A DNA stretch of 61,467 nt, taken from a virus. Taxonomy: Duplodnaviria > Caudoviricetes. The stretch lies in IMG/VR virus record IMGVR_UViG_3300010148_005374, positions 1-61,467 of that record. One strand, written 5' to 3'. Numbering within the stretch: position 1 is the first letter of the stretch; each line of letters opens with the position of its first letter. The notes beneath the pieces were generated by a model. The model was not told the origin of the DNA, did no database searches, and saw nothing but the letters and a program-made list of their open reading frames with translations. A program made the translations under genes and the position numbers. This document shows positions 1-61,467 of the stretch, piece by piece.

Positions 1-600
1 AGTTGATGAGGTAACAAAAAGAATACCATATTCACCTGCTGGTGAATTTGTCTTGAACGAGTTAGACCCACTCTGGTCTTCGATCTTAATAACACGGGTA
101 GTTCTAGCTACTTGGTCATATGCACCGGTCGGATCAACACTAAATTCCATACGGAATGTGCCTTTTTGTATTTCATCCTTAACAAGAAGTCTAGAAAAGT
201 TGAAGAATAAAGCATCATGAAACTTCTCTCCGGAAGTTAAATCACCATCCTTATCAAATTCTCTAATGCTTCCAGTGGCATCATGTCCGACTAGGACTTG
301 GGCCATCTGATTGTATAATTGTAGCTTTTGCTTACCTTGAACATTGGTTGATGCCGAGAGAGATGAATTAGCACTTAGTCCAACCGTAATGTCAAAAATA
401 TGATTTGCAGAAGAACTTAAAAAGGGATAATCAAAAACGCTTTGAAACATGCCGTGGCTAAAATTCTTTACGTTAGTTGATGCGTTAGCAACCAAGTAAG
501 TGCCTGAAACTATTGTCCCAGTAATCGGAATTGCCTCATGGAGCTTTGTTCTTGATGCTTGTATATCAGAAGCTTGTAGTGTTTTAAAAGAAGTTGCCAT
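1..600 (-). CDS. Putative virion structural protein (3' end runs off the window; not in the ORF track)
   Basis: ATG at 598-600 (minus) opens a frame with no stop down to base 1: MATSFKTLQASDIQASRTKLHEAIPITGTIVSGTY...GEYGILFVTSST. It directly follows the 620-1660 gene and is S/T/G rich like its neighbours. Confidence 0.8.
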   Translation of the reverse strand, partial: MATSFKTLQASDIQASRTKLHEAIPITGTIVSGTYLVANASTNVKNFSHGMFQSVFDYPFLSSSANHIFDITVGLSANSSLSASTNVQGKQKLQLYNQMAQVLVGHDATGSIREFDKDGDLTSGEKFHDALFFNFSRLLVKDEIQKGTFRMEFSVDPTGAYDQVARTTRVIKIEDQSGSNSFKTNSPAGEYGILFVTSST

Positions 601-619
601 TATTTTTATTTAACCCTTA

Positions 620-1660
620 TTATGTTTTCTTAACGAATCTTACGGGAATATCAACTCTATATCCAGTCGTAAACCCGGTGATCCTAATTGTTGAGTCGAT
701 GAACCTGAAAACGTTCCCACTACTAACGTAGTCCGCTGCGGTGTTGCCACCTAACTTGTCGAACAGAACATTACTGGTTTGAAGGTTTTCTGCCGCCAAA
801 AGACGGAAAGCAAATCTTGTGCCGTAACGCCCGCCGTTTGTGTCGCCGATCACCGAGAAGGTATCAGCCGGTGAGTTCTCATTTGTTGATCTGTTAAATT
901 CAGCTACCCCAGGTGCGTTGCCATCAGGGGCCGCAAAATACTGTGCGTTGGAATTTAACGAAAAGTAATAACTTGCTATGTTATCGTCATCTATGAAAGA
1001 CGGTCGAGCGACTGTATTACCATCAAGTGATAATATTTGTCCTAGTCTGTTATCCATCTCTACAAGGTATTGTGTTTCCCTGAGCGCATCAGCATTGTCT
1101 AATTTCTGAACCGATAGATCTGTGTTATCAATTCCTTGGTCAAGACAAATAAATTGTCCGGCTGTTGCAAAACTGCGATTACCACGAATGACGCCAATAA
1201 ATGTTCTGAACGGTGACGTAGCAGTTGAGCCAGCAAAAGTGTCTGGGTCTGATGTTGTATAATCAGTAGTCACCAAATATCCACCCACAGGTATGTCGGT
1301 GAGTGCTGCTGTATTTTTGTCAACGGTTTGCGATACTGTATCATTGTTTTTAATAACAGGCAAGTAAAGCAAGTCATCTCGAACATATGAAACAAGTTTA
1401 TGGTTCATTATTGAAGTGTTGTTTGTGAAGGCCTCCAGTACAGGTGTTTGGAGAATGTTAATGTCATAATATGCAGAGCCACTTGGGTGTATGCCTTCAG
1501 CAGCGTTGCTATTTCTATAAAGAGTATAATCTATCTCGTCATCACCAACAGCAAATTTTGCGATGCGGAAACTTCCGTCACCTGCTGCCAGTCTTTTTCT
1601 ACCTGTATCAGTTAAAACCGCATCTAAAATGATATCACCACTGTTATCTAAAAATGCCAT
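620..1660 (-). CDS. Putative virion structural protein (tail/baseplate-associated)
   Basis: 346 aa with an SD-like GAGGGAG upstream. The N-terminus IILDAVLTDTGRKRLA...KFAVGDDEIDY resembles the 'LTxxG' attachment domains of tail-fibre/collar proteins. It lies within the structural module. Confidence 0.7.
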   Translation of the reverse strand: MAFLDNSGDIILDAVLTDTGRKRLAAGDGSFRIAKFAVGDDEIDYTLYRNSNAAEGIHPSGSAYYDINILQTPVLEAFTNNTSIMNHKLVSYVRDDLLYLPVIKNNDTVSQTVDKNTAALTDIPVGGYLVTTDYTTSDPDTFAGSTATSPFRTFIGVIRGNRSFATAGQFICLDQGIDNTDLSVQKLDNADALRETQYLVEMDNRLGQILSLDGNTVARPSFIDDDNIASYYFSLNSNAQYFAAPDGNAPGVAEFNRSTNENSPADTFSVIGDTNGGRYGTRFAFRLLAAENLQTSNVLFDKLGGNTAADYVSSGNVFRFIDSTIRITGFTTGYRVDIPVRFVKKT

Positions 1661-1665
1661 TTTGG

Positions 1666-1672
1666 CTCCCTC
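1666..1672 (-). promoter_or_regulatory. Shine-Dalgarno site (GAGGGAG)
   Basis: Minus strand reads GAGGGAG-ccaaa-ATG at the start of 620-1660. Confidence 0.7.
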
Positions 1673-1710
1673 ATATGAATAACTATTACTATTGAACGTC
1701 GAAGTTCTTA

Positions 1711-1719
1711 ATAAGTAGT
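1711..1719 (-). promoter_or_regulatory. Candidate late promoter (ACTACTTAT)
   Basis: Lies in the longest intergenic gap of the structural module and matches a TA-n-(T/A)-TA core seen before other structural genes. Confidence 0.45.
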
Positions 1720-1743
1720 ATTGTTTTTACCTTTTTGTTCCTT

Positions 1744-4700
1744 TTACCTTTTTTCGGTGCTTGTGAAGTTAACAACAATATTAACTTTACGTCCTGTATC
1801 ACGAGATGTTAACCTAACAATGAATTTATTCCCCGTGATACCATTAACACCTGTTTGCTGAACAAGGCTCTTCTCCGAAGAAAAAAGTCCAGTCCTTGAA
1901 TCTACAAAACCGCTATTCTGACTGACTTCAGCAAAAGGAAGCGTCTGGATATCAGCACCCTTTATTTCTATAAACCTATTCATCTTTTTTGTTGGTGTTT
2001 TTGCTGTGGATATAGTCGGGGTAAACTCTTTTATTATTGGAGAGTAAAATCCATTAACCAGCCTAAGTTCCACTTCATATATCGGTGTAGGGTTAGAAAA
2101 ATATTGTCCAGAAGCAGACCTAAAAGTGTAGTAATACTTTCTATTAGGCTCAATGTCATCTATAAAATCATACGCTAAAGCATAATTTTCTGAGCTAGCT
2201 TCAGCTAAAGGATTCAACCGTTTTATCAATTTACCCGAAAAGGACTTATATAGGTCTTCATGTGTCGCTACGTTTGTGTTTATTTCGTCCGTTCTGTAAA
2301 TATACATTTCAGTTGGTAGCCTACTTTCTTTATAGCTTATAGTAAGCGCCCTTTGATTTGTATCCTGTACCCTCTGGTTTGCTGACACTTCATCAAGAAA
2401 TTCTTTTTCTTCCTGGTCAAAGTGAATATATGGCAGTGCATTCTGTCCAATATATTCACCAACGGATGGCGAAATATTTATTAGTATCTTGTTGCTAGTA
2501 TTTTGATATGAGAATATGCTAGCCTCTGGCGTCAATGGCGGATAGGGAATAATCTTAACAATCGGATAAGATACGCCGCCGACAACTAAATCCGGCCTAG
2601 TTGCCACCGCTGGGACAGCAAAGCCGCCTAAACGACCTCCGGTACCAAGGCGTCGTCTCCAGTTACCTATCATAAGAGGATACTCAACTATTTTAACGTT
2701 AGGTTGAGTGTCTACATTGAAAGAATAAAACCCCAAAGTTCCGCCTGAATTTCCCCTCCTAGTTATCAACTCATCATTAAAACTAGGGAACGCAGCAAAC
2801 CTTGTTCGAAAAAGAAATTTTGAACCATACACGACATCATAAGCATATAATTCATACTGATAGAATTTGTTTGATTTTACTTGTGTATCAACAAAATTTA
2901 GCAAGTCAATTTCATTGGTGTTTGCAAAGTAATAATTTTGCAAAACCCTTCGCCTACCTGAGTTATGATCAGGACCACGGGAACTATATTTTACTAGCTT
3001 GTACATTATGGTTTCGGATTCAGATAAAGTTTTTCTTCCCTCTAATAGCTCTTTGTACTTTACTGCTCTTTGACGGGATTGAGTTCTTACCAAACTATTA
3101 ACTTGGCTAGCCCAGGCACCAATCGCTGCCTGCCCACCATTGCGCTCTCGCCAGGGTCCATTTAAACTGAGTTCTGATAATTCGCCTGAATTTAGGGCCG
3201 CTCTAGTTTCTCTAAACCAATCACTAAATTCATATACTTTAGCAGGTTGTCTTGTTTCAACAATAGCTATTTCTCTTTCTCTTGAATCAAACTGATCCGG
3301 ACCTAACTGACTAACACCCTGAGGGGCAATAGCGCCATATGTTGTAAACGAGAAGGGTTCTGTCTCATTAACAGTCGCATTAATTATTGAGTTAACCATT
3401 GAGGTAGCGCCGAGCGTTTCATTAAGAAGTCCATTTAAACTACCCTGCTCAACCATGGGAATTGAAATTTCAGCATACAGTGGAAATTGTTCCTTGTATG
3501 CGTTAAACTCTTCAAATAAGTTCATAGAAGTTGCATCAGTAGTTTGATTATAATACCTTCTTGCAATGGAGGAAGTCAGATCTATAACCACATTTGAATT
3601 TCTTGTTGCACGTCCATATTGTATGAGATAATCAGATATACCTCTGTCTTCTCCCCCTGCTTGTTGTGCCCGAAGTCTAGGCAATGTGCCGGTTATAAAT
3701 TCATTTAATCTAACTAACCCGTCATACCCTCTTCTAACTTCATCGCCCTGAGGTGAGGAGTCCCAGCCTCGACCAGATAGTCCACTTATAGGATCAGAGC
3801 CAGCGGCTAACTGATAAACATAAAGGTTTGGCAATGCCGATTCTGGTATGGCCCTGTTGTTTATTGAGTCTTCGTATCCTGGCAAGGGGTAGTTGTAAAC
3901 ACCTTCTATTTTTGCGGGTCGAGCCACGTTAGCTTCTCTGCTTAATTGAGTCCTAGTAGAAGGCACTTCATTCAACACAGTGGTAAAAGGATCTCGAACA
4001 AAACTAGTCCTGGTTTCAAAATCATAAAATTCAAAAACAACCGGCTCTGCTTGACGAGCCAAAATAATTCTTTCTTGTCTTGTCAAAGCAGCGTTAGCTG
4101 CCTCTAAAGCTTTATCAAGACTATACTCGGATCTTATCCTTAACAAAACAGCATGAATAGAATTGTTGTAGCCATTATAAGGCGACGATCTAAGATTACT
4201 TGGAATATGCCTATTACTATAATATGCGTTTGAAAAATTTTCAGGTATGAACATTCTATGATCTTCTGAAAATTCATCAAAGTCATCGTAATCTAAAACA
4301 CGAAGAATTCTTCTCATTCTCGGACTAGGTTGCCATAATCTTTGGGTGCCACGATTATCTCTAACTACGTTTGGTGGCCCGCCAATAGTCTTTGTAAGAT
4401 TACTGGGCTGATACCCTGGTTTTCTTGGGAAAAAATCTGCCACTTGATCAAAGGTTTCAAATATCTCTGGGAAACCCTGACTTGCTAAGTTGTTTATTTC
4501 ATTATAAAAATTAAATTTTTGTTCGCCCGCAGTGGGACTTGGGTACCCAGCAGGAAAAACATAACCCCTATACTTATCTTCAGAGAATGGCAGGTTAGGA
4601 TTTTTTTCTCTTGTCCTACCAGCACGAGCAGCGATAATATCGCTTTTATCCTCCTCTGATATGCCCCTGACAATTGTTCTAGACCCTTCCCGAGTATAGC

Positions 4701-5112
4701 CGCCAATATTAAAGTTAACGTTAACTGATGTTGGTTTTTCAGGAGACAGCGCTAAGTTACTATATGCGTTGTCTGATTCTAAGGGAGTAAACGTAACTTT
4801 AGTAGCAAGATGACGGTCGCCACCCATCGCATAATATCTGTTTATAGGATCTAGCGTAGTTAGATTTCTCTGCCCGATAACCTGTCTTGAGGTAAAGTCT
4901 GGACTCCGCTCTCCGGACAATACATTGATAGAATTTGCTTTTTGGGTTGTCGATCCCTCTGGGCGCACAAACTCATAGAATTCCTGTCCGCTGCCAACTA
5001 CGTTTAAACCAGATTCATCAGTAAGTCTGTCTAAAAATTGTTCTCTTCTATCTGCTAAATCCTCACTATTAACTTGAGGTGATTGAGATTCGTTTCTATC
5101 TCCGGCGGCCAT
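1744..5112 (-). CDS. Large hypothetical protein, probably virion-associated, with two fibronectin-III-like segments
   Basis: 1122 aa. FVDTQVKSNKFYQYELY and FIDDIEPNRKYYYTFRS resemble FN3/Ig-like strands. Tightly packed in the structural operon. Confidence 0.6.
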   Translation of the reverse strand: MAAGDRNESQSPQVNSEDLADRREQFLDRLTDESGLNVVGSGQEFYEFVRPEGSTTQKANSINVLSGERSPDFTSRQVIGQRNLTTLDPINRYYAMGGDRHLATKVTFTPLESDNAYSNLALSPEKPTSVNVNFNIGGYTREGSRTIVRGISEEDKSDIIAARAGRTREKNPNLPFSEDKYRGYVFPAGYPSPTAGEQKFNFYNEINNLASQGFPEIFETFDQVADFFPRKPGYQPSNLTKTIGGPPNVVRDNRGTQRLWQPSPRMRRILRVLDYDDFDEFSEDHRMFIPENFSNAYYSNRHIPSNLRSSPYNGYNNSIHAVLLRIRSEYSLDKALEAANAALTRQERIILARQAEPVVFEFYDFETRTSFVRDPFTTVLNEVPSTRTQLSREANVARPAKIEGVYNYPLPGYEDSINNRAIPESALPNLYVYQLAAGSDPISGLSGRGWDSSPQGDEVRRGYDGLVRLNEFITGTLPRLRAQQAGGEDRGISDYLIQYGRATRNSNVVIDLTSSIARRYYNQTTDATSMNLFEEFNAYKEQFPLYAEISIPMVEQGSLNGLLNETLGATSMVNSIINATVNETEPFSFTTYGAIAPQGVSQLGPDQFDSREREIAIVETRQPAKVYEFSDWFRETRAALNSGELSELSLNGPWRERNGGQAAIGAWASQVNSLVRTQSRQRAVKYKELLEGRKTLSESETIMYKLVKYSSRGPDHNSGRRRVLQNYYFANTNEIDLLNFVDTQVKSNKFYQYELYAYDVVYGSKFLFRTRFAAFPSFNDELITRRGNSGGTLGFYSFNVDTQPNVKIVEYPLMIGNWRRRLGTGGRLGGFAVPAVATRPDLVVGGVSYPIVKIIPYPPLTPEASIFSYQNTSNKILINISPSVGEYIGQNALPYIHFDQEEKEFLDEVSANQRVQDTNQRALTISYKESRLPTEMYIYRTDEINTNVATHEDLYKSFSGKLIKRLNPLAEASSENYALAYDFIDDIEPNRKYYYTFRSASGQYFSNPTPIYEVELRLVNGFYSPIIKEFTPTISTAKTPTKKMNRFIEIKGADIQTLPFAEVSQNSGFVDSRTGLFSSEKSLVQQTGVNGITGNKFIVRLTSRDTGRKVNIVVNFTSTEKR

Positions 5113-5113
5113 T

Positions 5114-8100
5114 TTATTGTCCTCTTAGAATAAAGTATCTGTTGTAAATAGGAAGATCAAACATTTCCTTAAAGTCTACATCTATACCTTTATTTAGGTT
5201 TGACACTGAACCTGACATAGTTTCTGGTGAAAATACCATATCATTTTTTGATATATTTCTTACACGACACAATAACGTTTGTTGGTTAGTGGAGTTGTAT
5301 TCGTCTGGTGTGAATTTTCTCCAAACTGGCAGTAATGGTTTTCTTGAAAACGTTGGATCAGACTCGCCAACTCTTACACCAAAGGGTGTATTTCCAAGAT
5401 CGTTGAAGCCAGACAAATACTCAATCACACCTATCTGCTTATAGTTCATCCAGAATGCTAAAAATTTAGCGTAAGTTTTCATTGGATCTCGTGTGGAGAG
5501 GTAAGGAGGGAAATCCTCGTTTTCGTTTATGTAAGATATAGAATCCGAAAAATCAGCTACGTCCGTATCTTCAAGTTGTGGCCTGACGGCATCAAAGCCT
5601 GCTCCGCCTAAAGACTTCGCTTTCTGAGAGGCAGCTATCACAAACATAGACTTAAACTGGTTTGGTATGGCTGCATATTTATTCTCTATAGCACTCTGAA
5701 CACTGACGTCATCCAACCCCAACTTATTGACATTAGTAATCATAGAATTAAAAGTTTCTTTAAGATAACTGGTGGCATCTATTTTTGAGTCTAGTTCTAG
5801 TTCACCAAGAATAGCAAAAGTTAATTTTGTAGGTGGTAGCCCAGCCGGGACAAAAGGTATTTCATCTTTATCAATCGAGGATGGATCAATAACTGCTCCA
5901 TAAGTACCAGTGGCGTAGGGCGTCAGTTCTCTTTCTGTTGATTTGAGAAAGTCATTAGTTTCCAAGTCAGTGTCTTCGTTACCTCCCAAAAATGTCCCAA
6001 TAAGTCTAGGGGAATCTACCTCAGTTTTTTCATTACCCTGTTTTCCAATTTTGATAACCTTGCTGATGCTTTCACCAACACTAGGAATACTAAATTGTTG
6101 TTCTGTTCCCTCACTTACTAAACACCCATGGGCGTATAATGACTTGTTAGCACTATTAAATAAATCTCTTGGCGTTACATCAAAATCCTGGGCCGAGAAA
6201 AAAGGTAACTTATAGTCTTGGGAATAGATTCTATTACTAACTAAGTCAGAAAATAAATCTGCATACTTGTTTATATCATAAGATAAAATGTTTTCGTCCT
6301 GTGAGCGTGCCGCAGTTTGAACTATGGTTTGTTTACCAAAGTTTTTAATTGCCTTAGGAGTAAAATATTGATAACTTGATTGTTCATAGGATGTTCCATC
6401 TGGGCTAGCAAAAGAATTTGGAGATCCTACTTGGTTATAAGATCCGAAATATTTATTAAACTCTTCGCTTCTTCTGTCATTAAAAAAGTCTCTGGAAAAA
6501 GTGGGTAGACCGCCAGGATTACTAATATTACCAGCAACCTTCTCAGACAAATACAAATAACCTGTACCATACCTTTTTCCAAACTCAAACAAGTCACTAA
6601 AATAATGCTTGTGTGTAAGGATGTTTATTTTTGTTGGGGTTGTGTTAGCTGCTAGTTTTTGAACAGCCGTGGTTGACTCAAGATTAGGATCTTTTGGCAT
6701 TTTAGCTTCAAGTATTTGCTCCAACCCTCTTTTGAAGTTTTCAGCAATATCCGAAAATTCCTTAATACCATAGGGGTCTTTCTTTCTAACCATCGATAAC
6801 AACATATTGGTTATACCGTCCACGCTAAGAGGATTAGTCGGAGACATTTTTGTAAAAAGAGTAACAAAACTATTGATATCTTTTGTTAGTGATTCTAATA
6901 AAGTTTGACCATTAAAAGCTATTGAGTCAAGTGGCACAATTCTCTCATTTCTGCCGCTATCATATAGCCCAACACCATCAGCAACAATATCTATTTTTCT
7001 TTCAAGTTCAGCCGGTGGAGAATTTGATATTAGATCATACGCACCCATAGCTCTTGAGGATATCTGAGATAAAACTTGTGTGAACTTTCTTAAGTATGAT
7101 AACGAGGGGTCATAAACACTAACCGAAGCAGCGTATTGAAATGTTCCAGCAGTCAGACTTTTGAACTCATCCTCATAGGTATCATAACCCTCATAAAAGC
7201 TCATCCTCTTTGATATCGCAGGATTCAAAAAAGACCCTAAGTTAGGTATTAGAACTGGCTCAGGTATAATTTCTTCTGGGTGGTAATATGATTCATCAAA
7301 CTTCTTTTGGCGTCCAAAAGTTAATCTGTTAACACCCACCGTTGGTTCAACTCTAATTTGTCTCTTTGATAAGGTGATATCTAAACACTTAACTGTATCG
7401 CTATCTTCTATCTCTAAATCCCCGCCACCAATCAACAAATCTGTGGCCGTGGACGGATTTGTATACAAAAAAGGTAGCTCGCTGTTTTTAACTAGAAAAG
7501 CTAATTTATCAAAAACAAACCCAAATCTAGCGCTGTCATCTTCACATCTAGTTACCCAAAAGTCTGAGAAAAAGTTTTCGGAACCAATCTCCTCATAGAT
7601 TTTGTTGTTTAAGTCAATATCTTTAAGAAGCTCGGTTGTTGTTAGATTCATTTGCTTTTTGAAGTCAACCAAGCTCAATCTACCATAACCTCGCTGATCT
7701 GATAATTTAGCTGCCAGGGGAGGTGTTGAGATTTCAGATTCAATCTCGTCCCTGGTTACTGAGGTTGTTCTTTCTTGTTGAATAAAATTATGTTCAACGC
7801 CTCTGAAGACAGCCCTTTTAACAAAGCCCATTCCAGTTTCTAAAAGCCGATCCTCTTCCCCAATCGTGTAGTCCCTAGAAATGTTTTTATCTTCTAAGAA
7901 TGCTTGGTTATCCATATATGTAAATGCATAGAATCTTATGTTAGACAGGTTAGTATTAGTATAAACCTCATTTTTACCCATCTTAAAAATAAAAGGCTTG
8001 AGCACGATATTATCTAAAACATAATTTTGGAAATTGTCTGCTCCCTCGGCGCTATTATTTTTTCGAACTGGTTTGGTTTTTTTATCTCTAATAACTTTAC

Positions 8101-8704
8101 CGTTCTTATCTTTTAGCAGCGCATCATCGACAGGGATGTCACAAAGAATAATACCATCGTTGACAGTGGTAGCGTCATAATATATCTTATCTTCCAAATT
8201 TGTCTTAAGTGTGTTAAGAATAAAGTCAGATCCAAATGGCCCAGACGGGGAAACTAACGCATAATTTCTTGTACTCAAGCTGTTAACTAAGCTAACATAA
8301 AATTGATCGGCATTTTCTTCGCCAGAAATTGACATTAGCCCAGCTTGGTATTCATTCATTCTTTGTGTGATAAAGTCTAAATCAATACCTTGATTACCAA
8401 AACAGGCGATCATTCTTATGCGTAGATTCTTTATGTAGCTAGGAGTATCGTAAAACCTTCTAAACTCATCATCATCAACCAAGGTCTGTAGTATGGCCTC
8501 AGAAATTTTAGAACTTACGGTTACCGTTACAGTTTCTTCGCCAACACCTTCACCGACAGTTTTTATATCATTTGCTATCACAACCTCTTCTACCAAGACA
8601 CTAGGGTAGTTTGAATTTAGGTATGTTAAGGTTGTTTTGTTTTGAAGTCCTGGCACAAGGTCAGGAAAGAAAGTATTTTGATTTGTTGCTATATTAGTAG
8701 CCAT
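5114..8704 (-). CDS. Large hypothetical protein, probably virion-associated
   Basis: 1196-aa ORF abutting both neighbours. No enzymatic motif recognised. Confidence 0.6.
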   Translation of the reverse strand: MATNIATNQNTFFPDLVPGLQNKTTLTYLNSNYPSVLVEEVVIANDIKTVGEGVGEETVTVTVSSKISEAILQTLVDDDEFRRFYDTPSYIKNLRIRMIACFGNQGIDLDFITQRMNEYQAGLMSISGEENADQFYVSLVNSLSTRNYALVSPSGPFGSDFILNTLKTNLEDKIYYDATTVNDGIILCDIPVDDALLKDKNGKVIRDKKTKPVRKNNSAEGADNFQNYVLDNIVLKPFIFKMGKNEVYTNTNLSNIRFYAFTYMDNQAFLEDKNISRDYTIGEEDRLLETGMGFVKRAVFRGVEHNFIQQERTTSVTRDEIESEISTPPLAAKLSDQRGYGRLSLVDFKKQMNLTTTELLKDIDLNNKIYEEIGSENFFSDFWVTRCEDDSARFGFVFDKLAFLVKNSELPFLYTNPSTATDLLIGGGDLEIEDSDTVKCLDITLSKRQIRVEPTVGVNRLTFGRQKKFDESYYHPEEIIPEPVLIPNLGSFLNPAISKRMSFYEGYDTYEDEFKSLTAGTFQYAASVSVYDPSLSYLRKFTQVLSQISSRAMGAYDLISNSPPAELERKIDIVADGVGLYDSGRNERIVPLDSIAFNGQTLLESLTKDINSFVTLFTKMSPTNPLSVDGITNMLLSMVRKKDPYGIKEFSDIAENFKRGLEQILEAKMPKDPNLESTTAVQKLAANTTPTKINILTHKHYFSDLFEFGKRYGTGYLYLSEKVAGNISNPGGLPTFSRDFFNDRRSEEFNKYFGSYNQVGSPNSFASPDGTSYEQSSYQYFTPKAIKNFGKQTIVQTAARSQDENILSYDINKYADLFSDLVSNRIYSQDYKLPFFSAQDFDVTPRDLFNSANKSLYAHGCLVSEGTEQQFSIPSVGESISKVIKIGKQGNEKTEVDSPRLIGTFLGGNEDTDLETNDFLKSTERELTPYATGTYGAVIDPSSIDKDEIPFVPAGLPPTKLTFAILGELELDSKIDATSYLKETFNSMITNVNKLGLDDVSVQSAIENKYAAIPNQFKSMFVIAASQKAKSLGGAGFDAVRPQLEDTDVADFSDSISYINENEDFPPYLSTRDPMKTYAKFLAFWMNYKQIGVIEYLSGFNDLGNTPFGVRVGESDPTFSRKPLLPVWRKFTPDEYNSTNQQTLLCRVRNISKNDMVFSPETMSGSVSNLNKGIDVDFKEMFDLPIYNRYFILRGQ

Positions 8705-9715
8705 TTATACTTCCTCACAAGGATCAACAGGATCAGTCGGACCACCTTGATACAACGTTTCACCGACTTCTAACACATCTTCTATACCATCATCTACCCT
8801 AATAGATAAGAAGTATTCAACATAAGTAGGATCTAACAAAGGAACATTTTCGCCAATTAGTTGATCATCACCTGCCAATGCACGAACATATTCATCCGGA
8901 TCTTGTTGTAAACTAAGCCCCCTAGCCCCAGCAAAGTTTTCGTTAATAAAGCCAAGTCTCTGAAGTTCCATTTCTTGTCCCTCTCTTATTGGGGCACGAA
9001 AAACTTCTATATCAAAGTTGCCATTAGTTTTATACACTGTATTAAATTCTTGAACATCCAGGAGCAAACGTCCTTCTTTGGTTATTTCGAAAATATCCTC
9101 TGTTACTTCTCTTCCCCCATCCTGCACAACAATGTCATTTGCATCAACATTTATTGTTATGGTATCCACCTCATATTCTAAAGGAAGGCTAGCTGAAAAG
9201 TAAGGAATAATAACTTCAGAGCCCGATGCGCCGCTTCTGTACGGAAACTCCTCCGTTCCCGAAACAAACATTGGCTCGCTGCCATTCATTGCTTTTATTT
9301 CCCAAGCCGGAGCAAATTGCTTAAACGGACTACTTGTCCCGATCGGCCTAAGAAATTTTGCCGTCGCTGGGGAAACTTGGTCTGGGTTTAACGCTCCAGC
9401 GTTTGTGCTTTCTGTGCTAACTTCACCAGTTGCAGTAAAAAATTTGTGATTCTTTTCCCAACCACCATCGCTTATAATAGAGACTCTCGGTGTTGTCTTG
9501 ATTCTTTCAACAATGTCGTTTTGATTTTCTTCCGAGACTTTTGGATTAGCTTTTTGTATGCTACCACTTGGTGTAAACTCTGTATCATATAAGATATCAT
9601 CATCATGAAAAGAATAAAACTTTGGAGTAAACTTACCCATAGAAAAAGATCTCTTACCGTACTTGGTAAGCTCTACCTCTATAACTTGCTCTTTTCTATT
9701 AAGAAATTTAGACAT
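8705..9715 (-). CDS. Putative virion structural protein (N-terminal paralogue of 620-1660)
   Basis: 336 aa. FLNRKEQVIEVELTKYGKRSF...FYSFHDDDILY aligns by eye with FLDNSGDIILDAVLTDTGRKRL...KFAVGDDEIDY. Confidence 0.65.
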   Translation of the reverse strand: MSKFLNRKEQVIEVELTKYGKRSFSMGKFTPKFYSFHDDDILYDTEFTPSGSIQKANPKVSEENQNDIVERIKTTPRVSIISDGGWEKNHKFFTATGEVSTESTNAGALNPDQVSPATAKFLRPIGTSSPFKQFAPAWEIKAMNGSEPMFVSGTEEFPYRSGASGSEVIIPYFSASLPLEYEVDTITINVDANDIVVQDGGREVTEDIFEITKEGRLLLDVQEFNTVYKTNGNFDIEVFRAPIREGQEMELQRLGFINENFAGARGLSLQQDPDEYVRALAGDDQLIGENVPLLDPTYVEYFLSIRVDDGIEDVLEVGETLYQGGPTDPVDPCEEV

Positions 9716-9718
9716 ACA

Positions 9719-9727
9719 ATAAATACA
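9719..9727 (-). promoter_or_regulatory. Candidate late promoter (TGTATTTAT), a few nt before the ATG of 8705-9715
   Basis: Intergenic TATTTA core with no SD between it and the ATG. A related AACTAATTTG sits at 9736-9745. Confidence 0.35.
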
Positions 9728-9751
9728 TTCCGTTACAAATTAGTTCACCAT

Positions 9752-12700
9752 TTAATATCCACCGCCGCCGGATCCCCCGCCGCCGAAGCTGCCACCTCGA
9801 TTAACAGGGGGGACAGGTGCTGAACTTGGTGCTTCCTGAGCTTGACGAGGTTCCCTGGATTTTGCTAATTCTTCTGTTCTACGACGCTCCATTTGTGCAG
9901 GTGTCATATTTCTAAACTCCTCAGGGAGATCTCCCTGTTGTGCTTTGGCTACGTCAAATTGTTCAGGAGATGGCGGTGCCTCGCCAGCAAATGGGTCAAT
10001 TTGATCCTGTCCAATTGGAGGTGGTGCCATACCTTCAGGCGGTAGATCATCCGGAAGCAATGGTATACTTTCTGCGCCTGGTGCTGTTGGGCGGGTATCT
10101 AAGTCTGGTATTATTTCGCCTGCGCCGGCTGGTGGTGCGGGCCTCGGCAGAACTAATCTTCTTTGTTCTAGTTGTTTATTTTCTAAAACTTTTTTATTTC
10201 GCTGTCCACGACTTCTAGCATTTGTTTCTTGCTCTTCGGATATGTCTTCAATTTCCCGATCAAGTTCTGGTCGGAATCCGACATTGACAGACAGTTTTCC
10301 TAGTTCAACTAAAGAACAATAATCATAAGGCCAGTTATAGGTATTGCCAGCGATACCAAGATCATCACTGACAAAGAGTCCCTTAGTGTATTCAGCTTTT
10401 CTTCTTTGTAAGAAATCTTTTTGCTCTTGTGGTAAATTATCAGCTATGACACCAAACACGCTATCATAAGAGAAAGATCCAGGTCCGCCATTTAATTCTT
10501 CTGAAACAAACCTAAAGAATGTGTCAACACCACGCTCCTTGACTTTAAATATCATCCATTTTATTTCTGGTATAAAGCCATCTCTAGAACCCAAAGGAGC
10601 AACGTCTATAAGATCAACTCTAGGATGTCCATTTCTTGGTATGCCTAATTCTAATTCTTTTAGTAAAAGCTCTGGGAACACAGTCTTGTTGCCTACTCCT
10701 GAAGATCTTTCACCTGGCATATAGTGATCTATGGCCGATACGCTTGTCTTCATTGTAGCGGCGATATCTGGCATAATTCCCTGCCATATATCCGCCAAAT
10801 CTTGTCTGGATAAGGCGACTGTGTGCTCTAAAAGATAGACAATAGGTATATTAACGTCTTCTTCTGTTGGCAGTATAGAATCATAATCATCTCCACCAAA
10901 GGGATTTATAAACTTAGAAACTTTTGGAAAGTTTGGCGGCAACAAGGACGTTAGTTGTTTCTTAAGAGAAGGCGGTAAAGAATATTTTGTAAAATTCTTT
11001 CTAAACTCCTTGACTTTTGGACCCAAGGCATCCATATTGCCTTTCAATGTCATAACTTTCATTTCTTGAGTTGTAGGCTCTAAATAGTATGGTATGGCTA
11101 GCACAGCTTCAGAAATTGTTTTTTCTCCGCTTTCAGCTAATTGTCCTAGTCTTCTTGCTTTTTCTGGTTGGAAGGTTCCCGGAGCTTGTATGTCTCCTTC
11201 AGAGAATCCTACCAACCTAGCTAATGAATCGACCTCTCGCCCAGAGTCAATAACAAATTTAGGAACCTTTCTAACTACTTCGACTTTTGCAGTACCAGAC
11301 AAAACAATACCAGTAGCCTCGTTAACTCGTTGAGCACCGGACCCGGTTGGGTTACCTAAAAGTCTTAACTCAGTTGAATCAACGGAAACATCTGATATAA
11401 ACATAAACACACCTTCGACAGATGATGATGGCATAACCCCATACTGGTGCCACATTCCTGTTACCTTCGGATCATGTTCTCCAACATTCACAGATGCGCT
11501 AAAGTTATATCCGCCATCCGTTGTTGGAAAATCTAATATTGGGCACTCCCACTTGGGCATAATCACCCATTTGTTTTGATCTCTTGGAGACACATCGGCT
11601 GCATCTGTAGGATAAACATTATCAATAACCACTGAAGAATCTAAATCCTGTCTATTTTGCCAAGCACGATTAAACCCATAGGCCGGAACACCGTCAAGAC
11701 TTAATATTTGATCGTTGGCTCCAATAAAAGAGCCCGAGTCAAAATCATAGTAGTAGCCATTTTCATTATTGTATTCAACAAACAATTCCTCGCCACTCAA
11801 TATATCGCTAAGAGTTACTTCGCCAGACTTGCGTGGAACATAGGTTATTCTTACAACGCTTGGTCCGTAAAAATATGTTGGAGCGTATGGAGCAAATTCT
11901 GCTCGATGGTAAGGCCATTCTCTACCTTGAGGAACACCACCACTTTGTTGTGTAGTGGCAACTGTAAATAATGGTGCTAATTGCCCGCCCGCAAATGGAC
12001 CCGCAACAGTTACGCCGGCTCCAGCCTGGTCTGGATCAACAGCAGATCCAACTATTTCATTGCCATTAAATTTAGCCGTTAAGAGTCTTTGTTTTACGCT
12101 TACAACTCCGGTTGAACCATTAACAGACGTTGTTGTTTTGAAATCTCCATTAGTATCGGCTAAAACTAGACAGTTTGCAATTGCATTTCCAACAGCAACC
12201 TGATCAGCGGCACCTTGACACCCTATGGTGTATTCCGCTGCGCTAACTTTTGCAGGGGACCCTGGTGCTACAGTCTTAGAAAATTCAAAATTAACTGTAA
12301 CAGTTGTGCCATCGTTACTTGATCCTGTCATTCCAATAAATTTGCCGTCCAAAATATTCTCGTCAAACGTATTAATCTCTAGGCTAGCTGTTGCTTGTGC
12401 TCCATATTCAACAGTTGCAGGAGTAGTGGCACCTGGGCCAGCAGCGAGCATTTCATTCCAGTCAAATGATCCAGTCGCAGTCGCAGGACCAAACGCTGCT
12501 GGGTTACTATACATCATATGTCTATCGGTCTGTTTCATACCAATTTCCATAATGTATGCTTTATCCTTAGATACCGTTACAGTTCTAGCCTCATTTTGCT
12601 GAGTTGCTGCGGCACCTGCGGGATTATCTGCTGGTGCTTTAGCAGGTATTTCGGCGACAAACTTGGACATAAACCCACCATCTTTTTTCTTTTTAAGGAA

Positions 12701-15700
12701 AAATCTTGGAACGTTTGCCATAAAGTTTGACATTCCTAGGCGGTACAAATCGTCATCAAATTTAACAAATGATACTGATGATTCCAGCCCGCTGTCGCCC
12801 TCGGTAACACTTGTGACTAAAGCACCGGTCGTTGGTACTGAGGCTGTAATTTCCTGATATAAAACGGGATTTGAATCGGCTAACACAATTCCTCGTTTAT
12901 CAGATGAAATGTGCTCCATTGGTTTGAAAATCCCCTCGAATGGAACAACATCAGAATAAAACATGCGGTGTGGTGCGCCACGGTTACCGTCTTTGAGTTG
13001 GTCACCTTCAACCGCTACGTCTAACTTGAAGAAATCAAAGTTATCAGCCGCACCCTCTTTTCTTCTTCTGCGCCCACCTGGCAAAGTAATAGCAGTTTCA
13101 GAAGCCCCTGACATCTGCAAGTCGCCGGTTGCTAAAGAGAAAAAGACCGAGGAACTAAGCTGCCCCGCAAGAGGATCTTGTATTGAGGCAGAGGTAAACG
13201 CACTCATACCCTTTCGAAGTATAGGATAATGAACAGCCACCCCGGCCTTAATAGAGTTGTATACAATCCCTGGTGCAAAAAATGGACGGGATATTGTTCT
13301 GAAAGAACGTGGGTTCTTATCGTCATTTTCACCTGGAGTTGTGGATGTTATATCTTTAAAGTTAGGTGCCCCTGGTGTGTAGCCTTCTCCAGAATATTCA
13401 ATCGCAGGTCCATATGATTGCGAAAATAATCTAGCCAATTCTAAAGTTCTTAAAACAGGATAAAAACCCTCATAAGGCAAAAGCTTTAACAACGCTTCTG
13501 ATTTAATCTCAAGATGTCTTGGGTTTTTATTGAATTCAAGATCCTTAGAGCCTGGTTTCATAAATGACTTTAGGTACTCAACAGCATCACTAGTTGCATA
13601 CCTAGGCAGAAAATCTCTGTCGGCACTAGTAAAGGTAGAGTTTGAACCTGTATCATTGGTGGTCCCGGTCACACTTAAAGCACCTGAAACAATAGTTCCA
13701 AAACTACCAAGTTCTTTATATGTGGGCATAAGTTCACTGATGCGATACTCAGGGATAATTGTAAAATCTTTGCCAAGGTTTCTTAATTCTTGTTGCCAAT
13801 CTTCGTAGCTATTATACCACGGAAATCTAGCTGGTGCAAGAGTATTTTTCTTTGGCCCATCAACAAATTTTCTTCTTCGAGCAGCGGTCCAAGCAGGTCT
13901 TGTAACTGCCCCCGCAACAGCCATTGGCTCAGCAATAAACTTCGATAAACCATTGGCTAAGTCAGTTGTGTATATTTTTTCCGTTGGTACACTATAAACA
14001 TATTGAGGGGAGTTAATGCTCGAAGTATTAAATCTAATACCGCCAAGTTCTGAACTACTATTAGCAGCATTACCACTCATCACAATACCATAGTGTGGCA
14101 TCATAAGTTCGCCCGCTGGCATAGTAGAAGCCATAACGAATAATAGGTTATTGCCAGGACTTGTTCCACTATAAGAAGATGTTGCTAGGGTACCTGAAAA
14201 CTCTGAGTAATAGAAAGAATCCAAAGGCCACATAGATCCAGTCCCAGGGTTTCTGCGATTTTCACCGTCAACATAGGGTGTTGTTTTTACTGGAGGTATG
14301 TAACCTTGGTTACCAGAAGTGTTACCTTGGAATATCGGTATTGGGAACTGTTCATCCATTTTTACAAAATAATCAAAGGATGAAGAGAAGTTAGTAACTC
14401 TTCTTTCCCAAGAGTTGTTAAATCGTTCTATATTCTCATCGTGCAATAATCCCGAAAGCTCAGTGATGTTCCTAGCAATTAGCTCTGTCTTTGAGCCTGT
14501 TGGAATATCTGATCTCCAGAAACTATTTCTATAGAAGTTTCTTGCTCTTGTTGCCGACAGATAAGTATAAATTTCTTTTGGATATATTGTCTCTTTATAA
14601 CTCATTAATTTGATAAGTTCTACGCCATCTACAGATGGGTCAACATTATCAACGAACGTGTCCCTAATAACTTCATATGGTCTTTTAAATGCACCAAGCT
14701 TAAAGTCTTGCTTGTTACCTAAATCTATATTAAGGCCTCTGTTTGCAAAACCCTGTAATTCATTTCCGTAGGAATATTTAACAGTCACATCAACAGATTT
14801 ATCTTCTGTCGATGCAGCAGTGCCACGCCTTGTTTTTATCTGGTGTAACACTGGCTTATATCTTGATGTAAGAGGCGGCTCTTTATATTTCTTAGAGATG
14901 TGATGTCTTACAATATTACCGCCGCCGCCAGGGAAAGATACTAAAGCATTATCGTTATCTGTTACTAGCGACTTAGCAAAGTCTGTAAACACTTTCATCT
15001 TTTCAGAGGTCATTAATTTTTTACCACTTTGCTGCTCAACAGACTCTGCTTTCTTTGTAACATTAGCAGCGTCAATAAGATAAAAGTTTTGTCTGGCATT
15101 AAACATACCCTTAGTGGTAAATTGTCCATACCTTGTTTGTGTCCAAGGTGCCCACAATCCTGCACCATTACGCTCCCAAATGTATGTTATTCCACCAGCA
15201 GAGTTACTAAATACACCACTAGCTTGGGAGGCAAAAGATCCAGGATACAAGCGATATTTTTCATCGTGAGCTATAGAGGATGTATATAAAGTAATGTCCT
15301 CTGGGAATCTAGAGGATGACAAAATAAAGTTGTGATAATTATCACCAACGTTCTGCCCAGGATGATCACCAGGTGTACCTTGTGAATGAGACAAGGCCAG
15401 GAACCAAGCATAGCGATCGCCAGCAGGTATTGGTCTTGTAACAAAAGCATTATCTCTAACAGATCCGGTTGTCATAATCGGTACTAAGGGTGATTGCAAA
15501 TTACCTGATACAAGTTCAACTCTCAGCGTGGTGTTTCTTTGTGTCTTGTGAATAGCCACTAACGAAGCTGTGTGTATGGAAAGATCATCGCCATAAACAG
15601 CAGGTAAACCGCCAGACGGTATGACAATACCCTCATTAAATACACCCAGGTCTATAGAATCATATCTGTCTAGTAATGTCACTAACGATGAGGTTTGGAA

Positions 15701-18700
15701 CCCGCCAAAGCCTGTGTGTCTCTTTAGTAAGGTGTTATACCGTTGTCTAACTTTTATGTTTCTAAATGGCAGCGCATTATTTGGAGAAAATTGATCAGAT
15801 GCTCTGTCTCTAAATAACTGTTTAGAATCTTCTTTACTGCCAGGGGCAGAGAATCTATCAGCTATAATTGTATTGTTTGTTCTAACTCCCGACCTTTGTC
15901 TTGGGGCCGTAAACTCAGCCGAGCCAGATAGCCCCTGGGTTCTTCTTGGAACAGAGGTTAAAAACGCAGTTGGCATTGTACCGGTGGGAAGCGAACTTGT
16001 ATGATAAGCATCCGGGTTGAATACAAAATCAACATTAGTAGCGGCTCGATTGTTCGTATTCAACACCTCATAAAATTTAGTAAAGTTACCTAGAACTCTA
16101 ACACCACCTACTGGCGATATGGTTCCAGTTGTCGATTGAATGTTGGCAAGGTTAACTGGACTAGAAGCACCAGTGCCACGCTTGTATTGACCTTTGGGCG
16201 TCAATGCTGTTGGTTTATCAAATTCACCGGCACCATCAGCAATTTCTAGTTTATATGATTCTTTACGAACATTATCTGACTGGTTTAACTGTGCTCCCAC
16301 AGGAGCGGAACGAGCCTGTTGTCCACCAACATGTGCCAAAGTAAATGGTGATTGAAGTGCTGTGGGCCTAACATGCAGATTAGAAAAATCAACATTTGTC
16401 AGACCTGCATCCTGTAGTTGCTTTTGATAACCTGCGTGTACTGTTGAACTAACAGGAGTAAATGGCAAAACCACCTGCCCCTTAACATCTCTCTCGTCAA
16501 CAGACGCACTTAGTTCTCTTTGCCTTTTTACGTTCGGAACAATAACGTCCTTAACATCCTGATCTAACGTAAGTCCACCAAATTTTACTTTTGCGTTTGC
16601 TACTTCAGTTTTTGATTCTTTAACATTGCCGATACCTTGGTTTGTCGGGAGATTCTCTTGAGGTAAGAAAGCCCCTATCGAAACTAATCGATTCGGTGCA
16701 TAATAAGATTGTGCTTGTTTAAATATTGCTCTTCTGGACGCTTGAACCCCGGCGTCGGATTGACGAATAGTAACAGTGTCTCTTTCAGCACGAGTCATCC
16801 ACCACCAGCGGTTTTGGTTTTCTGGAGGGGGTGATTCTGGTAATGGTGCTCTTTTCTTTTTGTATGGTATTGGATCAATAAACCCAGAACCTTGCGGCGA
16901 GGACACAACCAATCCTTTTGGTACCGCAACGTTGGCGGGAGGATTAGTTGGTCGTCCAGAGTTAATTTGCGCTTGTTCTGGTCTCTCTGGTGCATCTGCA
17001 TCGTGAATTTGTAATCCGGCCGGCTCAGGAGTTGAAATAACATTTGCTTCATCGCCACCAGCGACTGATTGACGAGTTGATTTTTTACGATTACCCATAA
17101 ATGTGTAATTAAATTTAGCTCGTTCCAACAGGTGACTTTCAACTATGTTTCTAACCCCAGGCGCAACTTTTGCCGAGGCAGGGAAAAGTTGTTCTAGCAT
17201 CTGCCCAAGCGCAGCATCTAACCACTTGTAGTAATCAATATATTTCTGTAGATCTGGAATGTTGCCAACTTTTGAAAAGAATATCTGTCTAAGTTTCTCC
17301 ATAGACTTATAGTTTGGCCTGTACCTGTTTACTGGGTCACCTATTAGGTTGTTTAACTCTTCTACCGAGGCAAACAAGTGAAGCATTCTTTCTGAAACGC
17401 TCCTGTACATACTCTTCTCTACAGCATAGAAAAGTCTCTCTGGTCTTATCATTGGTGCATATGCTTGATCGTCCAGGTTTTTTACTTGCACCATATCGCT
17501 ACTAATAGCATATTCTGGCAGTTCAAGCCTATCAGTATAAAGAAGTTCTTTTCTAATTGGCTTCCCAGAGGCTGGGAAGAAATCACCCCTACCTGTATGT
17601 TGTCTAGAGTTTATATGTTGTGGTGATTCATGAAATAAATCACCAGCGCTGCCAGAGTTCAAAGACCCTGATGAAAAATCGTTTACATTAAATCGACCCG
17701 AAGCGTCACTTCCTGTTACATCTGCAAAATCCCAATGCACTGCTAAGGTGTCTGCTTGTGGTACATATATTCCAGGGTTCTTACTTTGGAAAGTGTAGGC
17801 CTGTCTAGTTGGGTTAAGCGTCCCGTAACTATCAACACTTCTAGCATGCATATCAATAGCACCTGTAGGAAGGACATCTGTCCAGTACCTGAAACTAGAT
17901 GCTCGTACATCACTAGCAGTTAATACAGTGCCAGTAAAGTTAGTTCTGTGTGCTCCAATATAATATCTTTTAGCTGCCGAAATGATATCTGAACCAGACT
18001 TGTATGTTAGCGATCCGGTCTTAAAATAACTCTCTTGTCTTATACCCGAGTCGTAATTAACAGCGTAAAAGTCTATGTCATACCCATCGTGGACATTTGC
18101 ATTGGCCCCTGAGTTTTGTGCAAAAGGAAATCTTTTTGGGTGAACCGATAATGCGAAGTTCCATTTTTGATTGTCATATACGTTTCGGAATACAGGCGAA
18201 ACTATTAATTCATTGTTGTGCCTATCAACAACTTTAAATAATACGTCCTTAACCTTGTAGTTGGGTGATATCACCTCAGCCATTTGTGACGCAGATTTAA
18301 TTGCAACCACATGTAAGCCAGCATCAGCCTGGGCTCCAAGGAAGGTTGTATCTGTAGACGAAGACAAAAGCTTATGCTCACCCTGAGGCGTGTGCCAACC
18401 AAATAGTGATGAAGTTATGACTTGATTAGGTGTATAAGAGAGTGTATCAATTTCTTTTTTGTTCGGGAACACAAACTCACACTGCGCAGTAAAGCCAAAT
18501 TCTATCAAACTTAGACTTCCACTACTACCACTTATGATACCATATGATTCTGGTAAATCAGAATTGGGATATTGATAAATGGTTGCCTCTGAGGAGTCCC
18601 TATCTACTAGCCCTGTAAAATCTGCGTACTTCTTATTACTTGTATCGACTCTATAGTTGTTATCAAGTTTGTATATCGAATTATCAGAATAAACATTTAC

Positions 18701-20542
18701 TTTTACTATTTCTTCATCAACTCCAAAACAACGAACCAAGTTTCTAATTGATTTCTCGTTACCTTTGGATTTTAAGATATGATTAAGATTGTTGTATATG
18801 TTTTTATATATTGTATTCTTTATTGATGCAAGGTCATGTTCAAAATTTATGTCCTCATCTCTTTTCAAGAATTGAGATAGAATATCAGCGTTCTGAAATA
18901 GTTCAGGGGCTTCTACGCCCATTTGCTCGACTAGACGATCATTATGGGGGAATTCAAATATACTCCCTGTGGCACTGCCGCTAATATAATCCATTGATTT
19001 TATCTTAGTAAGATAAGAAATCTGTGAATACAAAGTGTCAAAATAGGTTGATATTATCTGCGTTGAATTTCTTAATTCTGATCCAACTTGAGAATCTTCT
19101 TCAACTATCCAATCAGGGAAGGTGTTTAATATAAAAGAAGAGTTTTTTAAGTCGTGATATTCACCGATTTCTTTTAACTCGTTCTTTCTAACTGTCAGGG
19201 CCGAGGCCGATGGAATAACTATTGGATCCTCTGGTTCTGTTCTTCCTGATACTGATTGAGTTAAAGCCTGAAGTGTTATAGCAGACCCTGTATCCCTAGC
19301 TCCAGCGGCATATCCAGTCCAAGCTCCGTTTGATAATCTACCTGAATAATCAAGAACCACATTATCAACACTACTGGTTCCAAAAACTCCCTCATTGAAC
19401 TTATAATAAACTCCAAGTCCGACGTTAGCATCTTGAGTATTTGTGCCTCCATTAACGTGAGTAAACCAGTTTCTCCCTATATCCTCGCCATTTCTTGCTG
19501 CCTTCCAAAACCTGAACTCGTCTATAGAACCAGATAGCTTGCCTCGTCCTTCCATTGAGTTGGTGTCAGATACGCCAGACGGCGCAACACGAAGAGCGCC
19601 AATATTACCTATCAGTGTGCCAGTAACAAGACTAATCTGACCGGCCTGATGCCCTGTTGGCGAAATTCCGGTCTCGTGGCAAACTCCATTAATGTAAAAG
19701 TCAATAGTTGGCGAACTTTCAGATGTGTTAAACACAAATGCAAAGTGATTAAAACCACTGCCTGTAATATAGTTGCCAACTCCACCAGTAGTTGGTATTG
19801 ATTGTGTTACATAGCCTTTTGTTCCCGAGAGCATCGTAACTAAAAAACGATCCTCTAGACTCTTAGAGAGTTCAATTCTTAGATTACCATAGCATCCATT
19901 TGTTTCGGACTGATCTGATGACCCAGTAGGAACACCGTTCCATAAATCAAATATGACCTGCCTTGGTGACTGAGCAGTTGATACAGTGCCACCACCTGGT
20001 ATATCTGATTTAGAAAGAAAGAATTCAACGGTTGATCCACTTGGTCCACCAAACTCTAAATTGTTCTGTCTGAAGTTAGAAGAAAATAAAGTGCCCGAAT
20101 GTGGACCACCCTTGATCTGTATATATTCTGTTTTTGGCGATGAGAAATAGTGGGAACTATGAGATACGGCCGTACCATAATTTGTCCCAATGCTAACAAA
20201 ACCTGTTGATTTAGGATATCTCTCGTTGAAAATGTATTTCTCTAGAGGGTTAAGTTCGTTATAGAATTTTTCTTTTTCAAAAGCAGACCCATCATAGGGA
20301 TAGTTTTGTAAGATATAGTCAAAAGCATTTTCATAGTATTTTTCTGCCGAGCCATATTTTGCAAACTCATCAGGATTACCGTAATCTAGAGGTGCTGTAA
20401 ACTCTTTTTGTCTTTTTAAGCTTTCGCTTAAATGTTGGGACGACTCCATACCGCCGCTCAAAGCTGCTACTGCACTACTCTTGAGGTACTTGCCTACAGA
20501 GTTTGCCTGCTTATTATTTTCAAATAACTTTTTTATGCTCAT
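9752..20542 (-). CDS. Giant virion protein (3596 aa) with two LamG/concanavalin-like domains; probable baseplate or tail appendage
   Basis: First LamG-like motif set: STVEFF...FNHFAFVF...GSIDEFRFWKAAR...LGVYYKFNEG...VLDYSGRLSNG. Second: FTAQCEFVFP...WNFALSV...YYIGAH...FRYWTDVL...LAVHWDF. It follows the baseplate genes and has a disordered C-terminal tail. Confidence 0.7.
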   Translation of the reverse strand: MSIKKLFENNKQANSVGKYLKSSAVAALSGGMESSQHLSESLKRQKEFTAPLDYGNPDEFAKYGSAEKYYENAFDYILQNYPYDGSAFEKEKFYNELNPLEKYIFNERYPKSTGFVSIGTNYGTAVSHSSHYFSSPKTEYIQIKGGPHSGTLFSSNFRQNNLEFGGPSGSTVEFFLSKSDIPGGGTVSTAQSPRQVIFDLWNGVPTGSSDQSETNGCYGNLRIELSKSLEDRFLVTMLSGTKGYVTQSIPTTGGVGNYITGSGFNHFAFVFNTSESSPTIDFYINGVCHETGISPTGHQAGQISLVTGTLIGNIGALRVAPSGVSDTNSMEGRGKLSGSIDEFRFWKAARNGEDIGRNWFTHVNGGTNTQDANVGLGVYYKFNEGVFGTSSVDNVVLDYSGRLSNGAWTGYAAGARDTGSAITLQALTQSVSGRTEPEDPIVIPSASALTVRKNELKEIGEYHDLKNSSFILNTFPDWIVEEDSQVGSELRNSTQIISTYFDTLYSQISYLTKIKSMDYISGSATGSIFEFPHNDRLVEQMGVEAPELFQNADILSQFLKRDEDINFEHDLASIKNTIYKNIYNNLNHILKSKGNEKSIRNLVRCFGVDEEIVKVNVYSDNSIYKLDNNYRVDTSNKKYADFTGLVDRDSSEATIYQYPNSDLPESYGIISGSSGSLSLIEFGFTAQCEFVFPNKKEIDTLSYTPNQVITSSLFGWHTPQGEHKLLSSSTDTTFLGAQADAGLHVVAIKSASQMAEVISPNYKVKDVLFKVVDRHNNELIVSPVFRNVYDNQKWNFALSVHPKRFPFAQNSGANANVHDGYDIDFYAVNYDSGIRQESYFKTGSLTYKSGSDIISAAKRYYIGAHRTNFTGTVLTASDVRASSFRYWTDVLPTGAIDMHARSVDSYGTLNPTRQAYTFQSKNPGIYVPQADTLAVHWDFADVTGSDASGRFNVNDFSSGSLNSGSAGDLFHESPQHINSRQHTGRGDFFPASGKPIRKELLYTDRLELPEYAISSDMVQVKNLDDQAYAPMIRPERLFYAVEKSMYRSVSERMLHLFASVEELNNLIGDPVNRYRPNYKSMEKLRQIFFSKVGNIPDLQKYIDYYKWLDAALGQMLEQLFPASAKVAPGVRNIVESHLLERAKFNYTFMGNRKKSTRQSVAGGDEANVISTPEPAGLQIHDADAPERPEQAQINSGRPTNPPANVAVPKGLVVSSPQGSGFIDPIPYKKKRAPLPESPPPENQNRWWWMTRAERDTVTIRQSDAGVQASRRAIFKQAQSYYAPNRLVSIGAFLPQENLPTNQGIGNVKESKTEVANAKVKFGGLTLDQDVKDVIVPNVKRQRELSASVDERDVKGQVVLPFTPVSSTVHAGYQKQLQDAGLTNVDFSNLHVRPTALQSPFTLAHVGGQQARSAPVGAQLNQSDNVRKESYKLEIADGAGEFDKPTALTPKGQYKRGTGASSPVNLANIQSTTGTISPVGGVRVLGNFTKFYEVLNTNNRAATNVDFVFNPDAYHTSSLPTGTMPTAFLTSVPRRTQGLSGSAEFTAPRQRSGVRTNNTIIADRFSAPGSKEDSKQLFRDRASDQFSPNNALPFRNIKVRQRYNTLLKRHTGFGGFQTSSLVTLLDRYDSIDLGVFNEGIVIPSGGLPAVYGDDLSIHTASLVAIHKTQRNTTLRVELVSGNLQSPLVPIMTTGSVRDNAFVTRPIPAGDRYAWFLALSHSQGTPGDHPGQNVGDNYHNFILSSSRFPEDITLYTSSIAHDEKYRLYPGSFASQASGVFSNSAGGITYIWERNGAGLWAPWTQTRYGQFTTKGMFNARQNFYLIDAANVTKKAESVEQQSGKKLMTSEKMKVFTDFAKSLVTDNDNALVSFPGGGGNIVRHHISKKYKEPPLTSRYKPVLHQIKTRRGTAASTEDKSVDVTVKYSYGNELQGFANRGLNIDLGNKQDFKLGAFKRPYEVIRDTFVDNVDPSVDGVELIKLMSYKETIYPKEIYTYLSATRARNFYRNSFWRSDIPTGSKTELIARNITELSGLLHDENIERFNNSWERRVTNFSSSFDYFVKMDEQFPIPIFQGNTSGNQGYIPPVKTTPYVDGENRRNPGTGSMWPLDSFYYSEFSGTLATSSYSGTSPGNNLLFVMASTMPAGELMMPHYGIVMSGNAANSSSELGGIRFNTSSINSPQYVYSVPTEKIYTTDLANGLSKFIAEPMAVAGAVTRPAWTAARRRKFVDGPKKNTLAPARFPWYNSYEDWQQELRNLGKDFTIIPEYRISELMPTYKELGSFGTIVSGALSVTGTTNDTGSNSTFTSADRDFLPRYATSDAVEYLKSFMKPGSKDLEFNKNPRHLEIKSEALLKLLPYEGFYPVLRTLELARLFSQSYGPAIEYSGEGYTPGAPNFKDITSTTPGENDDKNPRSFRTISRPFFAPGIVYNSIKAGVAVHYPILRKGMSAFTSASIQDPLAGQLSSSVFFSLATGDLQMSGASETAITLPGGRRRRKEGAADNFDFFKLDVAVEGDQLKDGNRGAPHRMFYSDVVPFEGIFKPMEHISSDKRGIVLADSNPVLYQEITASVPTTGALVTSVTEGDSGLESSVSFVKFDDDLYRLGMSNFMANVPRFFLKKKKDGGFMSKFVAEIPAKAPADNPAGAAATQQNEARTVTVSKDKAYIMEIGMKQTDRHMMYSNPAAFGPATATGSFDWNEMLAAGPGATTPATVEYGAQATASLEINTFDENILDGKFIGMTGSSNDGTTVTVNFEFSKTVAPGSPAKVSAAEYTIGCQGAADQVAVGNAIANCLVLADTNGDFKTTTSVNGSTGVVSVKQRLLTAKFNGNEIVGSAVDPDQAGAGVTVAGPFAGGQLAPLFTVATTQQSGGVPQGREWPYHRAEFAPYAPTYFYGPSVVRITYVPRKSGEVTLSDILSGEELFVEYNNENGYYYDFDSGSFIGANDQILSLDGVPAYGFNRAWQNRQDLDSSVVIDNVYPTDAADVSPRDQNKWVIMPKWECPILDFPTTDGGYNFSASVNVGEHDPKVTGMWHQYGVMPSSSVEGVFMFISDVSVDSTELRLLGNPTGSGAQRVNEATGIVLSGTAKVEVVRKVPKFVIDSGREVDSLARLVGFSEGDIQAPGTFQPEKARRLGQLAESGEKTISEAVLAIPYYLEPTTQEMKVMTLKGNMDALGPKVKEFRKNFTKYSLPPSLKKQLTSLLPPNFPKVSKFINPFGGDDYDSILPTEEDVNIPIVYLLEHTVALSRQDLADIWQGIMPDIAATMKTSVSAIDHYMPGERSSGVGNKTVFPELLLKELELGIPRNGHPRVDLIDVAPLGSRDGFIPEIKWMIFKVKERGVDTFFRFVSEELNGGPGSFSYDSVFGVIADNLPQEQKDFLQRRKAEYTKGLFVSDDLGIAGNTYNWPYDYCSLVELGKLSVNVGFRPELDREIEDISEEQETNARSRGQRNKKVLENKQLEQRRLVLPRPAPPAGAGEIIPDLDTRPTAPGAESIPLLPDDLPPEGMAPPPIGQDQIDPFAGEAPPSPEQFDVAKAQQGDLPEEFRNMTPAQMERRRTEELAKSREPRQAQEAPSSAPVPPVNRGGSFGGGGSGGGGY

Positions 20543-22047
20543 ACGGGTTCTTCATCAACCTTGAATTTAAATACTTCTGGCTGTTCTACATATTGTCCAT
20601 TGACTTGGTAAACAAACTGTAACCCATAAGCATAACCTTCATCTAGAATATTCGTGTCAACCTCAAAGTAGTTTCCACTAACATCATAGGACATCCTAGT
20701 GTGGTTGGATGACCCTGTTCCATATTCCACCACCTCTAAATTATCGACTATTCTAAACAGCCTCCAATATGCATCTTCGATTATCTGACTAGGTGGCTCA
20801 GATGCAGCGACACTATAAACATTCGGGTTCCAGTTTTTCTCTCTAGCATAAACTCTTAGAACAGGCTTCTGCCCTTTTACATATGACTTTTTAAGGTTTG
20901 TTATATCGCTTATGTGTTGGGTTTCATATTGAACGAAACTAGCGGTCAAGCCCTCCAGATTTATAGATCCTGTAAAATATTCTATACTCCCGGAATGCCA
21001 AACATCATGCACTGTAGATAAAGAACTTGTTATTGCGAAGGAACAGCTATAAATACCAGTCTGTGCAACACCATTTTCCACAACAATACCACCTGTGATC
21101 TCTTGTTGAACCAACCCATTCGTATCTAATACATGAAGGCGATGGCCCGTTGGTAAATCATCATTACTGCCGCTAAAAAAGCTTACATATATTATTTGGT
21201 CTGTCCCAATTAAACTTGGGATATCTTTTAAGTTACCTCTGATTCTATTGTAGAGATATACAGTATTAAGATTATCAGCAGGTGGAGCCAAGGCGCTAGA
21301 AATAAAACTTAAGCCTCTTTGGTCTTTCCTGGAAGAATCCCATCTAGCCTCAATGTATGGTCTCTTGAGAAAGTATTCACTTGTTCGTCCAAAAAACTTC
21401 TTTGTAAAAAATGACCCTGAGGATCCAGAAATTATATCATCATCATGCTTTATCATAAAGCCAAAATTTGATGTGGTTCCAGCGCCGTCAGATCTCCACA
21501 AATCAATTGCGAAACTTACGTCAACATCTAAATCTTCAGCACCACCAGATAGGTAAAAACTTGAGGAATAAGCCGTGTCGCCAACACTTGCACTATTAAA
21601 AAAATCGCCGCCCTGATGTTCCCAAGCTATTCCCTCAGAGCTAGAAATCCAATTACACACACCAAAATCTGTGTACTCGTTCATATCTAACCCTCGGCCT
21701 TCTGTCCAAAAGTTACCACTAACCACGGCTACTTTCAAAGGATACTCATATGGTAAACTATCAGCGTGAGGCGCATTAAACATTTTCAATCTGTATTCAA
21801 CGCTAGATGATGGGACATTACCATTTGTAACATCTGAGACAATTGCGTCTACTGGGAACTGAATTAGTATCCTAGCTTGCTCGGCGTTATCAGCATCTAT
21901 TGAGGCTGAGGTTTGTCCATGTATAACAAAAGCCTCTAAAATATCAGAGGCACCCATATTAGAGCCAGTGCCTCTAATTCTAAGGTTAGCCTTAAAAGCG
22001 TTCGTAATCGTATTATCTTGTGTTGCAAAGTATCTTTTTATAGCCAT
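20539..22047 (-). CDS. Putative virion structural beta-sandwich protein
   Basis: 502 aa, coupled to the gp6-like gene (TAATG) and to the giant gene (ATGA). N-terminal DNTI...ARILIQF pattern resembles DNRLRE/CBM-like surface domains. Very rich in [ST][GAS]S. Confidence 0.6.
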   Translation of the reverse strand: MAIKRYFATQDNTITNAFKANLRIRGTGSNMGASDILEAFVIHGQTSASIDADNAEQARILIQFPVDAIVSDVTNGNVPSSSVEYRLKMFNAPHADSLPYEYPLKVAVVSGNFWTEGRGLDMNEYTDFGVCNWISSSEGIAWEHQGGDFFNSASVGDTAYSSSFYLSGGAEDLDVDVSFAIDLWRSDGAGTTSNFGFMIKHDDDIISGSSGSFFTKKFFGRTSEYFLKRPYIEARWDSSRKDQRGLSFISSALAPPADNLNTVYLYNRIRGNLKDIPSLIGTDQIIYVSFFSGSNDDLPTGHRLHVLDTNGLVQQEITGGIVVENGVAQTGIYSCSFAITSSLSTVHDVWHSGSIEYFTGSINLEGLTASFVQYETQHISDITNLKKSYVKGQKPVLRVYAREKNWNPNVYSVAASEPPSQIIEDAYWRLFRIVDNLEVVEYGTGSSNHTRMSYDVSGNYFEVDTNILDEGYAYGLQFVYQVNGQYVEQPEVFKFKVDEEPV

Positions 22048-23840
22048 TATTTAACAACTCCAGTGATATCATCCTCAGGAAATAAAACATCTGCAACTGC
22101 ATCTTCGGGAACCACAAGAAATCTGCCGTCATTAGATAGATTTTTTTCAATCTCATAGTTAAACGAACTATATGATCCGCCTGTCTTGTTAATTAGTTTG
22201 ACCATCGTTGTATCCACAACACCATCAACACTGTTTAAAGATTTAAATATTTCTGATAAATATACAGGTTCACCCATTTCTTTAGCTACGTTTAAAACCT
22301 TCTCTTGTAACTTACTTACACAGGCATTTAGAACCTCAAAACGATTAGCGTCGGTTTCAGCTATGACCTCGAACTGTATTCCGTAGTTTATGATTTTTCC
22401 GTCCAAAATATCCACGCTGTCGTTTATCATTCTATATCGATCAATCCAGGTTTTCAGATTTGTTTTTAGCTTACTTGTGGGGGCCGAAAACTTCCCATTT
22501 GCATTCTCTGCTAAAACGTATAAATTTAAGTTTCTTCTTGTTGACCTTGGGTCTTGTACAATGTTAACACGCTTAACTTTGCCGAAACCTGCTGGCATGC
22601 GGTAACATATACTAATGTAATCAGATCTTGTTACGGCTCTGTTCTGAGAGGCGTAAGATGCGTAAGCACGGACCCTGACTTCATCAGCGGACAACTCCTC
22701 TGTATCCCCAAGAATAGGCTCAGGGTTTTCGACTTCTAGTGAGCTTTCTACTCCTGCAATGAGTGTGTCCGACAAAGCGTCACGGTTTGTAAAAGTAAAT
22801 GACCTTTCTACAATTTGGTTTACTGTGCTAGCAGCAGCATTAACCGTAGTTGCTTCATTAGACCTGTAAGTTACAGTTAGTGTTGTATTTTCAGGAACCA
22901 CACCGAATTTATCAGTCTTTATTAGATTACTAGGATCAAATGTGGTGTCTGATACATACTCTCTACCTGTAACATCTAATACAACGTCCGCAGGGTTGGC
23001 CACCAAATCTCCGGTTAGGTTTGCAGATGACCCATATCCAAACTGAAGAAAAGTGGCTCCCTCAGTGTTATGCTCTGTAACAAACCTTCTTGGGCAAGGT
23101 TTTGTTTTCATAATAAAAGGAACAGTATCTCTACTTGTCCCTCGATTAGGTTCTTTTGATAATATAATATCTTGAGTTAAATAATCAACCTGAAAATATT
23201 CATTTCCTTGGGAGTCAACAACAGATAAAATTTCAGAAACTTCGTCAGCAGCCATTCTTAATCTTAAAAATCTTTGGTAATCACCAACTATTATTTCTTC
23301 CTCACGCAGTCTACCAGAAACTACTGTTCCTTTTCCTTTTATAGCAAACTCAGTTGGCACACCAGTGTCTGAGTCTACTTTGGCCACAGTTATCTCGTTA
23401 TTACTATCGGTAAAATCTATATCCTGGTTCACTGTGTACAATCCGCCGCCGGAACCACCAACTATAGTTCCCCTTTTTAATATGGGAATATAAGTTGTGT
23501 CTGGACCACCCGTAGTCGATGCTGCTGGGACTAGTACATAAAAATTACAGACACCTGTTGAAGTTGGCGAGCCGGGCATCTTATATCCCATTTGCTTAGC
23601 TAATCTTTGAACATTAGATAATTCTATTGCAGTGTCTAAAAAGCTTTCATTTGCTTGATAATCCGTATAGAAAGAAAGCTGATCACCAACATAGGCTACT
23701 AGATCTAACATCAAAGCACCAAAAGATGCTTCGTTAAAATCTTGAAATGTGTTAGCATAATAACGTTTTGCGTAGTTTACAAGCGATTCTTTGATTGTAT
23801 CAAATTCTCTGTTTGTATAATTTATCGGGCGTTTTGGCAT
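22047..23840 (-). CDS. Baseplate wedge subunit (T4 gp6 / baseplate J-like)
   Basis: YTNREFDTIKESLVNY...FQDFNEASFGALMLDLVAY...ANESFLDTA...AKQMGY and QNRAVTRSDY are gp6-family hallmarks. Start placed at ATG 23840 (MPKRP) behind an SD GAGGT, not at the ORF-track TTG. Confidence 0.85.
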   Translation of the reverse strand: MPKRPINYTNREFDTIKESLVNYAKRYYANTFQDFNEASFGALMLDLVAYVGDQLSFYTDYQANESFLDTAIELSNVQRLAKQMGYKMPGSPTSTGVCNFYVLVPAASTTGGPDTTYIPILKRGTIVGGSGGGLYTVNQDIDFTDSNNEITVAKVDSDTGVPTEFAIKGKGTVVSGRLREEEIIVGDYQRFLRLRMAADEVSEILSVVDSQGNEYFQVDYLTQDIILSKEPNRGTSRDTVPFIMKTKPCPRRFVTEHNTEGATFLQFGYGSSANLTGDLVANPADVVLDVTGREYVSDTTFDPSNLIKTDKFGVVPENTTLTVTYRSNEATTVNAAASTVNQIVERSFTFTNRDALSDTLIAGVESSLEVENPEPILGDTEELSADEVRVRAYASYASQNRAVTRSDYISICYRMPAGFGKVKRVNIVQDPRSTRRNLNLYVLAENANGKFSAPTSKLKTNLKTWIDRYRMINDSVDILDGKIINYGIQFEVIAETDANRFEVLNACVSKLQEKVLNVAKEMGEPVYLSEIFKSLNSVDGVVDTTMVKLINKTGGSYSSFNYEIEKNLSNDGRFLVVPEDAVADVLFPEDDITGVVK

Positions 23841-23860
23841 TACTAAACCTCGGGGCTTCA

Positions 23861-23869
23861 ATAATTAGT
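23861..23869 (-). promoter_or_regulatory. Candidate late promoter (ACTAATTAT)
   Basis: Overlaps the stop codon of the gp25-like gene, about 20 nt upstream of the gp6-like start and its SD. Confidence 0.45.
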
Positions 23870-24269
23870 CTTTGTTCTGAGTTATTATCAAGGTATCGCT
23901 GTCATTAATTGGACCTATACCATACTTTAAAATCAACCTTACGGCGTTAGGGGACAAACTATCGTCTTCATCAGCAGTTAAAACAATGATATCATCCACC
24001 TCAACAAAAGGCATAAACTTACTAATTTGTGTTGAAATTCTTTCTCTAACTGAGTTAGATGTGTTGTTTATGTCCGGCTCGAAAAGCAATCGACGCACAC
24101 CTGCACCAAACTCTGGTAACATGACTCTCTCGCCTGGTGATGTTAAAATCAAATTTTTCAAATTTTGTTTAACAACATCTTTTAAAGTTTTGTTAAGTTC
24201 ATATGGACCATCAACATTATCATAAGTCAACGGCAATGAAACTGAAAGACCCTCTAGTTTATTAGCCAT
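23865..24269 (-). CDS. Baseplate wedge protein (T4 gp25 / GPW_gp25 family)
   Basis: 134 aa with VKQNLKNLILTSPGERVMLPEFGAG...LLFEP, the gp25 signature. Adjacent to the gp6-like gene. Confidence 0.9.
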   Translation of the reverse strand: MANKLEGLSVSLPLTYDNVDGPYELNKTLKDVVKQNLKNLILTSPGERVMLPEFGAGVRRLLFEPDINNTSNSVRERISTQISKFMPFVEVDDIIVLTADEDDSLSPNAVRLILKYGIGPINDSDTLIITQNKD

Positions 24270-27200
24270 TTAGTTGCCCCTCGCACGCTCTTGTACATTA
24301 GTCATCTCAGTAATTATACTCTCAACACGATTTCTTTGCGCTGGATCCCAAGAGCTAATATTAAGATCTTGGAATAAGTTATCTTCATCAATTTCAGCAA
24401 CCTTCAAGGTAATTGATGCTATAAGTCCAGTAATAGTATCATTTCTTTCCGCCCGTTGATCAATGCGCTGGAGGCCATAATCAGATACACTTCGTAGTTG
24501 TCTCGGTGGAGGACGATCAGCGAATCCAGTAAACTTGATTGCTGCGCCTGTGATTCTACCATAAAAATTAGTAGTTTCTCTACTGTCTTTTAGACCAGCA
24601 TAAGTTGATTCCATACCCTCTAACATTAGAGACTCTAGAAACCCTAGTGTTCTCTGCCCAAAGGCCTGACGCTTACTAAAGGGAGCGTTTGGGTGAAACA
24701 ATGCGGCAGTATTAATATCAACCTGAGTTATGCTATCTTTGTTAGATATTTTTAAATCAGTGTTAGAATTATAAGCTCGTTGTTGATTAGCTAACCCACC
24801 ATCAGAAGCATTTGTTCCGTACTGAGAAATCCCCAACGAACTTAAACGATTTAAGGTAAGGACAATCTCATGTATCTTGCCACGGAATGCTGTCTCCCCT
24901 CTTCCGACTCTCACAAAATCCTGGTACCCATCACTTTTACCACTAAAATTAAACCCTGTAGTTTTGTATAGTTGCTCTGATTGAGAAACCTGATCTGCAA
25001 ATGCTCCAAATCTTGCTTCAAGGGCACCCTTCAAGGATCTAATCTGGTTGCACTTTTCCCACAAAGACTGATATTTGGCTTTATCCGCCCTAAGCTCTGT
25101 CAGGTTGTTATAGGTTCTTCCTCCAACTTGAGCCGGGAAAACTCTAGGTCTTTGTTGCTGCTGCTGTTGTTGCTGTTGTTGTTGACGTTGTTGCCCTTGA
25201 GAACCCTCTTGTCTAATCCTCTCACGGATTTCAGCAGCACGACGTTCACGCTCAGACTGCGATATGCCCTCTTCTTGCTGTTGTCGCTGCATGTCCCTTG
25301 TGCTCTGATTAGCAGGCGGTTGGTTGCCTGGCGGTCCATTCTGAACTCTGTCCGCAAGGTTCTGCCCTACATCTTCATCTCTGGGGGCTCCTTGGCGGTT
25401 TTCCTCACCAGCTTGAGCGAGTTCAGCTTGTTGTCTTCGTTGGGCTCGATTAGCCTCCTCTCGCAGCCTTGCTAGTTTAGCGTTTAAATCATCATTTCTT
25501 TTTTTGTCGTCTCTTATTAGCTCATCTAGGGTTTTTGGTTGAGATGGGGCAACTTCTTCCACAAGGTAATTTAGCGAACTAGCGGGCTCTAAAGCTGTCC
25601 TCAAAGCTTCATCGGCAGTGTTAATTCTTTTCTTTGCATAGAAGGCCATCTGAGAGAAATTATCAGTAACAGAAACCACCTTATCGTAATAAATGTACTG
25701 CAATCCTACTAATAATGGTATCGGTACAAGCCCTAAAAATTCTCGATTCTTAAACGTTTCATAGTCAGCACTAAAACCTAGCGCACCACCTCGGCTAATA
25801 AATTCATCTGCACCTGGGGTTCTTTCGTCAAGATAGTCTGGCAAATTATAACGTCTTCGGTTTGTATCTGGAAATTGTTGTATACCAAAACTGTGCCCAC
25901 TATGAAAATAATTAACCAACATATCATAGGCGACCTTTCTGTTTGTCACAGAGACACCCTCACTATTTTGTATAACCGCTTCTTCTTCGATATCTTTAAA
26001 AAGATTTTTGGTCATGACCGCCCAGCCGCTAAAATCATTGTCGTTGTCAGGCGCTTCTTGCGATAGGTTGTAAAAAGTTTTTCTGAGCATTTGAATTATA
26101 ATATATTCTAACTGCTCTTGTGGGTCTTGAATTAAAGCCGGGTTGAATTCTATACCTGAAGTATCAACTTCTGTAGATGAACAAGTACGAGAAACAAAAT
26201 CTAATCCGTCGATAATATATCCAAACATGCCTCTTTCTTGAAAATCTCTAGTAATTTTGTTAGCCATATATGATTTTAACATATTCAAAGTATCTGGCGT
26301 ATCTAGAGAGTACCCGTTGTTAAAAAGAGGCGCTACATTTAATACAAAGTTAAATATTCTTTGGTGTATGGCATTCAAGGTGACTAAGGCATTTTGTTCA
26401 TCTGGTCCCAAATTGCAAGGATCACCGCTTGGGCCAAATGGTGGAATAGATGCAGCTTCTATTGTATCGTCAACTCTATCTTTAACTCTTTCATTAGCAT
26501 AAAGATTTACAGACATTGTTCTAGTCACATTGTAGAAACTGTTTAAATAAGGGCTAGGTATTGACCTAACCACTGCGTAATCAACAGGTGTATTGCCAAA
26601 TGTTCTTGTTGCTATATCTGTGGCTACTGTTCTAGTACCTGTGCCACCTTTGCTAGTTTTATTGTTAGTTAAATTTCCATACGCTATATGCATAAGATTA
26701 CTATTAATATTGTTAACTGTAGCGGCTTGTGCGTTCCTAACATTTTCATTATCAGCTAGTAGTGAAGTAGCTATTCTGGATAGTGAATTTTTAACACTAT
26801 ATTTACTATCATGTCCGGGCAAATTATCCTCAGATAAATCAAACTCACAAAGGAGTTCAGAGGGGACATCTCTATATCTTATCTGCGGGTTATCATCGGG
26901 CGAAGTAATTGTTAGTGGCTCAATCGTATCTGCCAGACCCACTATACCTTTTTCTTTTCTGTTAAAATATACTCTAACTTTTTGATCACTAGCATCCCTT
27001 CGTGGTATGTAGTCCAATTGTAATCTACCAAATGAAGTTTCATTTGGGGCTTCAGCCTGTCCCTCTTCCGTTTGCAGTTGAGCCATTACACCTATAGTGG
27101 TTTTTGTAAGCCCAATATCATAATGAGGGTGATCGCCCTCAATATCAGCTACTTGACCAGTGGCATATTTAATGGTGAGCGGTAACACGAACTGATTATT

Positions 27201-30200
27201 CAATCCTTGTACATCACCAACTCTAGGATAGGTATCGCCAAAATAGTGTCTATAATACTGGTAAATTTGTGTCTGTTGTAAGCGAGCGAGACTACTCACT
27301 GGACGATCTGTTCCTGCTGAACTTCTCATACCTGCACAAATAGCTCGGGCTTGGATACCTTGAGCCCTGCGTGAAGCATCAGCTATGAATCTTAACAAAT
27401 CTAAGAACCAGTCTGCTAATCCAATTCTGTCCCAAAAGTTTTGTATCTCAAATGCAAAATCAAAGTTTTTAGCAGCCAATTCACACAAAAGTTCTATCTT
27501 AAAAGACGTTGAATCTATTTCTTGATTTATTTGAGATCTCAACTGTCTCTTAGTTAACCCTCCGGCTACTGGTGTTGAGTCATCATCTCCAATATTGGCC
27601 AAATCTTCTAGTCCAACATCAAGCCCAGAACCAAGCCCATATGCTAGCAAGTCTCGGGCATCACAATATGCTTCTTTTGTATCAAGAGGTCTCTCAATGC
27701 CAAGCGAGATTCCAGGACCTAAGAGTTGCCCAAGTCTTTTAAAGTATCTTACAATAACATCTTTTTCAAGCCCAAGAGTAGCGTACCTAACATCACCAGG
27801 GTACAAAGAATCCTGGACTTGGTTTAATAGTACCGTTATCAATTCATCTGAATATGTGCGATCTCGAATACCCCTTTGGTCAGCGGCCGAAAGTTCACTA
27901 GCATTGAGACCAACAAGGTTGAACCCCTTGTGCAATGAATCTATTAGTGCCTGCCCACCTGAACCTTGTAAAATTGCTACGACATCAGTATCAACCATTA
28001 GGTCCGAGGCATCATCATTTAGTTGTCTCAATTGTTCATTGGTAGCTGCACTTTTTACAAATTCACTTCTAACAACAAATGTATTTTGAATGTCAAGCTC
28101 TCTGGCTATTTCCTCTAGGTCGATACCAGCATAATCTACAAGATCATTTATTCTAACAATACCATACGGAGAATTAACTCTTGGATTCCTGTTTCTCGTT
28201 ATGTTTGCTTGATCTACGACAGTTTCGGGACCACATCCAGAAACAGCTAATAGCAATTGTTTAAAGGCCTGAAGAATTAGTTGCTTCACAAACTCTATTA
28301 TCAATTTTAATAATTGTTTTCTCCAAAGTGCCCACAGATCAGCAGTTGGAGTTTTACCAAGTTTTATCCCTCTTGGCGGAGTTAACCCTTTCTTAACGAG
28401 AGCCTGAACATCTGGTGGTACGCCGCCAGGTTCTAAAACTTCTTTTGCTAAGATGTCACCTAAAACTCTAAAACAAGCAAAAAATTGTCTGTTAACTTCT
28501 CGCTCGATATCACGAACGAAACTTTCAGGGTCATCTAAATACCCAGCACCTTGCAAAAGCAATTCTTCGTTTTTCTTAAGTTCAATAACTTCATCTCTAA
28601 GAATTTTAACAACCACGCCAACAATTTGTTTAATACTAGCTTTGCCGCCAAAAAGCTGATATATTAAAAAAGCATCATTAAGATACTTGGCTAAAGGTGT
28701 TTCACATCCAGCATTATTGAGAGTGCTTGTAAAAAACCCTAAAGCATTTTTGCCTTTGTTAAATCTTCTTTGAAATTCTTTTTCGGCCTCGGCTTTTGTT
28801 TTTGCTTTTGCTGTCTTTTTCTTTTTTTCTGGGGTGACCTCAAAAGTATTTTTACCAAGTCCAGATCCCGAGTTTTCTTCTGGATATTTGTTAGTATTTT
28901 TGTTTTCTTCTTGTTTATTTTTTACATCTGTCGGTTTAATGACTGGACTTGGGTACATATATTTTTGTACAAATTCTACAGCAGATGGTTTTGAATCAGA
29001 ATCAAACAGTGCTGAAATTTCGTTCGCATAGAAAACAAGCGCAAAGGTCCCTTTAGAGACTGATCCAAATTGTGTATACAGTCCAGTTTTTGGATCCGCT
29101 ATTCCAGCATATTGAGCACCATTATAATATACGTTGATTAACTTGTACTTTGAATCAAAGACAAATTCTATTTTATCGTTTATTGTTATATCAAGGTTAA
29201 TGTCATCAATATATCTCTCAACAACACTATAGAACCTTTTAAGGTCCTCACCCCTTATTCTGACATTTGTGCTGGGCGTCATCATACCGGGATTTATACC
29301 CTCTTTGTCAAGCTCGTCAGCATACCTATCAACAACAATAGCAGCAGTAGCTATCGTCGATTGAAGTTCTGACATGCTGTAGGGGGCTCGGCGTAAACCT
29401 TCTTCACCTTGTACGCCTTTATCAGCCAGAAGATTTTGAGCACGATTCAATACACTTGGGGCTTCATCAGATTTTGATTTTGCTCCTATAGGATTAAGTT
29501 TCTCTACCTCGTCCTGTGGTATGCTAACGGCCAGCAGCCAAGCGCCCTGACCCTCTGGTAAAGGTTGCGGTCTGTAACGATCGCCATATCGACTTACAAA
29601 CTTAACCTTTGAGGGATCGATCTGAGTTCTATTGATCTCGTTGTCTCTGTCAGCAAACTTTAATATTTCTGGAACTGCGATATCAAATTGAAAACTTGAT
29701 ATATTTTCTGCTGCCTGGTCACCGCCACCGATATCATAAGACTCAGGGTTTAGGGCGAGAGTTCTAAAGACACACCAATAGTTTTTTTCAGTTGGGTTAT
29801 AATATACCTTTGTTAATTCGTCTCTTCTTACATATGCAGCTAAATCAACAGGAACTTCTACTGTGGCATTTAAAACAGGGCTAACCCCAGTGCCAACACT
29901 AGGGTACGGTTTAGCATTTGCTGTCCAGTCTTGCAAGTCAACTTCTGGATCAACTTTTCTTTTTTCCTCTGCTAAATCCTTCTTGATAACTGACAAACCA
30001 GATGGTATTGATCCTGTTGGCCTACCACTGGCTTCCAATAACTGGTTTACCCTGGAGGTTGAATATGATGGTATTACTTCTGGTATTCTTGCGTTAACTG
30101 CATTGAAAGGTAATTTAACAACATCTCCAGCGCTAAGATTTTGTCCATTAATATTGTCTGCTTGGTTTGGTTCTGGTCTTTTAGTGTCGCTATTGATATC

Positions 30201-30857
30201 TAATAATATTGCGGCAGCCACGCCAAATTTATTACCAATCGTAGAAAAACTCTCGCCATTACTCTTAACTGTATACGTTGATTTTTTTGGCTGTGAAAAT
30301 GGATCTGGATTATCTACATCATTTTGATTTGAGGCTTTTTGTGCTTGTTCTGTAGTAACAGTATCAAAAGCAGAGTTTTTTATAGAAGAACCAAGACGTG
30401 TTGTTATGTCCGTAAGAATCTGTTGTTTCTCTTCTTTTCCAACGAAGAAAATACTAAAGCTCTTACCCTGTAATCTAGGGTTCTGAGGGTATGGCGTAGC
30501 AGAGGGAGATAATCCTACTTTTGCGTTCTGTGGATATAATGCAGCATAAGCTAAGGCATCTTTAACTGATATAAACCTATTAGCGGTAGTAAATCCAAAC
30601 CTTCCGTTTGGGATTCCTCTAGAAACTTCCATGCCGATACTTAAAAATCCAATACCACTCAAATAAGCCGTATGAATCATATCAATGATAAACTTGTTTC
30701 TTTCATCCTCATAGTCGTAACCCACACCACGCCTAATGAAACGTTTCTCTTCATCAGGTAGGTTGCTCCATCCTGTTATAACGCCATTATCGTTTTTGAT
30801 GGCCTCTGGTAGGGCGTCAGCAAAATCTGTTGGTCTTGGGTTTACAATGTTCTTCAT
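24270..30857 (-). CDS. Large virion-associated protein (2195 aa) with a LysM domain, helical regions and a poly-Gln tract
   Basis: LysM-like YTVKSNGESFSTIGNKFGV...LLDIN...NLSAGDVVKLP at about 30108-30278. Gln/Arg/Glu-rich low-complexity segment near the C-terminus. Located between the spike-like and gp25-like genes. Confidence 0.65.
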   Translation of the reverse strand: MKNIVNPRPTDFADALPEAIKNDNGVITGWSNLPDEEKRFIRRGVGYDYEDERNKFIIDMIHTAYLSGIGFLSIGMEVSRGIPNGRFGFTTANRFISVKDALAYAALYPQNAKVGLSPSATPYPQNPRLQGKSFSIFFVGKEEKQQILTDITTRLGSSIKNSAFDTVTTEQAQKASNQNDVDNPDPFSQPKKSTYTVKSNGESFSTIGNKFGVAAAILLDINSDTKRPEPNQADNINGQNLSAGDVVKLPFNAVNARIPEVIPSYSTSRVNQLLEASGRPTGSIPSGLSVIKKDLAEEKRKVDPEVDLQDWTANAKPYPSVGTGVSPVLNATVEVPVDLAAYVRRDELTKVYYNPTEKNYWCVFRTLALNPESYDIGGGDQAAENISSFQFDIAVPEILKFADRDNEINRTQIDPSKVKFVSRYGDRYRPQPLPEGQGAWLLAVSIPQDEVEKLNPIGAKSKSDEAPSVLNRAQNLLADKGVQGEEGLRRAPYSMSELQSTIATAAIVVDRYADELDKEGINPGMMTPSTNVRIRGEDLKRFYSVVERYIDDINLDITINDKIEFVFDSKYKLINVYYNGAQYAGIADPKTGLYTQFGSVSKGTFALVFYANEISALFDSDSKPSAVEFVQKYMYPSPVIKPTDVKNKQEENKNTNKYPEENSGSGLGKNTFEVTPEKKKKTAKAKTKAEAEKEFQRRFNKGKNALGFFTSTLNNAGCETPLAKYLNDAFLIYQLFGGKASIKQIVGVVVKILRDEVIELKKNEELLLQGAGYLDDPESFVRDIEREVNRQFFACFRVLGDILAKEVLEPGGVPPDVQALVKKGLTPPRGIKLGKTPTADLWALWRKQLLKLIIEFVKQLILQAFKQLLLAVSGCGPETVVDQANITRNRNPRVNSPYGIVRINDLVDYAGIDLEEIARELDIQNTFVVRSEFVKSAATNEQLRQLNDDASDLMVDTDVVAILQGSGGQALIDSLHKGFNLVGLNASELSAADQRGIRDRTYSDELITVLLNQVQDSLYPGDVRYATLGLEKDVIVRYFKRLGQLLGPGISLGIERPLDTKEAYCDARDLLAYGLGSGLDVGLEDLANIGDDDSTPVAGGLTKRQLRSQINQEIDSTSFKIELLCELAAKNFDFAFEIQNFWDRIGLADWFLDLLRFIADASRRAQGIQARAICAGMRSSAGTDRPVSSLARLQQTQIYQYYRHYFGDTYPRVGDVQGLNNQFVLPLTIKYATGQVADIEGDHPHYDIGLTKTTIGVMAQLQTEEGQAEAPNETSFGRLQLDYIPRRDASDQKVRVYFNRKEKGIVGLADTIEPLTITSPDDNPQIRYRDVPSELLCEFDLSEDNLPGHDSKYSVKNSLSRIATSLLADNENVRNAQAATVNNINSNLMHIAYGNLTNNKTSKGGTGTRTVATDIATRTFGNTPVDYAVVRSIPSPYLNSFYNVTRTMSVNLYANERVKDRVDDTIEAASIPPFGPSGDPCNLGPDEQNALVTLNAIHQRIFNFVLNVAPLFNNGYSLDTPDTLNMLKSYMANKITRDFQERGMFGYIIDGLDFVSRTCSSTEVDTSGIEFNPALIQDPQEQLEYIIIQMLRKTFYNLSQEAPDNDNDFSGWAVMTKNLFKDIEEEAVIQNSEGVSVTNRKVAYDMLVNYFHSGHSFGIQQFPDTNRRRYNLPDYLDERTPGADEFISRGGALGFSADYETFKNREFLGLVPIPLLVGLQYIYYDKVVSVTDNFSQMAFYAKKRINTADEALRTALEPASSLNYLVEEVAPSQPKTLDELIRDDKKRNDDLNAKLARLREEANRAQRRQQAELAQAGEENRQGAPRDEDVGQNLADRVQNGPPGNQPPANQSTRDMQRQQQEEGISQSERERRAAEIRERIRQEGSQGQQRQQQQQQQQQQQRPRVFPAQVGGRTYNNLTELRADKAKYQSLWEKCNQIRSLKGALEARFGAFADQVSQSEQLYKTTGFNFSGKSDGYQDFVRVGRGETAFRGKIHEIVLTLNRLSSLGISQYGTNASDGGLANQQRAYNSNTDLKISNKDSITQVDINTAALFHPNAPFSKRQAFGQRTLGFLESLMLEGMESTYAGLKDSRETTNFYGRITGAAIKFTGFADRPPPRQLRSVSDYGLQRIDQRAERNDTITGLIASITLKVAEIDEDNLFQDLNISSWDPAQRNRVESIITEMTNVQERARGN
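25152..25184 (-). repeat. Imperfect CAA/CAG trinucleotide repeat encoding Q11
   Basis: 11 consecutive ttg/ctg triplets on the plus strand, in frame with 24270-30857. Confidence 0.9.
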
Positions 30858-30861
30858 AAAA

Positions 30862-30870
30862 TTATTTAGT
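30862..30870 (-). promoter_or_regulatory. Candidate late promoter (ACTAAATAA)
   Basis: CTAAATA resembles the T4-type late -10 box (TATAAATA). It lies about 5 nt upstream of the ATG at 30857 with no SD in between. Confidence 0.35.
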
Positions 30871-31789
30871 TAGTGTGGTTAAATAAACTATTGATATAAC
30901 CTGCTCCTGTTTCATAAGTAAAATCAAGCTTCGTTGATACAGTGTTTTTTTGGTGAATACCCAAATCAAAAAACAACTTTATTAGTTGTGAATACTGACT
31001 AACTGCTGTAGCGGCAAAATCAGGTGATGGTGATACCGGCGAACCCGGTGCGACGGCTATGTGAGTATGAAGAGTTAGCGCAGACATCATCTGAAGGTAC
31101 ATAGAGCTTAAAGTAGTAACCGCACCGTTTAAGTCAGCGATAAGATCAATTATCTCTCTTAGTGCTTCTTGTAAATTTTTACCCTTAACGAGAGGTTGCA
31201 TATCCTCATCATTATTGCCGGCGATAAGGTCTATGCCCTCTTGGATGTCAATTCGCACACCTTGACCATCATAAACATCGGTACCAGTCACAAGCTTGAT
31301 ACCATCCCTAGCAACAAGCCTAACAGCATCGGCCTTAACTGCAACTGCTGATTTGTTTGTTGATTTGCCAACTCGTCCGTCAGGCAAACCAAAATTATAA
31401 TCTACGTCAGTTCTTTGGCTAATATAAATTCTAGCTGAATCTAATTCTGGGCTTTTGTCTGTGTAAACGCTCTCGTTTTGTTCATTTACTTGTACACCAG
31501 TTGCACCGCCAAGACCCACAACTAGATCAATAGTTCCACATTGAGTTACGCCGATACCGCCATATCCAGACTCTATGTCCCTTGGCCTATCCCTGCCCAT
31601 CACAATGTAAGAATTATGTTTTCCTTTGTAGACAGTTTCAGCGTTGGTTGAATTATAGTTTGGAATAGCCTCAACAACCGAAGTATTAGATAAGCCGCTA
31701 TTATCCCTTTGAGCGTCAGGAAGGTCTTTTAGTTTTTGTAATTCAGATTCTGGCACACCAACTGTGCTTTGTGCTTTTTTTAATACCAT
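30866..31789 (-). CDS. Baseplate central spike-like protein (gp5 C-terminal / gpV-like)
   Basis: 307 aa with beta-repeat-like segments (ARIYISQRTD, AVAVKADAVRLVARDGIKLVT), QPLVKGKNL and a C-terminal LHTH...GSPVSP HxH motif typical of spike tips. Confidence 0.65.
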   Translation of the reverse strand: MVLKKAQSTVGVPESELQKLKDLPDAQRDNSGLSNTSVVEAIPNYNSTNAETVYKGKHNSYIVMGRDRPRDIESGYGGIGVTQCGTIDLVVGLGGATGVQVNEQNESVYTDKSPELDSARIYISQRTDVDYNFGLPDGRVGKSTNKSAVAVKADAVRLVARDGIKLVTGTDVYDGQGVRIDIQEGIDLIAGNNDEDMQPLVKGKNLQEALREIIDLIADLNGAVTTLSSMYLQMMSALTLHTHIAVAPGSPVSPSPDFAATAVSQYSQLIKLFFDLGIHQKNTVSTKLDFTYETGAGYINSLFNHTN

Positions 31790-31792
31790 AAT

Positions 31793-33349
31793 TTAAAATT
31801 TTGGGAATACAAATGATCGTCCAAGTTTTGGATCCACAACAACTTGCCCTATCTTCTCCTTATCTCTCATTTGCTGGATTGATGCTCTGAATACCTCGAA
31901 GTGTGGCCCATCAAAGAAAGTTGTAAAATTACCACCCCAAACAAACCCAAATTGCTTTCCAATAGCTCCTATTTCATACCATCTACTTTTTGGGTAAGCA
32001 TCATCAAAACCAGATTTACCAATCCCAGGGGTCGAAAATCTTTTACCCTTGTTTCGTTTATCTCTACCAAAAGCTACTTCAACACAATCAAAAGCTATAC
32101 CATATTGATGCGGGCTGCTTTTTGGTTTACCTCTTGCTTTTGTAACTGTTTTATTTGGCGGTCTGACTGTCCTGCCGTGTGAGTACAACTCGTTTTGTCT
32201 TTTCACAGTTCTATGAGTTTCTAAAACTCTTAGGTAATACCCTCTTTCTGCTGCATAATTTATAAAGTCAGCTACGATGATTCTTGCATCAGGATGCATT
32301 TTTTTAATTCTTCTATCAGTTCCTCTGTCCCAAGTAAAAGGCACACCATCCTTGTCTATCCCGGCTGCACCGCCAAGCGCTTCGGTATTAAAAAATCTGC
32401 CTCGTTGTTCAGCCTTACGAGCACGATAAGCAGATACAGTTTGAACCTGACCATCACATGGATCATTCTTTTTGGGCCCACCATTAGGTGTATCTTGATT
32501 TGACCCAGGAGAAGCCCGGAAAGGACCAGGACCAGACGACCTAGAGTTGGCAAAATTTTCTTGCGGAGTTGGCGTTGATGACCCCGCTGGTACATTCGAA
32601 CTTTGTTTTTGTTCGGGAAGTCTTGAATTGCTGATCGCATCTGTAGAGTCTTCAGTGGGAGAATTAAGCTTTCTGGGGTTTCTATCGCTAACAGTAGCGG
32701 CGGCGTTTGCGCCAACAAGTGTGGCTCCACCAGGGGGTGTTGTTTTAACTGGTGATTTTTTTCCTGGCTGAGAGCATTTATCTGGATTAGCACCAAACAG
32801 ATTTGACAATGCGCCAAGAATTCCTGAGCTATTTCTGTTTTGAACTCCGGCCACTGCTGTCGCTGATATAAGCTTCTTTATTCTTCCATTGCCAAATAGT
32901 TTTGTTTTGTTTGATTTGTTGTAGAATTCAACCTCAACAATATCCCCTATTTTTGGTTTACCGCCGATCTCATCTATATCACCCTCAAATTCGACCAGTA
33001 GATTTATTTTAGCTTGATCTTCTGCACTATCTGGTATTACTATGGTGCTATGAGCCGTGTCTGGTTCGTCTATTCTGGCACGGACTCTGATCGAGTTTGC
33101 GCCGAGTAGAAAATCAAAAAATCCTGCGTTTTCATCAACTCTATAGACAGTTGCAAAATGAGATGATTTTGTATCATTTTCAACTGCACTAACAGAAAGT
33201 TTATCAAACATAACCTCCTGCATAACATCAAAAAAATTCTCCCTATTAGGAGAATAAGGTCGGAGAAGCTTAGGCTGTTGCGGCCTTGATATAAGCTTAG
33301 ATGCAGTATTTGGTCTACTTGGTTTATCAGGATTAGAACTATCTGACAT
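31793..33349 (-). CDS. Virion-associated peptidoglycan hydrolase: OB-fold-like N-terminus, disordered linker, M15 (L-Ala-D-Glu peptidase-like) domain
   Basis: C-terminal ETHRTVKRQNELYSHGRT...SSPHQYGIAFD...WGGNF..FFDGPHFE matches the M15 SxHxxGxAxD and DxPHFE motifs. N-terminal VRARI...PKIGDIVEVEF resembles the gp5 OB fold. Confidence 0.8.
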   Translation of the reverse strand: MSDSSNPDKPSRPNTASKLISRPQQPKLLRPYSPNRENFFDVMQEVMFDKLSVSAVENDTKSSHFATVYRVDENAGFFDFLLGANSIRVRARIDEPDTAHSTIVIPDSAEDQAKINLLVEFEGDIDEIGGKPKIGDIVEVEFYNKSNKTKLFGNGRIKKLISATAVAGVQNRNSSGILGALSNLFGANPDKCSQPGKKSPVKTTPPGGATLVGANAAATVSDRNPRKLNSPTEDSTDAISNSRLPEQKQSSNVPAGSSTPTPQENFANSRSSGPGPFRASPGSNQDTPNGGPKKNDPCDGQVQTVSAYRARKAEQRGRFFNTEALGGAAGIDKDGVPFTWDRGTDRRIKKMHPDARIIVADFINYAAERGYYLRVLETHRTVKRQNELYSHGRTVRPPNKTVTKARGKPKSSPHQYGIAFDCVEVAFGRDKRNKGKRFSTPGIGKSGFDDAYPKSRWYEIGAIGKQFGFVWGGNFTTFFDGPHFEVFRASIQQMRDKEKIGQVVVDPKLGRSFVFPKF

Positions 33350-33351
33350 CT

Positions 33352-33648
33352 TTATTCCTCCTTAATCATTTTGAATATATTTTCACGATCTAAATCTGTA
33401 AGTCCTTCCTGCGCTGAAGCGGCTTCTCTTTTTTGTACAAGAGTTGCCAGCTTAACCAGTTGTTCGTTACTTCTTTGTAACGTTTCAACAAATTTGGCTG
33501 CGACTGGACCAGAATCGGAGTACCTGTCTTGATTACCAGGAACACCCATATATTCCTGCAATTCCATTAAGAGAGTTTCAGTAACTTGCCTGTCATTCTT
33601 AACGTTATCTAAAGCTTGTTCTATTAAGGAATCTAAGTCTTTCTTCAT
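33352..33648 (-). CDS. Hypothetical helical protein
   Basis: 98 aa with a strong SD (GGAGGT). First gene after a candidate late promoter. Confidence 0.7.
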   Translation of the reverse strand: MKKDLDSLIEQALDNVKNDRQVTETLLMELQEYMGVPGNQDRYSDSGPVAAKFVETLQRSNEQLVKLATLVQKREAASAQEGLTDLDRENIFKMIKEE

Positions 33649-33655
33649 TAATAAT

Positions 33656-33677
33656 ACCTCCGCTTATTGTAAATAGG
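33656..33677 (-). promoter_or_regulatory. Candidate late promoter (CCTATTTAC) plus SD GGAGGT at the head of the structural module
   Basis: Minus strand reads gcgCCTATTTACaataagcGGAGGTattattaATG, directly downstream of the sigma-like gene. Confidence 0.5.
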
Positions 33678-33683
33678 CGCTTA

Positions 33684-34370
33684 CTATATTTCTCCATTGT
33701 CCCATTTTTTCTTGAAGGTGCCATATTTTTCTCTCATCTTGTTTAGAGAGCTTACAATTTGCTTGGTATTAAGACCAGTTATTTCTCTGAGATATAAGTA
33801 AATTGCTTTTTTGTTGAATATTTCTATCTGATCAATGCTTTCCATCAGCGTTAAAACAGCATTTAGGACACACTTTTCGTTATCCCTGAGGTTCGGACGA
33901 TCCCAGCTTTTTATCTCTGTTAAAAGATGAAGCCAAAACTCAGCGTCCTCCTGTTTATCCTCAAAGCTTTTTTTCTCACTAGCACTAACAACCTCTATCT
34001 CTTTGACAAGATCATCATAGTTTATTTCTCTTTTGTTTCTTTGAGTTTGTTTTTTTGCTTTATGAGTAAACCAATTCTTTGTAACAACTGAAAAATACGA
34101 AAAGGCCTTTGTTCCCTTATTGGCATCAAACTTACCTAAAATGGTAGTTAGCCAAATTTTACAATCATCCTTTAGAACATCAATGTTTTCTAGGGACGTA
34201 AATTTATATGTGTATACAATCTTGTCAACTAGTTCATCAAAGGCTGGCTGTATTTTACTTCGATAAAGATCTTCCCTAATCTGCTTGCAATCAGTCTCTG
34301 TGTAATCAATGATTGCCCGTTCAGTCTCTGATGTAAAATAGTAATTAGCTTTCTTCTTCTTCGGCATCAT
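33684..34370 (-). CDS. Phage RNA polymerase sigma factor (T4 gp55-like late sigma candidate)
   Basis: 228 aa. YFTSETERAI...LVDKIV...KFDANKGTKAFSYFSVVTKN matches sigma region 2.3-2.4 (FDxxKG..F.Y). C-terminal HTH-like LREITGLNTKQI. Confidence 0.7.
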   Translation of the reverse strand: MMPKKKKANYYFTSETERAIIDYTETDCKQIREDLYRSKIQPAFDELVDKIVYTYKFTSLENIDVLKDDCKIWLTTILGKFDANKGTKAFSYFSVVTKNWFTHKAKKQTQRNKREINYDDLVKEIEVVSASEKKSFEDKQEDAEFWLHLLTEIKSWDRPNLRDNEKCVLNAVLTLMESIDQIEIFNKKAIYLYLREITGLNTKQIVSSLNKMREKYGTFKKKWDNGEI

Positions 34371-34653
34371 ATTCCTCCTCTACTATGTCAGTTAGAAAGA
34401 ATACTTCTTCAATTTCCTGTAAATCAAGAACCAAAGCTTGTGTGTGTGCCAAAAGACCTTTCATGGTATCATCGCCATAAAAGGTAGGCAACTCATAAAC
34501 ACTTTGTAAGTGTTGTCTGTACCTCTCCACTTTTTCTTTTATAATAAAACTGTTGTCAGATAAAAATCTGAACCTCTTCAATAATTCTCTAATGTACCAA
34601 GCTAAGAATACAGATATTGTCACAAATATGAAGCATAAAAACCAAGAAAGCAT
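34345..34653 (-). CDS. Hypothetical membrane-anchored protein
   Basis: 102 aa with an N-terminal hydrophobic helix (WFLCFIFVTISVFLAWYI) and an acidic tail. Confidence 0.65.
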   Translation of the reverse strand: MLSWFLCFIFVTISVFLAWYIRELLKRFRFLSDNSFIIKEKVERYRQHLQSVYELPTFYGDDTMKGLLAHTQALVLDLQEIEEVFFLTDIVEEEYDAEEEES

Positions 34654-34908
34654 CTACTCTGATCGACTCCGTAGTTTTTCTTTGTCTTTTTTTATTTCTT
34701 CTTTTGTTTGCTCAATAGTATCTTTAATCACTTCGCCCGGTGTTGTTGTTTTCTTTTTTAACGTTTTTGTAATGTTTATAGGTGTATTGAGCATTTTTTG
34801 TAAAGACTCCTGTCCACAACTTTCGCAGGTAGTCCTTTTGACTCTAAAGGAGTGAAAATATTCAAATACTTCTTCGCAAGCATTACATTTGTAAACGTAA
34901 GTTGGCAT
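34654..34908 (-). CDS. FmdB-family zinc-ribbon protein
   Basis: MPTYVYKCNACEEVFE...CESCG matches the FmdB-type MPxYxYxCxxC...CxxCG motif. Confidence 0.85.
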   Translation of the reverse strand: MPTYVYKCNACEEVFEYFHSFRVKRTTCESCGQESLQKMLNTPINITKTLKKKTTTPGEVIKDTIEQTKEEIKKDKEKLRSRSE

Positions 34909-35097
34909 TTACTCTGTTTCAAACTTATTCATTTTATCATCGGACATGTAAACACCAGGGGGGTTATCGACCCAGACTTCTTCATCCCTAATTGAAAGAT
35001 TCCAGTCTGATAACAACTCTGTAATATCCTCTTCTTCTGCTAGACATTTCTGTAGTGTCATCAGTAAAGCACCAATGGCTTGTTTAGATAGTTTCAT
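34909..35097 (-). CDS. Small hypothetical protein
   Basis: 62 aa with SD AAGGAG. Fills the gap between neighbours exactly. Confidence 0.65.
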   Translation of the reverse strand: MKLSKQAIGALLMTLQKCLAEEEDITELLSDWNLSIRDEEVWVDNPPGVYMSDDKMNKFETE

Positions 35098-35401
35098 TTT
35101 GCTTCTCCTTAAAATATTCTAAAGTGTTTATGGCCTTGTCACATATGAAAAGATCATATGGTGGTTTCCACATTTTAATTTCATGACACTTAACACCCCA
35201 TTCTTTAAGTTGTTTATGGGTAAGTTCTGTCCAATCAATTCCTGTGGTACCACCTCTGGCAGTCCAATAAATTATCTGATTACCCTCGTCATAAAGGTCA
35301 TTAATTTTTTGTATTCTTTCCCTAATCGGAATGGCGTCTGGATAATGTCGCCCTCCTTCATAAGTGCAAATTGTATCATCTATATCAACGTAAATTAACA
35401 T
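35084..35401 (-). CDS. Capless HAD-superfamily phosphatase (capsule-locus type)
   Basis: MLIYVDIDDTI (DxDxT), YWTARG, KP..DLFICDKA. Start placed at ATG 35401. Confidence 0.8.
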   Translation of the reverse strand: MLIYVDIDDTICTYEGGRHYPDAIPIRERIQKINDLYDEGNQIIYWTARGGTTGIDWTELTHKQLKEWGVKCHEIKMWKPPYDLFICDKAINTLEYFKEKQNETI

Positions 35402-35783
35402 TTTGTAAAATCTTTGTTGTAGAATAATCACCAATACGATCAAAAAACTTTAGTTCTTTTGCGTATTGCGATCCGACTACATACTTTCCTTCCCAATCTG
35501 ATCCCACAACAAGAATATCAGGCTTTATAGATTTTATTAAGCTTTCTAAATCATTTTTTGAAGAAAACGATACTGTGTCATCAACATACCTGATGGAACT
35601 TACTAAGAACTCTCTGTCTTCTAGGGTATTAAATGGCCGAGCATCGCCTTTGTCAGACTTAACTTTATCATCTGTATCAAGTCCAACAATAAGTTTGTCT
35701 CCCAGAGATCTTGCATACTTAAACATTTCTATGTGTCCACGATGCAAAACATCAAAACATCCATTTGTCCATACAATTTTCAT
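35385..35783 (-). CDS. Heptose-1-phosphate adenylyltransferase-like cytidylyltransferase (HldE/RfaE domain II)
   Basis: VWTNGCFDVLHRGH (HxGH), LIVGLDTD, KG..RPFN, LVVGSDW, YSTT. Start at 35783 by ATGA overlap. Confidence 0.85.
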   Translation of the reverse strand: MKIVWTNGCFDVLHRGHIEMFKYARSLGDKLIVGLDTDDKVKSDKGDARPFNTLEDREFLVSSIRYVDDTVSFSSKNDLESLIKSIKPDILVVGSDWEGKYVVGSQYAKELKFFDRIGDYSTTKILQNVNLR

Positions 35784-36523
35784 ACTATACTTACACCTCG
35801 CTTTTGAACAACTTTTGTAGCACACTGGTTTGCAAAGTGTATTGCATCGTTTATATCGTAGTTTGTCAAATACTCAGCCACAAGTCCTGCTATAAATGTA
35901 TCCCCGGCACCTGAGGAATCTTTTATCTCCACTTTTTCTACTGGGTATATTTTTCCTCGATGTTCACACCCGTTAGACCCAAGCGTTATTATAAGCTGAT
36001 CATATAGGCTTTTCTTCAACAAGTGTTTAGTTCTAGCGTGTTCGTAATAATTTATCTTAATAAACGCCATATTATCACACCAGTCACCTAACAATTTTTT
36101 TGTGTCTAAAAAAACCTTATCGTGCATTTGAGATATTTTTGCCATTATGTCTTCAGATAGGTAGCCCTTACAATAGTCAGAAATGATAACGGCATCATAG
36201 TTTCCTATGTTTTGCTCAATTAAAGATATATCAAGTTCATTTATAACTTCATCATTTTCATCAATTCTCAAAAGCATTTGATTGGTTTTATTGTCAATGT
36301 ACCTACTCTTTTTAATCAACTGCCAGTTATTGTTTGTTATAATGTCACATTCAATACCAAGTGACTTTATGTTGTGCAAAACATTCATGGCCATACCGTC
36401 TGAAACTACTGTTGCTGTTCCATTAAAAACTGGTACCGGTGCATCAGGACACATACGGTCACAATTACCATAATTAAAAACGTCCTTGCAGCTTTCGCCT
36501 ATGACCAAAACCTTAGCAGCCAT
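35780..36523 (-). CDS. PfkB-family heptose-7-phosphate kinase-like protein (HldE/RfaE domain I)
   Basis: VLVIGE..KDVF.YG..DRMCPDAPVPV, ISDYCKG, DSSGAGDTF, VVQKRG. Confidence 0.85.
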   Translation of the reverse strand: MAAKVLVIGESCKDVFNYGNCDRMCPDAPVPVFNGTATVVSDGMAMNVLHNIKSLGIECDIITNNNWQLIKKSRYIDNKTNQMLLRIDENDEVINELDISLIEQNIGNYDAVIISDYCKGYLSEDIMAKISQMHDKVFLDTKKLLGDWCDNMAFIKINYYEHARTKHLLKKSLYDQLIITLGSNGCEHRGKIYPVEKVEIKDSSGAGDTFIAGLVAEYLTNYDINDAIHFANQCATKVVQKRGVSIV

Positions 36524-37533
36524 TACCTAGAAAGAAACTCCCTGTCACCTTGTACTTTCTCTCTCCAATAGTTCAATAAGTCAGTCATTGTTTTCTCAAA
36601 TGGTATTGTTGGTTCCCATCCGGTGTGGTTTGTAAACTTAGCCGTGTCAGGCACCTGTAAATCTGCATCAATCGGACGAAGCCTCTCTGGGTCTGTCTCA
36701 ATCTTAATGTCTTTAACTGTTGACTGACTAACCAAATAGTTTAACATCTCTTCAACAGTACAACTGTAAGTGCCGCCAATATTGTAATATTCCCCGGCTG
36801 TCGGATTGTGAGTAACAAGTAGGTAATATGCCCTAACTGCATCCCGAACATCTGACCATGTTCTTAGTGATTGTAAGTTACCAACCTTTATTACAGGTGG
36901 CAATTTACCAGCTTCAATCATAGCAATTTGTTTTGCAAAAGTTGACTCTGCAAATACATCGCCCCTTCTTGGTCCTGTGTGTGTAAACATTCTGGTTGTC
37001 ATCACCATCATTCCGTAGGCCTCTGCATAATATCTACCGATTAAATCCGTCCCTACTTTTGATATAGCATAAGGAGAAGCTGGATGAAACGTCACTTCCT
37101 CATTAATCGGCAAGTATTCTTTTGGCACTCTTCCAAAAACTTCAGAGGACGCACAAACATGAATTACTGGTCGTAATCCCGAGTCTCTGATTGACTCTAA
37201 TAATTTTGCTGTTCCTAAAATGTTAGTCTCAAGAGTTTCAAGCGGTGCCACAAAACTTGTTTGTGGATAACTTTGTGCAGCCAGATGAAAAACATAATCA
37301 GGATTACTTTTTTTAATAGCTTTAGTTATGGACGGATAATCATTCAGATCACCATAAACTAAATGAACTCTATCTTTAGAATTAATTTTTGGAAACAAGT
37401 GTTGTATGTTCTCAAAATTATCGTTCCACCTACAGAACCCATAGATTTCCCAGTCCGTATTATCTAGAAGAAAGTCGGCCAAATGAGAGCCGACCATCCC
37501 TGTAATACCAGTAATGAAAACACTTTTAGACAT
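36523..37533 (-). CDS. gmd: GDP-mannose 4,6-dehydratase
   Basis: ITGITGMVGSHLA, HLAAQS, ASSEVFG, FHPASPYAISK, FTHTGPRRG, VGNL..LRTWSDVRD. Confidence 0.85.
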   Translation of the reverse strand: MSKSVFITGITGMVGSHLADFLLDNTDWEIYGFCRWNDNFENIQHLFPKINSKDRVHLVYGDLNDYPSITKAIKKSNPDYVFHLAAQSYPQTSFVAPLETLETNILGTAKLLESIRDSGLRPVIHVCASSEVFGRVPKEYLPINEEVTFHPASPYAISKVGTDLIGRYYAEAYGMMVMTTRMFTHTGPRRGDVFAESTFAKQIAMIEAGKLPPVIKVGNLQSLRTWSDVRDAVRAYYLLVTHNPTAGEYYNIGGTYSCTVEEMLNYLVSQSTVKDIKIETDPERLRPIDADLQVPDTAKFTNHTGWEPTIPFEKTMTDLLNYWREKVQGDREFLSR

Positions 37534-38488
37534 CTATATTTTCCCTATACCATTTCAAAGTTTTTTCTATGCCCTTATCAAGAGTTACCTCGGGGCACCA
37601 ACCCAACTTAGTAAAAGCTTTTTTCCAATTCAAGTATAAACTAGTTTTTATGGTTGGTTTAGTTAAATCCGATTCAATCTTCAAATCCTTACCAGAAGCG
37701 TTGATAATTTTTTGAACAAGTTCACGAACTGGGACAGCCTGTCCCAAGCCAACATTAAATAATTCATAATCTTCGGTCTGATTTTTTATCGATAATTCAA
37801 CAAACCTACACAAGTCGTCAACGTGAAGAAGGTCTCTTTTTTCTTCCCCTGTTCCCCACATAACAACTTTGTCTTTTGCGGTCATTACTTTAGTAACAGT
37901 AGCACCAAAAACATGACTTCTCTCTAGATCATACTTGTCGTGAGGACCGTATATATTTGAGTGCCTAATCACTGTGTGTTTTGTTCTTCCAAGTCTCGAA
38001 TAGAAATCACACATCTTCTCAATATAAACTTTTGTATTACCCACACCAAAATACTTCGGGTATATTTCATCCTCCCCAGAGAAATCATCTTCAGACAATG
38101 CTTCTTCACTTGGCTGGTACATTACCGTACAACTCGGGAAAACAAAGTGATCAACATTATTTTCGTAAGCAGATCGTAATAACAAAGAGTTCATGACTGC
38201 GTTATCTGTGACGTGAATAAACGGCTTAGTCGTAATATCTTTAGCACCAGAAGTTGTAGCCGCAAACTGGAGGACGATATTGATCCCTTCCATCACCCTA
38301 TCCACATCTTCTTTATTGTTTAAGTCTGCATAGATCCATTCAACATTAGGATGTTCACTTGGTTCAACATCAGGATGCTTGTTATGATAAATGGCCCGGA
38401 TGTTATATTCATCTCCAAAGGAGAAGTGCTCTAATAAATTCTTTCCAATAAATCCAGTAGCACCACACAGTAGAATTTTCTTTTTCAT
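37526..38488 (-). CDS. Extended SDR, GDP-fucose synthase-like epimerase/reductase
   Basis: GATGFIG, NIYGPHDKYD..RSHV, VMWGTGEEKRDLLHVDDL. The YxxxK position reads VGNTK. Confidence 0.75.
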   Translation of the reverse strand: MKKKILLCGATGFIGKNLLEHFSFGDEYNIRAIYHNKHPDVEPSEHPNVEWIYADLNNKEDVDRVMEGINIVLQFAATTSGAKDITTKPFIHVTDNAVMNSLLLRSAYENNVDHFVFPSCTVMYQPSEEALSEDDFSGEDEIYPKYFGVGNTKVYIEKMCDFYSRLGRTKHTVIRHSNIYGPHDKYDLERSHVFGATVTKVMTAKDKVVMWGTGEEKRDLLHVDDLCRFVELSIKNQTEDYELFNVGLGQAVPVRELVQKIINASGKDLKIESDLTKPTIKTSLYLNWKKAFTKLGWCPEVTLDKGIEKTLKWYRENIDV

Positions 38489-39222
38489 TTTTCTTTTTCC
38501 TTAATAAATCTTTCTATGTTACCTAAAGATGTGTGCCAGGCAGGAGGAAACTTTGCTTGAAGTGTCCCATTAGGTATAATTGGTGTTTCATAAGTGTATT
38601 GACCAAAAGTCACTTGCTTATCAAAATTTTCTGCAACATCCTGAAGTTTGATATTTTCTGATGAAACAAAATCAATGATCCCAGAATAGTTGTTTTTGGC
38701 TGACAACTGAATCATTGACAATATATCACTCTGTAAAACATAATTGAACGTGGAATCTTTAGATAGAGACAATTGAGGATCATTATCCTCTAATATTTTT
38801 ATCAAACTACTCTTTCTCATCATTGGTCCAATGATAGCACTGGACCTGAGTATTAAGGGGTTAGTCGCTATTTTATTGACTATGGATTCAGCCATCAATT
38901 TTGTTGTCTTATAAAGATCATCCTCTTTTTGATATACATCGATCGAAGATAGAAACACAAATTTGCTATGTGGCAACAAAGCTAAACTTTTTGTCAAAAA
39001 TATATTGTCTTGTAAAACTTTATAGTAATCGTTAGTGTTCCTTGTTGCGTTAAAGGCACAATGGATAATTAAATCAAATGAGTTATTCTTTTGCAAAACT
39101 TCTTTTGCGTTATCCCTTGTCATACCAACACAATCAATTTGTGATGCAATATATTTTCCTAGGCCGCTACCAGCGCCAGTAACTAAAGTATTACTTTCTA
39201 AAGGCATTATGCCTGTCATCAA
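38485..39222 (-). CDS. NAD-dependent sugar epimerase/reductase (short extended SDR)
   Basis: LVTGAGSGLG, IIHCA, FLSSIDVY, YKTTK. Confidence 0.75.
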   Translation of the reverse strand: MMTGIMPLESNTLVTGAGSGLGKYIASQIDCVGMTRDNAKEVLQKNNSFDLIIHCAFNATRNTNDYYKVLQDNIFLTKSLALLPHSKFVFLSSIDVYQKEDDLYKTTKLMAESIVNKIATNPLILRSSAIIGPMMRKSSLIKILEDNDPQLSLSKDSTFNYVLQSDILSMIQLSAKNNYSGIIDFVSSENIKLQDVAENFDKQVTFGQYTYETPIIPNGTLQAKFPPAWHTSLGNIERFIKEKEK

Positions 39223-40168
39223 TCATACTCCTGTTTTCTTCAAACCACTCAATCGTTTCTTGAATACCTTCTTCAAGGCTAATTGTTGTCTCGAACCCTA
39301 CTTCTTTTGCACGAGCAGAATCAAGGATTCTCTTCTTGTCCCCAGTTGGCTTGTCTGTCTGCCAGACTACATCAAGATCCTTAGGGCATTTGTCAACAAC
39401 GATATCCACAATCTGCTTGATTGCGATCCCTTCACCACTTCCAAGGTTAACAGGTTTTGTTACTTTATTGTCTACCATATGAAGCATACCCAAAGCTACA
39501 TCTCTGGAGTGGATAAAATCTCTAATCGGAGAGCCATCTCCCCAAACTTCCAGTTTATCGTTTTCAAACGCTTTGCGAATCAACGAAGGGATGACCATTG
39601 CATTCTCTGGGTCAAAGTTATCGTATGGTCCGTAAACGTTTGCGGGCCTTACAATTGAAACACAGTCCCAACCATATTGGATACTATATGCTTCTGCTTG
39701 CAACTCTCCAATTCTCTTAGCCCAGCCAGCAAACCTATCGTTGTTCGACGGAAAAGTTGACCAAACATCATCTTCTCTGAAGACTTCCGCTGGATGATAA
39801 ACGCCCACACTACTAGTATACAAATACCACTTTACTCCCGCACGCCTTGCTGCTTCCATCATATTGGTATTGAACTGGAGCATAGGAACCATAAAGTCTG
39901 CTGGCTGTTCCTTGCACATTTTTGGGGAGCCTTTAACGCCCACCAAGTTAAAAACATAATCCATACCTTCACAAACTTCCTGACAAGCAGAAAAGTCTGT
40001 AAGATCTGCAAGCTTGTACATCACACCGTCAGGCAGTCCCCTCGGAGGGTCCAAAGATACAACGTATACCTTAGCCCCTCTCTCCACTAACAGATCAACA
40101 AGTTGGCGACCTATCATTCCAGTCCCGCCAGTAACTAAAACACTTTGGTTTTTAAAATCAACAGTCAT
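39191..40168 (-). CDS. Extended SDR, GDP-fucose synthase / ColC-like
   Basis: VLVTGGTGMIG, YTSSVGVY, RPANVYGPYDNFD, VWGDGSPIRDFIH. The YxxxK position reads AGWAK. Confidence 0.75.
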   Translation of the reverse strand: MTVDFKNQSVLVTGGTGMIGRQLVDLLVERGAKVYVVSLDPPRGLPDGVMYKLADLTDFSACQEVCEGMDYVFNLVGVKGSPKMCKEQPADFMVPMLQFNTNMMEAARRAGVKWYLYTSSVGVYHPAEVFREDDVWSTFPSNNDRFAGWAKRIGELQAEAYSIQYGWDCVSIVRPANVYGPYDNFDPENAMVIPSLIRKAFENDKLEVWGDGSPIRDFIHSRDVALGMLHMVDNKVTKPVNLGSGEGIAIKQIVDIVVDKCPKDLDVVWQTDKPTGDKKRILDSARAKEVGFETTISLEEGIQETIEWFEENRSMIDDRHNAFRK

Positions 40169-41351
40169 TTATAACCTCACACAATTTAATAATATTTTCT
40201 TCTTCAAGTTCAGTATGGTTACCAATATAAAGCCCAAAATCATGTATGTGATCTGAGATTTCTAAGTCACCTACAATCCTATGATCGTACTTTTCTAGAT
40301 AAGGTTGTCTGGCTTGGTTGCCACCACCAGCAGTTCCAATGCGATACTCTACTCTTTCTTGTTGCAAAACAGAGCAGACTCTCTCAAACAAATCTTTATC
40401 TTTTTCTCTAAGAATTAGTGGCAGTGCAAAACTACTGTTTCCTTCTTCAAGATAGTTTGTTTGAAATTTGCTAGTATCTAAGTTACTAATCCAAGTCTTA
40501 AAATTTTCTGCTCTAATCGTAGCTGCCCTATCTAGCCTTCCTAATTGTTCAAGGCCCAACACAGCATTAAATTCTGTATTCCTCAAATTATAGCCAGGAA
40601 CAGCAAAAAGAAATAAAGGATTTAAGTCTGGGTATTTCGCTGTATATGTGTTATACACTTCATCCCCAGCTTCTCTAATCATTCCATGTGACCTAAACAT
40701 CTTTGCTAGCTCATAGATATTCTTGTCATTTGTGCAAACAACCCCGCCTTCAACTGTTGTAATGTGGTGCCCAAAATAAAAAGAAAAGTTTGACATATCG
40801 CCAACAGTTCCAATTTTTTTCCCATCAAACGTAGCGCCGTGAGACTCGCAACAATCCTCAATCAAAATTAGGTTGTGTTTTTCTGCAAGTTCTACAAGCT
40901 TGTCAGTCAAGCCATTAAAACCTAAGGCGTGAACAAGAACAATGCCAACTGTTTTGTCTGTGATTGCGTTTTCAATATTTTCAGCAGTGATGGCCAGACT
41001 TTCTGGGTCAACGTCTACAAACACAGGGGTCATCCCCAAATTGACTACTGGGGCAATATCAGAAACCCACCCAATGGGTGGAACAATAACCTCGCCATCT
41101 CCTTTAATCTCTTTCATAATTGAAGTCATAATGTAGTTGGCAGACGCACCAGAGTTTACAAAGACTGTATACTTAACTCCAAGCCAATCAGACCAAGCTT
41201 GCTCAAACTTTTTTACATACTTTGATTGAGTAAATCTAACATTCGGCTCTTGAAGCCACTTAATTAGAGCAGCTTTATCCTCCTCTGTTATATTGTCATT
41301 TATCAAAGGCCAGGAAAAACTATTTTGTTCCATAGAACTCTCCATGTTCAA
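40158..41351 (-). CDS. PLP/PMP-dependent GDP-4-keto-6-deoxymannose 3-dehydratase-like enzyme (ColD type)
   Basis: DegT fold (FVNSGASAN, EDCCESHGA) with SFYFGHHITTVEGG, where His replaces the Schiff-base Lys. No Fe-S Cys cluster. GYNLR. In the same cassette as gmd. The start may be 41345 or 41333. Confidence 0.75.
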   Translation of the reverse strand: MNMESSMEQNSFSWPLINDNITEEDKAALIKWLQEPNVRFTQSKYVKKFEQAWSDWLGVKYTVFVNSGASANYIMTSIMKEIKGDGEVIVPPIGWVSDIAPVVNLGMTPVFVDVDPESLAITAENIENAITDKTVGIVLVHALGFNGLTDKLVELAEKHNLILIEDCCESHGATFDGKKIGTVGDMSNFSFYFGHHITTVEGGVVCTNDKNIYELAKMFRSHGMIREAGDEVYNTYTAKYPDLNPLFLFAVPGYNLRNTEFNAVLGLEQLGRLDRAATIRAENFKTWISNLDTSKFQTNYLEEGNSSFALPLILREKDKDLFERVCSVLQQERVEYRIGTAGGGNQARQPYLEKYDHRIVGDLEISDHIHDFGLYIGNHTELEEENIIKLCEVINDC

Positions 41352-41856
41352 TTATTAATGTTGATTTTGAATCTGGTCTTTCATAAGCCTCCTTGAAGGC
41401 TGGGAATATATCCTCTGGCTCATAAAGATCAACAACATTTACCTCGGTTAACATTTTGCGAAAAGCCTCTGTATGATCCTGGGTATGTTGTGGTCCTGCA
41501 TCAATAGGGTTTTTTGTACCGACAGCAACCCTTATAATCACACGAGGAGTCATTTCTCCCTTTGACATATCTCTCATCTTATCAAGATGGTTTACTAGTT
41601 GATTACAGGCTAAGATAAAGAAATCAAATCGAGGATACATTGTGATTGGCACATATCCTTCTAGGGCCATCCCTGTTGAGATGCCCATCTGTGTTTCCTC
41701 AAACACAGGTAGTTCAATTCTTTTTTCATCGGGTACTTCAACTAGGGTGCTAGAAATTGCGTGTCCACTAACCTTACAAGCTTGCCCAAGAAATATTGTA
41801 TCTCTTTGTTTTGCAAGCCAGTTCATTGATCTGATAAGTTCGCTTTTATATTTCAT
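41320..41856 (-). CDS. ThDP-dependent enzyme, beta subunit (pyrimidine-binding domain only)
   Basis: IFLGQ, ELPVFEETQMG..GMALEG, NQLVNHL, GPQHTQ. No transketolase C-terminal domain. Start at 41856 (TAATG overlap). Confidence 0.8.
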   Translation of the reverse strand: MKYKSELIRSMNWLAKQRDTIFLGQACKVSGHAISSTLVEVPDEKRIELPVFEETQMGISTGMALEGYVPITMYPRFDFFILACNQLVNHLDKMRDMSKGEMTPRVIIRVAVGTKNPIDAGPQHTQDHTEAFRKMLTEVNVVDLYEPEDIFPAFKEAYERPDSKSTLIIEHGEFYGTK

Positions 41857-42482
41857 TAAAAATTTACCCACTTTCCTGTTCCGTGGTGAGGATATTCCAT
41901 TTCATACTTGTAATAAATAACGCCATCAGGCACCTCTTGTTTTTCACCCCAGGCCATATCTGTTGGAGTGTGGACGCTCATATCATTATCCTCGACAACC
42001 CACTGAATAGGTAGGTCAAAGTTCTTACTATATTTGTAAGCCTCGTGGAACACCCCTGTCTCCATAGTCATATCGCCAACAAAGCACCAAACACGATTGT
42101 TTTTGCCTTTTTGTTTGATCCCCAAAGCGACGCCTAATGCGAGAGGTATAATACCACCAACAATCGATGATGCATAAAAGTTTGGTTTTAGATTATTAGT
42201 TCCCATACTTCTTCCCTCTACAATTGAATTAAACAATTTGTCAGGATCAACTCCGTGCAAAAGAGCGTGATAATGGTTTCTCCAAGGAACAAAAACCCAG
42301 TCATCGGGACTTATATACTGAAATATTTCTATTAGTTCATTTTCATTATTCTTAGCTAGATGAATTGGTCCTTTAATTTTTCCGGCTTCATATGTCTCTT
42401 TAACTTTTGTCTCAAAATCAATTAGATCCTGAGGAGTCAAAGACACCTCTCTAACTTTCTCTAAATGGTTAGGTATGTTCAT
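41856..42482 (-). CDS. ThDP-dependent enzyme, E1-alpha-like subunit
   Basis: GPIHL, WRNHYHALLHG, SSIVGG, VGDMTMETGVFHE...VVEDN (variant of the GDG..N ThDP motif), YPHHG. Confidence 0.8.
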   Translation of the reverse strand: MNIPNHLEKVREVSLTPQDLIDFETKVKETYEAGKIKGPIHLAKNNENELIEIFQYISPDDWVFVPWRNHYHALLHGVDPDKLFNSIVEGRSMGTNNLKPNFYASSIVGGIIPLALGVALGIKQKGKNNRVWCFVGDMTMETGVFHEAYKYSKNFDLPIQWVVEDNDMSVHTPTDMAWGEKQEVPDGVIYYKYEMEYPHHGTGKWVNF

Positions 42483-42961
42483 TTATCCCTCGCCTGTAAA
42501 ATTGGATTGTCTATTGGCCAGTTTATACTAACACGAGTATCATTCCACTTTAAGGTAAATTGTTGATCAACATCTGAATACTGTCCTTCGTATGCTAGTT
42601 TGTAGCTAAAGACGGCAGAATCGCTCATAACACAAAAACCATTCCCAAAACCAGGAGGCAATAAAACCTGTCTTCTATCTTTGTCATCAAGCATCATACA
42701 ATCCCATTTCAAATAATTTTTTGATTCTTGTCGATTGTCAACTACAACAAAATACAATTCACCTTGCAGGCAACTTACTAACTTCCAAGTCTTATAGTCG
42801 CCATGAATTCCTCGTATAACATTTTTTCGAGAAGAAGAAAACTTATCGTGTACAAAGTTTAAATCTACTGGGAATGTATTCTTTTTATATGTTGTCCAGA
42901 TATCTCCACGATACTCCCTAAACATATCAGCTTCAAAAATTTTAACTTCTGAAAAAAGCAT
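42479..42961 (-). CDS. rmlC: NDP-4-keto-6-deoxyhexose 3,5-epimerase (RmlC family)
   Basis: EYRG, SRKNVIRGIHG, KLVSC..GE..FVVVD.R, LPPGFGNGF, WND....INWP. Confidence 0.8.
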   Translation of the reverse strand: MLFSEVKIFEADMFREYRGDIWTTYKKNTFPVDLNFVHDKFSSSRKNVIRGIHGDYKTWKLVSCLQGELYFVVVDNRQESKNYLKWDCMMLDDKDRRQVLLPPGFGNGFCVMSDSAVFSYKLAYEGQYSDVDQQFTLKWNDTRVSINWPIDNPILQARDK

Positions 42962-42963
42962 TG

Positions 42964-43362
42964 CTACCAGCTAATATCCCAGTCCTTAAAATCGGCAGCT
43001 AAACAATCTATCTTATAATCTTTTCGTCCGCCAGCAATCTCTTGAATTTTATTTTTGGCCGTATTACGAATACCATTAAGACCGTGAGTTAATTCCAAGT
43101 TGTTACCATCCTTTATACCTTTTCTATAATTTGATTCGTTATGCCAAATATGAAGATTCATCTGGGATAATACAACCACGGCTCTGATAACTTCTGCGTC
43201 TACATTTTTTGTTTCTTTTAGACACAAATCTATATCGTGAACAATGTCTTTAATCTCTTGTGCATATTCTTCTTTGTGATCAGTAATAAACACCTCTTTA
43301 AGTTGGGCGATAGACAGCCTATCAATCAATTCTGAGAGTGTTGGTAAATATTTTCTAGTCAT
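42964..43362 (-). CDS. Hypothetical helical protein of glycan loci (DUF4254/DUF6165-like)
   Basis: 132 aa with LSELIDRLSIAQLK...NLHIWHNE...LNGIRN..KNKI, a pattern recalled from these DUF families (not searched). Confidence 0.55.
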   Translation of the reverse strand: MTRKYLPTLSELIDRLSIAQLKEVFITDHKEEYAQEIKDIVHDIDLCLKETKNVDAEVIRAVVVLSQMNLHIWHNESNYRKGIKDGNNLELTHGLNGIRNTAKNKIQEIAGGRKDYKIDCLAADFKDWDISW

Positions 43363-44278
43363 CTAGTAGCTCCGGAAATTCGTTTATTAAGTTTGTAGCA
43401 AAAGTATCATCCATTGAGATGTATTTTTTAGCTAGCTCATAGTTTTCTTTAACTGCATCAAGTTTACTTTCGTACAAGTTTTCAGAAAGATTGTCAAGTA
43501 TATTAAAAAGCTCTTGCCCTGTGTTAAAATGTAAAATACCGTCTTCATTAAAATATTCACCAATATTTGGACAGCCCCAAAAAATTGGAATTGTACCCTG
43601 TCGGAACACATCTACCAAAGTTTCTGTAAAATAGTTTTTTTCACTCGAATTCATAATCGTAATACTGAATCTGTAATCCTGTAGAGGTTCGTTTTTTCCC
43701 TCTCTAATGGCTCCAGCAGTTCTTCCAGATATGCTTTTCCCAAAGGGTTGATATCCACCACCCCACATATCAACTTCATACCTACCCTTAATAGCTTCTG
43801 CTACTTTGTGTCTCAGTCTGTGTCCACGGGTTAAAACTTGTTTAGACGCAATCATTGATAGCATTTTACTCTTTTTATGAATACCCGCATCCTCATGTGA
43901 GACCCTCGATGTGCCGATCAGGTTTTTAACATACTTGTCACCTCTTGACAATAACTCCTCATCAAAAGTAAAAATCTTATCAAATTTGTGCTCAACTCGC
44001 TTAATTTGTTCGTAGGCCCAATCATGTACCCCACGACACTCAACAATAAAAGCAACCTTGCGTTTTGACTTAACTTTATCCACCCAAGGGTCAACTAAAT
44101 TTTTATCGGTAAACACTGTAATACCGTTAAATTCTGGATATCCCATTCCAATACTTTGCTTCATCCATTCAATCTTTTGAGGTTCAAATTCGCTTGAAAA
44201 ATTGTGGAAGCCCCAAAATTCATCATAAAATTCTGGAGTGAGATTATCAAATAAATTTACCTTTACTTTTTTAGTCAC
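43355..44278 (-). CDS. Glycosyltransferase family 10 (alpha-1,3-fucosyltransferase-like)
   Basis: YRFSITIMNSSEKNYFTETLVD.F..GTIPIFWGCPNI is a divergent GT10 motif. Also SMIAS.K....GHRLR. Confidence 0.75.
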   Translation of the reverse strand: MTKKVKVNLFDNLTPEFYDEFWGFHNFSSEFEPQKIEWMKQSIGMGYPEFNGITVFTDKNLVDPWVDKVKSKRKVAFIVECRGVHDWAYEQIKRVEHKFDKIFTFDEELLSRGDKYVKNLIGTSRVSHEDAGIHKKSKMLSMIASKQVLTRGHRLRHKVAEAIKGRYEVDMWGGGYQPFGKSISGRTAGAIREGKNEPLQDYRFSITIMNSSEKNYFTETLVDVFRQGTIPIFWGCPNIGEYFNEDGILHFNTGQELFNILDNLSENLYESKLDAVKENYELAKKYISMDDTFATNLINEFPELLDD

Positions 44279-44636
44279 CTTTTACCACCCTATAACTGTC
44301 ACTATCAAAATGTTGTGTTGAAAACTCAAATAATTCTGAATCTTCTAACGCTATCATTTGATGTCTTAGTCCCACATAAACATAGAAGTTATCTCCTGGG
44401 TTAAGGACCACTTCTTTTGCTTCGTCAAGACTATCTGTGTCTCCATACTTTACAATCATTCTACCAGACTGCAAGTAAAAAACTTCATCTTTTATTTTAT
44501 GATAATGCCAAGAGCATCTTTTATCTTTGTTAAAGAATAGTAACTTGCCACAATACTCCTCTTTGTTAACGATCCAACGTTCAAAGCCCCAGCCTTTGTC
44601 AACGTGTTTCATATCTAGTGAAACTTTGTTTACCAT
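44271..44636 (-). CDS. Cupin-fold sugar(-phosphate) isomerase-like protein
   Basis: KGWGFERWI...YCGKLL...CSWHYHKIKDEVFY...RHQM...EFST. Confidence 0.75.
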   Translation of the reverse strand: MVNKVSLDMKHVDKGWGFERWIVNKEEYCGKLLFFNKDKRCSWHYHKIKDEVFYLQSGRMIVKYGDTDSLDEAKEVVLNPGDNFYVYVGLRHQMIALEDSELFEFSTQHFDSDSYRVVKGD

Positions 44637-45457
44637 ACTGTTTTACCACCATCAATAACCATATTCTCACCAGTCATATAGGTGCTAGCATCCGAGCACA
44701 GAAATGCAATCGCACCTTTATATTCATCAATATGGGCCATTCGACCCATTGGGATAATATTAGATAATTTCTTAACAAATTCCTCTGGGTGATCATTGTA
44801 GACACCTGTTGGACTTAGGCAATTAACTCTAATGTTTTTATTTGCAAAATATACGGCCAGATATTTTGTCATGCCAATAATAGCCCACTTCGCTGCTGAA
44901 TATGTAATTGGCTTAACATTTTGCATATCTTCTGCAACGTCTGGCTTTCTATAAATTCTTTGATCTGGGGCGATGACACCAAGGTCAGAGGAGATATTAA
45001 GAATTACACCCCTTTGGTCATTCTCTAGCATTTTGTTAGCAGCAACTTGCGAACAAATAAAAGTTCCGTTAACGGCTGCATCAATACCCTCTGACCAATA
45101 CTCTTGAGACATTGTTTCAAACCTTGAGTCTGGTTTAAGTCCACCGCCCTTTTTAACCTTTGGATCTTTGGCTGCATTGTTAATCAAAATATCAATGGTA
45201 TCATATTTTGAAAATACTTGTTCAACTTCGCTCTTGTTTGTTACATCCATACGATGAGAAGTAGCTACAAGTTTACCATATTTTTTATTCAACTCTTCTG
45301 CTCTGGTAATTGCTCGATCCTCGTGATGATCTGTTATGACCACCTGTGCTCCACATTCAATTAGTGCCTCTGCATGTTTTGGCCCCAGCAATCCACCGCC
45401 GCCAGTTATTAGTGCTGTTTTACCAGTCAAATCAAATAAGTCAGGAGTTCGTTGCAT
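44630..45457 (-). CDS. Classical SDR oxidoreductase (PtmA-like)
   Basis: ITGGGGLLG, LINNAA, NISSDLG, YSAAK, RVNCLSP. Start placed at ATG 45457. Confidence 0.85.
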   Translation of the reverse strand: MQRTPDLFDLTGKTALITGGGGLLGPKHAEALIECGAQVVITDHHEDRAITRAEELNKKYGKLVATSHRMDVTNKSEVEQVFSKYDTIDILINNAAKDPKVKKGGGLKPDSRFETMSQEYWSEGIDAAVNGTFICSQVAANKMLENDQRGVILNISSDLGVIAPDQRIYRKPDVAEDMQNVKPITYSAAKWAIIGMTKYLAVYFANKNIRVNCLSPTGVYNDHPEEFVKKLSNIIPMGRMAHIDEYKGAIAFLCSDASTYMTGENMVIDGGKTVW

Positions 45458-46214
45458 GATATATCCTTTCAAAAATATTCTTATGCTGTTTCATAGTCAT
45501 CAATTCAGAGCCCGTAACACCACGAGCAGTCTGCATAGTGTATAGGTTATTATAGTTTAGGGTTGACAAAGTGTTAAAAATCTCATCAAACGGAGTATCG
45601 CCGCTAAGTGGGATAACAGTTTTTGCGTCAAATGTCCTGTCCTTCAAATGAACGTTACTTATCCTGCTGTGTGTTTTTTGGATATAATCCTTATGGTCAA
45701 TCCTTTCAGAGGTTATGTTTCCTGTATCATAGGTAATCCAAAAATTATTACTTTCCTTAACTATATCTAAAACATTCTCTGCTGTAGTTTCGGCCTCAAA
45801 CGAGAAATTTAACCCTGGGTATTTGTCAGCATATTTTAGTATTTCTTGTTTAAATGCTTGTCTTCTTTGTGTGTCGTATATGGCACTCTTCTCTAGTAGT
45901 GGAACTGTAACCCACATCACTTTATTGTCAATAGCAGCTTTACAGATTGGGTCTAAGTTATCACGCAAAAATCCACTTTGAGTGAATCGATCATCAACAA
46001 GATTATCAGCACATAGTGAACTGATAGGAAATCTAGAACAATCCTTAGAGAAGATTGCATTATAACCAAAAGATCTAGTTGTTACAATCCACTCAATGTG
46101 GTTCAGTCCTAAGTTTTTTGCCCTATCAAACTCCTCTTCCCAACAAACTGGAAATTCTTGAATACCACCGTCTTCAGGTCTAAGTAATCTTCCTTGTATC
46201 ATTCCAAGTTTCAT
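45441..46214 (-). CDS. Xylose-isomerase-like TIM barrel (hexulose/ribulose-phosphate 3-epimerase-like)
   Basis: LGMIQGRL, IEW, FEAE, YDTGN, VHLKDR. Confidence 0.75.
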   Translation of the reverse strand: MKLGMIQGRLLRPEDGGIQEFPVCWEEEFDRAKNLGLNHIEWIVTTRSFGYNAIFSKDCSRFPISSLCADNLVDDRFTQSGFLRDNLDPICKAAIDNKVMWVTVPLLEKSAIYDTQRRQAFKQEILKYADKYPGLNFSFEAETTAENVLDIVKESNNFWITYDTGNITSERIDHKDYIQKTHSRISNVHLKDRTFDAKTVIPLSGDTPFDEIFNTLSTLNYNNLYTMQTARGVTGSELMTMKQHKNIFERIYHATNS

Positions 46215-46636
46215 CAAATTTCCTCCACTAGTTCTATAAAAGTTCCATCGGGATCTTTACAAAAAACAACCCTTGCAAATCCATCTGGTGAATATTGTGG
46301 CTCACTAACAAACTCAACTCCTGTTAACACAAGGTCGTTATATGTTTTTTCTAAATTGTCAACAGTCATAGCAAAATGAGTGCAACCAATATTGGTTAAC
46401 CTGCCTGGTGTCGGCATCTCCTGGTGATTTTTAAAATGAAGAAGTTCCACCATCCCCCCATCCCTCAAGCTCATTTTAACTGTATTGACCTCGCCATTAT
46501 CTATAGAGAGTAAACTATCAATGTAAGGGCCAGACTCTATCATATCTTTTTTTATCTCAAACCCCAGACTCTTGTAGAAGGCTATGGACCTCTGCATATC
46601 TGTTACAACTATTCCAGTATGTCTAATGTTTAACAT
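46214..46636 (-). CDS. VOC/glyoxalase-family protein
   Basis: RHTGIVVTDM..S..FY..LGF, VELL, THFAMTV, FCKDPDGTFIELVE. Confidence 0.85.
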   Translation of the reverse strand: MLNIRHTGIVVTDMQRSIAFYKSLGFEIKKDMIESGPYIDSLLSIDNGEVNTVKMSLRDGGMVELLHFKNHQEMPTPGRLTNIGCTHFAMTVDNLEKTYNDLVLTGVEFVSEPQYSPDGFARVVFCKDPDGTFIELVEEI

Positions 46637-46638
46637 GA

Positions 46639-47904
46639 CTAAATGTTCTTATTGATACATTGCTCTATTACATTAAAAGCTTCGTTAATAGCTTCAATGG
46701 GTAAAGTTAATGGTGGTCCTAATTTTATTGACTCTCTAAAAGTGCAGACTGGTAGGACTCCATTTTCAATACAATCAGTAACAATTTTGTTCGTTCTTTC
46801 TGTTGTATCAAAAACAATACCAGCCACCATACCCCTAGCGTTAACATTAGTAACACAATCATAGTCAAGAAGTTTATGACTTCTCTTTTCAAAAACCTGT
46901 ATTCTTTTATTAAGTTCCTTTTGAAACTTTTTATCTGTTAAGAATTTTATGTTTGCTAGACAAGCTGCACACCCCAAAGTATTTCCGGCGTGTGTGCCAC
47001 TTAGATTAGCGTTTAAATCGACATCAATAATTTCTTTTGTTCCAAGTATAGCTGACATAGGAATTGACGAAGATATGCCTTTTCCAAGACAAATAAGATC
47101 TGGCTCTATGTTATCACCATAGGTCATGTATCCATATAACTCACCCATCCTATAGAACCCTGATTGAACCTCATCAAAACAAATAAGTGCTCCATTGTCT
47201 CTTGCAAACTTATAAAGAGCTTGAATATATTGAGGTGGGTACATCCAGGCGGCCCAGCCTTGATACGTCTCTAGGAAAAATGCTGCGATCTGATCAGCAG
47301 GTGGTAGGATATTAGGATCAAACTCAACATCTGGATCTACAGGAAAGTCTATAAACACCACATCATCATCTACCATAGAAGACCATTCTGTTGCATCTTT
47401 AGACCCACATATAAAGGCCGACCCGAGAACTCTTCCGTGATAACTACCGTTAAAAGTTATAATATATTTTTTGTTATTCTTTTTTGCCCAAGATTTAACC
47501 AGTCGATAGGCTGCATCAGTAGCTTCAGAACCAGTATTAAGAAGTATCGATTTTTCAAAGTGATTAGGAGAAACCTCTAAAAGCTTGTTAACATATTCCT
47601 GTCTTATCTCGGTTATATACTGGTAGGCGAATATTAGATCAGAATCAACCTGATCTTTGATAGCTTTTTTAATTTGTGGATTAGCATGACCAGCATTAGT
47701 GACAAATATGCCAGAAGTCATATCAATCCATTTGTTGCCATCCTTATCAAAGACATTATAATCGTATGCACGATCCCAAACGACCGGCACTTGGTGTCCG
47801 TTTGCTTCGGTCTCTGTAGAGTATCGCTTATCGTGTAATTTGTTTTTCTTTAAACTGTAGCCATTGTTTATGGATCTATGATTTGTTTTTACTTTTTGCT
47901 TCAT
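46639..47904 (-). CDS. Class-III PLP-dependent aminotransferase
   Basis: DKDGNKWIDM..G...NAGH, NTGSEA, SYHG, FDEVQSGF.R.G, PDLICLGKG. Confidence 0.9.
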   Translation of the reverse strand: MKQKVKTNHRSINNGYSLKKNKLHDKRYSTETEANGHQVPVVWDRAYDYNVFDKDGNKWIDMTSGIFVTNAGHANPQIKKAIKDQVDSDLIFAYQYITEIRQEYVNKLLEVSPNHFEKSILLNTGSEATDAAYRLVKSWAKKNNKKYIITFNGSYHGRVLGSAFICGSKDATEWSSMVDDDVVFIDFPVDPDVEFDPNILPPADQIAAFFLETYQGWAAWMYPPQYIQALYKFARDNGALICFDEVQSGFYRMGELYGYMTYGDNIEPDLICLGKGISSSIPMSAILGTKEIIDVDLNANLSGTHAGNTLGCAACLANIKFLTDKKFQKELNKRIQVFEKRSHKLLDYDCVTNVNARGMVAGIVFDTTERTNKIVTDCIENGVLPVCTFRESIKLGPPLTLPIEAINEAFNVIEQCINKNI

Positions 47905-48616
47905 TTAATTTATCCAACAACTTATGACCTCTTGTGGCCAGATGATAATCTATAAGTTCAAACTCATACTCAGTGTCAACCTCCAAAACAAAATCAGTGA
48001 TTATAGGCAAGACCGTTTCTCCAAACGCATCACCATCTTGAAGTGTAACTCTTTTTACAATGTCTAAATAACCATTTGGTTGGTAGGCTGCTGGAAACAC
48101 TTGTCTTGGTAAGTTTGTGTAATTTTTTTCTCCTTTGAAGTCTTCAAAAAACCCACAACAATAACCGTTCTTATCAAGTTGAAACATCTTATGAGGAGAT
48201 TCAGGCAACTTGTGCATTGACCTTACGCCAGTCGAAACAAGTATCTTAGTATGAAAATATCTTTTAATCTCTTCGTCTATGACTTCTGGATCTCTTAGAG
48301 GCGTAGTAGGCCTGACATAAGCAATATCAGACCCCCCTAGAGAATCAAAATAATGTTGTATTACTTCCTCATCCCTAGATCGGTCACCAGCTAATTCAGA
48401 TGGCCTTAAGAACGGAACCTCTGCCCCATACTGTAAGGCCACATTAGCGATTTCTTGATCGTCTGTAGATACAATAACTTTATTGATCATTTTCGATTGC
48501 TGGCAAGCAATGATCGAATAAGCTATTAGCGGGTGACCGTGAAGGAGTTTAATATTCTTCTTGGGTAAACCTTTACTGCCGCCCCTTGCAGGTATTAGAG
48601 CATCTATTTTACTCAC
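47876..48616 (-). CDS. neuA: Acylneuraminate (nonulosonic acid) cytidylyltransferase
   Basis: IPARGGSKGLPKKNI, VSTDD, PFLRP.ELA, PTTPLR, YQPNG, EVDTE. Confidence 0.9.
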   Translation of the reverse strand: MSKIDALIPARGGSKGLPKKNIKLLHGHPLIAYSIIACQQSKMINKVIVSTDDQEIANVALQYGAEVPFLRPSELAGDRSRDEEVIQHYFDSLGGSDIAYVRPTTPLRDPEVIDEEIKRYFHTKILVSTGVRSMHKLPESPHKMFQLDKNGYCCGFFEDFKGEKNYTNLPRQVFPAAYQPNGYLDIVKRVTLQDGDAFGETVLPIITDFVLEVDTEYEFELIDYHLATRGHKLLDKLNEAKSKNKS

Positions 48617-49449
48617 AGAGTATCTACCTTTCGTAGCTTCTCAGCGATAGATACTTCAGTATCCATGACCCTCTTTTCAGGCGAGCCCATACAGGCAATG
48701 ATATCTCTAACATAATCCATCATTCTTTTAAGTCCAACAACCTCCAAGGACGCAGACTGATCTGATCCATACATCGCCCGATCAAGAGTAATGTGTCTTT
48801 CCAAAGATGAGGCACCAACAGCAACAGCAGCACAACTAATAATGATACCTGTTTCGTGGCCACTATATCCAACATTACAGCCGTACCTATTTTGCAGCGT
48901 GTGCATCACACGAAGATTTGCATCTTCAAGTTGCATTGGGTAGGTACTGTTACAATGCATAAGCTCAAAAGAGCAGTCATGGCTTTTAAAGATTTCAACT
49001 ACTTTATCAATTTGCTCAAGTGTGCTCATCCCAGTAGAAATAAAAGTATGCTTCTTTTCGGATGCAATTTCTTCTAGAAGTTCTCTGTGTGTAAGCATAG
49101 CCGACGCAACTTTATTGTATTTGCAATTAAACCGACGCATGAAAATTTGACTATCAACATCCCAGGCAGATGCGAACCATTCAATATTTTTTTCTTTACA
49201 ATATGCATCAATCTGCTCGTAATCAGATTCGGTAAACTCTAGCCCAAGTTTTTGTTCTCTATTTGTTGTCCCCCAGGGACTCTCTCTTGGTTTATCAAGC
49301 TCTTCTTTCGTGTAAACCTTATCAATAGTTCTCTTTTGAAATTTTACCGCATTGCATCCTGCTGCTGCGGCCTCATCAATAAGTTGTTTGGCAATATCCA
49401 GACTGCCGTTATGGTTAATACCAATTTCTGCAATTACAAAAACACTCAT
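48613..49449 (-). CDS. neuB: Nonulosonic acid synthase (NeuB family, lacking the C-terminal SAF domain)
   Basis: IAEIGINHNG, AVKFQKR, KVAS, STGM, MHCNSTYP, GYSGHE, ERHITLDR.MYGSDQ.AS. Only 278 aa. Confidence 0.9.
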   Translation of the reverse strand: MSVFVIAEIGINHNGSLDIAKQLIDEAAAAGCNAVKFQKRTIDKVYTKEELDKPRESPWGTTNREQKLGLEFTESDYEQIDAYCKEKNIEWFASAWDVDSQIFMRRFNCKYNKVASAMLTHRELLEEIASEKKHTFISTGMSTLEQIDKVVEIFKSHDCSFELMHCNSTYPMQLEDANLRVMHTLQNRYGCNVGYSGHETGIIISCAAVAVGASSLERHITLDRAMYGSDQSASLEVVGLKRMMDYVRDIIACMGSPEKRVMDTEVSIAEKLRKVDTL

Positions 49450-50399
49450 ACCAGTAAATCTCCTTTGGTAAATTCATCATACCATGCTTCTTTGTTTAGG
49501 TTAATAATTTTTGCACCTTTTAGAGCGGCGCTTTCTCTTAATATTTTCATATCATCAAGTAAGAAATCCTTGTAGACATATCTCCAGTGTCCAATCTGTG
49601 CTACATTAGGGATATAGTAGTTCTTATCTTCTGGGTAACCGTCAGCGTAGCCTAAAGAATAATCTAAATCAAGTCCAACAATGTAGATATTTTCAAACCC
49701 CATAAGGATAGCCAAAGCAACACAAAAAAGACCAACAGTTTGTCCCACGCCACAATGACGTTCGTGGCCTGAGTATTCTTGGAGTTTCTCCTGCAAAGTA
49801 AGACTGCCATCCCTGAGGTGGCAACAATGTCCTGTCTTTGACCATCCGCCAGCTAGACCTGCATGTACCTGCGCACACCACTGGTTGACATTTTCATTCT
49901 TAATATCGGGCACTTGCCACATTTGCTTATTGTTGCCATAATATTCAAAATCAAGGTTTTTATTTTCTTCATAATATTTTTTGAAGTTTTTCAAAACCTC
50001 AATACAACTGTGCCCCTTGAAATGTTTATTATCATAGGGAAGATATTCAAAGTCAAGATTATCTTCAACAAACGCTGGGTCTGTTAAGTCAGCCGCACGA
50101 TTATATATCAGAGGCACCTTATAAGTATTAAAAACATCAATGGGGTAATCCCTAATCTTCCAGACATTCTCATTTAGTATAGAATCACGAATATTAAATT
50201 CTGTGTTGGATACAACCCAATAGTCGGGCTTTGTGCTAAAATAATCAAACCACTCGTTGACAGAAAACCTGGTTATCTTTTTACTCTTTTGTAGCTCTTG
50301 TATCTTTTCGATATACGGCGCTAAACTTGGTCCGTGCAACGCTATAACACAAGACTGTCCTTTGTGTTTATCTACAATATCGTCAAAAGTTAGTTTCAT
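49446..50399 (-). CDS. Maf/DUF115-like putative nonulosonic-acid transferase
   Basis: KHKG..CVI..HGPSL, FSVN, PDYWV, TVG...ALAILMGFENIYIVGLD pattern shared by Maf/GT42-like proteins. Coupled to neuB. Confidence 0.65.
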   Translation of the reverse strand: MKLTFDDIVDKHKGQSCVIALHGPSLAPYIEKIQELQKSKKITRFSVNEWFDYFSTKPDYWVVSNTEFNIRDSILNENVWKIRDYPIDVFNTYKVPLIYNRAADLTDPAFVEDNLDFEYLPYDNKHFKGHSCIEVLKNFKKYYEENKNLDFEYYGNNKQMWQVPDIKNENVNQWCAQVHAGLAGGWSKTGHCCHLRDGSLTLQEKLQEYSGHERHCGVGQTVGLFCVALAILMGFENIYIVGLDLDYSLGYADGYPEDKNYYIPNVAQIGHWRYVYKDFLLDDMKILRESAALKGAKIINLNKEAWYDEFTKGDLLV

Positions 50400-50402
50400 A
50401 TA

Positions 50403-51353
50403 TCACCAAATAAAATTTTTCTTGTAATAGTCTACAATGGATTGTATCTCATTGTCAAATATTTTTTTAGGCTTCCATCCAAGTTTTCTAATTTTTTCGT
50501 CATTTAGACAATACCTTACATCTTGTCCTTTCCTCACATAAGAATAGTCAATATGTTCTTTCCAGTCAACGTCAGTTCCATAAAATGCCTTTATAATCTT
50601 TCTAACAGTTTCAGAATTTTGCTGCTCAAAGTCTCCCGAAACGTTGTATATCTCATTTACGACTTCATTGTCAACCAAGGTTAGAACGGCCTCAGCAGTA
50701 TCATCTGCATGTAACCAATTTCTGATTGGAGTGCCGTCATTATGAAGAGAAATCTTTCTGCCTCTAAGTAAGTTTTTCACACTAAGAGGAATTAATTTTT
50801 CAGGGTATTGTCTAATTCCATAATTGTTAGTAGGTCTAACTATCAAATACTGCAAATCATAAGTTCTAGACCAAGCTAACACAAGCATATCGGCTGCGGC
50901 TTTCGCTGCTGAGTACGGATTACTTGGATGCAATAAATCATCTTCAGTGTGGTGTCCCTCTAAGATATCACCATAAACCTCATCTGTACTAATGTGAAGA
51001 AATATAGGCCTTTTACCACAGTTCTTTGGCTTGAACCTAACGAGATCTAATAGGTTTTTGGTGCCCACAATATTTGTGTTTATGAACTCATCACTATTTA
51101 TTATGCTATTCCCAACATGAGATTCGGCGGCAAAATTGACCACATAATCGCAATCACACAAAGAGTTAAGATCTTTTATGTCAGCTTTTAAAAACTTAAA
51201 GTTATCATATGTGTTCAACTGCTGTAAAAGAGACTCGTTAGCCGCATATGTAACTTTGTCAATCCCATACACCATCCATCCTCTCTCTAAACATTTAAGG
51301 ACAAAATATGAAGGAATAAAACCCAAACACCCTGTTACACATAATATTTTCAT
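50403..51353 (-). CDS. rmlB: dTDP-glucose 4,6-dehydratase
   Basis: VTGCLGFI, DKVTYA, NFAAESHV, HISTDEVYG, PSNPYSAAKA, NNYG.RQYPEKLIP. Start placed at ATG 51353. Confidence 0.85.
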   Translation of the reverse strand: MKILCVTGCLGFIPSYFVLKCLERGWMVYGIDKVTYAANESLLQQLNTYDNFKFLKADIKDLNSLCDCDYVVNFAAESHVGNSIINSDEFINTNIVGTKNLLDLVRFKPKNCGKRPIFLHISTDEVYGDILEGHHTEDDLLHPSNPYSAAKAAADMLVLAWSRTYDLQYLIVRPTNNYGIRQYPEKLIPLSVKNLLRGRKISLHNDGTPIRNWLHADDTAEAVLTLVDNEVVNEIYNVSGDFEQQNSETVRKIIKAFYGTDVDWKEHIDYSYVRKGQDVRYCLNDEKIRKLGWKPKKIFDNEIQSIVDYYKKNFIW

Positions 51354-51354
51354 G

Positions 51355-52704
51355 TTACCTTTTGCTGAAGAATTCATCCACGACCCCTTCAATATAATTT
51401 ATCTTCTCATCTGTTACACCAATAAAAGTTCCCAAGAAAAAAGATCCAACTGTTGCCTTATAAGCATTTGGAAAACGTTCTTTAATATTATCATATCTCT
51501 TAGCGTAATCCACATAAGCAGGATGATATAAACAATTACCAGCAAAATAAGATCTTGTCTGTATCTTATTGGATTCAAGATGCTTAACAAAATCTTCTCT
51601 AGTAAAACCACTGTTGTCTTTGACAGTCAATAAAAAACCAAACCAATTAGGGTCAGACTTATCAGTTTTTTCTGGAAGCATAAAATACTCTTCATACTTC
51701 GAGAATATTTTCTTTAGTGATTTAAAGTTTCTTCTTCTAGCATCATCCATATCTTGCAATTTATCTAACTGCTTTAATCCTATGGCGGCTTGCATCTCTA
51801 ATGGCTTAAGATTGAAACCTATCTCATCAAAAACATACCTATGATCATAGTTTATTCTCTCTTTACCATCTTTAAGCCAAGGCCTAAACCTGTTCCCGCA
51901 AGCCGTGCCTGCCGTAACATCTCCTGGTTTTTGCTCGTTACAATAACAAGCCCTGCCCCAATCTCTGAAACTAGCTAAGACTCTCCTTAGCCGAGGATCG
52001 TCAGTCGCTACAAACCCTCCTTCACCCATAGTCATATGATGTGCGGGATAAAAAGAACAAGTTGACATCAATCCAAATGATCCTAATTTCTTTCCATCAT
52101 AAAAGGAACCCATAGCATCACAAGAATCCTCTAAAAAAATTAAATTGTATTTATCAACTAAATGCATTAACCTGTCCATATCAGGAGGGTTTCCTAAAAC
52201 GTGAGCAAATATAATACCCCTGATACTACTATCTTTCTTCAAAGCATCTTCAACCTGGTCTAGGTTGAGATTCAAAGAAGGCAAGTCAACGTCTACAAAT
52301 ACTGGCTCGAATCCTGTTTGTATAATCGGGTTTAGAGTTGTAGGGAAACAAACCACTGGGGTTATAAACTTACTACCCTTAGGTAAATGAAACTTTTTCA
52401 TAAAGCTTTTTTTGCTAGTCAAAGCTTGGGTCATAATAAGGTTTGCTGAACTTCCAGAATTTGTCAGCATCCCAAAATTCTTGCCTAAAAACATTGGGAA
52501 AGTTTCTTCAAACTCTCTCGCTTTTTTACCAAAAACAAGCCAACCATCAAGAATAGCTGATACAGCTTCTCTAAATTCTACGGAACTAAAATTAGGCCCT
52601 GAGTAATTTACCCAATCTCCTGGAGTCCACGATTTACGAAGCAAGTTCTCTTCTGCGTACTCTTCTACAAGAGACAATATTTTTTCTAGCTTTTTGTCCT
52701 TCAT
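51355..52704 (-). CDS. rfbH: NDP-4-keto-6-deoxyglucose 3-dehydrase E1 (RfbH/DdhC/SpnQ type)
   Basis: NSGSSAN, FPTTLNP, EDSCDAMG, SFYPAHHMTMGEGG (His in place of Lys), RDWGRACYC...CG Fe-S motif, YDHRY. Confidence 0.85.
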   Translation of the reverse strand: MKDKKLEKILSLVEEYAEENLLRKSWTPGDWVNYSGPNFSSVEFREAVSAILDGWLVFGKKAREFEETFPMFLGKNFGMLTNSGSSANLIMTQALTSKKSFMKKFHLPKGSKFITPVVCFPTTLNPIIQTGFEPVFVDVDLPSLNLNLDQVEDALKKDSSIRGIIFAHVLGNPPDMDRLMHLVDKYNLIFLEDSCDAMGSFYDGKKLGSFGLMSTCSFYPAHHMTMGEGGFVATDDPRLRRVLASFRDWGRACYCNEQKPGDVTAGTACGNRFRPWLKDGKERINYDHRYVFDEIGFNLKPLEMQAAIGLKQLDKLQDMDDARRRNFKSLKKIFSKYEEYFMLPEKTDKSDPNWFGFLLTVKDNSGFTREDFVKHLESNKIQTRSYFAGNCLYHPAYVDYAKRYDNIKERFPNAYKATVGSFFLGTFIGVTDEKINYIEGVVDEFFSKR

Positions 52705-53540
52705 TTACAAACCTCATTTAAACCCTGGATAAATCCAACAAAAATATCCCTTGGAAACGTTTTATTAAAAGTTTTTGAACTACCTGTATAGTTTTTTACG
52801 TCTTCATTTTTTAGGATGAGATTAGGATTATGAGACCCTAATCTATTCTCTACTATATCAGATATTTGCTTTAAGTTAAATTTTTCTGGGTAGGTAAGAT
52901 TGACATCTCTGGGTAGATCTTGTTTTTTAAAATTGGAAATATAAAAGCCTATAGCTCGACAAACGTCTTGGTCATAAAAAAAGTCCATCTCTTTTTTAGC
53001 ATCAATGGTAACTTCTGTATTTTTTTCAATACCAGATTTTAATACCTTGATTAATCTATTTTCCTCTTCGTTTTTACCAAAACAGCCAAACAGCCTAAAG
53101 TTGTAAAGATGTTCATTTAGTTCTACTATCTTTCTTGAGATTACATTCTTAGAACGGCCATAATAATCTGATGGCAGTTGGTCATAGATTCTTGATTCTT
53201 CGAAGTTTGATATATCTCTTGCCCTATCAAACTCAGCACCCGAACCAAAATTTATCAAAATTGAATACTGGTCTTTGTTATTAAGAAGATTGTTAAACAT
53301 CTTGAGGTTTGTAACATAATCTTCTGGGTTATCTTTGTGATTTCTTCTGCCACCTTTAACCGCAGTGTGTAAAACTATATCGACACTATGGTCTTGTAAA
53401 AAATTCTTGACCTTGTTTGGGTTCGAGACATCTAGTTCTTGCCTAGTACAAGCTAGGGTATTATAGCCCTTAGAAGAAAAATATCTGTTTAATGATTTCC
53501 CCAGGAAACCATTAGCACCTGTAATGAGAATCGTATTCAT
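52701..53540 (-). CDS. NAD-dependent sugar epimerase/reductase
   Basis: ITGANGFLG, LHTA, FGSGAE, YGRSK, RLFGCFG. Confidence 0.8.
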   Translation of the reverse strand: MNTILITGANGFLGKSLNRYFSSKGYNTLACTRQELDVSNPNKVKNFLQDHSVDIVLHTAVKGGRRNHKDNPEDYVTNLKMFNNLLNNKDQYSILINFGSGAEFDRARDISNFEESRIYDQLPSDYYGRSKNVISRKIVELNEHLYNFRLFGCFGKNEEENRLIKVLKSGIEKNTEVTIDAKKEMDFFYDQDVCRAIGFYISNFKKQDLPRDVNLTYPEKFNLKQISDIVENRLGSHNPNLILKNEDVKNYTGSSKTFNKTFPRDIFVGFIQGLNEVCK

Positions 53541-54013
53541 CTGCTAAGGTTCATATAGTTTGGTCTACCATCAAAAAGGTAGTCATCAATATTTTGTTCA
53601 AGAGATTCTTCGTCAGATGGCCAGATAGATTTTATGTTAGAAAAATTAGACATTACTTTACTATCATCCTCTGCCCAATGAGAGAAGCCCAAGTAACCAT
53701 AGTCTTTTTCTCTGCCACCTCCAAGTAATTTAACAGGTATCTTTTCATGGTCAATGTAGTTCCTGATGAACTCATACGGACGATATAAAACAAAAGGAGT
53801 TATTGAGTACACAACGGGTATGATACCAGAGGTAGCCATTCCGCAAGCAGCGCCGACCATTAGTTGTTCAGAAGAACCAAAATTATGAAACCTATTTGGG
53901 AAGTCTATTTTTATTCTGTCCCAAAGTCCATAACCAAGATCACCTGTCAACAAGTGTATCTCGTTGTGTTCTGCCATTTTTGTATGCAATAAGTTACTAA
54001 ACTTTTTTCTCAT
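53537..54013 (-). CDS. Split transketolase, pyrimidine-binding subunit (no C-terminal domain)
   Basis: LLTGDLG, P.RF.NFG.SEQ.MVG.A.G.A..G, YSI.PF...R.YE.IR, GFSH. 158 aa. Confidence 0.8.
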   Translation of the reverse strand: MRKKFSNLLHTKMAEHNEIHLLTGDLGYGLWDRIKIDFPNRFHNFGSSEQLMVGAACGMATSGIIPVVYSITPFVLYRPYEFIRNYIDHEKIPVKLLGGGREKDYGYLGFSHWAEDDSKVMSNFSNIKSIWPSDEESLEQNIDDYLFDGRPNYMNLSR

Positions 54014-54641
54014 CTAATTCCCTAAGTGCCAGCTTATAATCATCCTGATTCATTATGTGGTAGTGGGCATTCAATCCTTTTAAAAAGGAGAACTCATTAA
54101 CCTTGCTGTATCTTATATTGATACTTGGTAAGAAACACTGAAGACGTTCTACAAGGTATCCTGTATCAACAGAATCGTAGGCCGCAAAACCATTAACACA
54201 TACATAGACTTGTATGTTTTTTACATTGTTCTCGTAGATAAACTTTAGACTTTCCCATATAGATCCTTCTGCACATTCGCCGTCGCTTATTAAACAATGG
54301 ACTGTTATGTTTTTATTTGCAAGAGCTTTACCCACTGCAAATGTCAACCCCATACCTAAGCTACCTGTCGAACAGTACACCCCATCACTTTCTTTTCTAT
54401 GTGGGTGACCCCCGTGCCTATCAAATAAATCTGCTGCGTTTTTTCCTTCGTATTTTTCTAAAGCAACATACTGCGCCAAAGAAGCATGCCCACAGGACAA
54501 TATAAAAATATCATCTTTATTTTTATTGCGATATATTTCATCAACAATAGGGAGACAAGAAAAATAACTACCCAAATGAGATAACTTATTTTTGTAGGCT
54601 ATCTCAACAATCCTTTTCTTCAGTTGAATCAAAGGCCCCAC
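53997..54641 (-). CDS. Split transketolase, N-terminal ThDP-binding subunit
   Basis: SHLGS.FS, FILSCGH, GHP, STGSLGMG, SDGECAEGSIWE...VN, HY. Confidence 0.85.
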   Translation of the reverse strand: MGPLIQLKKRIVEIAYKNKLSHLGSYFSCLPIVDEIYRNKNKDDIFILSCGHASLAQYVALEKYEGKNAADLFDRHGGHPHRKESDGVYCSTGSLGMGLTFAVGKALANKNITVHCLISDGECAEGSIWESLKFIYENNVKNIQVYVCVNGFAAYDSVDTGYLVERLQCFLPSINIRYSKVNEFSFLKGLNAHYHIMNQDDYKLALRELDEKKV

Positions 54642-55363
54642 TTAGACCTCCACTTATTCTGTAGCATAAAATCATAGTTTACGGGTTGTCTTTGCATACC
54701 CCAAGTAGCTTGCTTCTCGTGCCATCGATAATAATAACCAAGCCACTCATTATTAGGATGAATGTAGATATCATTATCTAATAGGTTGAAATATAGTTCA
54801 TAATCAGAGGCACCTAAATAATTTTCAGAGTCCCACTTGACCAACCCTTGTTTGTATAATTTTCTTGAATAAACAACAGATGGTGTTGCAACAACACATC
54901 TTTCTAGCATCTTGTTTTTTAGATCATCTATGTCATCATAACTATTTGTTAAATCACCACCCTGTTCAATACCTTTTTTATTGACACATTTTAAAGCGCT
55001 CTGAAAGCAATCTATATCCTTATCGGACTCTTCGATATATTTAACAATATTAGAAACATAGTTTGGAGCTAAGTAATCATCAGCCCCAAGTATAGTGACA
55101 TAATCACCTGTAAATATTTCTAATGCCTTTTCTACTGGTTCTTGCCACGAAAAAGGATATATATTTGCAACGGTGTCTAAGTGAAAATTTTGATGTTCTT
55201 CATAAATGCTTTCAACTATCTCTAGACTATCATCACCGCTATCATTATCAATAACTATAACTTCGCAGTTCTCATAGTCTTGATTCAAAGCCGATGTGAC
55301 ACACTGTTCAATATAATCCTCTGCGTTATAACAAGGTATGATTATTGTAAACTTAGGTTTCAT
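54629..55363 (-). CDS. Glycosyltransferase family 2
   Basis: IIIPCYNAE.YI..C..S.L.Q, VIDNDSGD, GDYVTILGADD, YRWH. Start placed at ATG 55363. Confidence 0.9.
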   Translation of the reverse strand: MKPKFTIIIPCYNAEDYIEQCVTSALNQDYENCEVIVIDNDSGDDSLEIVESIYEEHQNFHLDTVANIYPFSWQEPVEKALEIFTGDYVTILGADDYLAPNYVSNIVKYIEESDKDIDCFQSALKCVNKKGIEQGGDLTNSYDDIDDLKNKMLERCVVATPSVVYSRKLYKQGLVKWDSENYLGASDYELYFNLLDNDIYIHPNNEWLGYYYRWHEKQATWGMQRQPVNYDFMLQNKWRSKWGL

Positions 55364-56201
55364 ATAAGGCCTCCTCAACTCTTAGACGAATCTGGTGCTT
55401 CTTAGTCGCCATATATTCTATCAGTTCTTCGCCTTTTAGTTTAAACCACTCTTCGCTTGATGCGCCTATTTTTTTATTTGTTATGACTTTCATTCCAGCC
55501 ATACGACATTCAACAGCAACTCGACATAAAGTTTCCAATGTTTGTGGTAAGAATATAAAAGTGTTATTTTCAGAGATCTTCTCTAGGAACTCTTTGTATG
55601 GCATAAAACCGACCAAATCAAAAGGAATATTTTTTCTGGTACAATAGGCCACTGTTAAAGGTGTGTTTTTAATTGGATTTGAAGAATCCCATATAGAATA
55701 TCGATCTGCCTTATCTTTCTTTGACATCTTGCGCAACAATTCTAGAGTTGTGTCATCCCACAAGTTACCACCAACTGATACTATATTATCAAGTTTTAAA
55801 TTTTTCTGTACAACACTCCTGTGAAGTTCTGATTGGCAAAAAACTGTTTTTGCTGCTGCATAAAATTCTTTGTTTATAACTTGATCTTCTGGGGCCTCAT
55901 AATTATCATAAACAGATGGGTCTCTAGAAGTTAGATATTTGTGATCGTGTTCGTATATAACATAATCACAATTCTTGATTAGGACTTTCTTAGCTTGCTC
56001 ATTGATTCCTAGAAAGTTACCAATGATAAATTTGTGTTCTTTATTTTCAAGCAAGAAATCTTCTGTCACTTGTGTAGAAAAGACTTGCTCTACTTCTTTA
56101 CCCTCTTTCCTTAAAAGGTTCATCAACTCCTGGTTACTAAGTTCTCCACCACCCAGATGCTGCTCAGCAAACACATCTGCGATAAAATTAATCTTACTCA
56201 T
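55353..56201 (-). CDS. Putative GT-B glycosyltransferase (divergent)
   Basis: GGGELS, YEHDHK, FCQSELH, FLPQTLETLCRVAVECRMAG (ExxxxxxxE-like). Sits in the GT run. Confidence 0.65.
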   Translation of the reverse strand: MSKINFIADVFAEQHLGGGELSNQELMNLLRKEGKEVEQVFSTQVTEDFLLENKEHKFIIGNFLGINEQAKKVLIKNCDYVIYEHDHKYLTSRDPSVYDNYEAPEDQVINKEFYAAAKTVFCQSELHRSVVQKNLKLDNIVSVGGNLWDDTTLELLRKMSKKDKADRYSIWDSSNPIKNTPLTVAYCTRKNIPFDLVGFMPYKEFLEKISENNTFIFLPQTLETLCRVAVECRMAGMKVITNKKIGASSEEWFKLKGEELIEYMATKKHQIRLRVEEALYET

Positions 56202-57468
56202 GAACCTCTAATTCTTCAGATAAACTATTGAAGAACCCTTCTAGCTCAACAAAGTCTTGAGGACAAACTTTTAAAACCTGATCTACAACATACTCAAGCA
56301 TCTTTTCGTGGTTAAGTTTTTGTTTAAGAGACTTTTGAAGATCCTCTGCAACTTTCTTCTTTGATCGGTAAGCGTTCTTAACACTTCTCAGAGCTTTTTT
56401 GAAAGACTTTTCATCCGGATAGCACCATTCTGTTTCAGCGTTGAGAACAGTATTCCAAACAGCTTCTTGTTGTATAGGCCCTAAAGTGTATTTAACTTTT
56501 GTGAACATTGGTGTTCTTTTTGATTTGCCAGATTTTTCATTCTTAACATTATCATACAAAAAGTCAACCTGTCCAGACCAGGCTGGAGCCACAACCGGCA
56601 TTCCATTGCACGCTGCCTCAAAAATTGGTAACCCAAACCCCTCGCCGTGAGTGGCTGTAATATAGGCATGTATATCTGGGTGTGTAAAGATAGAATTCAT
56701 TTCATCGTCTCTCATTGATCCATGAACCAAATAAACTTTGCACTTTCTGTGTGGGACACTGTGAATAGCTGCCGCTAACTGAACGACCATCTTTTGTCGG
56801 TCGATATGACTATTATTCATATGGTGAGCTTTAACCACCAAACCAACATCTTCATCATCCTTGAATTCTTGTACAAACCAATGAATAGTATTCATTAAGT
56901 TTTTTCTTGGACCTAATTGAGCGGACGTGAAAAAATTGAACTTAGTTTCAAGCTTTACTTTTTCATGCACAGTCTTATCTTCTTCAAATTCTCTAAAAGG
57001 ATAGGAAATAACTTCGACTGGTTTTTGCATCACAATATTATATGTTTTCCCGTCTTCAGCTTGTACAGAATATTTCGGTGTTACCAAAGATTTTTTTGCG
57101 TGCTCAGAAGTTACAAAAACCATATCCATAAAGTTAGCTTTGTTAATCCACTCAGGGGAGGCTGCGGTGGTTTCAACAGCGGCTGTAACACCAATATTTT
57201 TTGTGGCCAGATTCTCAAATTCACTAGGAATCAAAACTTGTAACGAGACATCGAATGTCCCTTTAAAGTGGTGTAACTTTTCAATATACTTTTCTACACC
57301 GTCGGTTTCTTTGCCAGACAACACCCAACTGGACTGTCCCCAACCAGTAGGGTACACATACAAATCAAAAATATCTGGACGTGAAGATAGTGCCCTATAC
57401 ATATACCTTGTGTGTTCGCCGTAACCACTGCGACTTAGAATTGGACCCTTTAAAACTACTTTAATCAT
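56194..57468 (-). CDS. Glycosyltransferase family 4 (GT-B)
   Basis: SRSGYG, RKN, THGEGFGLPIFEAACNGMPV. Confidence 0.85.
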   Translation of the reverse strand: MIKVVLKGPILSRSGYGEHTRYMYRALSSRPDIFDLYVYPTGWGQSSWVLSGKETDGVEKYIEKLHHFKGTFDVSLQVLIPSEFENLATKNIGVTAAVETTAASPEWINKANFMDMVFVTSEHAKKSLVTPKYSVQAEDGKTYNIVMQKPVEVISYPFREFEEDKTVHEKVKLETKFNFFTSAQLGPRKNLMNTIHWFVQEFKDDEDVGLVVKAHHMNNSHIDRQKMVVQLAAAIHSVPHRKCKVYLVHGSMRDDEMNSIFTHPDIHAYITATHGEGFGLPIFEAACNGMPVVAPAWSGQVDFLYDNVKNEKSGKSKRTPMFTKVKYTLGPIQQEAVWNTVLNAETEWCYPDEKSFKKALRSVKNAYRSKKKVAEDLQKSLKQKLNHEKMLEYVVDQVLKVCPQDFVELEGFFNSLSEELEVHE

Positions 57469-58730
57469 AATTCAATACACTCCCACGCTTGATAATTTTT
57501 TCTGTTACCCCAGGATCCGTTCTCCTCATGAACCCTAAGCATTATGTCTACCCACTGTTTGTTAAACTTTTCAAAGCTGTAATTATTACGAACATATTCT
57601 GCTCCTAAAATGCCAAGCTTATCCCGTTCCTCTTTGGATAGGTCAAACATTTTTTTCAGGGCGGCCACGAAAACCTCTTCGTTAATTCTATCTTCAAAGA
57701 TATATGGTACTTGTTGTGAACCAATCACTGCCCTAGAGGTTGGCTCAATTCCAACCCCAAATTCAATCTCGCCATCTGTTACCTGCTCTTGTAGTCCACC
57801 AGTTTTAGTAAGTACAACCGGAGTGCCGCACGATAATGACTCTAAAGTCGCAAGCCCAAAACCCTCTGCATCAGCAATATTAATTGTGATGTCTGCTAAG
57901 TTATAATAGACAGCTAAGTGATCCGGGCTTACCTTATCTTTTGAAAAGGTTATTTGTCCCGAAGTAAGCCCTAATTCATGGGCTAAGAATTCTAAAGGTT
58001 GTCCATTTACATCCACAGTATCAGTGTGCATTATAAGAGTTGCCTTGTCGTGACCAACTACATCACAAAAAGCTTTCCACCACCAAACAACTGATCCACT
58101 CATCTTTCTTCTGGCATTTCTATTATTCCAAAAGGCAACGAACTTTCCTTCAAGATTATTATCTTTTCTTATTTTATTCAAAGTAGAAATTTCTGTAGGC
58201 GTTGTGTGCTTCCGAAAAACAATAGGATTCACAGCGTGAGGCACATATTCCTCTACCACTTCCGGTGCAACTTTTTGAACGATGTCTGAAGTTACCTTTG
58301 ATATTGTAGCAATAAAATCATTAGACAAATAAAATGGCTTGTTATATTTAGGAAGTGGATAATTATCCCAAACGTGATAATACACCATTGGGACAACGGC
58401 CCTAATCTCATCTTCAAAAGACCACAACCATTCATAAAATCTAGGATCTGTCATAAACCACAGAATATCTGGCTTGTGACTAGTAATAGTATTTCTGATA
58501 ATCTCTTGGTTGCCGTACCCATCAACTGGATGAATAATCCAATCATCTCCATACTCTTCTGTTCTGGTAGGTTCATAACTAGGGTGCTTAATAGCACCAC
58601 CCAAGGAAATTACCTGAAATTTACCAGTGCTAAGAAGTGCCTGGATAACATATTTTGTTTGTGTTCCAACTCCAGATGGTAATAGTGGATGATCACTAAT
58701 TGTTAGAACCTTTATTTTCTTCTCGGACAA
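57465..58730 (-). CDS. Glycosyltransferase family 4 (GT-B)
   Basis: SDHP..PSGVG, NRNARRK, AEGFGLATLESLSCGTPV..T.TGGL.EQV. TTG start at 58730 behind SD GGAGG. Confidence 0.85.
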   Translation of the reverse strand: MSEKKIKVLTISDHPLLPSGVGTQTKYVIQALLSTGKFQVISLGGAIKHPSYEPTRTEEYGDDWIIHPVDGYGNQEIIRNTITSHKPDILWFMTDPRFYEWLWSFEDEIRAVVPMVYYHVWDNYPLPKYNKPFYLSNDFIATISKVTSDIVQKVAPEVVEEYVPHAVNPIVFRKHTTPTEISTLNKIRKDNNLEGKFVAFWNNRNARRKMSGSVVWWWKAFCDVVGHDKATLIMHTDTVDVNGQPLEFLAHELGLTSGQITFSKDKVSPDHLAVYYNLADITINIADAEGFGLATLESLSCGTPVVLTKTGGLQEQVTDGEIEFGVGIEPTSRAVIGSQQVPYIFEDRINEEVFVAALKKMFDLSKEERDKLGILGAEYVRNNYSFEKFNKQWVDIMLRVHEENGSWGNRKNYQAWECIEL

Positions 58731-58741
58731 AATTTTACCTC

Positions 58742-59581
58742 CTATGTGCAATATTCCGTCTGGTAAAACTCGCAAATGCCGAAACGGTCTTTACAGTTTG
58801 TACAAGCAGTACGGTTCTTGATATAATTCTGTTTGTTAATATTATGCAACGCTTTTGTTAAGGCGTTAAGTGCATCTGTTGTTCTTTTTTTCGCTGCGGT
58901 CACTCGCACAAACTCGGCCTTCTTGCCTGGCTTTGCAGTGCGCTTTAGTAATACAAAGTGACAATCCACATCTTTTGGGTCAACTTCATATTTGCGAGCA
59001 TAAAAATGTTTATAAAATACAAGCTGATAAGCCATAATCTTATCGCTTTTCTTTTCACGACGCCAGCCCCAGGAGCAGGTCTTCCAATCAATTAGGTGAA
59101 CTTTCTCATCCCTCTTGGAATAGACCACAAGGTCGATAAAACCTTTGAAGTTTTTTTCAACTTCCGTAAATTCAGTAATGGGCACATAAAGCTGCTCTTC
59201 TGCCCTGAGAACTTCCCAGTCTTCACCGAGCTTACCGAACTTGTCTACTAGACAGCGATAAAGGTCAGGAATAATATCGAGACCATTTACAAGCCACTCT
59301 TTGAGTTTGAAATTGGCTTTGGCATCGTGCTGCGCTGCTTCAGGTAGAGCCTTCAGTTCTTTCAGGAACTGGTCTTTAACTAACGCCTCGATGGCACCAG
59401 CATCTCTGTATTTTTCGGGAGAGGTCAAAGTATATTCACAAACAGTATGAATAGCCTTCCCAAAAGCAGTATAAATATTGCCCTCAAACTGAGCAACTTT
59501 ATCAATGTAAGTAAGTTTATGATAGTGTGGACAAATGTGCCAGTTCCGCCACTCGGAATAGGAAATATGTTTTCCGGCCAA
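58742..59581 (-). CDS. PD-(D/E)XK Cas4/RecB-like exonuclease with Fe-S cysteines
   Basis: ISYS...CP, FGKAIH, E...GFIDL..IDWKT, QLVFY, C-terminal C..C...CEF...C. Confidence 0.85.
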   Translation of the reverse strand: MAGKHISYSEWRNWHICPHYHKLTYIDKVAQFEGNIYTAFGKAIHTVCEYTLTSPEKYRDAGAIEALVKDQFLKELKALPEAAQHDAKANFKLKEWLVNGLDIIPDLYRCLVDKFGKLGEDWEVLRAEEQLYVPITEFTEVEKNFKGFIDLVVYSKRDEKVHLIDWKTCSWGWRREKKSDKIMAYQLVFYKHFYARKYEVDPKDVDCHFVLLKRTAKPGKKAEFVRVTAAKKRTTDALNALTKALHNINKQNYIKNRTACTNCKDRFGICEFYQTEYCT

Positions 59582-59598
59582 TGTAACCTTCTTTCTTA

Positions 59599-60270
59599 CT
59601 ATTTTAGCTTGTTATTTAAGAGATCAATTTTCTTATACAATTCAGGACTAAGATTAAAGAGCAAATCTTTATCCTCTGTATTTAAATAGTATGCCTCAAA
59701 ACCAGTGGCAAAATATTCTCTAACTGAGACCGATGCGTATGGCCTAACAAATATTCCACTAGTTGTCATTTTCAACATTCTCTGTCCAACACGGTTGTAC
59801 AAGAATTTGTCTAAATCGTCAGAGAATTTTATCTGTGTAAAATCGTAGTCAGAGGTCCAATAGCCTTCGCTACGCAATTCAAACTCTAATTGTTTTCTCT
59901 TTTTGACAAACTCTCTTTGAACCAAACCATCACCGTATATTTCCTCAGGGAACTTTTCTTCTACATGGTGAGCTATTTCGTGAACAATATCGTCCAGAAG
60001 GTCTGGTGCATCATCTTGTTGATTTGTAATAAAAAGGGTGTCGTCTCTATAGATAGCGTTAATACCACGATCTCTAAATTCTTGGCGGTCGCCGATAACT
60101 ATCTTCTCAAGATCTGAATAACAAACCCTGGGTATGCGATCTTCTATTGCTCTCAAAACAGTCTTAATATTAATATCACTAGGAAGATCCTCATCAAAAA
60201 TAACATCAACTCCTTTAAAGTTGAAATCTTTGTATGATTCATTTAATCTTTGTTTGATGTAATCTCTCAC
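59599..60270 (-). CDS. Hypothetical protein with an HExxH zinc-metallopeptidase-like motif
   Basis: IVHEIAHHVE and a distal REYFATGF. Confidence 0.55.
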   Translation of the reverse strand: MRDYIKQRLNESYKDFNFKGVDVIFDEDLPSDINIKTVLRAIEDRIPRVCYSDLEKIVIGDRQEFRDRGINAIYRDDTLFITNQQDDAPDLLDDIVHEIAHHVEEKFPEEIYGDGLVQREFVKKRKQLEFELRSEGYWTSDYDFTQIKFSDDLDKFLYNRVGQRMLKMTTSGIFVRPYASVSVREYFATGFEAYYLNTEDKDLLFNLSPELYKKIDLLNNKLK

Positions 60271-61467
60271 AGTATCTCCGAAGCTAGTGTAGCTAATTTG
60301 GATCTCTCTCCCTTTAACAGAGAGACATGTCCTGAAATATCATATTGTTTAAATTTCTCAACAGCATAGGTAAGTCCGTTGGAAACAGCATCAACATATG
60401 AGTTATCAATCTGCTGAACATCGCCAGTCAAAATTAATTTTGTACCGTGTCCAACTCTTGTTATTATAGTCTTAAGTTCGTGAGGAGTTAAGTTTTGTGC
60501 TTCATCAACTATCATAAAAGCATTAGCTATTGATCGTCCTCGAATATATGTCATAGCTTCAATTTCGATTACGCCCTGATCTAAGTGCATATCTAAAGCA
60601 GCCCGATCACCAAACAAATGTTCCAAATTATCTCTAATTGGCGCTATCCAAGGCATCATTTTCTCCTCAAGGGTTCCTGGTAAAAATCCTATATCTCTAC
60701 CCATAGGTTGCACGGGCCTGGTGATAATCAACTTATCATACCCTCCTTGAGATTTTGTACTACTTAACACTTGTTCTAACCCACAAGCAGTGGCTATTAA
60801 TGTTTTACCAGTTCCTGCTTGACCTGTCAAGGAAACAATGTCAATTTCTTTGTCAAAAAGAAGATCCATGGCAAATTGTTGCTCTTTGTTTCTGGCGGAC
60901 AAACCCCATATATCCTTATAGGTAAAGACTCTCTTGAGGGGTAAATCCTGCCCAAGATACCTAGCTATGGCAGATTTATTATTAGCGTCTTTCATAACCA
61001 GAAAGTGATTTGGATAAAGCCTCTTGGTTACTTCTTCAGTTAGAAATATATCTTCGTTTGCATAGAATTTATCAATACAATCGTCCTCTACTTCTATTGT
61101 TTCTGAACCATCATATAATTTTTCTACAGACCTAATAATTTTCTGTGGCTGATAATCGTGACACTCTAAACCAAAAGCATCGCACTTAACTCTCATATTC
61201 AAATCACGAGAGATGACAGCTACATCTCGGCCCTCTAATTTTATCTTGAGGGCTATAGCTATGATTTTATTATCGCTATCGTCGAGCGCCATTCCTGCTG
61301 GCATATACCTTGGATCATATTGGGCTGCAAACACTTTACCCTTGCCTCTACCAAGATTAACGCCCTCAAACAAACTTCCTTTTCTTCGTAAGCTATCCAA
61401 AATTCTGTTCATCATTCTAGCATTATAACCGGCAGTATCTTGACGGTGTTTGTGTTTGTCAATCTCA
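60267..61467 (-). CDS. phoH: PIN-PhoH (PhoH2-type) ATPase, 5' end outside the window
   Basis: The frame stays open to the window edge (EIDKHKHRQDTAGYNAR...). PIN motifs DNKI and SRDLNMRVK; then GQAGTGKT, GFLPG..EEKM, YIRGRS, DEAQN, GD..QID. Confidence 0.9.
   Translation of the reverse strand, partial: EIDKHKHRQDTAGYNARMMNRILDSLRRKGSLFEGVNLGRGKGKVFAAQYDPRYMPAGMALDDSDNKIIAIALKIKLEGRDVAVISRDLNMRVKCDAFGLECHDYQPQKIIRSVEKLYDGSETIEVEDDCIDKFYANEDIFLTEEVTKRLYPNHFLVMKDANNKSAIARYLGQDLPLKRVFTYKDIWGLSARNKEQQFAMDLLFDKEIDIVSLTGQAGTGKTLIATACGLEQVLSSTKSQGGYDKLIITRPVQPMGRDIGFLPGTLEEKMMPWIAPIRDNLEHLFGDRAALDMHLDQGVIEIEAMTYIRGRSIANAFMIVDEAQNLTPHELKTIITRVGHGTKLILTGDVQQIDNSYVDAVSNGLTYAVEKFKQYDISGHVSLLKGERSKLATLASEIL

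Follow-up and report, generated by a model that had tools for sequence, protein, structure and literature searches.

The window analysed here is the whole of an IMG/VR record of 61,467 nucleotides from a marine cyanophage. Its completeness was estimated by CheckV at 34%, and a gene described below as absent is therefore absent from this fragment. Between positions 44271 and 50399 lies a tightly packed cassette of eight genes, all on the minus strand, in which neighbours overlap by 4 to 32 nt or stand 2 to 3 nt apart. The genes are real and lie where the original prediction had placed them, and the family matches agree with its assignments. From high to low coordinates they encode an MptE/Maf-like candidate CMP-ulosonate transferase of 317 aa (49446..50399; PF01973, 44.0 bits with a cut-off of 34.6), a SAF-less NeuB-family PEP-aldose condensing synthase of 278 aa (48613..49449; PF03102, 240 bits), a NeuA/PseF-like CMP-ulosonate synthetase of 246 aa (47876..48616; PF02348 [CTP_transf_3], 88 bits), a class-III (omega-type) PLP aminotransferase (46639..47904; PF00202 [Aminotran_3], 235 bits), a VOC/glyoxalase-fold metalloenzyme of 140 aa that is a candidate epimerase/isomerase (46214..46636; PF00903, 62.7 bits), a xylose-isomerase-like TIM barrel of 258 aa that is a candidate sugar keto-epimerase (45441..46217; AP_endonuc_2, 31.6 bits with a cut-off of 31.1), a classical SDR oxidoreductase of 280 aa (44630..45472; adh_short_C2, 147 bits), and a small cupin of 121 aa (44271..44636; Cupin_2, 32.1 bits). 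Two DegT-family genes and several SDRs of the 4,6-dehydratase-like type lie in its flanks, and a baseplate module and two giant ORFs directly adjoin the island.

NeuC, PseB/C/G/H and LegB/C/G had been reported as missing from the window, and this was confirmed for the 34% fragment. The Epimerase_2 family (NeuC/LegG) had zero matches across the entire record, none of the 31 island proteins reached the NCBIfam cut-off for PseB, PseC, LegB, or LegC, and no match to PseG, PseH, or NeuC was listed for these 31 proteins (NCBIfam, E ≤ 1e-5). Epimerase_2 was likewise missing in all five related phage records (81 to 172 kb) and in all four module-bearing Patescibacteria genomes. No acetyltransferase family was matched in the 50 scanned ORFs of at least 70 aa, and family scans of the window found neither a KdsC-type phosphatase nor a SIS isomerase.

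The NeuB protein gave no match to the SAF domain, and its top PDB match was the 290-aa NeuB 6ncs. It scored below the equivalog cut-offs of both NCBIfam TIGR03569 (248.9 versus 399.65 bits) and PseI (187.6 versus 340.25 bits). In the alignment, E8, K113, H198, E217, and H219 correspond to Neisseria meningitidis E25, K129, H215, E234, and H236, while E134 is replaced by M118 and F112 by W96; the C-terminal K271-L272-R273 is the same in all 12 aligned sequences. The missing SAF domain and the Trp at the F112 position are shared with a group of NeuB proteins from environmental bacteria that likewise have no SAF domain (PMC8208679), from which the phage enzyme differs in the nonacidic residue at E134 and the invariant C-terminal KLR motif. 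That survey included no phage sequences (the words "phage" and "virus" occur 0 times in it) and leaves the product of the group unassigned. For the NeuA-like protein, the best NCBIfam match was TIGR03584 (PseF) at 125.7 bits (cut-off, 205.7), and the motif PARGGSKG was seen near its N terminus.

The PDB matches of the aminotransferase are led by acetylornithine, GABA, ornithine, and putrescine aminotransferases (E values of 5e-45 and weaker), and K275 is invariant in a six-sequence alignment. Both DegT-family genes in the window carry His-His at the position of the Schiff-base Lys; one scored above the RfbH cut-off (463 versus 423 bits) and the other is nearest to ColD. Both are thus 3-dehydrases by residue and match, which leaves the class-III enzyme as the only aminotransferase of the island. 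In sister phages a methyltransferase lies directly downstream of it. In phage cassettes with a SAF-less NeuB the aminotransferase is optional: of the 79 best phage loci anchored on NeuB, 18 were found to have it and 61 were without it. In two phage loci it is replaced by a Lys-bearing DegT aminotransferase, with the gene orders NeuB-DegT(Lys)-SDR in L050, where the SDR is 58% identical to that of the window, and SDR (48% identity)-cytidylyltransferase-like-DegT(Lys)-NeuB in L001.

The model of the TIM barrel (pLDDT 93) matched sugar keto-epimerases, in agreement with the predicted epimerase. The top Foldseek match was the L-xylulose-5-P 3-epimerase UlaE (E value of 9e-13, TMq of 0.82 to 0.83), followed by ketose 3-epimerases, Art22, and the 3-keto-glucoside 4-epimerase YcjR. 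Within this family, which numbers 794 representatives at E ≤ 1e-30, the barrel is also found fused to a cytidylyltransferase and to a VOC domain. Unlike ketose 3-epimerases such as UlaE, the phage barrel has an invariant Gln (Q229) at the fourth conserved position, where those enzymes have a catalytic Glu, and its chemistry may therefore differ. The SDR contains the TGxxxGxG and YxxxK motifs (best NCBIfam match NF006619, 164.8 bits with a cut-off of 255) and adjoins the TIM barrel wherever the latter occurs in the loci examined. In L062 and L083 the two genes accompany NeuB without an aminotransferase, which implies that the SDR does not serve solely to feed the aminotransferase. In YcjS/YcjR/YcjQ-type systems, a sugar is oxidised, epimerised, and reduced, the TIM barrel inverting the carbon beside the keto group. 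The pairing of a dehydrogenase with a xylose-isomerase-like barrel resembles these systems and UlaE-type epimerases; the phage set differs from YcjS/YcjR/YcjQ in its SDR partner, its presumed ulosonic acid substrate, and the probable capture of the keto group by the aminotransferase. The VOC protein gave weak PDB matches (E value of 1e-5).

The cupin matched phrog_7851 (E value of 3.6e-57) and occurs in 25 phage records, with any NeuB in just 3 phage records. An orthologue (74% identity) is joined in frame to the NeuB C terminus in L056, and the cupin directly follows NeuB in L052 and L065. The gene forms part of the backbone of cyanophage sugar islands, with a link to NeuB in some of the phages; sub-threshold matches to D-lyxose isomerase (E values of 0.0045 to 0.017) make its product a possible isomerase of sugars or sugar phosphates. 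Its occurrence in NeuB-free phages, together with the lack of an E134 counterpart in NeuB, was counted against the pathway proposed below. A small HAD-like protein with a DIDDT motif is encoded on the minus strand at 35084..35443 (phrog_1238, E value of 2.8e-27); it had no Pfam match. In L001 a homologue comes immediately after NeuB, and in L008 and L009 one comes after the cupin; 35 of the 79 NeuB-anchored loci contain a homologue. The protein is possibly a sugar-phosphate phosphatase and may or may not belong to the cassette: since it lies beside a split HldE-like kinase and nucleotidyltransferase in the window, it may serve a heptose route.

The transferase sequence gave no match in the PDB. 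Its AlphaFold model (mean pLDDT, 69.9), compared by VIA-align, matched the catalytic core of the Maf glycosyltransferase 5mu5 best (Z of 14.7, rmsd of 3.6 Å) over 209 residues, within chain residues 260 to 511, which supports the predicted Maf-like assignment; bacterial sialyltransferases followed at Z of about 10 to 10.7. The top Foldseek match was CstII (E value of 1e-6, with a low TM of 0.37 to 0.48). The PF01973 domain and these superpositions (Z of 14.7 and about 10) are thus shared with Maf and the GT42 sialyltransferases (5mu5, CstI/CstII). In contrast to Maf (632 aa), the 317-aa phage protein has neither the N- nor the C-terminal domain, and the model suggests that it is Maf's central catalytic domain only. 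Because the phage has no flagellin, its acceptor must differ from that of Maf.

The cassette is common to many other ocean phages and to some tiny bacteria. All 10 IMG/VR loci anchored on the aminotransferase contained NeuB, NeuA, the aminotransferase, the VOC protein, and the cupin, with identities of 57 to 97%. These loci represent about six distinct lineages, as L004 to L007 are near-identical. In 6 of the 10, a different SDR (25 to 28% identity) takes the place of the TIM barrel and the window-type SDR, and three related phage records have a Hydrolase_3 gene some 22 kb away from the cluster. Among 10 cellular loci (aminotransferase identity of at least 47%; the close relatives are mostly Patescibacteria), 9 have a NeuA gene and 8 a NeuB gene no more than 10 kb away, the two loci without NeuB being a 2.2-kb contig and a contig that stops just past the aminotransferase. 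The cellular loci also contain KdsC-type HAD genes (L014, L016, L019, L022), SIS_2 genes (L020, L022), and KpsC/S-type Capsule_synth transferases (L021, L022), pointing to a putative sugar-phosphate start and CMP-ulosonate end of the route. In 7 cellular loci the aminotransferase is paired with an aldo-keto reductase; this also fits deamination followed by reduction, and was noted against the pathway proposed below. Natural fusions of NeuB to the cupin (L056), of CTP_transf_3 to the TIM barrel (P0232), and of the VOC protein to the TIM barrel (P0235) tie the accessory enzymes to the predicted ulosonic-acid route. With the synteny in distant lineages, they bear out the claim that the accessory genes belong to the pathway.

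From the directly observed enzyme families and folds, intact catalytic motifs, tight packing, recurrence in distant lineages, and fusions, we propose, at about even odds, that 44271 to 50399 forms a self-contained operon whose product would be a CMP-activated ulosonic (sialic-acid-like) sugar that has been oxidised, epimerised, and aminated. The SAF-less NeuB would condense PEP with a host-derived aldose or aldose phosphate rather than with an N-acetyl or diacetamido hexose, and a phosphate, if present, would be taken off by a HAD-type phosphatase. The SDR would then oxidise the ulosonic acid at one hydroxyl, and the stereocentre(s) next to the resulting keto group would be inverted through an enediolate by the UlaE-like TIM barrel and the VOC protein. 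The class-III aminotransferase would replace the carbonyl with a free amine, and the NeuA-like enzyme would yield the CMP-sugar. Oxidation followed by transamination, as originally predicted, remains the most economical reading, because DegT(Lys) swaps in beside an SDR homologue (48 to 58% identity) in two loci. We found no biochemical characterisation of the module in print.

The phosphate route to CMP-Kdn in Bacteroides thetaiotaomicron consists of a Kdn-9-P synthase, a Kdn-9-P phosphatase, and a CMP-Kdn synthetase. The phage module resembles it in combining a NeuB-family synthase and a CMP-transferase without NeuC, Pse, or Leg precursor genes, and its cellular relatives do so in their KdsC-type HAD phosphatases and SIS isomerases. 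It differs in that the window has no KdsC-type phosphatase (the small HAD-like gene is 9 kb off), the NeuB is SAF-less, and an SDR, a TIM barrel, a VOC protein, and an aminotransferase are added. In Shewanella, Kdo8N is made by the oxidase KdnB and the transaminase KdnA, and there, as proposed here, a hydroxyl of the finished ulosonic acid is oxidised and then transaminated. KdnB, however, is an iron-type alcohol dehydrogenase, not an SDR as in the phage, and the sugar is the eight-carbon Kdo from KdsA instead of a NeuB product. KdnA had been described as a class-III aminotransferase, which is wrong: it is of the DegT type, 5k8b matching a DegT-family query (E value of 1.2e-35) and being missing for the class-III query among the 60 listed of 106 matching chains (E ≤ 1e-20), whereas the phage enzyme is class III. 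The non-canonical pathway with its accessory genes was retained from the original prediction and the class of KdnA was not; its KDN-like sugar, site of amination, and display on virion proteins are conjectural. In the group I polar-flagellin glycosylation islands of Aeromonas (PMC7874193), a class-III aminotransferase, an aldo-keto reductase, a HAD hydrolase, and a methyltransferase lie amid pseF/pseI and beside maf, the same set as in the cellular relatives of the module. There the full PseB/C/G/H route, wholly lacking in the phage, is retained, and the added genes would therefore tailor pseudaminic acid.

It is possible, though somewhat unlikely, that the sugar is as proposed and the acceptor is a host structure (lipopolysaccharide, S-layer, pilus, or motility protein) and not the virion. 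According to the titles of the matched PDB entries, Maf and CstII modify bacterial flagellins and lipooligosaccharide, and cellular homologues of the module lie in surface-polysaccharide loci with Wzy_C, ABC/Wzt, and Capsule_synth genes. Against this, the family scan of the island found no Wzx, Wzy, or polyprenyl-phosphate transferase family, so that flippase, polymerase, ligase, and lipid-carrier transferase are lacking; all 33 island proteins look soluble (0 of 33 with more than one hydrophobic 19-mer), and the island lies directly beside the baseplate module and the giant ORFs. Solubility and baseplate adjacency are both compatible with cytoplasmic modification of a host protein.

Tailoring could instead precede condensation, with the SDR, TIM barrel, VOC protein, cupin, and aminotransferase remodelling a common sugar phosphate to an unusual, perhaps aminated, aldose that NeuB then condenses with PEP. 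The product would still be a new CMP-ulosonic acid, but, as happens in Leg and Pse biosynthesis, the precursor would already bear the amino group. UlaE, the nearest structural match of the barrel, uses a ketose phosphate; the sub-threshold isomerase matches of the cupin, the NeuB-cupin fusion, and the SIS_2 isomerases of L020 and L022 point the same way, and a NeuB without an E134 counterpart and with extra invariant R40, R55, and K67 fits a different, perhaps charged, aldose. We nevertheless consider this order unlikely, as the cytidylyltransferase-TIM fusion puts the barrel at activation rather than at the start of the route, no N-acyltransferase to shield a 2-amino aldose was found in the scanned ORFs, and the aminotransferase has its top matches, in the PDB and NCBIfam alike, exclusively among omega-aminotransferases, whose substrates are carboxylic acids with a distal amine; this suits an acid substrate.

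An ordinary Neu5Ac, Kdn, Pse, or Leg made from host precursors, with the accessory genes belonging to another pathway alongside, was deemed very improbable. NeuB and NeuA by themselves could finish a host pathway, 61 of 79 SAF-less NeuB phage cassettes have no aminotransferase, and the island is highly mosaic, but the linkage of the accessory genes to NeuB and NeuA is kept across phages, Patescibacteria, and Lachnospiraceae; the three kinds of fusion, the sub-cut-off NeuB without SAF or E134, and the Patescibacteria genomes without Epimerase_2 also argue against it. It is about equally improbable that the class-III enzyme deaminates an ornithine-, acetylornithine-, or polyamine-like omega-amine to an aldehyde that NeuB and PEP turn into a noncarbohydrate 2-keto-3-deoxy acid, as suggested by its top matches and its cellular pairing with aldo-keto reductases, the usual reducers of aldehydes, since its neighbours are sugar enzymes (UlaE-like fold, SIS_2, KdsC-type HAD, CMP-transferase, Maf-like transferase) and DegT-type sugar aminotransferases substitute for it in L001 and L050.

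The proposed pathway would end in the cytoplasm, where the short Maf-like transferase would transfer the sugar to its acceptor, most likely the phage's own tail or baseplate proteins. Were the acceptor a host structure, modification during infection would block superinfection or alter the cell surface.

The eight genes that the original prediction had placed at positions 44271-50399 on the minus strand were all found there, and each belonged to the expected family: a Maf-like transferase, NeuB, NeuA, a class-III aminotransferase, a VOC protein, a TIM-barrel protein, an SDR and a cupin. Neighbouring genes of this cassette overlap or abut, which fits one translationally coupled operon. All long ORFs of the window are on the minus strand, and the cassette lies in an unbroken island of sugar-metabolism genes (about 35,084-58,775) after which come an exonuclease-like gene and PhoH. 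The cupin gene was 67-74% identical at the DNA level to T4-like Synechococcus and Prochlorococcus myoviruses, and the similarity of PhoH agreed. When the whole block was searched at the DNA level against the phage collection, the cupin was matched, with one further match under the SDR and nothing else. The window, a complete IMG/VR record of 61,467 bases, was estimated by CheckV to be 34% complete. The module is a real, well-conserved and uncharacterised variant of the CMP-ulosonic-acid pathway, here in a cyanophage; no characterised member was found in the literature searches. Between the exonuclease-like gene and PhoH, a 223-aa ORF (59599-60270, minus strand) gave a sub-threshold Pfam match to the anthrax lethal factor N/C-terminal domain (24.4 versus a cut-off of 27.4 bits, E 2.7e-5), and homologues occupy the same position in two of the phage loci collected in our searches (L060 and L062).

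The assignment of NeuB to its family was clear, with 240.1 bits for PF03102 against a Pfam cut-off of 22.1. The equivalog cut-offs for N-acetylneuraminate synthase (TIGR03569, 248.9 versus 399.65) and pseudaminate synthase (TIGR03586, 187.6 versus 340.25) were not reached. The protein stops at residue 278, and the SAF domain, the C-terminal domain of canonical NeuBs, was not matched. The 120 closest NeuB protein clusters listed from a 5.8-billion-protein collection were likewise 255-290 aa long with PF03102 only, at 70% identity or more. Counterparts of N. meningitidis NeuB residues E25, K129, H215, E234 and H236 are retained, and those of E25, E234, H215 and H236 are invariant in the SAF-less clade; H215 and H236 are presumably the metal ligands. 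The counterpart of E134 is M118, at a position variable in the clade, and F112 aligns with W96. In PMC8208679, E25, E134 and E234 are named as candidate catalytic residues, R314 of the SAF domain is named as substrate-binding, and a Trp at the F112 position is reported for the surveyed SAF-less NeuBs, to which W96 corresponds. The 12 clade sequences compared all end in an invariant K-L-R in place of the SAF domain, suggesting that this terminus may provide the arginine otherwise supplied by that domain.

In a phage locus (L056:9992-11251), SAF-less NeuB and the cupin orthologue form one in-frame protein of 419 aa. The cupin, 74% identical to that of the window over 119 residues, is fused at the NeuB C terminus and thus occupies the place of the SAF domain in canonical NeuBs. 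The reading of the cupin as an unrelated backbone gene, based on 25 phage records with cupin versus 3 with NeuB, was withdrawn because of this fusion and the adjacency of NeuB and cupin in two further loci (L052 and L065). In one uncultured bacterium MAG (L024:11988-14775), the SAF-less NeuB module adjoins a second, SAF-containing canonical NeuB with its own cytidylyltransferase, and the presence of both types side by side indicates that the two synthases are not redundant.

The aminotransferase belongs to the class-III PLP family (PF00202, 235.2 versus a cut-off of 30.5 bits). Its K275 is invariant in a six-sequence alignment and, judged from the motif context, is probably the Schiff-base lysine. 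Both DegT-family genes flanking the cassette have His-His at the Schiff-base lysine position; one scores 463 bits as RfbH, above the curated threshold of 423, and the best match of the other was the 3-dehydrase ColD (190 bits). Both were therefore deduced to be dehydrases, which makes the class-III enzyme the sole aminotransferase of the island. For the TIM barrel (model pLDDT 93), the top structural match was the L-xylulose-5-P 3-epimerase UlaE (TMq 0.82-0.83), followed by ketose 3-epimerases, Art22 and the 3-keto-glucoside 4-epimerase YcjR. Ketose and keto-sugar 3-epimerases have a Glu-Asp-His-Glu metal and catalytic set; when positions were equated by motif order, E141, D164 and H190 were invariant and the last conserved position was an invariant Q229. 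The cofactor and catalytic motifs of the SDR are intact. Its label "PtmA-like" is based on NF006619/PRK09186, which we take to be a model of flagellin modification protein A; the tool's own name for NF006619 is "oxidoreductase" and nothing more specific. Only weak PDB relatives were obtained for the VOC protein, and PDB sequence searches were uninformative for the TIM barrel, the VOC protein and the cupin.

A word search for a fused TIM barrel among longer proteins gave nothing, which is weak evidence by the tool's own rating, and an exhaustive profile search then recovered such fusions. The family comprised 794 representatives at E ≤ 1e-30, and the best 150 of these included a CTP_transf_3-TIM fusion (P0232), a VOC-TIM fusion (P0235) and two TIM-TIM tandems. 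Three natural fusions (NeuB-cupin, CTP_transf_3-TIM and VOC-TIM) thus connect the accessory enzymes with the core of the ulosonic-acid route.

The cassette is common and recurs in other phages. An IMG/VR search with the aminotransferase returned 10 loci at 57-97% identity, which stand for about six lineages since L004-L007 are near-identical. NeuB, NeuA, aminotransferase, VOC and cupin are in the same order in all ten. The TIM barrel and the window-type SDR are present in four, and the other six have a different SDR there (25-28% identity). In nine, a gap of roughly 0.7-1 kb follows the aminotransferase; where scanned (L004, L010 and the cellular locus L017), it contained a SAM methyltransferase. 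With the NeuB profile, at least 559 IMG/VR stretches were matched, and the best 80, making 79 loci, were retained. Labelling by tblastn at 60% coverage or more gave the following counts, all lower bounds: NeuA and cupin 38 each, small HAD 35, SDR akin to that of the window 33, VOC 25, aminotransferase 18, TIM barrel 14 and Maf-like gene 10. Divergent NeuA was undercounted in this way, as Pfam CTP_transf_3 was found in unlabelled genes of L054, L062 and L065. MptE-like Pfam matches were found in L065 and L083.

Gene content in these loci shows that the SAF-less NeuB cassettes are a mosaic. The order NeuB-SDR-TIM-SDR-cupin occurs without an aminotransferase in L062 and L083, and in L054 also with VOC. 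A Lys-bearing DegT aminotransferase accompanies NeuB, an SDR (58% identity to that of the window), HAD and cupin in L050, and an SDR (48%), a cytidylyltransferase-like gene, NeuB and HAD in L001. Amination was therefore deduced to be an optional tailoring step, and the class-III and DegT enzymes in the same context indicate that it is supplied by two unrelated aminotransferase families. A DHDPS-family gene and PhyH-type dioxygenases adjoin NeuB, cupin and NeuA in three of the phage islands (L052:11887-12843, L056:11251-12009 and L062:15786-16700). The DHDPS family includes sialic acid lyases, and these neighbours hint at extra tailoring or aldolase chemistry.

Further sugar genes of the window surround the cassette, all on the minus strand. 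Directly upstream (50403-54641) are a dTDP-glucose-4,6-dehydratase-like gene, an RfbH/E1-type 3-dehydrase, an RmlD-like reductase and a transketolase as two genes; together they resemble a pathway to a 3,6-dideoxy hexose, possibly with a two-carbon branch. All ten aminotransferase-anchored phage loci have RfbH and the dehydratase alongside the cassette. A second deoxysugar set (36523-42961) contains a Gmd-like dehydratase, two Fcl/GalE-like SDRs, a ColD-like 3-dehydrase (HH for Lys), pyruvate-dehydrogenase E1 as separate alpha- and beta-like genes and an RmlC-like epimerase, and is followed by a GT10-like transferase (43355-44278). Its composition suggests a colitose-like sugar with a thiamine-dependent branch. 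At 35084-36523, two separate genes encode the HldE-like heptose kinase and nucleotidyltransferase. Beside them is a protein of 105-119 aa with the PHROGs label "phosphoheptose isomerase" (phrog_1238); as it has a HAD-type DIDDT motif at its start and no SIS domain, the label is probably wrong and a phosphatase is more likely.

A profile search over one genome per prokaryote species gave 14 aminotransferase loci. In the 10 loci at 47% identity or more, mostly from Patescibacteria, NeuA was within 10 kb in nine and NeuB in eight, the exceptions being a 2.2-kb contig and a contig ending just past the aminotransferase. Two Lachnospiraceae loci with an aminotransferase at 33-34% identity have a NeuB 62-63% identical to that of the phage together with NeuA, TIM, VOC and two SDRs. 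The MAG contigs labelled Pelagibacter (L017) and Maricaulis (L015) largely keep the phage gene order, in L017 with the cupin as well; mis-binning of phage DNA may explain both. An aldo-keto reductase adjoins the aminotransferase in seven cellular loci. Other additions were a KdsC-type HAD (Hydrolase_3; L014, L016 and L019, and fused to SIS_2 in L022), SIS_2 in L020, KpsC/S-type Capsule_synth transferases in L021 and L022, and B12-binding radical SAM enzymes and methyltransferases. Hydrolase_3, the KdsC/HAD-IIIA-type phosphatase family, was not found in the window ORFs scanned; the small HAD-like gene with a DxDxT motif (phrog_1238) is at 35084-35443. The cellular additions point to a sugar-phosphate start and a CMP-ulosonate end, as in the routes to Kdn and Kdo and unlike those to Neu5Ac, Pse and Leg.

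The absence of NeuC, PseB/C/G/H and LegB/C/G, also part of the original prediction, was borne out for this 34% complete record by the Epimerase_2 and NCBIfam results. Epimerase_2 (the NeuC/LegG family) had no match anywhere in the window record, about one third of a genome. It was also missing from all five related phage records (81-172 kb, 23-61% complete) and, genome-wide, from all four Patescibacteria genomes with the module, whose completeness was not given. No island protein reached the NCBIfam cut-offs for PseB, PseC, LegB or LegC, and the PseG, PseH and NeuC models were listed for none. The best PseB score in the window was 39 bits (cut-off 407.75). PseC gave 183.6 and 156.9 bits (cut-off 423.5) on two proteins with HH replacing Lys, LegB at most 154.7 bits (cut-off 475) on a protein scoring higher as Gmd, and LegC at most 148.5 bits (cut-off 420). 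No acetyltransferase family was seen among the 50 ORFs of the window scanned. The canonical Neu5Ac (NeuC-NeuB-NeuA), Pse and Leg pathways were therefore not identified within the window.

The analogy first drawn with 8-amino-Kdo (Kdo8N) biosynthesis fits in its logic of oxidation followed by transamination. The statement that KdnA is a class-III enzyme was wrong, since the KdnA structure 5k8b matches a DegT-family query (E 1.2e-35); it was absent from the 60 chains listed out of the 106 that matched the class-III query. The Kdo8N system (KdnB/KdnA) uses a DegT-type transaminase and an iron-type alcohol dehydrogenase, whereas the phage has a PF00202 class-III aminotransferase and an SDR. Closer in gene content are the Aeromonas flagellin glycosylation islands of group I, where PMC7874193 places a class-III aminotransferase together with an aldo-keto reductase, a HAD hydrolase and a methyltransferase, all of untested function in that paper, among the pse genes beside maf. 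According to a 2026 preprint (SugarBase), Magnetospirillum has unassigned CMP-activated ulosonic acids with a backbone of more than nine carbons, so undescribed ulosonic acids do exist. Literature searches, with most subscription journals outside their coverage, found no cyanophage linked with a nonulosonate synthase; within the same coverage, a class-III aminotransferase working with NeuB was found only in the Aeromonas gene maps and not characterised.

The Maf-like protein scored 44 bits against PF01973 (cut-off 34.6) and has the Maf catalytic domain. Its model was of moderate confidence (pLDDT 69.9), and a PDB sequence search was uninformative. VIA-align ranked the catalytic core of the Maf glycosyltransferase structure 5mu5 first (Z 14.7, 209 residues, 5mu5 260-511), followed by MptE kinase (Z 12.2) and bacterial and human sialyltransferases (Z 8-10.7). 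This ranking was clearer than that from Foldseek, where TM values were low (0.37-0.48) because one third of the model is poorly predicted. Maf proteins, which act on flagellin, have about 630 aa with flanking N- and C-terminal domains, whereas the phage protein has 317 aa and was aligned to the central part alone. Each of the 33 island proteins has at most one hydrophobic 19-residue segment, and no flippase, polymerase or lipid-carrier transferase family was found in the island. The region at 1-33,349 on the minus strand encodes baseplate proteins (gp25, PF04965 and baseplate wedge PHROGs) and also a 518-aa ORF with a VanY/M15-type peptidase domain and the PHROG label "endolysin". Amid the baseplate genes and adjoining the sugar island, two giant ORFs that match no Pfam family (3,596 aa at 9752-20542 and 2,195 aa at 24270-30857, minus strand) are candidate glycosylation targets. 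A host structure as the sugar acceptor in place of the virion is a serious rival to this reading.

The families, intactness and genetic linkage of the enzymes are established, and for their chemistry the following route is proposed as the most likely. NeuB would condense PEP with an aldose or aldose phosphate lacking an N-acetyl group, and the SDR would introduce a keto group on the product. The TIM barrel and the VOC protein would then invert neighbouring centres, the class-III enzyme would convert the carbonyl to an amine, and NeuA would activate the sugar with CMP. The short Maf-like enzyme would carry out the transfer in the cytoplasm. Tailoring before the NeuB condensation is a serious rival for the order of these steps; the cytidylyltransferase-TIM fusion favours tailoring after condensation.

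Tailoring after condensation and virion proteins as acceptors were combined in a broader proposal that, taken whole, is rather doubtful. Abundant ocean cyanophages might encode a complete, host-independent route to an undescribed amino-ulosonic acid, in which a NeuB product, with a backbone that may not be nine-carbon, is oxidised, epimerised and transaminated at a late stage. A minimal Maf-type enzyme might then "sialylate" the giant baseplate or fibre proteins of the phage itself, and the resulting charged sugar coat of the virion would alter adsorption or recognition. Sialic-acid-like sugars are decisive for recognition on the surfaces of cells and viruses, and to our knowledge few routes to them have been described. 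One solved cassette would give a product name for many phage, Patescibacteria and other environmental loci, bring late-stage amination into ulosonic-acid biosynthesis and test the decoration of marine phage virions with acidic sugars.
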